From: Prorocentrum cordatum
Lineage: Eukaryota
Assembly: GCA_963575745.1 (NCBI GenBank)
Contig: CAUYUJ010000236.1
Coordinates: 62,001-116,489 of the forward strand
Reading direction: 5' to 3'
DNA length: 54,489 nucleotides
The notes below the pieces were generated by a model, which was given only the letters and a program-made list of their open reading frames with translations, made no database searches and was not told the DNA's origin. The position numbers and the translations under genes were made by a program. Of the stretch, positions 1-54,489 are shown one piece after another (position 1 is the first letter of the stretch; each line of letters starts with the position of its first letter).

Positions 1-104
1 GGCACCCATGTCTTGGGGGGCGGCGTTCGAACCTGGGGGGGGGGGCGAGCCCCCCCCCCACCCAAAGGGGGGCCAAAGGGGGGTCCCGAACTGGAGGAGG
101 AGGG

Positions 105-105
<1 letters not shown>

Positions 106-159
<54 letters not shown>

Positions 160-680
160 GGTGGCCGTCGTTGCCCGACGGCGCTGGCGCCAGCGCCAGG
201 TGGGGGGGGGGCCTCCCAGTGGAACCCCCCGTCCTGCAACCCAGGGGGGGCCGTTGTGCGCGTCGTCGTCGCCGTCCTCCTCCTCCTCCTCCTCCTCCTC
301 CTCCTCCTCCCCTCCTCCTCCTCCTCCTCCTCCTCCTCCTCCTCCTCCTCCTCTTTATCCTCCTCCTCCTCCTCCTCCGCCTCCGCCTCCGCCTCCTCCT
401 CCTCCTCCCCCTCCTCCGCCACCTCCTCCTCCTCCTCGTTATCCCCCCCCTCCCCTTCTCCTCCTCTTCCTCCTCTTCCTCCTCCTCCTCCGTATGTTCC
501 TCCTCTTCCTCCTCCTCGCCTCCTCCTCCTCCTCTCCCCCTCCTCCCCCTCCTCCTCCTCCCTCCTCCTCCTCCTCCTCCTCCTCCTCCCCCCTCCTCCC
601 TCCTCCTCCTCCTCTCTTCCTCCTCCTCCTCCTTTTCCTCCTCCTCCTCCTCCTCCTCTATCTCCTTCTTCTTCTTCCTT
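106..680. repeat. (CGT)n and (CCT)n microsatellite tract
   Basis: Directly visible triplet runs; they generate the poly-V/S/P/L ORFs in the track. Confidence 0.95.
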
Positions 681-799
681 CGCCGATTGAAACCTGAAGC
701 TGCGCTGGTGATACATGCATGACAAGAGCAAGCAAGCAAGCAGGGGCGAGCGGCCTGTCCTCACCCAGCTTGCTGAACATCGGGGGCGACATTGCCCCT

Positions 800-830
<31 letters not shown>

Positions 831-2335
831 CCCAGCGAGCACTGCGGCGCGGACCAAACGGCGCCTGAAATTTACGCACAACATCGTCTATTCCCAAGAG
901 GGCCTTCTTTTCTGGAAGCTTCCAAATCGAGAGCGCATGGGCACATTCGGGCTCGGCGGGGCGCACAGCAATAGAGGCCGCCCCCACCGCGCAACAAATG
1001 CAAGACGCCTGCAACATTGTCTGTAACAAGCGCTTGCCTAACATCACCTCCCTCCACTTCGGGGGGCCTACGCGCAGCGCCTCCTAGATGCTGCGCAGAA
1101 CGCATAACGCGGGGCTTAGAACTTCTGCGCGGGGGGGGGGGGGGGGATAGGCGCGGGCTTCGCTCCACGTTTGTCACGGCGGCCCTCCAATCCCCCCCAA
1201 AACCTGTCTAGTCCAGAGCACGAAAAAGGAACGCACTAACATAACTCTGCTTCGTTAGGTCCCCAGCCTCTGGATCATTGGCGAAGTCGACTGACAACAT
1301 CACGACTTGCCAGGATGTGCTCCTCTGGAGCGCCTCGAAATACATGTGCACGTCACCTTCGCGCCTCTGCCCGCGAAACAAATGCAGAAACTATTTGGTG
1401 GCTGTAGGAGTTCGAGGGGAGCTGGCTGCGCCAGCATTGCCGCCAGGCGCCAACTCCTGCGAAGAGTTCCTAGAGATGGTACTTGCCGGTTTGGAAACAT
1501 GTTGCAGTTCCCGCGGGGCGCAGGCATTAGACGATTCGAACTCGCTTCTCGGTCTCTCGACCTAGGTCTGATCTAAGTCTGGCGACCGTGCCTGAGCTTC
1601 TCATGAAATGTGAACCGCTCCGCTCGCGGCCCTCAAACAGGTCGTTGGCCCGGCTAGTCGCGGGAACAGCATCCACCCCAGGGCCATCATGTCTCTCAAT
1701 TCCTACAACCGACGCTCGTACAACTGCCTGTGGCATCACCCCACCAAGAGTCGGACCCACAATTCGTTCGGGTGGTGCATATGCAGACACCTGCGCGCCA
1801 TCTCGAGAGCGCGCGCTCGTGGCAACTTTGGAAACTTCCTCGCGCAGCGCCACAATATCAGGCACGCTGAGGGGCTGCAAACAGTGCGTGAGCAAGGGTA
1901 GACACTTGCGATATCCAAACCTCAAGTGCCTCAGCAAACGCCCTCGCGTGCGCCAGTTGTACCCGCAAGCTTGGCAGCACGAGCCGACGGCAACTGATCC
2001 AGCAACATCAAATTGCGGGTGAGCGAGAGTCCGAGGACGCGACCAAGCCACTTGACTATCAAAAACTTGGTCGCGATCGCGGCACGGGAAAACGAGTTCG
2101 GCTCTGGGAAGCCTGGTGGCTGGTGGCACGGGCAAGCCCCCCTTTTTTCGCAGATCTTTTTGAGCTCGGACCTCTACACTGCTACTTCGGCTAACGCAAC
2201 ATGCTGCGCCAGTGCCCTTCTTTCGGTTTCCATGCACCAAGAGATCCATTGTTTCCATCATGCCTGGCCACCTAGAACCTCCACGCGAGCACACCTACGG
2301 GGCTCCACTCCTGGCGGACCGTCACGCGGTCCTGC
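680..2335 (-). mobile_element. 5'-truncated, decayed non-LTR retrotransposon 3' region (Zn fingers + DNMT-like domain)
   Basis: Minus strand FPCRDRDQVFDSQVAWSRPRTLAH and CQACGYNWRTRGRLLRHLRFGYRKC (C2H2-like fingers, ~2090-1900), followed by methyltransferase-like motifs. Flanked on both sides by (CCT)n. No RT is retained, so the LINE identity is inferred from domain order. Confidence 0.65.
850..1390 (-). pseudogene. Retrotransposon-type C5 cytosine methyltransferase-like domain, disrupted
   Basis: Manual translation across frameshifts and stops: LHLFRGQRREGD (1387-1352, motif I-like), VVMLSVDFANDPEAGDL, GGIGGPP*QTWSEAR (motif IV, Cys codon now TGA at 1176-1174), PRVMRSAQH, EVMLGKRLL, PAEP..SIWKLPE, QAPFG. 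Confidence 0.7.
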
Positions 2336-2350
2336 ATCCTCCTCCTCCTC

Positions 2351-2381
<31 letters not shown>

Positions 2382-2425
2382 ATCCTACGCTGTTCCTCCT
2401 CCTCCTCCTCCTCCTCCTCCTCGTC

Positions 2426-2456
<31 letters not shown>

Positions 2457-2465
2457 CTCCTCCTC
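2336..2465. repeat. (CCT)n/(CCTCGT)n microsatellite
   Basis: Directly visible. Confidence 0.9.
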
Positions 2466-2574
2466 CTTATCCGGCTTCTTTGGCCCCTGCGACAAGCAGC
2501 GATGGCGACGGCGATGGCGACGGGCCAGCAAATGCGATGTACACGCTGCGGCGGGAAAAGACAGGGGGGGAACA

Positions 2575-2990
2575 TGTATCGCAACCGCCAGGGGACGCCG
2601 CTCGGGCGGGCGAGAAGGAGAATTCACGATTCATTCAATGGTGGAGCGTTCAATCGGGCGGGCGGGGACGACATCAAGTGCAACTTCCACTCAATGATGG
2701 GAGAATCTTGGGTTTGGAACAGACATCGCAACCACCAGGGGCGCCGTTCGGGCGGGCGGGGCGGTGCATGTACGACCCACTCAGTGGTGGAGCGGTCAAT
2801 CGGGCGGTGGGGCGGGGCATCAAATGCAACCTCCATTCAACGGTGTGAAGATAGGAGGACCATGCGTCGCAACCACCATGGGACGCTGTTCGGGCGGGAG
2901 GGACGCTAAACATACGACTCACTCAGCGATGGAGCGTTCAATCGGACGGGTGGACGAAACTTTAAATGCAACCTTCACACAATGATGGGA
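2575..2990. repeat. Diverged ~145-bp tandem repeat, 3 copies (dispersed relative at ~6535-6650)
   Basis: CGCAACC anchor at 2580, 2727 and 2868, each followed by ..TCGGGCGGG..TGGAGCG(T/G)TCAATCGG..TGCAAC. Confidence 0.8.
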
Positions 2991-3332
2991 ACAGGTGGAG
3001 GACAACAAATCACAACCTGGTTCGGGGTTGAACCACTCCCCTGCGAAAATCATCAAATCACCCTTGCGTGGTTGTGTGTTGTTTTTCCTTTACCCGTTTT
3101 GTCTTTCCCCGTGTTTGTTTTTCCTAACGCTCTTCATTTTCAACGTGCGCGAGCCTCGCTGTGCGAATCTTTCTGGATGGCCGCGTGGTGAGGAACTCGG
3201 TGCAGCGAGCCTCGGTGACTCGGGTACGTGACCACGTGGGGCGGGGGCGGGACCTCCCGCCCCTCCCCTGCTGCTGGCGCCTGGGGGGGGGGGGGGGGGG
3301 GGGAGGAGAACATGTGTGTTTATGTTTGGCGT

Positions 3333-3374
<42 letters not shown>

Positions 3375-3394
3375 CAGGCGCCAGCTGCTGCAAA

Positions 3395-3575
3395 GGATTG
3401 CAATCGCAGCGCATTGCAATCGCATTGAAATGCGTTGCGACCGCATTTGGGTTCCAATTGTATTGCGTTGCGTTGCGTTGCCGTGGCATTGCATTGCATT
3501 GCAATCGCATTGCAGCGCCAGAGCATTGCAACGAACTGGGTTGGCATTGCAGTGCAGTCGCATTGCGTCGCAATC
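3395..3575. repeat. Degenerate (TTGCA/TTGCG)n pentamer repeat
   Basis: Directly visible. Confidence 0.85.
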
Positions 3576-3599
3576 GTATCCTGGCACACGGGTGGTGCT

Positions 3600-5930
<2,331 letters not shown>

Positions 5931-5944
5931 GGTAGCAATATTGG

Positions 5945-6410
5945 GGCTGACGTTCAGGCTACACTTTGGCTGAAGGTTAGGTTGAGGCCGAGGTTTGGGC
6001 TAGGCTTAGGCTTAGGCTTAGGCTTGGGCTGAGGTTTCTGTCAGGCTGAAACTGAAGTCTCGACTGATGCTGGGACTTAGGCTAGGTCGCGGCTTACGCC
6101 GAAGCTTAGGCTGAGTCTTGGGCGAGGTTCAAGATAGGCTGAAGCTTAGGCTGCGCTTGGGGTAAGCTACGCTGAGGCGTAGGGTCGGCCCAGGCCGAAA
6201 CTTAGGCTAGGCAGGGGAGGGTGCTTAGGCGTAGGCCGATGCCAGGGCCAGGCTTAGGTAATGCTCAGGCTGAAGCGCTGGCTGAGGCTGAGGGTTAGGC
6301 TTACGCCAGGCTTAGGCCAAGCTGAAGCAGAGGCTGAGGCTAGGCCGAGGCTGGGGCTGAGGCTTAGGCGTAAACGCGGCTTAAGGTTATTTTAGGCTGG
6401 AGCGTAAGCT
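5945..6410. repeat. Degenerate hexamer satellite (TTAGGC/TGAGGC)n
   Basis: For example GGCTTAGGCTTAGGCTTAGGCTTGGGCTGAGG; the 6-bp periodicity persists for ~460 bp. Confidence 0.85.
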
Positions 6411-7055
6411 CGTTTTTTTGGGGGGGTTGGAAACAGCCCGCGCATCAACCAGCCAGTATCCGGCACGAACCACCAAAAGGACGACAACAAAAACAAATAG
6501 TGAAAATCGAATGGGGGCGATTCGCCCCCTGACCCCAACCCAACCACCGTGGGCGCCGATCGGGCGGGCGGGACATTAAATCTACGATTCGCTCAATGAT
6601 AAAGCGTTCACTCAGGCAGGCGAGCGGGATATTAGAAAATACACGACCATCACCACAATCACCATCGCCATCAGCATCGTCGTCGTCGCCGCCGCCGCCG
6701 ACGACGACGACGACCGCCGCCGCCGTCGCCACCGCCGCCCCCCCTTGCATTCGGCTGAGGGGGGAGGCCCCCCCCCCCGGCCCGAATTCCCGCGCCCCGG
6801 GCCAGGGCGGGGAGCGCTCCGATCCCAATTCTGCACCCCACTTCGAAGCCCCCACCCGCCCCTCCCCGGGCGCGGCCCCCCGCCCCCCGCCCCCCGATGC
6901 GACCCCCCCACGCTGCAACTCTAAACCCCCCTCCCCCAGGTTCGACCCGCCTTCCTTGAGAGGAGGGCCCAAACCTGGTTCGACCCACCCCCCTTGCATC
7001 TCGGCCCGCTCCCCGCCCGACCCCCCGCCCCTTCCGAGCGCCCGCCGAAAGCGCT

Positions 7056-7175
7056 TATATATATACACACATATATATATATATATACATACATACATAC
7101 ATACATACATACATACATACATACATACACATTATATACGCACTTATATACAGACATATATATATGTATATATAC
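7056..7175. repeat. (TA)n/(TACA)n microsatellite
   Basis: Directly visible. Confidence 0.9.
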
Positions 7176-8034
7176 ACGTGCACAAATATAACGCACCGGA
7201 TTGATTTCAAATTATTTTCCGCCCCGCGCGATTATTCCGGCAGCCCATTGAGAGACCCCAGCCTGGAGAGCCGACGGGATAAAGGACGAAGAGACGCATC
7301 AAGCGAAACAAAGCGAGTAACAGGGGTGAACGCAAATATTTCGGGGAGCAAGGGGGCGGCCTTGGAAAGCCTCCTCGGGCCGCGCCCAGGGGCCGCGCGG
7401 GGGCGAAGGCGCGGCGAGGGGGGGGGGATGGCGGCGACGACGACGACCGCGACGACCAGAAGGAGGAGGGGCATGAACAGGAAGACGACCAGGGCAATGA
7501 CGAGAACGAGGAGGAGGAGAAAAAGGCCAATGGCGACGAGGACCCGCGGAGCCATCCGATGCGGAGATGGATTAGGGCGAAGAGGAAGACGACGAGGGCG
7601 CGGGGCGCGAGGACGACGCGGACGATAACGAGGACGACGACAAAACCGAGGGCGAGGAAGAGGCCCCCTGCCCTGCTGAAAGCCGCGAAGATGCCCGTTA
7701 TTCCCGATGCCCACCACCACGGCCCTCGACGCATCCCTGGACCGCTCGAGGCCCTTCTCGTTTCTCTGGTTGCGCGACCTTTTCGGCTGGTTGCTTTGCT
7801 CCTCCGCGTCGATGATCGCCTTCGCCACCCGGAGTTGCCCCATGGGCTGAGCAGTCCACGCTAGGCCCTTTGCGCGCTGCTTCTGGTCACGGCTCACTCT
7901 TTCTTGTGTGATGTACTTCTCCCCGCCATGGCGAGGCTTCTCCTCGTCGCTCCACTCGGACCGCTCGGCGAGCCGAAAGGCCAGGGCCAATTCGCTGTTG
8001 ACGCACACACTTTTCCACTGGCTTCCTCTTCCTC

Positions 8035-8130
8035 TGGGGGTCCCAGAAGGCCTCGGGAGGCCCCAGGAAGTCCCAGGAGGCCCCATGAGGCCCCAGGAGG
8101 CCCCAGAAGACCCCAGGAGGTCCCAGGGGG
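8035..8130. repeat. Decamer tandem repeat (CCCAGGAGGC)n, ~9 copies
   Basis: 10-bp periodicity: tcccagaagg cctcgggagg ccccaggaag tcccaggagg... Confidence 0.8.
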
Positions 8131-8929
8131 CTGTGTCTGGCATGTGGTTCTGGTCGCTGGCACGGGAGGGGGGGTGAGACGGAACGATTGGGGGAGAATG
8201 GCTGGGGGGGGGACATCGACCTGGAATCGGCGATACATTGCCGAGATCGGCTGTAGGAACCGATATCAAATCTCAATGTCTGGGCGTGGTGGAATATCAG
8301 GCCCCTGCCAGCGATGAGTGAGAAATTGGGGGCCGATGCAGATGGAGACTTGAGGTTGGCCCCCCTCACCGTTGCTCCTGATGCAGACGGAGATCTCGTG
8401 TTGCCCCCCATCCTCAAGGAAGACGACGACAGGAAGAGGGCAGAACTGGATCGAGACAAATCGAGGATCTCTGCGAGCCGGCTGATCTGGACCATGTCGG
8501 GCGCCCCGGCCGTTCCCGGGCAATCTGGAACGCTCTGACAGCGCTGTCGAAGGCCCTGGGAAGGTCCACCTTCTTCCCTGACCAACCGGCGCTGTAGTGA
8601 CTTCCCGAGTCAGGCCCCCGACGTCTCGAGCCCCATCCCAACGATTGTCTTCCCCAAAACGAATGCCCTGGAGACCTCTGAGAGGGCCTCCGAGTCAGGA
8701 GAGCTCTTGTGGACCCCCCCCCGCCCTCTCGACAAAACCGCCCCCCTCTGAGCGGGCAACCCTTAGGTCGGGCACGTTCTCCTACAGGCGGATATTGGAC
8801 GAAACATCCCAAAAACCGGCTTAAATACTCCAAGCAATTCCAACAATAATGCAAGTATCCGGGCGAAGGACCCAACCATATGCATTTGTGCAGACCGCAA
8901 GCGTGAATATCTTCTTCGGTAGCGATCCC

Positions 8930-11370
8930 TAAGGGACCACGAAACGCATGAGGGCTATGCCGGGGCCTTCGGTGGAGTCTCTTTGTGGGGCCACGAGACG
9001 CGCAACGGGTGTGCCGACATTGGTTCTGTGGGCGCATTGGAACGCAGCCACACGGGCCTTCGGTGAAGCTTCCTGTGGGGCCACGAACGTGTGAGGGGTG
9101 TGCCGAAATGGGTGCGGTGGGCGCAAGAGAACGCATTCATTTGGCCTTCGGTGGAGCTCCATGTGGGGCCACGAAACGTGTGAGGGGTGTGCCGATATGG
9201 GTGCGGTGGGCGCGTGCGAACGCAGCCACAGGGGCCTTCGGTGGGGCTCCCTATGGGGCCACGAAGCGTGTGAGGGGTGTGCCGAAATGAGTACGGTGGG
9301 CGCATGCGAACGCAACCACAGGGGCCTTCGGTGGGGCTCCCTGTGAGGCCACGAAATGTGTGAGTGGTGTGCCGACATGGGCGTGGTGGGCGCATGCGAA
9401 CGCAGCGGTTGGGGCCTTCGGAGGAGTTCCCTGTGGGCCACGAAACGTGTGAGGGGTGTGCCAGCATGGGCGCGGTGGGCGCATGCGAACGCAGCCACTG
9501 GAGCCTTCGGTGAAGCTCCCTATGGGGCCGCGAAACGTGTGAGGGGTGTACTGGAATGGGTGCGGTGGGCGCATGCGAACGCAGCCATTGTGGCCTTCGG
9601 TGGAGCTGTTTGTGGGGCCACGAAACGTGTGAAGGGTGTACCGATATGGGTGCGGTGGGCGCATGCGAACGCCGCCACAGGGGCTTTCGGTGGGGCTCCC
9701 CGTGTGGGGCCACGAAACGTGTGAGGGGTAGGCCGACATGGCTGTGGTGGGCGCATGCGAACGCAACCGTTGGGGCCTTCGGTGGAGTTCCCTGTGGGCC
9801 ACGAAACGTGCGAGGGGTGTGCCAGCATGGGCGCGGTGGCCGCATGCGAACGCACCCACTGGGGCCTTCGGTGAAGCTCCCTATGGGGCCGCGAAGCGTG
9901 TGAGGAGTGTGCCAAAATGGGTGCGGTGGGCGCAAGCGAACGCAGCCATTGTGGCCTTCGGTGGAACTCCTTGTGGGGCCACGAAACGTGTGAGGGGTGT
10001 GCCGAAATGGGTGCGGTGGGCGCATGCGAACGCAGCCATTGTGGCCTTCGGTGGAGCTCCTTGTGGGGCCACGAAACGTGTGAGGGGTGTGCCGGAATGG
10101 GTGCGGTGGGTGCATGCGAACGCAGCCACTGGGGCCGTCGGTGGAGTTCCCTGTGGGGCCACGAAACGTGTGAGGGGTGTGCCGAAATGGGTGCGGTGGG
10201 CGCAAGCGAACGCAGCCACTGGGGCCTTCAGTGGAACCCCGTTTATGGGGCCGCGAAGCGTGTGAGGAACGTAATTACCGATACGGGTGCGGTGGGCGCA
10301 TGCGAACGCAGCCATTGTGGCCTTCGGTGGAGCTCCTTGTGGGGCCACGAAACGTGTGAGGGGTGTGCCGAAATGGGTGCGGTGGGCGCATGCGAACGCA
10401 GCCATTGTGGCCTTCGGTGGAGCTCCTTGTGGGGCCACGAAACGTGTGAGGGGTGTGCCGAAATGGGTGCGGTGGGCGCATGCGAACGCAGCCACATGGG
10501 CCTTCGGTGGGGTTCCCTGTGGGGCCACGAAAAGTGTGAGGGGTGTGCCGAAATGGGTGCGGTGGGCGCAAGCGAACGCAGCCACTGGGGCCTTCAGTGG
10601 AACCCCTTTTATGGGGCCGCGAAGCGTGTGAGGAGCGTAATTACCGATATGGGTGCGGTGGGCGCATGCGAACGCAGCCATTGTGGCCTTCGGTGGAGCT
10701 CCTTGTGGGGCCAAGAAACGTGTGAGTGGTGTACCGATATGGGTGCGGTGGGCGAATGCGAACGCAGCCACAGGGGCCTTCGGTGGAGTTCCCTGGGGGC
10801 CACGAAACGTGTGAGGGGTGTGTCGAAATGGGTGCGGTGGGCGCATGCGAACGCAGCCACAGGGGCCTTCGGTGGGGCTCCCCGTGTGGGGCCATGAAAC
10901 GTGTGAGGGGTGTGCCAAAATGGGTGCGGTGGGCGCATGAGAACGCAGCCACTGGGGCCTTCGGTGAAGCTCCCTATGGGGCCGCGAAGCGCGTGAGGAG
11001 TGTACCGAAATTGGTGCAGTGGGCGCATGCGAACGCAGCCATTGTGGCCTTCGGTGGAGCTCCTTGTGGGGCCACGAAACGTGTGAGTGGTGTACCGAAA
11101 TTGGTGCGGTGGGCGCATGCGAACGCAGCCACAGGGGCCTTCGGTGGGGCTCCCTGTGGGGCCACGAAACGTGAAAGTGGTGTGCCGAAATGAATGGTGT
11201 GGGCGCGTGCGAACGCAGCCATATGGGCCTTCGGTGGGGTTCCCTGTGGGGCTACGAAGCGTGTGAGTGGTGTGCCGACATGGGTGTGGTGGGCGCATGC
11301 GAACGCAGCCATTGGGGCCTTCGGTGGAGTTCCCTGTGGGGCCACGAAACGTGTGAGGGTGTGCCGAAAT
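8930..11370. repeat. 90-bp satellite, ~27 copies, with ~361-366-bp higher-order structure
   Basis: Consensus GGGCCACGAAACGTGTGAGGGGTGTGCCGAAATGGGTGCGGTGGGCGCATGCGAACGCAGCCA..GGCCTTCGGTGGAGCTCC..; period 90 (for example 9961 versus 10051). Confidence 0.97.
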
Positions 11371-11485
11371 GGAGAGGAGACGAGAGGAGAGGAGAGGAGA
11401 GGAGAGGAGAGGAGAGGAGACGAGAGAGGGCGGCGCTCCTGTTGGAGGAGGGAGGAGGAGGGGGAGGAGGAGAGGAGAGGAGGAG
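11371..11485. repeat. (GGAGA)n/(GGA)n purine tract
   Basis: Directly visible. Confidence 0.9.
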
Positions 11486-11505
11486 TAACGCGGGGCACTG
11501 TCTCT

Positions 11506-12140
11506 TCAAAACGAGGACCCACACCACAGGATGGTTGGGAAGAGTCGCCCCCTGAATATATTATGTCGACTATTTGGGGGTTTTCCTCCTGCAGAAGGAC
11601 ACGCCCGACTTAAGACCACCCCCTTCTGCTCGCCGCCCAGCGCCGGCGGCTGGCCGGGCGGCTCGTGCGGGTGGGCCCCCGCGGGCGGCACGCCAAAGGA
11701 CTGCCAGGCCGCCGCCTCCACGCTCGATGCGCCAGGGGCGGGCATGCCCCAGCCGGCGCCCAGGGCCCACGGAGGCATGCCTGTGTGGCCTGCCATGGGC
11801 CCCATGCCCGCCGGAAAGCCTTGGGCGCCCGAATCATCCGGGGTAACTCGGGCCAGGGGCAACTCGGGTTCGGGTTCCCGAGAAACGAGCCCGAGTTTGC
11901 CCTGACCCGAGTTACCCCTGATGAGTCGGGACTCTGAAAGCCTGCCACAAGACCCGGCGGCGGCCCCATGTTGCCAGCAACGCCCGCGCCTGGCGCGACC
12001 GGCCTGGGGCCGTAGGGGAAGTCGGGGGCGGCCAAGACGGGGGCGTCCAAGAGGGTGGGGGTGCAAATCATGGCCGGCGGCATGTGCGCGGCCCAGGGGG
12101 AGGGCCAGGGACGTAGTGAAGTGAAAAGAGGCGCCATGAG
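11506..12140 (-). CDS. Putative Pro/Gly-rich coding segment interrupted by a 122-nt insertion/intron; product unknown
   Basis: ..PVAPGAGVAGNMGPPPGLVAG (upstream frame) joins FPAGMGPMAGHTGMPPWALGAGWGMPAPG.. (another frame) exactly when 11820-11941 is removed. True exon limits are uncertain. Confidence 0.45.
11814..11943. mobile_element. Palindromic MITE / candidate introner with 8-bp direct repeat
   Basis: Imperfect inverted arms of ~45 bp (11828-11872 versus 11886-11930). GAAAGCCT direct repeats at 11814-11821 and 11936-11943. Minus-strand boundaries read AG|GC...AG|GC. Confidence 0.75.
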
Positions 12141-14139
12141 ATCTGGGGAAATATCGTGGCCCACGCCATGATATCCCCCCTCCCTAGTCATCAACCCCCT
12201 GTCTGCCGCCCCCGAGGAAGGCCGAGCCCGAGGGCATGCCGGGCACAAACTCGCGCGCGCCCTTGTCCGCCCACAGGCTGTGGAGGTCCGAGGCGCTCTG
12301 CCCCGCGCCCGCGGCTGCGGCTCCGGCGCCAGCGTCCCACTGCCCGGCCGGCGGTGCGGAGCCGCCGGACCACATTGCTCCCCGGGTCGCACAGCCACGC
12401 GCGGTCCTGCCCGCCGCCAGCCTGGTGGCGTGGAGAACCGCGTGTGGCTTGGTGGAGCCCCCCTCCCTGGTCCAGGAGGGGGCCCCACCAGACCTGGAGC
12501 CAGGACGGATACGGAGGGAGCACGGGGAAGAGGACCCAGAGCAGGCCAGGAATGCACACGCGTTGCGGCAAAGCACCCTCGTTCCTATTTTCCTCCTTCC
12601 CTCCTTCCCTCCTCCCCCCTACTCGTCCATTCTCGCTCCTCCCTGCTCCTCCACACTGTGGGATTCCACACTGCTCTTCATACTGCTGCCCTGGCGGTGC
12701 TCGCCCTCACACACGCTCCCTTTGCGCACCATACCTCGCAGGAACCTGACTCCAGGGGCTCAGAATGTGCAGAAACCTGGCGTTCCTGTGTACGGGTCCA
12801 TGCTCACCAGAGACGCGAGGGAGGCATGGGGAAAGCGCATACGAAAGGAGGATGAGCACGAGAAGAAAGATGAGGATCCCAGAGATGACAACAGCGCCAA
12901 TCTGCAAGCGTCCTGCCAGCTCGAAGTAAAGGCATCCGAGCGGGGACGAGGGGCAGCCTCACCCTCGCAAGGGAGCATGCGGCGGCAAGCCCTTTTACGA
13001 CCTCCCACACAGAACCGTCGACAAGTCATGCAACGGTAGGAAGTCCAGCCTCGCAGCAAGCTACCATGTCTTGCACGGGCTGGATTGCGGCGGGGGCCCT
13101 GAGCAGGGTCGGGCATCCAAGAACCGACCAGCAATAAACCAACGATTGAAAACCAATGTATCTCCCGTTGGGCCCATCCTAGCTTTCGCCCCCCGTGACG
13201 ATCGTGTTCGCCTCATCCTCCTTGTCCTCTTCCCCACCCCGCCACAACAACGATACAGAACATGTTCGCCCCTCTCTGCGTACTGTTTTACACAATGGAT
13301 TTTAGAAAATGGTGTCTCGTATGGTTTTTACTACCGCTTGCTTCTGGTGTTTCACAATGGTTGTCCCTCTGCAGCGTACTCAGGCCATTGATCAGGATCG
13401 GCACTTTGTTCCCGTCGTTCAAGAATGGCGTTCTCGCCAAAGCGCGGGCCACTTTTCTGGACCCGAACCATTTTCATCGTTGTCGGAAACCCTCATGCTC
13501 CCTATTCTGCCTTCCCCTGGTCCTCCTGCTCCTCACGTTTCTGTCCACTGCAACTCCTGCTGGTGATGTTGGTCCTCGTCCGCGTCCTTCCTCATCCTTC
13601 TGACAAGCTGACAAGCTGATGCTCTGAATATCCCACAGACGTGACCATCTGACCATCCCCCCTAGTCCGGTCGGATCAAGGGGGGGGCAGAACAGAAGGA
13701 CAAGCAAAAGATCATCCTCCTCCCAACTGCAAAACAGTCCTCAAGTAGAAAAAGGAACTGGCCCCGCCCCCTGGGCGCCGTCTGCGATCGACAAGCGAGG
13801 CCGGGCCATAGGCTTAATCCGCACCAAGGGGAGGTGCCCTCATCTTCGAATCCTCGTCCATCCTCCACAGATGTAACCCTCCAATGCTATGAGACCCCCT
13901 CCATCCCTGGCCAAGCGTAGTTGTCAAACGAATGGACTGTGCTGTCTAGTGTGAGGCAAGCCGTATTCGTCCTCAATTAGTCCTGGAGTTTGGTCGCTCC
14001 AGCTGGCCGCGCAGTAGGGGGAGGGGCGGATGAACGAATGGTGGATGGAGAAGGGAAGGAAGTCGACGTGGGGAACGTTCCCAAGCCCTGCGAACATGAA
14101 CCGGGCGCGGCACCAATAAGGGGAACGCTTCCTAAGCAG

Positions 14140-14330
14140 CGTTGCTTGGAATTGCTTGGCATGCACTGCTTTGCGTTGCATTGTGTTGCATTGCTTGGCA
14201 TTGCTTTGCATTGCTTGGTGTTGCTTGGCATTGTTTGTCGCTGCTTGGCATTGTTTGCCGTTGCTTGGCATTGTTTTACATTGCTTGGCTTTGCATGGCT
14301 TTGTTTTGCGTCGCCTAGCATTGATTGGCG
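14140..14330. repeat. (TTGCTTGGCA)n decamer repeat
   Basis: Directly visible; a second tract lies at 15063-15260. Confidence 0.85.
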
Positions 14331-14454
14331 CTGCTTGGTCAGAGTGAGGGGGCCGAACGGTCATTCACTGTCCCTGGGTGCGTGGCTGCAGAGGGGATCC
14401 ACAGAGAGGATTCTTGTTGCTGTTTTGTTACTTTGTTTTATTGCGTCGTCCCCC

Positions 14455-14922
14455 CTGCGACCCACCCCGCGACCCACCCCATGACCCACCCCTCGACCCA
14501 TCCCGCGACCCACCCCGCGACCCACCCCGTGACCCACCCCGCGACTCACCCCGCGACCCACCCGCGACCCACCCCGCGACCCAACCCGCGACCCGCCCGC
14601 GACCCGCCCGCGACCCACCCTGCGACCCACCCCGCGACCCACCCTGCGACCCACCCCGCGACCCACCCCGTTACCCACCCCTCCACCCATCCCGCGACCC
14701 ACCCCGCGACCCACCCCGCGACCCACCCTGCGACCCACCCGCGACCCCCCCGTTACCCACCCCCCATCACCCCGCGACCCACCCCGCGACACACCCGCGA
14801 CCCACCCGCGACCCACCCCGCGACCCACCGCGCGACCCACCCGCGACCCACCTGCGACCCGGCCCGCGACCCACCCGCGACCCGGCCCGCGACCCAACCG
14901 CGACCCACCCGCGACCCACCCA
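14455..14922. repeat. (CCCACCCCGCGA)n 11-12-bp tandem repeat
   Basis: Directly visible, ~40 copies. Confidence 0.92.
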
Positions 14923-15062
14923 CAATCGGTGCCTGCGGAGGGCTCAATGCATAATTCGGAAAAGTTAGGCGCCTGCGGCGGGCTTCTCCAGAGCCTCGCA
15001 GACTGAGGACGTCCTCGCAGCCCCCTCACTCTTATCCGCAACTGCGGGGTGTTACATATTAC

Positions 15063-15260
15063 TTAGCGTTGCCTTGCATTGCTTGGCGGTGCTTGGCGGT
15101 GCTTGGCATTGCTTGGCGTTGCTTGGCATTGCTTCGCGTTAAGTTGTACGGCTTGGCATTGCTTGGCGTTGCTTGGCTTTGCTTGCCGTTGCTTGACATT
15201 GTTTGGCATTGCTTTGCGCTGCTGTGATATGCTCGGCGTCGCTTGACGTTGCCTGGCACT
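15063..15260. repeat. (TTGCTTGGCR)n decamer repeat
   Basis: Directly visible. Confidence 0.85.
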
Positions 15261-15671
15261 GCTGGGGAACAACACCAAGAACCAGGGCGGGGAACCCGAG
15301 GAACCTCCGAGGAACGGGCAACGTAAGAATACGAGGCGCTGGGGGCGGGTAACCCGATGAACCCGGGGAATCCGAGGAACTTCCGGGCAACGGGCAAAGT
15401 AACAATAGGAGACACCAACCCGTAGCCTTTTCTAAGTATCCAATAGGCAAACCGAACTGGGGATCAAGTGACTGCAGGGAGGAGTGGGCAGTGGGGCGAG
15501 GGGGGGAAGACCAAGCTAGGCGCGCTGGCGTCATATCTGCTGTCCTATCCCTCACTCCCATAACTTACCATGGCGTAGATCTCCTCTCTATTCGCACAAT
15601 CGGATGTCGCAGCATGGCATAGCATTACATGGCATAGCATGGGGTCGAGTACCAACGCATGACATAGCATA

Positions 15672-16690
15672 GCGTGGCGACGCCCCAGTGGGGCGGCTTC
15701 TTCGGCCCCAGAAATCAACTAATCGACACCGAATGTGTAATCACTTCTTCTTCTTTTTTCGGGGGGGGGCATATTCTAGATTTTGGGGCCCATTGGAAGA
15801 ATCGAAAACCATGCCGTGGCATGACAATAATGGCGCTACCGCTGCAGCGGGAGCACGATTCGGAACGAGCGGAAGCGCGGAAATGAGGCCAGCGCTGCAG
15901 CGGGATCACGATTCGGAACGAGCGGTACCCCGAAAATGAGGCCGCCGCCTCAGCGAGAGCAGCAATTTAATAACAAAAGAAAAGGAGGCGCGAAAATGAG
16001 CACGCGTAGCCTGACATAACATGGCGTGGCGACGCCCCAAAATGGGGGGGGTCTTCTGCGGCCCCAGAAATCAACGAATCGACACCGAATGTGGAATCAC
16101 TTCCGATGGTTTCTCTGGGGAGGCATTTTTTAGATTTTGGGACCCACTCGGAAGAACCGAAAACCATGCCGTGGCATGGCGCTGGAAATATTGACGCCAA
16201 CGCTGCTGCGGGAGCACAATTCGGAACGAGCGAAAGCGCGGAAATGAGGCCAGCGCTGCAGCGGGATCACGATTCGGAACGAGCGGCACCCCGAAAATGA
16301 GGCCACCGCCTCAGCGAGAGCAGCAATTTAATAACAAAAGAAAAGGAGGCGCGAAAATGAGCACGCGTAGCCTGACATAACATGGCGTGGCGACGCCCCA
16401 AAATGGGGGGGGTCTTCTGCGGCCCCAGAAATCAACTAATCGACACCGAATGTGTAATCACTTCCGATGGTTTTTTTCGGGGGGGCATATTCTAGATTTT
16501 GGGGCCCATTGGGAAGAATCGAAAACCATGCCCTGGCACGGCGCTGGAAATAATGGCGCCAACGCTGCAGCGGGAGCACGATTCGGAACGAGCGGAAGCG
16601 CGGAAATGAGGCCAACGATGCAGCGGGAGCACGATTCGGAACGAGCGGTAGCCCGAAAATGAAACCACTGCTTCAGCGAGAGCAGCATTT
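15672..16690. repeat. ~352-361-bp tandem repeat, ~3 copies
   Basis: GTGGCGACGCCCCA anchor at 15674, 16026 and 16387. Each unit has an internal duplicated GCTGCAGCGGGA(G/T)CACGATTCGGAACGAGCG. Confidence 0.9.
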
Positions 16691-17159
16691 TGACAAAAGA
16701 AATCTCACAGAAAAAACTGTGCGTCAAAAAACCAGCACGCGGAGGGGGGCCGGACATTCCACGGACGCCACCAGGGGAGAGAGGAGAGTAGCACTCATTG
16801 CTTTTCAAAATTGTGGCTCACCACCTGTAGAGCTGCCGACGTCTTTGCCGCCAGGCGGCCAGGAGTGGGTTCGACGCGTCGAGTCGTCCGCGGTCGCGTC
16901 CTCGTTCTCCCCCGCGTCCTCGTCCGAGGTCGCGCCCTCCTCGTCGCTGGAGGCCGTCGCGAGGCGCGTCGCGGGGACTGTCGCAGTGGCAATCGTCAAG
17001 GGAGGAAAAACCAACCGGACCCGACAATTGGCGTTTACTAAACGGCCTCGGACGTTCCCTGAACAGCCCGGCCCTGTTCGATTCCTTCAGTGAGGGCGTT
17101 TAGTAATCGACTTCGCGTCTCGGGGTGTTTATTATGGAGTGGATGTTTTTCCCCCGAAG

Positions 17160-17410
17160 TCGTGGTGGCCGCGGTCGTCCTCGCGCCCGCCTTGGCGGTC
17201 ACCGTCGCGGGGCTCGTCTCGGGGGTCCGTCGCGGGGGCCGCCGTCGTGAGGGTCGTCGCCGAGAGGCCGTCGCGGGGAGCGTCGTGCGGGGCCGTCGCG
17301 GGGGGCCGTCGCGGGGGTCGCGGGGACGGCTGTCCAGTCGTCCGCCCAGCCGTCCGCGAGGGAGGCGCTGTCCGCGAAGCTAAGGTCGTCCCAGCAAGGG
17401 GTCCGTCGCG
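17160..17410. repeat. (GGGCCGTCGCGG)n-type 12-bp repeat; related family at ~27520-28340
   Basis: Recurrent CCGTCG(C/T)G. Shared GTCGTCCG..GTCCGCGAGGGA..CGCT.TCCGCG..TCCCAG at ~17337-17400 and ~27543-27605. Confidence 0.7.
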
Positions 17411-17459
17411 CAGTGAGCCGTGGTTTCCGAAACACGCACGCTGGGGAATGCACCAATCG

Positions 17460-17477
17460 GCGCGTGCGCGCGCCTGC

Positions 17478-17508
<31 letters not shown>

Positions 17509-18810
17509 TGTGTGTGTGTGTGCGTGCGTGCGTGAGTGTGTGTGTGTGTGTGCGTGTGTGTGTGTGTGCGTGTTGTGTGTGTGTGCGTGCGTGTGCACGT
17601 GCGTACGTCCGTGTGTGTGTGTGTGTATGGGTGTGGGTGTGGGTGTGTGTATGTGTGTTGTGCGTGTGCGTGTACATGTGTGTGAGTGAGTGCGCGTGTG
17701 TGTATATGTAAATGTGTGTATGTGTGTATGTGTGCGTGTGTGTGTGTGCGAGTGCGCGCGTGTGTGTGTGGGGGTGTGTGTATGTGTGCTGTGTATATGT
17801 GTGCGTGTGGGTGTGCGTGCGTGCGTGCGTGCGCGTGTGTGTGTGTGTGTGTGGGTGTGGGTGTGGGCGTGTGTGTGTATGTGTTTGCGTGCGTGCGTGC
17901 GTGCGTGCGTGCGCGTGTGTGTGTGTGTGTATGTGTGTGTGTGTGTCTGTGTGGTGTGTGGGTGTGGGTGTGTGTGTCGTGTGTGCGCGTGCCTGTGAGA
18001 GTGGGTGAGTGAGTGTATGTGTGGAGGTGTGTATCTGTGTATGTATATGCTTGTGTGTGCGTGTGCACGAATGCGCGAGTGTGTATGTGTGTGGGTGTGT
18101 GTTGTGGGCGTGCGTGTGTGTGAGTGCGTGAGTGAGTGTATAAGTATGGGTATACGCGTGTATCTGTGTATGTGTGTGTTCGTGCGTGTGCGTGTGTGTG
18201 GGCGAATGCGTGTGTGTGTGTGTGCGCCTGGGCGAATGCGTGCTGTGTATGCGGCGTGTTCGCTGTATGTGCGGTGTGTGTGTGCGCGGTGTGTACGCTG
18301 TGTGTGCGTGGCTCGTGGTGTGTGCGGGGTCTGTGCGGAGTCCGCTATGTGCGCGGTTTGTGCAGTGTGTGCGGAAGTGCCGTGCTGTATGGTGCACACC
18401 ATGGCTGTTTCCCATATCCAAAGTGGGGTTCTCGTTTTTTTTTCTGGGTACCCCGCGTAGGAACTAGAGAACACCCACACTCACACAAACACACGCACAC
18501 ACATTCACACCCACACACACACACACACACACTCTCTCTCTCTCTCGCACGGACTCACACACTCACACACGCACCCACCCACTCACACACTCTCACACAA
18601 ACGTTCACTCACCCAGTCACGCACCCAGTCACACACACACGCATCATCATCACTCACTCACGCACTCACCCGCCCACCCACCCACCTACCCACCCACTCA
18701 CCCCATCACAGCGTCATCGTCATCATCATCATCAACACCAGCATCGTCATCATCCGCACTATCATCATCACCTTCACTCACTCACTCATTCATACACTCA
18801 CTCACGCATC
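17460..18810. repeat. Degenerate (GT)n tract followed by (CA)n/(CACT)n/(CAT)n tracts
   Basis: GT-rich 17460-18370, CA-rich 18470-18810. Confidence 0.92.
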
Positions 18811-19600
18811 TCAGGCGGGAGTTTCGCCTTTGAGCGAAGCGCGAGGAAGTCTCCGGCGTGACCCCCTCCCCATGGGACCCGCAACTGATGTTACTAATCC
18901 GAACGGGTCGTCGGAATCCTGTAACAGTCGTCGCGTTTGGCAGATTCAAGCTTGGGTGCGGTGAAAGTCACAGGTGGGAGCCCCGTCTGTGAATGAATTG
19001 CGAGGAAGTCTCATGCGGGAGCTCCCTCCCTATGGGGCCCGCAACTCATGATACAAACCCGAGCGGGCCATCGGAATCCTTAACTGTAGTCACGTCTGGC
19101 CTTTTCAAGCTTGAGTATGGCGGAAGTCTCAGGCGGGAGCCTAGTCTGTGAGCGAATTGCGAGGACATCTCAGACAGGACGCCCCTCCTTATGGGACCTG
19201 CAACTCACGTTACCAATCCGAGCGGGTCATCGGAATCGTCAACTGCCGTCACGTTTGGCCTCGTCAAGCTGGAGTATGGTGGAAGATGGTGAAAGTCTCA
19301 AGGGAGCTTCGCCTGTTAGTAAATTGCGGGGAAGTCTCACGCGGAAGATCCCTCCCCATGGGGCCCGCAACTGGTGTTACTAATCCGAGCGGGTCGGGAT
19401 CCGTAAGTGTCGTCACTTTGGGCCTCTTCAAGCTTGGGTACGGCGAAGGGCTCAAGCGGGAGCCTCGTGTGTGAGTGAATTGCGAGGAAGTCTTAGGCGG
19501 GAGCCCCCTCCCTATGGGGCCCGCAGCTCATGTTACTGATCCGAACAACCCAACGGAACCATGTAACTGTCGTCACTTTTGGGATCCTGAGGCCTGGGTA
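18808..19600. repeat. Diverged ~160-bp tandem repeat, 5 copies
   Basis: GCA(A/G)CT anchor (after CCTCCC.ATGGG.CC) at 18881, 19041, 19200, 19367 and 19523. Confidence 0.9.
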
Positions 19601-19895
19601 TGGGGGGGTATCACGCGGGGTTGTCCCAACGGCTGCGCGACGCGGTCATTAGGCAATGCGCCCGTGCTGGTCGAAGCGGCGACGACGCCGAGGAAAACCG
19701 ACGCGCGCGCTCCTGCCAGGATGAAGGAGAGCTGCACGAGGAGAACAGGCGGGGCGGACATGAGGAGAGGGAGAAGGAGGGGAGGTGAAGGAGGAGGAAG
19801 AAAAGGACGGAACAAAAAACGAGGGGGAGGGGGAGGGAGAGGAGGCGGAGGACGAGGAGGAAGAGGAGGAGGAGGCGGACGAGCAAGAGGATAAA

Positions 19896-19912
19896 CAATA
19901 TGACGAGTAGGA
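19896..19912 (+). repeat. Left target-site duplication of the LINE, CAATATGACGAGTAGGA
   Basis: Identical 17-mer at 26641-26657. Confidence 0.95.
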
Positions 19913-19960
19913 ACTGGAACTGGAACTGGACAGACGCGAAGCGTCACAACAAGGGCCACA

Positions 19961-22900
19961 TTACTCCTTGGGCTTTAAGCCCCTGGAGAGACGATCTAAT
20001 ATCTCCCGCCTCTTGGGCGTCAAATTGGCTGTAGAGCATTCCTTACCTAGGTCCCGAATCTGATCGGTACCGTGTCGAGGGCAGACTCTGCAGAACCAAT
20101 AGCCACTGGCGGAATGGAAATACATACGGTGCGAATGATGCGCAAAGGACCCCCCGATGCGCACAGCCCCTGACCCTGGGGCCGCCTTGAAAAGCCCCCC
20201 GCCCACGGCCTGAGGCGGACAGCACGGCGTTCTGAGCCATGCCGTCCGTGTCCCTCGGCTCGCCGCCGAGAAGCAGTTGGTACACCTCCTGCCCTCGGGA
20301 TCGACACGATGAGACGACCCGAAGAGGGCGACGGCGGCGGGCGACGGCGGCGGCAAAAGGCGAGGGGGAGGGGGAGGAGGAGGGGAGGAAGAGGCAGCAG
20401 CATCAGCATTGGATGGAGGCGGTCTCTCGGGCTTTCTGTTCGTCACTGCCATAACGTCCAGGGTTGCCCTCATTAGCCGCTTCCGTGCAAGACTGGCTGT
20501 ACTCTCTACCTCCAAAATCCTCGCACGAACACTCTCTGAAAGGCGGGCCTCCAAAGCGCTCGCACCCGCGAGCTCGTCCACTACAGTATCCCCGATCAAG
20601 AAGTGCTGGGGAATGCCTCTTCTTTTGGCTTCGGCAAGGTCCAAATGCGACGGCATCCACAGAACAACAATTTCATGATGAGGACGCTTCTGCTCAGCTA
20701 ATAAGGCCCCGATGGATCTCCAAGTGGATGCCATCTCACCCGAGGGATTCTTGAACTTCCGAGCCCACCACCCGTTCACCACCTCCTCATTGTCAGCCAC
20801 GTAGACAACAGGCCCACAGGTGTATCTGATGGTAAGTTCTAGAGCGGCCAGTTCACCCCGAGGAACAGTTTGACGAGGGCCCACCAAAGGCCCTGAAATA
20901 GCTGAACCAATAACAGGCGGTGAAAAACTCGACATTGTTGCCACAGCTAAACCAACACGTCTAAACAAGGGATTCTTGGTATCTGGGCCCCCCGACGCAT
21001 CCCCGAAGACAAGAACAGGGTCATCGTCCTGCCCGACACCAAGACACCCTGGATTCAAGGTGGAATCGTTGATACCATAAGCCTTCCATTTCACTTCATC
21101 GGGAGGTGGGTCAACCTGCAGCCAGCTTGCAGGAATCACCCCCCTCAGCCAAAAACAGGCGAACATTTCGCTCTGAGCAACTGCCTGAGCGCATAACTTA
21201 TCCGAGGCTTCGTAAATACTATGCCCCGTGTTGCACTCACAAAGCCACGCACGATGCAGGGGGTCCTCCCGAACCATCTTACACCTCGGGCATAAATCAT
21301 CGGTAATCAAACCCTCATCCTTACGCCGAGATTGCGGCCATGAACCCCCTACAGCGATATTGACCAAAACTTCAGACAGTTGGCGCCCTCTGCGCACCTG
21401 TTGCAACTCGTGCACGAGCCTACGCAGAGAAACGTTGTTGGCTCCACCTTCAAGGCCTGCGCCGCAAAAGTGAGATGCTGCCTGGCGCCATAGGTGGGCA
21501 GACTGATCACGCTCAAACTCGGCAAGCAAATCAACAGCCTGATCCATCCCAACCAACTTATCCTCACTGAACTGCCATTCCCGCACCGTACCATCCCCCG
21601 TACTAGGAACCTCCCAGACGTCAGGCGCGCGGGGGACCCACCCTACCTGCAGCAAATGAGCAATGGTGGCAGAGAGGGGTCCACGTATATGCCTAGCATA
21701 TTCAGTGGGACCGAGGTTCTGAAACTTGGACAAAACTTGCGGCCAGGCACGACGAATGCCAGCTCGTACTTGCGGCTCCGCTATCCAAATGCGAAGCCAT
21801 TCACGAATGCAAGAGACTGGGAGACGAATCCCTGGGTCAAAGCCAGGGGTCCTCATGTCCAACAAGGTGGTTAAGCAACGCCCCTTTTTGGCCGCCCCCG
21901 AGACCGCTCCTAGACGCCTCCGAAGTCCCAAGAGCTGAGTCCCGAAAACGCCGTAGATCTGCATCCCGTAAGTAGAGGCCGCCTGCGGCCCTCCCAACTC
22001 CACCTTCTTGGTCACCTGGTACCGCTTCGAAGCCCAAGCAAACCTCCTGAGTTTGGCGTTCTGAGCGTTCCCTTTGATAACACGCTGCCTCCGAGTAGCC
22101 CGTGCTGGACGCTTCCCAACTCCTTGGTCGACCCCCAGATAAGCAGCCTGAAGCACCGGTTTAATCGGGATGTCCATCTTTTTCAAACGAGCAGAAACCT
22201 GGCGAGCAACGCGGTGACTGGAGCACAGAACCACACTCTTGTCTGCCAGCGTGAGCTGCTCTGCCCGAAAGAAGTCGTGAGCATCTCGAACGCACGCTTG
22301 AAGTTCCGAACTTACTGCCCTCTCTGAACCTACGACCGAACCGTCGAGGTCATCGATCCAAAGACGCTGGCTCATACCCACATGTGCTATACTCATCTTG
22401 CGCATGACGAAAAAGGTGACACACCGAGCGAACCTGGTTCCGTTCCTGAGCCCCTGCACCACGCTCCGAGTGGGCTGAAAGGCCCTCGAGTGCGCTCCAA
22501 GCTGCGAGACCAACCTAGGCGCCAAGCAAGTCTGCAACTCCAGACATAACAGCACAGGCGGATACCCTAATCGCAAAGCTGCCGAGATGAGACGCGGCCA
22601 CTGGATATGATCATAGAAACTCTTGATGTCAAGGATGGTCTGCCCCACCGTGGCCCCCAACTGCACTGCCACCTCGGAATTCAACACCCTGAGGTAAGCC
22701 TCCCTGAAAGCGCTATTCCCCACAATGGCAGCATCCCAGGACGACACCAGCGACTCAGACCATTCACGAGCACACGGCTCTCTAGCAAGGCTCCAGATAC
22801 GGCAAAACATCGCGATGAGCCCTATCACCCTGTCCCCTCCAGACTTCTTCGCCAACAACCTCCCCACCACTAGCATAGTCTGCCATGGCCATGTCTTGCG

Positions 22901-25358
22901 CTCTTCTATGGCGGCGCACAACGAACACAGCTCTGCAATCGCAACATCAGGCAACCTCTCGAAGTCGAGTGGAGAGAGACGATCGATACCCATCCCCGCC
23001 TTACCCTTCATCTTCCTGAGGGCCCCCCTGACGTCGTCGACAGTGAGAGGAGGAAGTGGGTCATAGTCTGCAGCAGCCTTGATGGTGCCAAAAAGATTCT
23101 CCAAATCGTTCACATCTAGAGTATCAGCGGACCACAACTGCTGCCAATGCTCTACCTTCGAATCGATGATGTCCTTTGGATTAAAGACCCTCTCCCCCTT
23201 GATAACAAATTCCTCGGCAGCGTGTGGGGCCTTGCGCAGGGACTTAAATACTGCACCTAGGGAGCTTTCCTCGACGATCCACTCCTGAAATCTTTTCGGA
23301 GACGCGTGCACCGCACGCCCACGGGCCCTCTTTGAGGCCTTCTTCGAAAGAACCTTCAAGGCTTCCAAGGTCCCAAGGTCCAAAAAGTCCAGGTCCCCTA
23401 AAAAAACGACCCACTGGTCCCAACTGAAAGCTCCCTTACCAGTCGGAAGAACCACGTGAACGCCTTCAGGGAGATCCTCCAGCAGAACTTTCCCCACTGC
23501 ACAAAGCTGAGCAACCTGCTGACTACCGTTATCACGTACCCTATGCCGATGGAGCCGAAGCAGCACCACATGGGCCCGTGCCCACCAGCTAGCCAAAGAA
23601 TCAGCGAGAGGTTGCGACCTAACATGTTCTGGCCTCTGAACTGCCTCGACAACTAACACTGGCCCCTGAGCTCGTGACCGACCGACCTGCTTTTTGCCGT
23701 GCTGAGATAGGATGGCATTCTCCGCTGCTTGCACCCATGCCCCGAACATGTTGCTAACAGGGATGACGTCGTCCCCTCCCATACGGTAGGCTAAAGACGA
23801 TGCAATAGCAGGCCAAACGTCTTCATGAGACTGCTCCAGAGATCCCACTTGTGCCCGATGCTGCCCCCACACTTCTGCTGGTATGGCATAGGGGCAGAGG
23901 GAGGGGGAAGACTGCTTAAAGTCATCGGCGACCCCGGGGGTTTCAGAGCTGACACATGGCACATCGGGATCCTTTTCCGCAGAGACACTCACATGACTGG
24001 CCCTAGGGACAAAACTTGATTCGTCGGCCCATGGATCCTCCTCTTCTGGGAAATCTTCGGGCTCTCCGAAAGCAAAGGGATCCTCGGGCTCTGTGAGAGG
24101 CTCCTGAGTAGATTCACCGTCACTACCTACATTAGACTCAACATTCTGCTTGGCCTGGTGCCCTACCACGTCCCCAAAGAAATCCTCACACGCAGCCTGA
24201 AACTTAGACGAGAAGGCCTCGCGCGCTTCACGCCGTTCGAGCTTCGCCCGCTGCGACTTGCTGTTAGGTTTAGGCTGCGCGGAGGGCCTAGGGACCTGAG
24301 GCAACACGGAGGCTACCTTAAGGGCTCTGGTTATAAGCTGCTGTCCTTCATTGCGAATTGTGATGCTGATGCCGATATGCGTGCCCCACGGCACATCGAG
24401 CACCCCAGAAACCTGACCTAGGTACGGACACGCTGCCCTACTAGCAATGACATAGTCTATATGAGACTGCCCCGTTCCTGTGACACAGGTGTGCTGCACA
24501 TCTGCTTGCCAGAGGAAACCCTGCACACGATCGTGGTGGCAGATTGAAATCGCCGACTATAACCCATGGGAGTTGCAGGAGAGAGACGTACGTGCCCAGC
24601 CTAACCAAACGTTGCGCGCTATCTCCTGCAAAACCTTCTTTGCCCAGTCCGTAGAAAACTATCAGTACCATCGAGTACCCCCGAAAATGGAGAGTGACAG
24701 GCAAAAACCCGTCGAAGGCATCCCCTGACGCAGCAGCCAGAGCTGGGAAATCACTAGGATCACTCGTGCGATGCGCCTGCAAATGACCTTCGGCGAGAAT
24801 CATTTCTCCCCCTTCATTGGAACGAGCACTCAAAGTCTCCGCTCTTGGCCGAGCGGGGTTAAAGAAAGGACGCAAGTGTGCACGCTTAGCTGCTCCAGTC
24901 CAATGATCCTGCCTAGACGCTGGCTCATGACACTCAGCAAGCGCAAAAAAGTTGCATCTCCTTCTGACCTGGGGACTGGTGATATGGCTCCAAGCCTGAG
25001 GACCTAAACAAGTGATGTTTCCGAACAGCAAACTAGAGAAATCTGCGGCAACTCGACTCCCTTCCCCAAGAGAGTCCCCTGCGACAAGACTGCTGGCCTC
25101 ACCGCTGCCACCTACTACTGGCGGAAGAAGTTGATGCGCTGGGGCTGCCTTCGCCACGCCGCCCTCCTGCTGTACAGGGGGTCCCCGACTGCTCGAGGCC
25201 CCTGAATCGCAGAGAGGGGCGTCGGCTCCCAAAGGCGCCCCAGCCGTAAGCGGCAGCCCGACCTGGCCGAAGTCCCCGACGACGTCGCCAGCCCCGGGCT
25301 GCACCTGGCGATCGGCGGTCTCGCGCAGCCCGCCAGGCGCGAGCTGCGCCGCCGACCC
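19961..25358 (-). CDS. LINE ORF2: AP endonuclease, reverse transcriptase, RNase H, Cys/His C-terminus; one frameshift near 24530
   Basis: APE: LLFGNIT, FFALAECH, SNEGGEMI, VIVGDFN, then in the shifted frame TC..SHIDYVI and WGTHIG. RT: KAGMGIDRL, KKSGGDRVIGL, LDIKSFYD, VVQG, WIDD, YLGV. CPRC..H..W.C knuckle. RNase H: FGDASGG, QTVPRGELAA, VADNEEV, WMPSH, GDTVVDELA. Confidence 0.93.
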
Positions 25359-26483
25359 TCAGGCCACCGCGCCAGTGGCGGCAGCGCAGGCCTCCTCGGA
25401 CGCCGCTGCCGCCGTCTTCGCCGCGAACTTGCTCGCGGAGATCCTCGCCGCGTGCGCCTCGACCTCGGCGGGCGTGGGGCCCTCGGGCGACGCCGTCGGC
25501 TGGGGCGTTGGGCCTCCCGTGGAGCCCGAAGCTGCTGCTGCACCCGCAGGAGCGCCTCCGCCGTCCCCTGCCGCCGCAGCCCCTGCATCACCAGGAGTAG
25601 CTTGACCTGCGTCCCCCTTCCTCTTCTTGGCCAGCCTCGACGCGACCTCCTTCTGCATCTGCTGGGCCCTCTGCTTCCACTCCTCGACCTGTGTACCCTT
25701 GCTCGTGAGAGTCTCACGTGCTGCTTTCAGATCCCCTTCGAGTTTGAGCAACTCTTCCCTTTCGTGCGGCTCGCACTCGTAGTCGCCTATGTGCTTGAAG
25801 AACTCCTCGTCCCACTGCAACTGCCATGACGCACTCTTGTCGTCACTGGGCTGGCCGCCGATCGGGTTCGACGAGGGGTCCGTGCCCATGCCCGCTTCAC
25901 GCGCGAGCGCCTTCACTGCCAGCTTCTTGCTGATCTCTGCCGCGGCCACCTCCTTGGCCATGAGCGCCTCCTTGTCCTCGGCTCTCTTGAGAGCCTCTCG
26001 ACATTTCAGCACCTGGGCTATAGCTTGATCATGCCGCATGTTGGCGTTCTTCCAAGCCCCGTCCGCGCGCCTCAACGCCTCCTCAGGCGTGAGGCTGGGC
26101 GCGGGTGGGCTGCCAGGCTTGTTCACGGCCTCGAGCTGCGCCAGCAACTGACTCTTGAACGTCATGTCCTGAGTGCTGCTGATGAGGCGCATGAGCCTGG
26201 CCTTCACGTCAGCGGCCGCCTCGGCTGGGGCGGTCACGCCCTTGCCGCCGCCGACTCCCTTGCCTGCACCCTTGCTGTCCTGACTCAGCGAGAGCGTCTG
26301 GTCGTCGGACAGATCGGTGCCTGCCGTGCCCTTGCGGGTCTTGGGCTTGTAGAGCTTGACTGGTCTGTTACATCGTGCACATCTGCATGCCCGTGAGAGC
26401 AAGACGTCGTTCCACTCGTAGGCCGAACATCCCGCGCACTGACTCCACGGACGGTGTGCCTCTTGTGCTGCCTTGCCTGCCAT
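25359..26483 (-). CDS. LINE ORF1 (374 aa), N-terminal C4 zinc finger and coiled-coil
   Basis: The first ATG downstream of the SL-like 5' end is at 26483. W.QCAGC..W......CRCARC motif, helical EEALRRADGAWKNA..KEVAAAEISKK region, Ala/Gly-rich tail. The frame is open and uninterrupted. Confidence 0.85.
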   Translation of the reverse strand: MAGKAAQEAHRPWSQCAGCSAYEWNDVLLSRACRCARCNRPVKLYKPKTRKGTAGTDLSDDQTLSLSQDSKGAGKGVGGGKGVTAPAEAAADVKARLMRLISSTQDMTFKSQLLAQLEAVNKPGSPPAPSLTPEEALRRADGAWKNANMRHDQAIAQVLKCREALKRAEDKEALMAKEVAAAEISKKLAVKALAREAGMGTDPSSNPIGGQPSDDKSASWQLQWDEEFFKHIGDYECEPHEREELLKLEGDLKAARETLTSKGTQVEEWKQRAQQMQKEVASRLAKKRKGDAGQATPGDAGAAAAGDGGGAPAGAAAASGSTGGPTPQPTASPEGPTPAEVEAHAARISASKFAAKTAAAASEEACAAATGAVA

Positions 26484-26618
26484 CGCGCTGCTACAACCTC
26501 GATTCGCCACGTCGAACGCACTCCAACTGTCAGACAGGGCCCAACGCGTGGAGAGAGTCGGCGTGCCCCTCAAGCCCCCTCGTGGCGGGTCGAGGTAGCT
26601 CAGGTGATGCAAAATGCG

Positions 26619-26640
26619 CCTGAGCCTGAATGGCTTGAGT
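26619..26640 (-). other. Spliced-leader remnant plus relic SL at the LINE 5' terminus
   Basis: Minus strand ACTCAAG+CCATTCAGGCTCAGG versus expected GCTCAAG+CCATTTTGGCTCAAG (6/7 and 12/15), abutting the TSD. Confidence 0.75.
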
Positions 26641-26657
26641 CAATATGACGAGTAGGA
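26641..26657 (+). repeat. Right target-site duplication of the LINE
   Basis: CAATATGACGAGTAGGA, identical to 19896-19912. Confidence 0.95.
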
Positions 26658-26794
26658 GGAGAATGAGCAGGAGGAGGAGAAGGACGCAGAGGGCGGAAGG
26701 AAGGTCTCCGAGAGTCGAAAAAGAAAAGGGCGAGAGACAAGCTAAAATTATTATCCTGTGGGGTCCTACCGTCGGGATAATAGTAATAACCCAA

Positions 26795-27515
26795 CTTTGA
26801 CGTACTTAGGAGGGCCTCCTAGGGAATCATAGAAATCCCCAAGGGTCCTACCAATCGCCAGATTCCTGAGAGGGCCGCTTACCGAAATCCGTGCGGCGGG
26901 CGGGGTGGTGCCGGGCTGTATGGTGCACCTTATAATGGCTTATGTAACGCTACCTTTGACGTACCTGGAGGGGCCTCGTAGGGAATCATCGAAATCCCTA
27001 GGGTTCCTACCAATCGCCAGATTCCTGAGAGGGCCGCTTGCCGAAACCCGTGCGGCACGCGCGGTGGTGCCGTGCTGCATGGTGCACCTTATGATGTTTC
27101 ATATCGCGCTACCTTTGACGTACCTGGGGGGGGGCTCCTAAGGAATCATAGGATTCCCACCGGGATCCGACTGATCGCCAGATTCCTTACAGGGCTTCCT
27201 AGGAAATCCCAAGAATCCCTAGGGACCCTACCAATTACCATATTCCTGGGAGGGCCGCCTAGTGAATCCTAAGAATTCCTCGGGATCCGACCACTTGCCA
27301 GACTCCTGAGAGGACCTCGTAAGGAATCCTGGGAACTCCTCGGGACCCCACCAATTCCCAGATTCCTAAGAGGGCCTCCTGGGGAACCCGAGAAATTCCT
27401 CGGGATCCTAAGAATTGCCAGATTCCTGAGAGGGCCTCGAAGGGAATCATACGAAATACCAAGGACCCCACCACTTCCCAAATTCCTGGGAGGGCTTCAT
27501 AAGGAATCCTAGGAA
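26795..27515. repeat. Composite satellite: ~160-bp duplication followed by 60-bp tandem units
   Basis: CTTTGACGTAC anchor occurs three times ~160 bp apart. CCAGATTCCT-like anchor recurs every 60 bp (27181, 27241, 27301, 27361, 27421, 27481). Confidence 0.85.
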
Positions 27516-28815
27516 TGCGTGGTCGCAGAAGTCGGCGGCCTGGTCGTCCGTCTGGCTGTCCGCGAGGGAAACGCTATCCGCGTTGCCGAAGTAATCCCAG
27601 AAGGGAGTTGAGCGCGGCGTCGGGTAAGGAATGGGGCGGGGCGTCTGTATGGGCGTCGGGGTAAGCGTCGATGAGAGTTTCGGGAGGGCGTCGGTTTGGC
27701 CGTCGGTCGGTCTGTCCTCGCGCCCGTGCTGGCGATCGCTGGGGTTGGCATCGCCAGGAAGGGGGGTTCCGTCACGGTCGCAATCGCCGTCGTGGCGGGC
27801 GTAATCTTCGTCGCCACGTCGGCGGGGGCGTTGTGAATCGCCGTCGGGGGGGGGCAGCTGCGGGGGACCAACGTTGGGGCCGTCGCGGGGGCCGTCGTGG
27901 AAACCGTCGTGGGGGCCGCGTCGGGGGGCAGTCGTGTGGGCCGCCGCGTGACCGTCGTGGGGGGCCGTCGGGGCGGTGGCTCGTGGGGACGTTTGAGTTC
28001 GTCGGGGGGTCGTGGGGCCCGGCGGGGGGTCGGGCGGGGGGCCCCATGGGATGGCTCCAGCGGTCCCTATGGCCGGTGTCTTCCTCTCAGCGCATGCGGT
28101 CACTCGGATGTCGAGCCCGCCGCGGGGCAGGCAGCGCCAGCTTTGGCCTGGACAGCCGCCCCTACGGCCGATTCACAGGGCGGTTCCCCGCGGGCTCCCT
28201 CCCAGGGCACGCGGCCACGCTGGGCGCGGCCGTCGCGGTGGCCGTCGAGCGGGGGAGCGCGGGGGCCGTTGCGGGGGTCGCCTTGGGAGCCGTCGCGGGG
28301 TTCGTCGTGGGGGCCGCCGCGAGGCCGTCGTGGAGGGATGTGTTGGTGGTGGGTCGTGGGGGCCTTCGCGTTGGGCGGAAATTGGTGGGACAGTCGGGGG
28401 GGGGGCGGGGGGGGCTCCAGGTGGTGGCTCCGGCGGTCCCTATGGGCGCTTCCTCGGGTATGCCCCCCGAGGTCTCCCTCTTAGGGCATGCGTCCACTCG
28501 GGGTGTGGCTGGGGGCATGGAATCCGACGTGGGGGCCGTAGTGGCACGCTGGCCCAAAGGGCGGCAGGCGGGGAGCCCCATCATCTCGGCAACGAACGGT
28601 GGCGTCCGTGGCCCAGTACCCGGGTGGCACGGCCAGGACGAAAATGGCCGTCTCCTTCCTCATGATGGAGGTCGGCCTGTCCGCTGGGGCGACCACTGCA
28701 CGGTTATGGTACCACAGGTGCCTGAGCGCCGCCTCCACGGCGAGCTGGCGCCTTCGGCGCGCTCCTCGTCGGGTAGCTGTGGGAGCCAACATGGCGATTT
28801 CCTGGGATCGGATGA

Positions 28816-30650
28816 CGAGAGAGCGTGATCCACCGCCGTTCTACTGTGGAAAATTCCCTCCCTCTTCCTCCGGAACCCAGGGTTCCCCCCCCCCCCCGTT
28901 CCGAAAATCTCCCCCCCCCCCCTGCTGGAACCCCCCCTCTCCCCCCTCCCGTACCCCCCCCGCCCCTCTCCGGAAAACCGAGGGGAAGTCACTACCGGTT
29001 CGAATGCCCCCCCCCCCCTCCGGAAATCCGAACGGGGTCACTACTGGTTCGAACCCCTCCCCCCCCTTCAGAAAACCGGAGAAGGGTCACTACTGGTTCG
29101 AATCCCCCCCTCCAGAAAACCGGGGGGGGTCACTACCGGTTCGAACACCCCTCCCCTCCTCGAAAACCGAGTGGGGTCACTACCGGTTCGAACCCTTGCA
29201 AGGGGCCCCTCCAGAAAACCGTGGGTGTCACTACCAGTTCGACCCCCCCCCGAAAACCGAACCAGGGGGGCCACTACTGGTTCGAACCCCCTCCTCCCTC
29301 GAGAAAACCAGGGGGGGTCACTACCGGTTCGAACCCCCCCCCCTCCCCCCCTCGAAAACGGGGGGGGGGATCACTACCAGTTCGAGACCCCTCCCCCGCC
29401 CCACGCTCACCGCTAGCACACAACTCTGGGTCCCTACCACCGTCCACACACCATCCCCCACTGCTGTCCCCAGCACTACTCTCCTCACCACCAGTGTCCC
29501 CACTGTTCCCACCACCGTCACCACTGTCCTCACCAGTGTCCCCACCACTGTCGCACTGTCCCCACTGTCCCCACCACTGTCCCCACCACTGTTCCCACCA
29601 CGGCTCCACTCTCCCCACTTTCTCCACGGCCCCAGCCACTGTCCCACTGTCACCACTGTCCAATTGTCCCACTGTCCCCGCCGCTGTGTTCCCACCACTG
29701 TCCCCACCACTGCCCCTGCTGCACCTATGTCCCATTATCCCACCGCCCGCCGTCCTCGCCACCGCCCTCACCACTGTCGCCACCACCGCTGTCCTCATCA
29801 CTGTCCCACTGTTTCCACCACCTTCCCACTGTCCCCACACCACTGTCCCCACCACTGTCCCACTATCCCCACTGTTCCCACCATTGTCCCCGATGTCCCC
29901 ACCAGTGCCCCCCACCAGTGTCTCAATGTCTCCACTCCCCACACCATTGTCCCACCACGGTCCCACTCTTCCCACTTCCCCCACGGTCCCCACCACTGTC
30001 CCACTGTCCCCACTGTTCCCACCACTGTCCCACTGTCCCCGCCGCTGTCCCACTGTGCTGTCCCACCGTCCCCACTGTCCCCATCACTGTCCCACTGTTC
30101 TCACTGTCCCCAACACTCCCCCCACTGTACTATTGTCCCACCACTGTCCTCACCACCGCCTTCACCACTGTCCCCACCACTACCGTCCCCACTGTCCCGC
30201 TGTCCCCTCACCACTGTCCCCACCACCACCGTCCCCACCACTGTCCGCACCACTGTCCCACTGTCCCCGCACCACTGTCCCCACCACCACCGTTCCCACC
30301 ACTGTCCCAACATCCCCACCATTCTCCAACTGTCCCGAGCAGCGGGCATCGTTTCGTTTGCCGGCGGCGAGGGCGGGGGGGAGGGGGGTGGTTCGAACCG
30401 GTAGTGACCCCCCCCCGGTTTTCGAGGGGGGCGGGGGGTTTGAACCGGTAGTGATCCCCTCCGGTTTTCGAGAGGGGGGGGGTTCGAACCGGTAGTGACC
30501 CCCCCCCCTTTTCATGATGGACTGGAAGGGAGGGGGGGGGGGTTCGAACCGGTAGTGACCCCCCCCCGGTTTTCGAGGGGGGGGACGGGTTAGGAACCCC
30601 CAGTGACCCCACTGGGTTTTCCGCCAGCAGCGGTAGAACACGCTCTTTCG
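28816..30650. mobile_element. Foldback/MITE-like non-autonomous element with inverted subterminal arrays
   Basis: Terminal inverted match AGAGCGTGATCCACCGCCG (28820) versus revcomp AGAGCGTGTTCTACCGCTG (30646), 16/19. Nine copies of GAAAACC(G)nTCACTACCGGTTCGAAC(C)n on the left and four inverted copies on the right. Central (CCCCACCACTGT/CCCACTGT)n at 29430-30335. Confidence 0.8.
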
Positions 30651-32421
30651 ATGCTTGAGGGCCGCCACGCGTTCGGGCAGCCCCCAAGTGCCATGGATCT
30701 GGAGAGCCGGAGAGGGAATTGTAGAGGAGGTAGACGAAAAGGAGTTTGTAAAAGGCATCAAGATACACCAAATATGTAACAGGTCGCACTGTCACTTACG
30801 CACCTCAATACCTGAGCGGTGGGTGGCTCTCATCCTTCTCGTCCTCCTGCTCATCCGCCAGCTCCTACAGCTGTATTGCTTCCCGATTGCACATCAACGA
30901 TGGGATACTCTCCGGAACTCCAGGTACGCTATGACACGCATCGGCGGACATACATAAAAGACAGCGCAATGAGAAGGGATGGGTGGGAGGGGAAGGATGT
31001 CAGAGATGGCTCGAGCGCACCTGGCGTGCCCCTCGCTGCTATTTCCTCTCCCAGGCCCCACCCCGTGGCTCCTGCTGCACGAGCAGGCTGTGGAACTCGT
31101 CCAAAATCGCGTTGATTCTGCAGCTCTCTGGGCCTCGGACGGAAAGGGAGAGGGGGGGGGGGGCGCAGAGGGAGGGAGGTTCACAATGGACGAAATTGTA
31201 GGGCTTCGCGCTGCGCACAGACAGCCCCTTCAGGTAGTCCTGGCTGGCCTCAAAAGGCCCCCCCAGCAGTCCCAGCTGGTTTTCACAGGCCGCCCGAATA
31301 GTCCTGGGCGGTCCAAACATACCTGTCGCCGCCTCGGGCGGCACCCCTGGGGCGCTCCGAGCCCCAGGGTTGGGGCATTGTTGCGACCGCCCTCCCTGGA
31401 CTACTCGGGGGGCGTGTTGAGCCCAGCTGGGACTACTCGGGGGGCGAGTTGAGGCCAGCAGGGACTGACTGGGGGGGCTGTCTGCGCGCAACCCGAAGCA
31501 TTGCCAGGACGAGAGGGGAGTTGGCAAGGGGAATTGTAGATGACCAGCAGCATGCGGCTGGCTCTTCGGGATCCTCGGGGCGCCGGGAGCGACCGCACGC
31601 CGAGGAGAGTGCCTGCGGAAGTGCAAGTGGCTGTGTGCAAAAGTTTTCGCCCCCCTCCGTTGTCCCAAGATTTGGGCCTCGCATGAATGACCTTAGGCAC
31701 GAGGGGCCTCTGGTGTGCGGCTTCAGGGGGCAGCGGGGACGCCAAGTCCTTGGGCGAAAATCAACGAGGGGCGATACAGTCGGGGTGGATTGGGGAGGAC
31801 ACGCGAGAGGACACAAAACTCTTCCGATGGCCACATTGCCACTGGAACGCGGAAGGCATGGGTCGCGAAACACAGGACACAAGGGTACCCCTGTTTGGGC
31901 AGGGTCGACCTACTAATCAGACTTGACTGTAAGAGTGCGGGGGGAAGAAGGTGCCCTTTTCGGGTTTCCTTCCACCACCGCCACGATAAGTTGGATCGGG
32001 GAAGGAAGATGATGAGGAGGAGGACGAAGGGGAGGAGGAGGAGGAGGAGGAAGAGGAGGAGGCGGAGGAGGAGGAGGAGGAGGAGGAGGAGGAGGAGGAC
32101 CCCCCCCCCTCCAGCTCATGGTGTTGATGGAAAAGAAGCCCATCACAATTTCTGCAGCTCTCGCGGCCTCCCCCATAGCGTCGCCCCCCCCCCCATTGCA
32201 AATTGCACGTGGCCCCCCAACCCCCAGGCGTGCAGGCCAGCGCCGGGGGGGGGGGGGCTGCAGGCCCGCGCCCAAAGCCACTCCAGCGGGAAGCCCCCCC
32301 CCCCCCCCGCTATCCTCAGGTCTTTTCTTACAGGGGGATTTTGGGCGACAGCTCAGCCATATCCTAAAAGACAAAAACAATAAGCAAACTAGTCAAACAA
32401 CTAATCTCCTGACTATATTTT

Positions 32422-32423
32422 GA

Positions 32424-32480
<57 letters not shown>
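32422..32480. repeat. GA-T25-A30-TC homopolymer palindrome
   Basis: Directly visible. Confidence 0.85.
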
Positions 32481-32481
<1 letters not shown>

Positions 32482-32596
32482 TCCTGTAAGAGGGGCAGGC
32501 CCGACTTACTACTTTCCTTCCAGAACCTCCCTCGACCCACAAACAGGAGCGCGAGAGCTACCACCTCGGCTGTCGCGGGCGCCCCGCGGCTGGGCG

Positions 32597-32599
<3 letters not shown>

Positions 32600-32656
<57 letters not shown>

Positions 32657-32663
32657 CTCTCTC

Positions 32664-32705
<42 letters not shown>

Positions 32706-33283
32706 TCTCTCTCTCGTCTCGTCGGTCTCTCCCGCACCTCCTCTTCTTCACTCCGCCTCCTCCTGGTCCTCCTCCTCCTCCTCGTTCTCGTTTTCCTGCC
32801 CGCCTCCTCCTCTCCTCCTCCTCCTGTTCTCCTGCTCCTCCTGCTCCTCCTGCTCCTCCTGCTCCTCCTCCTCATCTTCCTCCTCCTCCTCCTCCTCCTC
32901 CTCCTCCTCCTCCTCCTCCTCCCCCTCCTCCTCCCTCCTCCTCCTCCTCCCCCCTCCCCTCTTTCTCACTCCTCCTCCTTCGTTATCACTCTCCTCCTGC
33001 TCCAGCTGCTCCCCCTCATCCTCCTCCTTCTCCTCCTCTCCTCCTCCTCCCCCTCCTCCCCCCCCCTCTTTTCCTCCTCCTGCCCCCCCTCCTCCTCCTC
33101 CTCCCCCCCCTTCCCCCCCCCCCCCCCCCCTCTTTCTCCCTCTGTCTCACTCCTCCTGCTCCCCCCCTCCTCCTCCTCCCCCCTCCCCCTTCCCCCTTCC
33201 TCCTCCTCCTCCTCCTCCTCCTCCTCCTCCTCCTCCTCCTCCTCCTCCTACCCCTCCTCCTCCTCCTCCTCCTCCTCCTCCTC
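32600..33283. repeat. (CT)n and (CCT)n tracts
   Basis: Directly visible. Confidence 0.92.
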
Positions 33284-33399
33284 GGGCGTAGCCAAGAAGG
33301 CGCCTGGTCTCGAGGTTCAGCCGCAGTCGCCGCCGCACGTTGGCCGCGCGACATGGAATCGGACGGCCCTGACCACACCTGCACTTTGGCTGTGTGAAA

Positions 33400-36300
33400 T
33401 GATGAGACTGGCTCGGGAAGCTAAAAGGGCGCAGAGCAGTGAAGATATAATAGGCAGAGACAGGGATGGCAACAGACGCGGACGAGGGGACAATAATACC
33501 GAAACGGGCGAGAGGGCAAAGGTCGAGCGGGTGCCTGACCACACGAGTGAGAAGACGGAGAAATCTGGGGCACTTCCAGTAGTGCCAGGAACGATCTGAA
33601 CATTCATGACAACCTAACATGCACGGAGAGTCCTTCTGAAATCTAGTGTCAGAAACCCACGCAGCGGCGAGCGTCTCGATGGCGGCAGCGCGCCAGGAGG
33701 GAGGAAGGGAGAGAAGAACAAAACGACACGAAGCCCAGTCAATGTTCTCAATCCCCGCAATACTCCCAGGACAACCCGACCGAAGTCGCGCGACGAACGC
33801 GGCCACAAGGGTGTCGGGGAAGAGGGGGGACATGAGGCTGGAGCACAAGAGACGTTGAGGGTGAAGAGCTTTGCAAGGGAGGAGAGGGTTCGCAGCGACG
33901 TGAGCACGAAGGGCACGGGTGGCGCTCCTCCCAGGGATCCCCAAGGCCGGGGAATCTGGAAATCCTGAGGCGGCTTGCTGAAGGTTCTGAGCGCTGTCAC
34001 GCGAAAACCAAAACTTGGGGCACCAGCGGTGCCCGCCCTCTCCATCAGGGTAACCCGCGACGATGGATGAGATCGAGAGCTCCTCCCAGGCAGCTTCTTC
34101 CAACACCTCCCTACATCCACGCCAGTTCGGGGGGGTATAAGAGCTGGCACGGATCAGAGTCGCGAGACTCAGAGCGTGGAGAGAGCGTGGAGGGACGCGG
34201 TTTTAGGACCTCCCCAGTCCTTGAGGCGGTGCCAGTCCACATTCTTCCAGCAGCGGAACGGCGTCTTCAAAAGGCGAGCTAGCTGCTGATGCTCTGTCGT
34301 CTGAAATTGCTTCGGGACCGGGAGCAATTGAGCGACATGCCCGAGGACGGTGACAGCACGACGACGATAGAGCAAGGCCGTGATCTCCGAGGCAGAGCCA
34401 CCAGCAGCTATCTGGGCGCAGCGGGATAGGTACTTACTGAACGGCTCCTGCCACGAGTCCCACCCCACATCAGGGCCCAAGAACATGCCAATATATTTGA
34501 GCTTACCCGAGATGCCCATGGAGTCCCACGATCGGAGGTTCCTGGAAAGCCCATCCCGATAGCTTTGAACAGTCTGGGGGGGATACGATTGCCAATGAGC
34601 GGGACAACGTGGCACTTGGGAATATTGAGGCTCAGGTGCGCATGCTCCTTCGCCTTGCAAAAAACAGCGGCGACCTCGCTCAACACCGAGATGCACTTCA
34701 AAACCATGCCGATGTCATCGGCGCGTGCGCGCGCATGTCCACGGCCCGCGCTGCCCACGACCCGTCGGAATTCTTGGAGGAAAGGATCGAGAGCAATGCT
34801 GAGTCACATGCCCGAGGCTGGGCAGCCCTGGATCATGCCCGCGGTGACCACATACATGAAATGAGCGATGCCCCCGAGGTTGCCCCAACAGACGACGTTC
34901 TCATAGATGGCCGACAAGAACCAACGAAGAGGAAGCGGGAGGCCAAGCACGTCGAGCACCAGCATCCGCCAGCGCTGGCACAGGCTCGGAAAGGCCTGTC
35001 CGAAATCAAAGCCTATCAGCAAAGGAAGCGCGGCCATTGACCCCATGGAGAATACGCGGGAGTGCGTATCTAAGTCCACGATATTAGAACAGAAATTTCG
35101 ACCAGAGACGAAACCCCGCTGATTCGAGTCGAGTCAAGCAGGCAGGCGGCGAGAGAGTTCCCAGCAACAGACTCCCCTGAGGACCTTGCAGTCCGTGTTC
35201 TTGAGGCCGAGGGGCCTCGTGTCCCCGACGCCCCGAAACACCCCTTCGTTGTCGCCTGCTTCCGTGCCTTTCGGGATGAAAACCCCGAGGAGCTTGTTAA
35301 AGTTGAAGCTGAGCGAGGGCCCGCTCAAGATCCACTGGAGGCTGTCAAACAATACGGTGGATCCTAGCGGAGCGTGCTGCCATGCAGCGTACCTGAGACG
35401 GTCGGGCCCTGGTCCAGAATCCGTTTGGCGCCTGAGGTAGCTTTCCAAGAGACTAAGGGTTGGGGGGGGAAGATCCTGGCACGGAATCCTAGGGGCGAGC
35501 TCCTGGTGATAAGACCTGGCCGCATCTTCGCCCGGGGGTTTGGCCGGAAAGACGGGGGCCAGTGGGTAGTCAGAGCTTTGAGGACTTGGGCGGGTCCCAG
35601 AATTTTTTGGCCCCGGGCCCGCGCGCCAGCAAGAGAGACGTGTTTGCCAAACGGAGACCACAGTTGCGCAGCTCGTTTTATTTTCGCCACCCGTCCTCGA
35701 AGCCGATTTTGACGCTGCTCACTCCCAGCGGCAGCAAGACTATCTTGAACGAGCCGCCGACGACGCTGTGAAACTTCAGCGTGCAGCGAGTCGGAGAGCG
35801 CAGCAAAGACCTGCGGCGAGATCAGGCCCACTGTGCCAGCATCTGGGGCGACCACGAGGCGCTCACGGGCCAGAGGGTGAGACATGCATATCCGCTCAGC
35901 AAGTCGCACATCTTGCCGGAAAGCCGCTCGAACACGCGTCCGAGCAGCGATGAATTTCGCATCGAGTGTCTGCGGCTTACGTAGTAGTAGAGTGTTGCGC
36001 GCATATCGCGCAGATTTAACCATGAGCGTCTTGTAGTACGCGTGCTTTAGAGGGATACAACGATGATCATACTCAGCAGCCGCAAGCGCTCGGTGCATGT
36101 ACCAGAAAAACTCCTGCGAGCGGAAGATCTCACGCGGGATAGGCATAGCATCTTCTGGCGTCCGTCGGCGGGTGACGAGGGTAGCACATGCTGCTGCGTG
36201 ATCAGATATTTGTTTGGCGCGAAGTTGCTCGGGAAGCCCAACCACCTCTCCCCCTGCGATCGTCTGAGACAAAAACAACCCTGGAGCAGAGCAGAAGAGA

Positions 36301-37018
36301 CGATCAATACATGAGAGATGACGAACCCCAGCATGATAATGAGTAGGCGCCTCCAGGGTGAACTCAACGAGCTTCCGCATAAGTTCTCGCCACTCAGGAG
36401 CACCAGGCACTAGAGGAGGGAGTGGAGCCGCAATGTGCTCTCCAGACGGGTTGAGCGGCAGAGGTTGCTGCAACCCGAAGTTGAAATCCCCGGCGACGAT
36501 GACGAACTTGGACTGGGGGCCCCCGCTCGCGCCGAGAAGATCTGCGGTGATGAGCTGGCAGACGTGGGAACGCTGCTGATGTATAAGGCCAGGGTTGTGT
36601 GTGTTGTAATGCGATATCCAAGCCGCGTTGTTCTGGGCTTTGATGCGGGCGTTGAGTACTCGACCAGGGGCGATGCAAGAGGAGGAGATGAGGGGGGGCC
36701 GAGCTGTCGAATCTACGCTCTCGCTCGCTGGCGGGGACAAACTTCGGGGATAACGTGACTACGCCACCCTTAGCCTGGGGCCTCGTGGCATCATCAGCAT
36801 TGCACGCGGCTGGGGGGGAAGGAGTGGGAAAAAGAGAACGGGGGATTATTCTGGCGCAGGAAGTCCTGCACTTCTGCAATCGATCCGTGAACTTCTTGCG
36901 CGGCCACGATTGCCCCAGGTTGGGGCAGGAGTCGGAGGTATTTGAATTTAGCCGGGCGCACGATAGTCTGATGGTGCAGCAACGCGCAAGAGTTCCAAGA
37001 CGCCACTCCCATCGGCAT
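33400..37018 (-). pseudogene. LINE ORF2 (APE endonuclease, RT, CCHC), multiply frameshifted
   Basis: APE: VASWN, AAQEVH, KGGVVTL, YNTHN, IVAGDFN, TH..SCIDRLF, ISDH. RT: SGPGPD, FIPKG..DTRPLGLKNTDCK, QRGFVSGR...NIVDLD, FDFGQAFPSL, GMIQGCPASG, RADDIG, LNIPKC, KYIG. C-terminal CMLGC..DRSWHYWKC. The 3' end is approximate. Confidence 0.9.
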
Positions 37019-37058
37019 CTCGGCGGCGGCAGCACCGCCCCATTGAGCGAAGCAGGTG

Positions 37059-38174
37059 CTAAAGATACCACTGCGTCGCATTGCCCCCCTGGATGGCGGC
37101 GGCCAGGGGGCCCTCGAGCTCCGCTCGAGACATGCCCTCAGCAGCAAGGTTCGACTCTGCCCAGCGAACCTGCGGCGCATCTCGGTCAGCGAGCGGAGTG
37201 ATCTCCACGTGCTGGCGCCAATTGACTGAAATAGTGCCGCGCAGCTTGTCGACAAAGAAACGCTTGCCCTGGGAACGGCTCTCAAAGAACCTCTTGGCCG
37301 CCTTGAGGGCAACCTCGCGACGGATTTGGCGCGGGTTTTGTCGGTCCCGACAAAAATCTCCGAACGGGCGCCAGAAACTGCAGAGCCGAAAAATCGCACC
37401 CATTCCTCGCCAGGGCGCCGCGGGCACAGCAGGCTGAGCGCCTGCTGTACACGGCGGGCAGCAAACTGCGAGCTGCCCTTGAACTTGATCGTGAAACGCT
37501 TGTCGACGGGGTTGTCGCTCTGCAAGGCCCACTCGTTGTCGTCGGTGTTGGGGCGGTTGAGCCACGGCAAGAGGGCGTTCTGCACCTGCAGCTTTGCCAC
37601 CTGCTCCTTGCAGCGGACCGCGGCGATGGCGACGTCGATGGCGCGGTTGAACGAGGAGTCCAACGACAGCTTCGGGAAGACTGTGGGCGGCTCGGACGGG
37701 GTCTCCTTGACCATGTTGAGCTCCTGCTTGATATTCTTGACTTCTTCAGATAAGACTGCCAACTGGCGACTATGCATTCTGGACCTGCTCGACGTTGTTG
37801 ATGCGCTGCTCGACTTGCTTAGCCATGTTCCCACGTGGTGTCTGCACTCTGGCCCCAAGCCCCAGCAAGCTCTCGTTGAGCGTCTTGGTGGTGCTGTCGG
37901 CGCGGCTGAGCAGCTCAGCGCGCAAATCTTCGATGGAGTCCTGCAGGCTGGCCTGGGCGACCTCAAACTCGGACGAGGTATCGCCAGGAGATCGCTGCCC
38001 CGCAGCTCGCTCGTTGGAACGATCGTCACCTCTCGGGGAACCAGGCGCCTCGATGTCATTGCCGCCAGCGACAGCAGCGCCGCGAAGAGGGGTGGCCACC
38101 TGCGGCGTCGGGAATGCGGGGGCGGCGCCCAGCTCCTCGAGCATGCGCTGCTGCGTAGGAGCCCCATGAGACAT
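37059..38174 (-). pseudogene. LINE ORF1 (coiled-coil plus putative RRM-like region), two frameshifts
   Basis: First ATG after the SL at 38174 (MSHGAPTQ..). Heptad-rich LQDSIEDLRAELL and LSEEVKNIKQELN. Frame switches at ~37775 and ~37345, and the ORF ends ..ATQWYL* just upstream of ORF2. Confidence 0.75.
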
Positions 38175-38320
38175 CGCACGCAGGGGCTCCAGTGCTCGAA
38201 ACTGGGGGCGAACAGCGAGGACCGTGGGCGAGCGCCCCAAGCCGTCTGATCCAGACAGGCCACGGAAGGGTCCAAAGCTAATCGCAACACCTCGGGTAAC
38301 CTACCCAGTTTACGTTTAGC

Positions 38321-38342
38321 CTTGGGCCCAAATGGCTACGGG
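38321..38342 (-). other. Near-complete dinoflagellate spliced leader (DinoSL) copy
   Basis: Minus strand CCCGTAGCCATTTGGGCCCAAG versus DCCGTAGCCATTTTGGCTCAAG: 19 of positions 2-22 match. It lies exactly at the boundary between the element and the microsatellite. Confidence 0.88.
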
Positions 38343-38755
38343 CCCCCCCCTCCTTCCCCCCCCCCTCCCCCCTCCCCTTCCTCCTCTTCATGCTCCGCCT
38401 TCTCCTTCTCCAGCTCCTCCACCCCCTGCGCCCCCTGGGCCTCCTGCACCTCCCCCACCCCCTCCTCATCCTCCTCCTCATCTTCATCCTCATCCCCACC
38501 CTCATCCTCATCCTCAGATGCATCCTCATCCTCGCCCCCATCATCATCATCAGCATGAGCACCATCATCGCCATCATCAGCATCATCATCATCGCCATCA
38601 TCATCTGAACCACCATCATCATCACCATCACCATCACCATCCTCGCCATAAGCCTCACCATAATCATCATCAACAACAGCATATCAGCATCACGATCATC
38701 ATCCTCATCATCGTCACCATCATCATCAGCATCACCACAGGCAGCATCATCATGT
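38343..38755. repeat. (CCT)n then (CAT/CAC)n microsatellite
   Basis: Directly visible. Confidence 0.9.
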
Positions 38756-39234
38756 AGGTGGTCTTTTCTCCTCTCGATATTGTCAGCATATACCTTCAGC
38801 AAGCAAAGCACAGGCAAATGCCAATGCAATTACCAGTCCAATCCTCATCAAGTTGATGCGCAGGCGGCTCTGTGAGGGGATCTAGACGAGGTATACAGAT
38901 GGAGAGCTATAGAGATATTGAAATTGAGGAAGAAAGCTACAACTCGGAATACGAAAGAGGAAACAACGAAGGAGAGAGAAGGGGTTGAAATCTATAAAGA
39001 AAGACTAACAAGGAATAAGCATATATATAGAGAGGGATAGCGAAAGAGGGGAAGCGAGATGGAGAGATAAAGAAACACGCGCAACAAAAAAAAATGAGGC
39101 AGAGAGTGAGAGAGAGGATAGAAAACCCGCAGAGAAAAGGGTCGAGGGAGAGCAAGCCAGAGAGGCAAGGGTAGGAGAGAGATGGGATGGAGCGATGTGC
39201 GAGAGAGGGAACGAAGAGGGGGGGAAGGAGGAGA

Positions 39235-39247
39235 GAAAGAGAGAGAA

Positions 39248-39294
<47 letters not shown>

Positions 39295-39352
39295 GCTGAC
39301 AGGAGGCCGCTGCAAGCAGGGGGGGGGGGGGTGGGGGGGGGAAGTGATGGGC

Positions 39353-39407
<55 letters not shown>

Positions 39408-39425
39408 AGGGGGGGGGGGGGGGGA
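39235..39425. repeat. (GA)n and long poly-G tracts
   Basis: Directly visible; there is a G run of ~50 nt. Confidence 0.9.
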
Positions 39426-39646
39426 GCTACGACTAATGATGGAGCCAATGGGGGAGCGATGGCCCCCCCCCCCCTGTAGGGAGCCATGCCTCTGACTGTG
39501 CGCCTGCTCTACTGGACCCATCTAGGCCGCGTCAGAAGAATGGGCACGAGGAGGGGGGGGGGGGGGGTAACTTAGAGGGGTGAGGAGGAAGAAGAGGAAG
39601 GGGAGGAGGAGGAGGAGGAGGAGGAGATTGAGCAAGAGGGAAAGGA

Positions 39647-40131
39647 TCAGAGTCCTAGTGCCCTAGCGCTCTCTTGCTTATCCTGCCGCTTCTGGCGCAG
39701 GACATCATCATGCTGCAACTGCTCTCGGATCTGCTTGTGCCCCTCAGCAAAGCGCCTGGCCTGGGCAAAATGTTCTTCGGCGTCCTCACATATGCGTTCA
39801 AATGCTTCCTCAAACTCGCGAGTCCAAGCAGCCCACTTTTTCATAATATTCCTCCCCATCTACCTCGTATGCTTTTGTTTCCATCAGGGTTGAGCTCCAT
39901 GTCGTATCCATTGGGGTGGGGCGCTATGTCGTGATAGTATCCGTCTGGGTTGAGGAATGGTTGCTTCCGATCTGGCTCATCAGAGTCAGGCTGCCCCCGG
40001 GGAGAGTCAGAGGGATGCTGCTGCTCCCGATCTGGATAGACGTCGAGCTTTGCTTCCATGCCAACAACAGCAACTACGGGCAGCACCCACGAAAAAAGGC
40101 ACCACATTGACAATGCTACTGACTGCGGCAC
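39647..40131 (-). pseudogene. Possible decayed coding fragment, unknown product
   Basis: Two overlapping non-repetitive ORFs (..FLNPDGYYHD..ELNPDG..; MKKWAAWTREFEEAFERICEDAEEHF..) with protein-like composition and no recognised motif. Confidence 0.3.
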
Positions 40132-40844
40132 AACGGGCTTCAGGCACGAGAGTCCAACGATCGTTCCAACTTGCTGGGCTTCTTGGGGGTGTTGCTAGCC
40201 CAAATATTTGGAGCCCCCACTTTCACCTGCCTCCAGCTACTTCCCCCTCCCCATTATGTGTTGCCTTTCGTGTTTGTTTGTTTGCCTACTTGAGACCTTG
40301 GGACTTGCCTGCTTGCCAACATGTTGTATAATTTGTACTATAGCATACCGTATTTGATTATGATATAAGAATGTATAATTGATCCGGCATGCCATATTAA
40401 ATACTATATATGTATACGGCGAACTATAGTTTCCTATCTTTCGATTGTGTCTTGTGTCGTTCATCCCCAGAACGCGGCCTGCGGCCGGGGCCCGGGCGCA
40501 AAATCGGGCCCGGCCTGGAAAACAACTTGGCCCACTCGCGGCAGGCCTGAGAAAAGTCCACCCCGCTCGCAACAGGGCCCTGGGGCAGGACATGACGCCG
40601 ACAGCAAGCCCTGGGCTCGGCTGAAGCCTAACCGAAGACAAGACACCCAACTCGGATGATATCAAAACGCCCATCCTCTCCCACAATGGCTGTCCAGGCC
40701 TGATTATCTGGCATCCCCGCAGGCGCAGCAACGGGCTTGAGTGGCGCATCGCCGAGCCCCCTTCCCTTCCCAACAACATTCTGAGATTCTCCCCTGCTTC
40801 CCCTCGCCCTCCCAGAGCTGTCGATCATCGGCCAGGTCGCCTAC

Positions 40845-43800
40845 TCAAGTTGCGTCGTCAGCCGCATCCTCGGCCGCTACGCTTGCTGCCTCGGGCTGGT
40901 CCTCGTCCTCTGGCGACCCCCCTGCACTCCCGACTCCTTCGCGAGCTTGTCCAACTCTTTTCTCAGCTTGGGCGGCGTGGCGGCGCGGGCCAATTTCAGC
41001 TCGCGGCGCAAGTTTGGAACCACCTTGCCGTCTGCTTGCAGGTGGACTGCAAGGGCGCTCCTCATAGCAATCATGTTCCGGGCCGAGTCGCGGAGCTTCG
41101 TCGCATAACCAAGCTCCTTCTCAAAGTCATCGGCGTTCAGGATGCCGCCCACCTTGCTCGTGCATTCCTTCCACTGGCTGATCATCGTCGTCGTCTCCTT
41201 GACCGCCTTCGCCAAGTGCGGCCTCCCCGGAAACTCAACGACCGTCTTGATCTCCTGGTTATCCATGTGTTTGATCGCCACCTTGCAGTCGACAGTGCGT
41301 TCTGGAGCTGCGTTTGACGATTCTGTGGCTTTCGCCACAATGTCATTCAGAGCCTCGATCATCACGGTCTGCTTGGCCTCCGAGTAAGAGTTTGATGACG
41401 TTTAAGACATGGTCGGCCACGTCATTCCAAGTCCATTCCAGTGCACGAGGTGCTCCTCCAGGTGTTTCGAAATAATTTGAGCGCGAAGCCGCCGGGGATT
41501 TGAACTCGGGGAAGTGCTTAAACAAGGCCTCGGTCTTGTCGCTGGCATCCGCCAAGACCTCATCGAGCTTGATCACTGGGAGGATCTGCATTTTGATAGG
41601 CACCTCTTGGCTCACCGTAGCAGGCTCGACCCCAGCTTCAGGGTCCTTGCCGAAAGTGTTGCGGAAGCGCTCGTAGGCTTCATTCAGGCCGATCTCGGTA
41701 TCCAAGCGGCGCATGGCCTTATCCACAGACTCGCCCTCGACTCGCTCCTCGAGGCCCTCCACGTTCTTCAGCGAGCCCGTGGCGCCCAAAGCAAGGCGGC
41801 CAGCATCTGCCTTTGAAATGCCACCGTTGTTCAAGCTGGACACGTCTGTCACGCCGTTGGTGCGCAGGTGGCTCTCCAGGCAGCTCATCAAGGTGCCCTC
41901 GAGAGATTTCAAGGTGCGAATACGGCTGTGGGGCATCTATCTTCTCGTCGACCTCGGCGTCCCCACCACTCTCGCCTTGCCCGCGCACCTGGGTCAGACT
42001 GAGCACGCCCTTGTTGCAGCTAGCCCCAGCACCGTCAGCCCCTATCCTGACCATGACGTCAACGAGCTGGGGCAACTGGGCGGCGGTGAGCTTGGAGCAG
42101 GCAGAAGTGACAACGGCATTCCTGGAAGATTCCTCTGCAGGGAAGCCGGTCTTGACAATTTTGATTGACTGGGGCAACTTCAGCAGCTTCGTCAGCCGCA
42201 ACACCCCCCTAAATGATGAGATCAGCACAGCGTGATGATCCCAAATATATCACCGCATCGTTCACCAGGGAAGCCTGATCGCAGAGCTTCTGGGCTGCCT
42301 CGCATACCCACTCGACGCTCTTCTGCAAGAGATTGTTCAGGTCGTCGCCACCCGCGCCCATCGCCTTACTGGAACCAGACTCTCAACCGTCGCCCCCCAC
42401 CCCCCCCCGCAGGTCGTTCGAGTCGAATCGGCAACGGAATCCAAGCGAATCGGTCGAGTCGAAGATCGAATATCCGAATAAAACGAAACTTGCCGGAACG
42501 AGCCCCCAAGGGACCCCCAGGGTTAACTTGCAAGCGAGGTTTCGAACGAGACGACATCATGACAAGACGGAGGCTTGAGGTTGAGAATCCACCAGAAGTA
42601 CCTGGGCCAGAATGCCCCCTGCCAGCTTGTCGAACACCATCGCCATGACGGTCTCGAACTGCATGCTCCCCAGGTCGACTTGCAGATCCGCGTTGTTGCG
42701 CATGGTGGTGAACGTAGAGGTCAGCGCCTTCATCTTGCTGAAAGCACTGAGAATTTCGTCCTGGCTGGCTGCGGGCTGCATCTGCTCGAACCCCTCCAAC
42801 GATTTCATGAACTCTTTCTGCGATTGCTGCTTGCCCTCGAGATCCCCGGCTGTCTTGAGGTTGGTGGTTAAGGACCTCAGCGCTGACTCGGATGCCTCGA
42901 CCTTTTTCCTTCTGACCAAGCTGAGATAGGCAGGCTGCTCCTTCTTCTGGGCCAGGCGGTGGACGGCGCCCACCACCGCGCTGGGCGCCGTCTCCGGGGA
43001 CAAGGTGAAGCCTAGTTTGATGGCCACCATATCGTCGATGAGCGTCTTCGGCAACTTACTCGTCGGCGACGCGTCAGCGACCGCATCAAGGATGTCCTTG
43101 AACACGTTTGTAGCCGCATCCGCATTGATGTTCTTGCGAGACGTGCCGACCTTGTCCAAGTTGCCCCCCGAGATCTTCGGGGCGATGAAGCAGCCCCACC
43201 CCGAAGGCAATATCATGAGACTCAGCCCACAACCCGGGGCCCAGGCGCCCCCAAAGCCGGGACTTGGGACCCAGCCCACCACTCCCGCTCTTGCCTCAAG
43301 GTCCACCTGCTACCCTAGCAGCCCCACCCCCCAGCTAAGGCAGTTGAACAACCCTCTTGAAATCATAAAAACATAAAAACACACAAATGCTCTGGAGGGC
43401 ATTCGACGTGCTCGGCATGCTAGCGAGGTCGCTTGGCAACGTCTTTCTCCCAGCTGCCTTCAGCCACTTTGTCGCGGCCTGCTGATGAACCCTGACCTCC
43501 TTGAGGTGTTGGCTGAGCTGCCTCGGGGCGAACTGCGACCACTTGGACTCTGTGAGCTCCTCAACAGCTGATTCCAGCTTCTTCTTCTTCAGGTCTGGGG
43601 CATGGGCCTTCCCGTCAGCGTCGAGTTCGAGTTCGTCAGGCTTCTGCGCCCTGGTCAGCTGCGAGCCCTTCCTGGCCCCCTTCCTGCCTGATCCTCCTGA
43701 GGCGGAGGCGCCCGAGGTGCCCCCAAAAGTGCCAGTGAAGCCAGTCACGCAGCCGGTCCTTGATCTCTTCGCGCTCCGATCCCTCACAGGAGTGGCAATG

Positions 43801-44430
43801 CCAGCTTTGCCCCTCTTGTATTTCTCCTGGGCAGCAGCGTCCTCAGGCTCGTCGTCAGAGTTTTCCGAGTCGTTCGTCTTGCTGGAGCTGTCGGTGTCGC
43901 CATCGCCGTCGGAGTCCTTCTCGGCGTTGTCGGAGTCGCTGGGGGGGCTCCTCGGGCGCGGTGATCTTGTTAGCCTGGCGCTCGAGCTCAGCTAGACGCT
44001 TGTTCTCGAGCAACTGCCCGGCAGACATCGCCTCGAACGATGCGTGGCCTGAGTTCGCCGCCGACACCTTCGACATGAAAGGGCCCTGACAAACGCAAAG
44101 CTGCCGCCCAAGTCCCCTCTCCCCCCTGCCCAGGGGAGAAGGCGGAGGCCCCGCCCCCTCCCCTGGACGCCCGGGCTTTCAGGGCGAAGCTTAGGCTTGG
44201 GGGGTCGGGCGAGGCTTCGGGTGAGGATTCGGCTTAGTGAGAGGGTGGGGCTTAGGGTGAGGCTTGGGGCCCGAGTAGTGAGCCCACTAAGCCCCTGGAG
44301 GATATCTTTGGGACCCTCGAGCCAAGAGCCTTCCCACAACAACCCCGCCACAGAGGCAGCGTTGTCCGGGAGCTCCCCCTCGAAACTAACCTGGACCCTG
44401 TCAACCCGACCTGGTAATAGGTGAATCCAA
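40845..44430 (-). pseudogene. Large multi-exon gene of unknown function with several frameshifts
   Basis: Consecutive protein-like blocks: FEGELPD..KDILQ, GPFMSKVSAAN..acidic SDSDNAEKD..KKKKLESAVEEL, LSLMILPSGWG..QVLLVDSQ, AVLISSFRG..KTEALFKHFPEF, and MIEALNDIV..AADDAT* (stop 40847-40845). Intervening non-coding gaps at ~44290-44090, ~43385-43230 and ~42570-42235. Confidence 0.7.
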
Positions 44431-44544
44431 AACGGCTACGGAGTAGGGTTGTGCATTCGGGGGCTATTCTGAGACTCTACTTGTCGTTGCATCCGTGGGC
44501 TCTTTATCAACGCGCTTCTCTATGCCTCATTTATTATTAGTTAT

Positions 44545-44900
44545 GTTTCTTCTGGAATTGGGTGTGGCGATGAGTGGCATGTTACAAGTCTGTTCGCACT
44601 GCGCCCGTTCCCACCCCTACGGGGCAACCTGCGGTGCAACTCATGGCGCGCGGCTATCCCATGGCATGGCAACCGACAGCCTATGACGCAACATAGAACG
44701 CAACCAATCCAATTGTGGCGACGTTTCGTCACGTTCGCGCCTGTGCCCACCCCTATCGCGCAACCTATGGCACAACCTCTGGCTAGTTTGCACTCTATCG
44801 GACGGGCGTGGCGAGGTTTAGCCCCGCGCCAGCCCGTGCCCGCCCCTATGGCACAGCGTTTGGCTATGGCGCAACCTACGGCGCAACCAATGCGACGGGC
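44545..44900 (+). repeat. GCGCAACCTATG-family repeat; inverted partner at 51805-52140
   Basis: 44714-44756 matches the reverse complement of 52077-52119 at 37/43. Confidence 0.8.
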
Positions 44901-47391
44901 GCGTGGAGCGGCCCAACCCCTACAGAGTCCATCAGCGATTTCCACAGAGGCCAGACAAAACATCGAAATTCGTCACCATTGCCTTCCAGGCCTCGATATT
45001 CGACACTCGATGGAAGAAACAGCACGCGCGGGGCACAGCTTCCCCGCTGGGAGGGGCGGTCGGGCACGAGTGCAAGGCGGCCAACGGACCGCGAGATAGG
45101 CAGGCGCCAGAGACCGACTCCACCCCCAAGTCCACCCCAGAGGCATTACGGGCAGCCCGGCTACGCAGGGTGGCAAGAGGAGGAGGAGGGCGAAGAAGAT
45201 GAGGAAGAGTTGGCGGAGGATGGGGGAGGAGGAGGAGGAGGGGGAGGAGGAGGAGGAGGAGGAGAACGAGTAGGAGGAAGAGCAGGAGGAGGAGAAGGAG
45301 GAGGAGGAGGAGGAAGAGGAGGACGACGACAACGACGACGACGAGCCCATTGAATCTGCAACGCTTGGAGACCCCTGCAATTCAGGGCAGTGTTACGCAG
45401 GAGCGCAAAGGAGGGTGGCGAGGGAGAGGAGAAGGAGGACAATGAGAGAAGCAAAATGTCAGTCTCAGCGCGCCCCCCAAACGGCGGGTGGCCGAGTTGC
45501 GCCATTCCAGACGAGGCGCACTCCAAGTGGTACTATAGGTTGCGCCACCCGCAGAGGCACGCGAGAAAGGGAAAAAGGTTGAAGGGAGGAGGTGATGGGG
45601 ATGGACAGGCACGGGGAGTGGCCCGAGTCGCATGTTTCGCTTCCGCGCGAGAAAAGAACGCCAGGACGAAGGCTCAATATTCCCCTCGAGCGAAGGCCTG
45701 CAATGCCGAACGGACTGGCGCGACTCCGGCGCGCTGCAAAACAGTGTCACACTGGGCTGGAATGAGGGAGAGGGAGATTCAGCAAGCAAAGTGATGAGGT
45801 TGGGCGAGGAAGGGAGGGCGTGGACGAGGAGGGAGGTGGAGGAGGGATGAAACAAGGAAAGAGTGGGAGGAGGGACTGACGAGTCAAGTCTAGGCTGTCG
45901 AAAACGAAAAACAAAGTGGGGGAGGAAGAGAAGGAGGAGGAAGGGATCGAGAGGAGCTGCAGGGGGTCCAGTAGCAGGGCGAAGCGCTGCATGCAAAAGC
46001 CCGCGGCCTCTGCGCGATCATCTCAGGATGGTTTCTATGGCGCAGGGTCTGGGCGCGCCCTGTAGTCCACGCCGCCCGCGAAGTCCACACCCGCAAAGAT
46101 CGCCCCGATCAAGGAAACCACGCACGGCAGCGCCATCATGTTGCCTGTGAGCTCGCGCCAGTCCGAGTTCGCAGGCACCTGGTCGAGCTCCAAGGTGTTG
46201 CGCGGCGTGCCCGTCGCCTGGAAGATCTCCCCCGCGACGAGAAAGCGGCGCAGGCCCATGTGGAAAACCTCGGACGAATTAGTTGGCGCGTCCATCTTGC
46301 CATCGGTGCGCCAATTGTTCCGATGCAAAGACTGGCTCACATCGACCACCGCATCTGGCATCAGGCGGCCGAACTTCACCAGCTGCTCGAGGTCCAGCAT
46401 CTTCAGCTTCCTCGCGCCCAAGGTGTCGAAGACCTTCCTGTCGCTCTTCTGCAGCTTCTTGGAGCGCGCCTGCCCCTGTGCACGCAGCCTTGCTGGGAGG
46501 CCGTTCTCAGCTCTGAAGTTGTCGAAGTCCTTCTCCGCCCTGGCATTCATCGCGCCAGCTTTGTTCGTGCGGCGGGCTCCCCGGCCCATCTTCACATGCT
46601 CCTTGACCTCCCGATTTGATGAAAGGAGGATGTCCTTGATGGTGATCAGGCGGAACTTGGTGACCTTCCTCAGGTGTGGCCTCGATCTCGCTGAGTTCTG
46701 CGACCCCTCCCACGTCGGCCCGAATGCCCGCGACATACAACCTCTTTCTCGTATGAGGTAGCCGCCACCCGTCTGCTCGAAGCCTGAAGATCTTCCAGCT
46801 GTAATGTGGAATCAACTCCAACCCAACTGGAGTCTCGATGTCTTTCTCATTGACGGCGACTCCTGTCATCATATCTCTAGCGGAGTGCAGCTCGAAGATG
46901 ACTTTCTCCGCCGCTTGCCATCGGAGGCGCGGCAGTGTTTGACCTGAGCCTCCAAAACACAGACATTCTCGATGATGACGATGTTCGGCCGCTGTTGTCC
47001 TTGCAAGTAGTCGCGTAGCTTGAACTACTTACTGCGTGGAGCTCCCCATATGTGCATCTCATGTTTTATGTCATGCCGTGGTGAGCGTCTGTTCATGAGC
47101 GGTCGACTACAATAGCGCGTCCACGTGGGCGACAGGGCCGACGAAGACGAGTGACCCCTAATGCGAGTGATTGTGTATGAGTCAGAGTGAGCTTTGAGTA
47201 TGGTTGAATGCGAGTCTCTTCCTCTTCATCCCCCCTCCTCAGCTGCCAGGCCTTCCCCTTTTCAGCCCGTGCTAGCTTTGGAGCTTCCACCATGTGCATA
47301 TGTTGTAGGATAGTTGGCAGTGGGATCTGTAAGACGAGCGTTTAGCCACACAAGGCCATAAGTGCATGTCATGTTGGAGGATAGTGTCACG

Positions 47392-48431
47392 AGAAACAAG
47401 CAAACCGCCTGAGACATCCCCACAAAATGGCCGCGAACGAGCCCGTGCAACCACCCCTGGCGGCTCCCCTTAGGGGTGCTGAAACCAGCGCCCCGCCTGA
47501 GACATCCTCGCAATCTGCTCTCCAAGCGAAGGATGTTGAGCCCGGAAACAAGCAAACCGCCGGAGACATCCCCGCAAAATGGCCGCGAACGAGCCCGTGC
47601 AACCACCCCTGGCGGCTCCCCTTAGGGGTGCTGAAACCAGCGCCCCGCCTGAGACATCCTCACAATCTGCTCTCCAAGCGAAGGATGTTGAGCCCAGAAA
47701 CAAGCAAACCGCCTGAGACATCCCCACAAAATGGCCGCGAACGAGCCCGTGCAACCACCCCTGGCGGCTCCCCTTAGGGGTGCTGAAACCAGCGCCCCGC
47801 CTGAGACATCCTCACAATCTGCTCTCCAAGCGAAGGATGTTGGGCCCAGAAACAAGCAAACCGCCTGAGACATCCCCACAATATGGCCGCGAACGAGCCC
47901 GTGCAACCACCCCTGGCGGCTCCCCTTAGGGGTGCTGAAACCAGCGCCCCGCCTGAGACATCCTCACAATCTGCTCTCCAAGCGAAGGATGTTGGGCCCA
48001 GAAACAAGCAAACCGCCTGAGACATCCCCACAAAATGGCCGCGAACGAGCCCGTGCAACCACCCCTGGCGGCTCCCCTTAGGGGTGCTGAAACCAGCGCC
48101 CCGCCTGAGACATCCTCACAATCTGCTCTCCAAGCGAAGGATGTTGGGCCCAGAAACAAGCAAACCGCCTGAGACATCCCCACAAAATGGCCGCGAACGA
48201 GCCCGTGCAACCACCCCTGGCGGCTCCCCTTAGGGGTGCTGAAACCAGCGCCCCGCCTGAGACATCCTCACAATCTGCTCTCCAAGCGAAGGATGTTGGG
48301 CCCAGAAACAAGCAAACCGCCTGAGACATCCCCACAAAATGGCCGCGAACGAGCCCGTGCAACCACCCCTGGCGGCTCCCCTTAGGGGTGCTGAAACCAG
48401 CGCCCCGCCTGAGACATCCTCACAATCTGCT
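47392..48431. repeat. 152-bp near-identical tandem array, ~6.8 copies
   Basis: Identical ORFs recur every 152 bp (47774, 47926, 48078). The unit contains CCGCCTGAGACATCC(C/T)CACAA twice and the palindrome CCCCTTAGGGG. Confidence 0.97.
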
Positions 48432-48434
48432 GTG

Positions 48435-48798
48435 TGTTGAGTAAGTCTCAGACTATGAGTAAGTCTGAGTATGAGTACGCCTGGGTATGAGTAAGTCTGA
48501 GTATGAGTAAGTCTGAGTATGGATATGTCTGAGTGTGAATAAGTCTGAGTATGAGTACGTCTGGGTATGAGAATGTCTGAGTATGAGTAAGTCTGAGTAT
48601 GAGTAAGTCTGAGTATGAGTAGGTCTGAGTATGAATATGCCTGAGTATGGGTATGTCTGACTATGAGTAGGGCTGAGTATGAGTATGTCTGAGTAAGAGT
48701 AGGTCTGAGTATGAGTAGATCAGAGTATGAGAGTATCTGAGTATGAGTAAGTCTGTGCATGAGCAAGTCTGGGTATGAGCAAGTCTGAGTATGAGTAA
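48435..48798. repeat. 16-bp tandem repeat (GTCTGAGTATGAGTAA)n, ~22 copies
   Basis: Directly visible. Confidence 0.92.
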
Positions 48799-49703
48799 CT
48801 CCGACAGGAGGGGAGGAGGAAAGAGGAGGAGGGAGAGGGAGTAGGAGGCGTCCAAGTAATAACAATAACCCCATCTTAGGATATGGGGAAGAACGGCTGT
48901 GCTTCCTCGTCGAGCATCTTGGCCCGCGGCAGGCGGGCAAAATTTCGCTCGTTGAATTGGCCGAATGTTTTGCAGGGGGATACATAGATTCCAAGGTCGA
49001 TCTCCGGGGCTGTGAGTGAGCAGGAGGTGGAGCGATGCGCCAAACACTCGTTATCTTCAGGATGGAGGAGGGAGTCGGCGTCGGCGTTGATGTGCTCTGG
49101 CCGGGCATGCGCTATGATGAAGGCGCGGCGCAACTTCGACGCGTCTGCGCTTGAGACGCGCCGAATGCGAGAGTCGTGGGCGAGCATCTTCAGGGCGATC
49201 ACAGGCGCGTCTGTGTCCGAGCATCCAGTCTCGATCTTGATATCGCCTTGGTGGTCGGTGCACCACTCACTCCCAGCCATGCCTGGCGCGCCCCACCAGT
49301 CAGTCCCCATCGTCTTCCGCGGGTACTCAGGCCAGTCCGCCCAATGCTCGAGGTCCGACTCGCCGGCGCCATCCTGCTCCTCCGGGTCGCCCCCCTGCAA
49401 CCTCGCGGCGGCACGTGAAACAATGAGGCGGAGGAGACTGGGGAGGAGATGGGCGGGTCGCCCCTCGCGGCGGCAAATGAGAGACGAGGAGGCGGAGGAG
49501 ACTGAAGAGGAGATGACAGGGGGGTCGCCCTGCAGGATAGGCCAACGCAGTGCGCGGCATGGGCAGCAAAGGGCAGGGTCTGGGCACCCAAGACTCCACA
49601 TATGGGTTTTCGTGAAATTGCAGCCTGCTGCCTGTCGAGGGGGCGGGGCGCCGAGAAGGGGGAGACGGGCGCCTGCCCGCCCCCCCCCCCCCCCCCCCCG
49701 CCC

Positions 49704-49912
<209 letters not shown>

Positions 49913-50819
49913 CCAGCCCGCATCTCACGAGAAACTTCAGGCCCAGAAATTTCTCCTAGGACGCGGGGGGTAGGGGGGTTTGGGGGGAGGCTTACGAGGG
50001 TGCCGAGTATTAGGACGGGCTGTTCCAACAGCCTTTAAATTCGCTTGGCATTCTCCGGAAGGGTAGGCCGAAACTGTTGTTGCTGGATTTTGCGCGCGCG
50101 TTGTTTCTAAGCCTTCTTGGACACCGAATGCCCCCCAAGCGGCACTCGAGGGACAGCGCGCAGCCCCGATTAGGTACACATGAGTCGGTCTTGCCTGCGT
50201 TCTCTCACGGGTGGACACAATGGGCCTCGGGGTTGTCTCGCTGTGCCAGTCGGTGGAGGGGTCGCTGCTGGAGCTCTCGTCGCTTTCCGGGTCGTTCTCG
50301 GCGCAGTCCGCGCCACCTGCCCCCCCCCCCCCCGCCGCCGCTGCCCACCCCCGTCCCAAGTCGCAGACGAGGCCCCCCGATCTGCCAAAGCCAGTTGCCT
50401 AGGACGTTAAAGCACCCCTGAGGTTCCCTCTGAGTCGCGAGATCCACGCGCGCCTCGAGCCCCCTTCCCCCCTCCACCATGGGCCCCGCGGTGCGCTGCC
50501 AGATCTTCGAGGTCAGATAGCGCAGACACCCCTACCCGGGCCGAGGCAGCAGCATCCGCCAGGCCCCCCTGGGGATACAAATGGTACGTACGCGATGCGA
50601 ATCGCACCTCGAAGTCGCCAGATGAGTGTAAGTAAGAGGCAACGCACAGGTACCATAATGTTGGAATGTGATGTCTTGTAAAATGCCAACATGAGCACGT
50701 TGCGTGCCCACATAGCGTCCGCAAGACAGACGGCCTCTGTGTCAACATTGCGCCCGGGGGGGGGGGGGGGGGCAGTTTGGGGGGCAAAACCACATGCGTG
50801 CACGCAGCGCGCACTGTCC

Positions 50820-51483
50820 ACGCGCGCCCGCGTGTCCGCGCCTGGCCTAAACAAGGGTAATACGAAGAGATGTGCACAGTAAAGGCATTGCCCGCATGTG
50901 TCCGCGTGTCCGCGCCTAGCTTAAACCCCTGCTAAAAAAACACCATGTGTACATTGCACATAGTGTCCCCGTATGTCCGCGTGTCCGCCGCCTGTCTGCG
51001 AATGGCGCACAAAAGCGCCCATGTGTACATTACACACAGTGTCCGCATGTGTCCGCAATGTCCGCGAAGCTTGAAACAGCCCCGAAACCTTACCTTGTGC
51101 ACGGAAACGAGTGCGTCCACAAGGGTCCGCGTGTCCACACCGACGCGAATTGGAGCGAAAGCGAGGGGTGTGTGTACATTATGTGAACCGAAAACGCTGC
51201 AACATAGGATGCACGGTATATGTAACCATATTAAGATAGACTGATGCTAATGAGTTATAATTATATATAGTGCCTTAGATATATGCATAGAAGGCGCACG
51301 TACATACAATACAAAATGCCACATGATGGGAACATGCAACATGTGTATCACATGTGTGCGTATGGTTTGTAATATGTGTGCGATCATGGAAGCGTATCGT
51401 GCATGCGCATATGTGGATGGGTGGGGCATAGCGCATACACATAACATGCACGAGCATCGCATACAAACACAGACACACATATG

Positions 51484-51521
<38 letters not shown>

Positions 51522-51660
51522 AAATATGTATGTGTGTATAGATTTGCGTACGTAGAGTATGTGCATACATGTATGTATGCATATATTGATGCATGAATAT
51601 ATGTATGGATTTCAACTGCCGGTGTCGAGTGTGTGTGGTGGTATGTGTACAGTAGTATAT
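50820..51660. repeat. Scattered GTGTCCGC motifs followed by degenerate (AT)n/(ATGY)n tract
   Basis: About 8 TGTCCGC copies at 50830-51135, and TA-rich repeats at 51250-51660. Confidence 0.7.
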
Positions 51661-51804
51661 TCGGCACACGGTTGCAAATGCGTGTTGCATGAGCATGTGT
51701 GATTTTGATCTAGCGTTGCATGCACCGATGCGCGTGCCAGCGTGAACGCCAAACAGTGAGCTACACACTCTACATGCGTCACATGCGGATGCGATGCGCA
51801 GTCA

Positions 51805-52140
51805 AAGTTGTGTCATAGGTTGTGCCAACAGTTGCGCCGCTGGTTGCGCTATAACTTACCACAAGTTTCGCCGCGGGGGCGGCGCGGACCAAAACCTCGC
51901 CACATCTGTCCAACTTGTTGCGCCATAGGTTGCGCCATGTTGCGCAATAGCCACGGGTCAGAGGTTGCGCCGCATGTTGAACCGTGGAGGCGGTTGCGGG
52001 CGCGGTCGCGGCGAGACCTTGCCACGCCTGTCAAATTGGATGCGCCATCGATTGCGTCGCAGCCGCAGGCTGCACCATGGGGGCGGGCGCAGGCGCGAAC
52101 GTGTCGAAGCCTCGCCACATCCACCCGATTCCTTGGAAAC
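51805..52140 (-). repeat. Inverted partner of the 44545-44900 repeat
   Basis: CATAGGTTG(T/C)GCC units. The outer end reverse-complements to GTTTCCAAGGAATCGGGTGGATGTGGCGA, similar to GTTTCTTCTGGAATTGGGTGTGGCGA at 44545. Confidence 0.8.
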
Positions 52141-53340
52141 GCAAGCCCCTAGGTGGGTGCAAGCGCTGCTAAGGGTCAAATGCATTCTGCTTGTGCACTC
52201 ATGCACAATCAAAGTTGCAGCAAGCACCTCAAGTCCGATGCATGCACGAACTGTCGACGCTGAGCTGAATTGCCAAACGCGCCCCGGTCAAACTGCAAGC
52301 GACGCGGGGGAGGCGCGCTCTCTGCAGCTCTGAAAATTAAAAACGTCAGTTCTGACCGTGCGCATCTTCCTTCTTCTCCTTCTCCTTACTCCTCCTTATC
52401 CTCCTCGCTCTCTTCATCCTCCTCCTCCTCGCCGCCACCATTGCTGGCTCAATGCCAACCAAGCTGCTGAACCTCTGCAAGAAGGCGTCTGCGAACAGTA
52501 CTTATTCGAAGCAAGGCTGGCTACGCCACTGAGCGGCCGGTGCGAAGCCACAGTCGCAGTTCACTTATCCATTATCAACTCCATCATGCCCCGACCGAGT
52601 GCGAGCCTAGAGCGGCGCGACGGTCGGGCGGTACAAGCGAACGCCCCACTCACCATGCAACTCGCCAGTAGAAGACACGGATCAGGAGACGGCAAGTCCT
52701 GAAAAGAGGGCGCAGAGCTGCGCGACGGGACGGTGCCGACTCTAGTCGCTCCAAACTCTTAGCCCAGAGACCCTTGTGCAAGATCCCTGCCCCCCCCCCC
52801 CCCCCAGTCCCTCCCTGCATTGTGTAGGGTCCAGAGCCGGGTGTCGAGCAATCAAAAGGGCGATGATTGGGGCGGCCTCGCAACAGCATCTACAAAACCC
52901 ATGGGGCACATCAGACTAGTCTCGGGGCAATTTCACATGGTCCTCCTTGGTCTGGAGACGCACGCCATCGCGCAGCCATTTCGTGAAAACCCAATGTGGT
53001 GCTTCCACTGGCTCACCCGTTAAATGCTTCCAGCCTCGCGACCGCGAGCATTTCTTATGACCTACAAGTTTGCACTGCATTGCAGCGTTACAAAGCCCCC
53101 AGGCCTGAAACGTGGCTGAAGCTCTCCTACCGGTTTCGCACTGTCAGGGTCCAGCGCGCGTCGGCGGTCTGTCGCGCGCGATGCACAAATAAACGTGCCA
53201 TACTTCGCTAACGGATGCTCTGGAAGCGCTGGTGTGTGTGGGGGGGGGGGGCACTGCTGCTAGAACCACCTGGGCTAGGATCCGATGCAGGAGAGGGGGG
53301 GGGGGGGGGGGGCGCGCCACTGCTGCCGGAAGCACCTGGG

Positions 53341-53952
53341 CTAGGATCCGACGCAGGACGCGCCACTGCTGCCAGAAGCTCCTGGGCTAAGATCCGACGT
53401 AGGATGAGGGGTCGCGCCTGCGCTGCTCGAAGCGCCTGTGCTGGAAGTCGCCGCAGAGCCCGCGCCAGTAGTCATAGCAATTGCTTGCTTTGCAACTTCA
53501 TCAAGGCCATCGTCGGGGCCCTCGTCCATTGGAGTCACAACTGCAGCATGATCCTGCTCAACCCCTGCTTTGATTTGCACCAGCACCTGAAGATGCTGAC
53601 GAGCCCCATGGGCGTCGGCCTTCAGCTCGAGCCCCCCCCCCCCTCAGATTCGACAGAACTGATCTCGCCCCCTAGCGTGGGCCCCCCCGCAGCAGGCGCC
53701 CACCCGGATGCTCCGCTTGGATCTTGTTCTGGATGGGGTTTTGTTTGTTTCGACTTGGGGGGGTTCTTGCGATGCCCTGAGGCCCCCTTTCTCGGATGGG
53801 GCCCCGGTAGCACTGAGGTCTGACAACAGATCATCATTCCCACCGCTGCCACTGCCATTCCCCTGCTTATCCGGGCGTCCAGCTGCGAGCTCCTGAAGGT
53901 CGTCGAGGACGGCCCCCCGCAGAGCGCTCCAGGCGCCCGCGCCAGTCACCAC
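53341..53952 (-). pseudogene. Possible decayed exon, unknown product
   Basis: AWSALRGAVLDDLQELAAG..DDLLSDL and QHLQVLVQIKAGVEQDH..DDGLDEVAKQAI: protein-like but interrupted, with no recognised motif. Confidence 0.3.
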
Positions 53953-54002
53953 CGGGAAAACGAATCCAGTCGCTTATTAGAACGCGGCATCGCGCCATGT
54001 GA

Positions 54003-54113
54003 GCATCATCGCGACCATCGTCATCATCACCAGCAGCATCAGCACCATCATCATGCCACCCTCTCTCCCCCAGCCTCTCCGGTTCACCCCCCTCTCCCTC
54101 CCTCCCTCGCTCC

Positions 54114-54149
<36 letters not shown>

Positions 54150-54489
54150 TTCGCGCTTGCTCTCTGCTTCTCCCTCTCTCTCTCTCTTAATCCCTCTCTC
54201 TATCTATATTTTTTTGTTGTTTTTCCTCTTATTATTATTTCTTTCTTTTTTTTGTTCTCTCTCTCTCTTTCCTTCTCCTCTCCTTTCTCTCTCTCTCTCT
54301 CCGCACCCCCTCCATCTTCTCTCTCTCTCCATTTTCCCCCATATCATATCCCCTCTAGCATTGCCCATATCGGATACGTTCCGATATGTTCTTCATACAT
54401 ATATACATACATACATATATATATACACACTATGAATGTCATATCGTCCTATCTCTGTAACGCTCTCTCTCTCTCTCTCTCTCTCTCTC
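54003..54489. repeat. (CAT)n, (CT)n and (TACA)n microsatellites
   Basis: Directly visible. Confidence 0.9.

Follow-up and report, generated by a model that had tools for sequence, protein, structure and literature searches.

The window, a stretch of 54,489 nucleotides from a contig of Prorocentrum cordatum, contains two LINE insertions on the minus strand, E1 (26640-19913) and E2 (38342 to about 33284). From their sequences, E1 and E2 are two deeply different non-LTR retrotransposons, E1 of the APE type and E2 probably so. The preliminary description had called the two families unrelated, and this is borne out: the best BLASTP E-value between representatives of the two families was 3.1, and the E1 proteins found no match in the rest of the window. 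A Pfam search of the 63 ORFs lying outside E1 and E2 returned no matches (0/63), and no host gene is recognisable in the window. The 5' junctions described below were inspected in one genomic copy per family.

A perfect 17-bp target-site duplication (TSD) encloses E1. Its 17-mer, TCCTACTCGTCATATTG, is found at exactly two places in the window, as a 5' copy at 26657-26641 that adjoins the first base of E1 and as a 3' copy at 19912-19896 that adjoins its 3' end, both on the minus strand. Since both occurrences directly flank the element, the 5' terminus of E1 is proven. The final 8 nt of the 5' copy, TCATATTG, are similar to the spliced-leader (SL) sequence CCATTTTG and may reflect microhomology at the 5' joining. 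At the other end, E1 finishes in the simple repeat (CCAGTT)n with no poly-A (CCAGTTCCAGTTCCAGT, 19929-19913). A self-BLAST of the window identified no long direct repeats flanking E1, and thus no LTRs. Pyrimidines make up 83% of the 60 nt upstream of E1, and CAAG comes next, a plausible acceptor context. Rebuilding the empty site from the TSD gives a CT-rich, non-SL sequence.

Coding Regions of E1

The domain order of E1 is ORF1, APE, RT, a CCHC-like knuckle, RNase H and a C-terminal Cys-rich region. ORF1 (26483-25359, minus) encodes 374 aa, beginning with an ATG at 26483 and ending with a TGA at 25361-25359. It has an N-terminal Cys-rich motif at 26438-26370 and a coiled-coil-like central region. 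No Pfam match was obtained for ORF1; residues 13-43 weakly match ORF1 of the metagenome relative L001 (E 3e-4). Beyond this single TGA, and in the same frame, lies the N-terminal part of ORF2 (25358-24441) with the N-terminal half of the APE and a frame break near 24525. The main part of ORF2 (24556-19961) extends from the C-terminal half of the APE to the Cys-rich C-terminus (20284-20069) and is closed by a TAA stop.

The relatives P0001 and P0003 share 29–31% identity with E1, and some of its domains were assigned with their help. The RT (about 22855-22343) matched RVT_1 with an E-value of 1.2e-4 at 22.3 bits, under the cut-off of 29.6, and is supported by the homologue P0004, for which PF00078 was precomputed. 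The CCHC-like knuckle lies at 21292-21239. RNase H (21010-20555) was placed from the RNase_H domain of the relative P0001 (38.3 bits, cut-off 25.8) and from an alignment (A1) in which the D/E/D/H/D columns are invariant, E1 included. As a lead only, atlas neighbours of E1 belong to RVT_1/RNase_H clusters (score 0.97). The APE is homologous to 10 metagenome loci; Exo_endo_phos was detected in the relative P0003 at 31.7 bits (cut-off 24.5), and both P0003 and P0001 align to the E1 APE at 24716-24236. Residues 81-147 and 153-252 of P0001 align to E1 in two frames with an 11-nt overlap, from which it follows that 26 nt are missing from the E1 APE. A contig from the DNA run X1 that covers E1 24048-24770 carries 26 extra letters. 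The E1 copy is therefore defective, with a 26-nt deletion that breaks the APE frame. The X1 contigs are roughly 1–4% different from E1, and other recent E1 copies thus exist.

Coding Regions of E2

The domain order of E2, a putative L1/Tx1-like element according to the preliminary description, is ORF1 with a coiled coil, a putative APE, RT and CCHC. The L1/Tx1 clade is defined by RT phylogeny, an ORF1 that has a coiled coil and an RRM, and a CCHC downstream of the RT. The ORF1-like region (38174-37116, minus) consists of a coiled coil and a C-terminal domain and is frameshifted, being collinear with residues 74-285 of the Prorocentrum cordatum protein P0005 in frames -3 and -2; the ATG at 38174 is in frame -2. 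The ORF2 remnants (36695-33438) are collinear with P0005 in frames -2, -1, -3 and -2. The putative APE (36695-35766) matched Exo_endo_phos at 19.3 bits and its counterpart in P0005 at 19.6 bits, both under the cut-off of 24.5. The RT (35322-34504) has an ADD motif at 34725-34708, and RVT_1 in P0005 scored above its cut-off at 50.7 bits. The CCHC motif is found in the C-terminal region at 33623-33570. Atlas neighbours with zf-RVT were found at scores of 0.84–0.85, again as a lead only. A (GGA)n-rich tract (33283-32737) adjoins the 3' end of E2 and could be either its tail or a target microsatellite. No clean duplication was found in the flanks of E2; as these are GGA-rich and of low complexity, its terminus is not provable by a TSD.

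With at least four frame changes, the E2 copy is defective as well. Both elements had been described as full-length, which holds for their structure but not for their coding capacity. Similarly, the proposed contrast of an APE-RT-RNase H element with an APE-RT-CCHC element is correct in that both orders are seen; however, the CCHC does not separate the two since E1 has a CCHC-like motif of its own.

Spliced-Leader Sequences at the 5' Termini

As the preliminary description had stated, both LINEs carry DinoSL-derived sequence at the 5' terminus. In E1 it occupies 26640-26619 (minus) and directly abuts the TSD. The first seven bases, ACTCAAG (26640-26634), are the tail of the newest SL and are followed by the 15-nt relic CCATTCAGGCTCAGG at 26633-26619, which matches the SL relic at 12/15 positions. 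Compared to the SL-tail and relic pattern GCTCAAG/CCATTTTGGCTCAAG (a slash marks the junction), the match is 18/22. No other site in the window reaches 17/22 or better, and none of 40 block shuffles of the window reached 18. A probable third and older relic, GCATTTTGCATCACC, is located at 26617-26603, offset by one base downstream, with a 10/15 match. Relic-like 15-mers of at least 10/15 number 87 in 108,978 positions across the window (about 8e-4 per position). A match at this fixed place, with ±1 nt allowed, has a p of about 0.002. The first complete relic, CCATTCAGG, has lost the TTT(T/G) motif and the third relic has kept TTTTG.

The E1 stack reads CTCAAG/CCATT.../(C)GCATTTTG... and CTCAAG/CCATTTTGGCTCAAG is, in the portions of PMC12014239 and PMC7245778 that were available, described as the hallmark of dinoflagellate transcripts that have been recycled. 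The register ...CAAG/CCATT... shows that an earlier SL-bearing E1 copy was trans-spliced at the AG of its own integrated SL (CCGTAG/CCATT) and retrotransposed once more. Judging from the stack, the E1 lineage appears to have captured an SL two or more times in succession, probably three.

E2 begins with a full-length DinoSL relic, C/CCGTAGCCATTTGGGCCCAAG (38342-38321, minus), that agrees with the 21-nt core CCGTAGCCATTTTGGCTCAAG at 19/21 positions. The site at 38341-38321, with 2 mismatches, is the only one in the window with three mismatches or fewer, and no such match arose in 100 dinucleotide shuffles. The relic is single and unstacked, retains TTTG, and sits at the junction of a G/A-rich flank and unique sequence; stacked relics in the E1 register are absent. 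The upstream flank is purine-rich, with 5% pyrimidine. The distance to the first ATG, earlier given as about 135–150 nt, was confirmed in both elements: the 5' UTR is 135 nt in E1 (26618-26484) and 146 nt in E2 (38320-38175), in neither case with an upstream ATG. With its single relic, purine-rich upstream flank and no provable TSD, E2 could be a dead-end copy.

Relatives of E1 in Metagenomes

Leader-like sequence was found at the 5' boundary in two independent lineages of E1 relatives, one represented by L003 and the other by L005 and L012. The L003 contig starts with TTGGCCAAAG-C-TCCGTAGCC-GTTGGCTCAG, which is 4 edits from the SL core and places an SL tail ahead of a full relic; only 4 matches within 4 edits occur in the 196,322 nt of loci. 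In L012 a 15/21 SL match lies immediately 5' of the 5' UTR, and the start of the L005 contig falls inside the relic that it shares with L012. For comparison, among 3000 random 300-nt windows a single one had a match of at least 15/21. Ten relatives have the ORF1 start present. SL-like sequence is absent in six of them (L002, L008, L009, L011, L016 and L017), and one more, L001, has a weak 14/21 match (null 1.8%). Diatom-labelled clusters occur among the atlas neighbours, and some of the metagenome relatives may therefore not be dinoflagellates.

A Proposed Retrotransposition Cycle

The termini support a derivation of both elements from SL-capped RNA. In the cycle proposed, the RNA templates of E1 and E2 would have borne a trans-spliced DinoSL on their 5' end, and target-primed reverse transcription would copy the RNA up to or into the leader. 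As reverse transcription reaches the leader, each new DNA copy would begin with an SL, which integration can truncate, as happened in E1. A copy of the E1 lineage that already had an SL relic at its start would then be transcribed from upstream flanking DNA, acquire a new SL, spliced to the AG within its relic (CCGTAG/CCATT), and be reinserted to give the stack. The integrated SL would thus act as a portable trans-splice acceptor, such that a copy landing in transcribed DNA could yield a capped, translatable, full-length RNA without an internal promoter. This account as a whole, in which SL-capped LINE RNAs are reinserted and the integrated SL serves as a portable acceptor, is considered likely.

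Two features of E1 bear on where its transcription would begin. The acceptor AG lies at the extreme 5' end, so the branch point and outron would have come from flanking DNA. Splicing at the relic AG also needs RNA upstream of the first base, and a start of transcription outside E1 is thereby favoured. E1 may be independent of any promoter of its own, read-through from host genes may provide its transcription, and E2 may belong to the same cycle. The suggestion that such elements are trans-spliced at an AG of their own integrated SL is upheld for E1 by the register of its stack, but the E2 relic is single and unstacked. The further suggestion that a capped, full-length 5' end is regenerated requires qualification: use of the internal AG would add about 15 nt per cycle and would not restore the end exactly, while use of the terminal CAAG would.

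Among the alternatives, the strongest holds that each family has master copies with an upstream promoter and outron of their own, that SL trans-splicing strips the promoter region from the RNA, and that E1 and E2 are offspring which, much as processed pseudogenes, do not propagate. The single relic and heavy degradation of E2, the 26-nt APE deletion in E1 and the inspection of one 5' junction per family are all compatible with dead-end copies. In E1, however, the SL tail stands on one or two older relics, indicative of an SL-headed copy that was re-transcribed, trans-spliced and reinserted, and L003 also has an SL tail before a full relic. Dead-end processing is therefore regarded as unlikely.

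A slightly less probable alternative, proposed for dinoflagellate retrogenes by Song et al. 2017 (from the parts available of PMC5585692 and PMC6050394), is that promoter function resides in the SL relic, with its TTT(T/G) motif as the core promoter. E1 and E2 would then not be promoter-less and would need no outside transcription. TTTG is present in the E2 relic and TTTTG in the third E1 relic; however, the motif has been lost from the first complete E1 relic. Furthermore, the acceptor that was used, CCGTAG/CC, is upstream of TTTT, and an RNA begun at or after the motif would miss it. Since the stacking register used an AG upstream of the motif, initiation of E1 would have to be further upstream.

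LINE enzymes are known to switch templates at 5' ends, with U6-L1 chimeras as an example. A chimeric integration, in which the reverse transcriptase switched from the LINE RNA's 5' end to SL RNA or an SL-capped mRNA, is nevertheless very improbable here: the junctions fall exactly at the 3' end of the SL exon (...CAAG or ...CAGG) without SL-intron sequence, the relics are in the canonical register, and the arrangement is shared by both of the unrelated families and by metagenome relatives. Lastly, degenerate SL-like 15-mers are common enough in this GC-rich, repeat-rich DNA (the 87 counted above), but chance likeness to DinoSL is effectively refuted, given that none of the 100 and 40 shuffles reached the observed matches and that both matches are on the sense strand at element 5' boundaries, one of them abutting a TSD.

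A broader reading of the portable-acceptor cycle is more tentative and is at present doubtful: several deep dinoflagellate LINE lineages may be obligately SL-dependent and promoter-less with the 5' SL as a heritable, portable acceptor, and SL-capped LINEs may be the target-primed reverse transcription machinery of "mRNA recycling". If true, any read-through transcript would be converted to a capped, full-length element mRNA, a previously undescribed answer to the LINE 5'-end problem, and SL-capped LINEs would account for the massive mRNA recycling by which dinoflagellate genomes were shaped.

Comparison with Known Systems

R2-type LINEs are co-transcribed with 28S rRNA and freed by a 5' self-cleaving ribozyme. 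As in the proposed cycle, R2 is a promoter-less LINE that relies on the host for its transcription, and RNA processing sets its 5' end. Unlike R2, the processing proposed here is spliceosomal SL trans-splicing, which is also the source of the cap, and the endonuclease is of the APE type (probably so in E2), with no site-specific insertion into a host gene. The SLACS, CZAR and CRE elements of trypanosomatids are LINEs that insert site-specifically into SL RNA genes and, like E1, are physically tied to spliced-leader sequence. E1 was considered as an SL-gene-targeting LINE of this kind and rejected because its empty site is CT-rich non-SL DNA; the SL of E1 would come from RNA processing and not from the target.

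In Schistosoma mansoni, the genome encodes six copies of the SL exon that are joined to transposable elements, and the authors suggest trans-spliced, retro-transcribed elements while allowing for assembly chimeras (PMC5832876, in the part available). These differ from E1 in SL system and phylum, and neither TSD-defined termini nor stacking is reported in that part of the paper. The Schistosoma elements and R2 co-transcription may be viewed as partial precedents.

The closest likeness is to the dinoflagellate retrogenes with DinoSL relics, for which the "mRNA recycling" model of Slamovits & Keeling 2008 is outlined in the available portions of PMC6050394 and PMC5585692. As in E1, the retro-copied sequence of these retrogenes (also PMC12014239 and PMC7245778, in part) begins 5' with genome-encoded relics, with the CTCAAG/CCATTTTGGCTCAAG stack register and re-use of the relic AG as an acceptor. 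Unlike the retrogenes, which are host genes, the retro-copied unit here is a retrotransposon that has APE and RT, ends in a simple repeat and is flanked by a 17-bp TSD. Song et al. 2017 found the GO term "RNA-dependent DNA replication" enriched among SL-relic genes, which they took as a hint to the machinery (PMC5585692, in part). Within the portions of the literature available, no description was found of dinoflagellate LINEs that begin with an SL, and the supplementary gene lists of the retrogene papers might include such elements.

Like E1 and E2, the L1Tc/ingi elements are LINEs in an organism whose mRNAs are all SL trans-spliced. According to the accessible text of PMC1874656 and PMC8190864, abundant unspliced transcripts are driven from the first 77 nt of the element, and this internal promoter, Pr77, represents the opposite solution to the cycle suggested for E1.

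SL-derived sequence at the 5′ ends of E1 and E2

Both LINEs on the minus strand of the window begin with sequence derived from the dinoflagellate spliced leader (DinoSL or SL). The SL-derived 5′ stretch of E1 lies at 26640-26619 (minus) and reads ACTCAAGCCATTCAGGCTCAGG, and the SL relic (a genomic SL copy) of E2 lies at 38342-38321 (minus) and reads CCCGTAGCCATTTGGGCCCAAG. All comparisons were made to the DinoSL reference DCCGTAGCCATTTTGGCTCAAG, as it is quoted in published papers. The 21-nt SL core has a single match in the window at three or fewer mismatches, 38341-38321 with 2 mismatches, and no match in 100 dinucleotide shuffles of the window. The 15-nt relic part, CCATTTTGGCTCAAG, has six window matches at three or fewer mismatches versus 1.59 expected, and 3/6 fall at the two sites claimed for E1 and E2. 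A pattern in which the SL tail precedes a relic, GCTCAAG followed by CCATTTTGGCTCAAG, is dominant among recycled transcripts according to the accessible text of PMC12014239. E1 matches this pattern at 18/22 and is the sole window site at 17/22 or better; a score of 18 was reached in 0/40 shuffles. The preliminary description had placed SL-derived sequence at the 5′ ends of both elements, and this is upheld by the E1 match, which abuts a target-site duplication (TSD), and by the unique E2 core.

The E1 boundaries are defined by a 17-mer, TCCTACTCGTCATATTG, that occurs exactly twice in the window (26657-26641 and 19912-19896). Since the two copies flank the element, E1 extends from 26640 to 19913 (6,728 bp). 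The element and its SL-derived stretch start at the same base, and the 3′ end of E1 is CCAGTTCCAGTTCCAGT with no poly-A. One base downstream of the E1 relic, a third relic-like 15-mer, GCATTTTGCATCACC, is present at 26617-26603 (minus) with 10/15 identity to the relic. From a background of approximately 8e-4 per position, such a match at a fixed place has p ~0.002 with ±1 nt allowed, and the 15-mer is probably an older, third SL relic of E1. The order in E1 agrees with the accessible text of PMC6050394, which summarizes EST studies in which the relic further 3′ is the more degenerate.

A second complete relic at 26648-26634 was considered and rejected because the first 8 nt are part of the TSD and hence target DNA. 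The TSD ends in TCATATTG (8 nt), which is similar to the SL sequence CCATTTTG; microhomology of this kind would account for the truncation of the newest leader of E1 to ACTCAAG. One contig from the DNA contig run X1 covers the E1 5′ junction (26339-26880) with 4 differences, although X1 may be the source of the window assembly and is therefore not independent. No other E1 5′ junction was present among the matches listed from four DNA contig runs.

Coding content and distinctness of the two LINEs

E1 ORF1 (374 aa) begins at an ATG at 26483 and ends at a TGA at 25361-25359 (minus), and the next open stretch continues in the same frame. The ORF2 region aligns nearly full length with related proteins at 29-31% identity for P0001 and P0002 and 23% for P0003. 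In a Pfam analysis of E1 itself, RVT_1 alone was identified, below threshold; among the relatives, RNase_H in P0001 and Exo_endo_phos in P0003 were above threshold. In the E1 family alignment (A1), the catalytic positions of RNase H do not vary, and E1 also contains a CCHC-like knuckle and a C-terminal Cys-rich region. The APE of E1 is interrupted, with P0001 residues 81-147 and 153-252 aligning in different frames and an overlap of 11 nt between the two. This overlap implies that 26 nt are missing from the E1 copy at approximately window position 24525 (minus). An X1 contig spanning 24048-24770 has 26 extra letters relative to E1, and thus the E1 copy is defective and has close relatives in the same organism. 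The X1 contigs internal to E1 diverge by about 1-4% (among the matches listed from four DNA contig runs).

In E1 and three related metagenome loci, ORF1 and ORF2 share a frame and are parted by one stop codon: TGA in E1 (25359-25361, minus) and in L002:1370-1372, and TAG in L001:1235-1237 and L009:7122-7124. The stop context TGA-GGG is common to E1 and L002. This arrangement suggests that ORF2 may be translated by stop-codon read-through in these four elements. ORF1 and ORF2 are in different frames in L003, L005, and L012.

The E2 ATG is located at 38174, 146 nt past the relic. The only E2 relative found was P0005, a Prorocentrum cordatum protein with 32% identity over the APE piece. P0005 has an RVT_1 domain (50.7 bits) and a sub-threshold Exo_endo_phos, and it is collinear with E2 through ORF1, APE, RT, and the CCHC region in frames -3, -2, -2, -1, -3, and -2. 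E2 therefore changes frame at least 4 times along the P0005 alignment, or 5 times when the ATG frame (-2) is counted. The E2 flanks are G/A-rich and of low complexity, and the 3′ boundary can be placed only approximately, near 33284. A clean TSD was not found in these flanks, only 12-nt low-complexity matches.

That the two families are unrelated, as initially described, is borne out by protein comparisons. The E1 proteins match only themselves within the window, there were no cross matches between the E2 pieces and the E1 relatives P0001-P0004, and the best E-value between P0005 and P0001 was 3.1. By predicted protein, E1 and E2 are deeply different LINE lineages. Searches of PDB sequences with E1 ORF2 and two E2 pieces produced 0 matches, and scans of viral contigs with alignment A1 and with P0005 found nothing.

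Relatives of E1 in metagenomes

One metagenome scan with alignment A1 identified 20 loci, and the ORF1 start was present in 10. The L003 contig (6.6 kb, approximately the length of the element) opens with TTGGCCAAAG-C-TCCGTAGCC-GTTGGCTCAG, which is an SL tail before a nearly full relic that is 4 edits from the SL core. In the 196,322 nt of loci, searched on both strands, there are only 4 matches at four or fewer edits. In L012, GAGGAGGCATTTCGGCTCCAG (15/21) is positioned directly 5′ of the 5′ UTR, and the related contig L005 begins inside this relic. In a null of 3000 random 300-nt windows, a score of at least 15/21 was reached once and at least 14/21 in 53; the SL match of L001 is weak (14/21). 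No convincing SL-like sequence was found upstream of L002, L008, L009, L011 (44 nt upstream only), L016, or L017. Since diatom-labelled clusters are present among the Atlas neighbours of E1, which serve as leads only, these loci may not be from dinoflagellates.

In L012:300-400, the relic stands between two copies of the same element, after the 3′ end of one and before the start of the next. In L005:7380-7517, a LINE 3′ end is followed by the SL-like sequence CAATTTTGGCTACG, and L009:1391-12357 contains two co-oriented E1-like copies with SL-like sequence after the second at 12337-12357. Co-oriented, head-to-tail retro-units are thus seen in contigs with SL-like sequence.

Proposed regeneration of the 5′ end by trans-splicing

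The leader tail of E1 is joined to the relic exactly where trans-splicing at the internal AG of the relic would join them. This junction implies that E1 had an ancestor with SL at its head, and that this ancestor was transcribed, underwent trans-splicing at its relic, and was inserted anew. Reinsertion was by target-primed reverse transcription, marked by the TSD and the simple-repeat tail. Trans-splicing by the spliceosome needs a branch point and an outron upstream of the acceptor. With an acceptor in the first 7 nt of the E1 ancestor, the branch point and outron would have come from flanking DNA, and productive transcription would therefore have begun outside the element. The preliminary description had proposed that these LINEs are SL-dependent and possibly promoter-less. 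This idea is sustained in part: the register of E1 argues for initiation outside the element and is the strongest support available, by way of what the spliceosome requires. Song et al. (2017, PMC5585692) proposed in the accessible text that the TTT(T/G) motif of the relic is a promoter; this is argued against by the AG used in the E1 ancestor, which lies upstream of the motif.

The 60 nt upstream of E1 (26641-26700, minus) are 83% pyrimidine, compared to 5% upstream of E2 (38343-38402, minus). Trans-splicing at the present CAAG of E1, behind this flank, would exactly restore the current 5′ structure. E2 has a purine-rich flank and no stacked relics, and neither its sequence nor its flank contains a sign that it was formerly a source copy. 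On their sense strands, E1 is set in TCC-rich DNA and E2 in DNA rich in GGA; the type of microsatellite is shared, and the relative orientation is opposite.

Comparison to known systems

LINEs have to rebuild their 5′ end in each generation. To our knowledge, two solutions are described, the internal promoter and, in R2, co-transcription with subsequent cleavage by a ribozyme. If the mechanism is true, SL trans-splicing at the LINE's own leader relic is a third solution, and one suited to an organism whose transcription units are long and unidirectional. The dependence on host transcription inferred for E1 is like that of R2. The stacked relics could also be used to count generations within a lineage of elements.

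From its sequence, E1 is a LINE copy made from an SL-capped RNA, with a TSD at its borders and a tail. As such, it is direct sequence evidence that LINE target-primed reverse transcription acts on SL-capped RNA in dinoflagellate genomes. This bears on the open question of which machinery produced thousands of SL-tagged dinoflagellate retrogenes, for which the accessible text of the review PMC6050394 leans to LTR elements and that of PMC5585692 merely presumes LINEs. In the literature, as far as its texts are accessible, SL relics are described on host retrogenes and on endogenous viral genes, and Song et al. (2017, PMC5585692) found RT-related GO terms enriched among relic-bearing genes. A Schistosoma study (PMC5832876) mentions six SL copies joined to transposable elements and suggests trans-spliced, retro-transcribed elements; the internal promoter of the trypanosomatid L1Tc yields an unspliced RNA (PMC1874656, PMC8190864). 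No account of dinoflagellate LINEs with DinoSL at the start, or with a cycle that runs through it, was found in the accessible texts of the literature. The case of E1 and E2 is rated as mRNA recycling in which the recycled unit is the retrotransposon.

Remainder of the window

The rest of the window is composed of satellites and microsatellites. Pfam analysis of 63 ORFs outside E1 and E2 produced 0 matches and no neighbouring host gene was recognisable; the shared orientation of E1 and E2 is of no statistical weight. Degenerate SL-like sequences are present at 15420-15436 (+) (CCGTAGCCTTTTCTAAG, 4 deletions) and at 12514-12494 (-) (CCGTATCCGTCCTGGCTCCAG, 16/21), with no recognisable ORF family found downstream of either. 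A 90-bp satellite of approximately 27 copies (8962-11372) contains an SL-like core, CCGCACCCATTTTGGCACAC, on its minus strand with 15-16/21 identity to DinoSL; it could have been born from relic-bearing sequence or have arisen by chance.

A 1.4-kb (AGT)n microsatellite is located at 4394-5834, and (CCAGTT)n forms the E1 tail (19913-19929). Repeats of the CCAGTAGTA type close the L003 contig, and (AGT)n closes the L008 contig, where the repeat lies 1.1 kb beyond ORF2. It is possible that the tails of the E1 group are linked to (AGT)n-like repeats.
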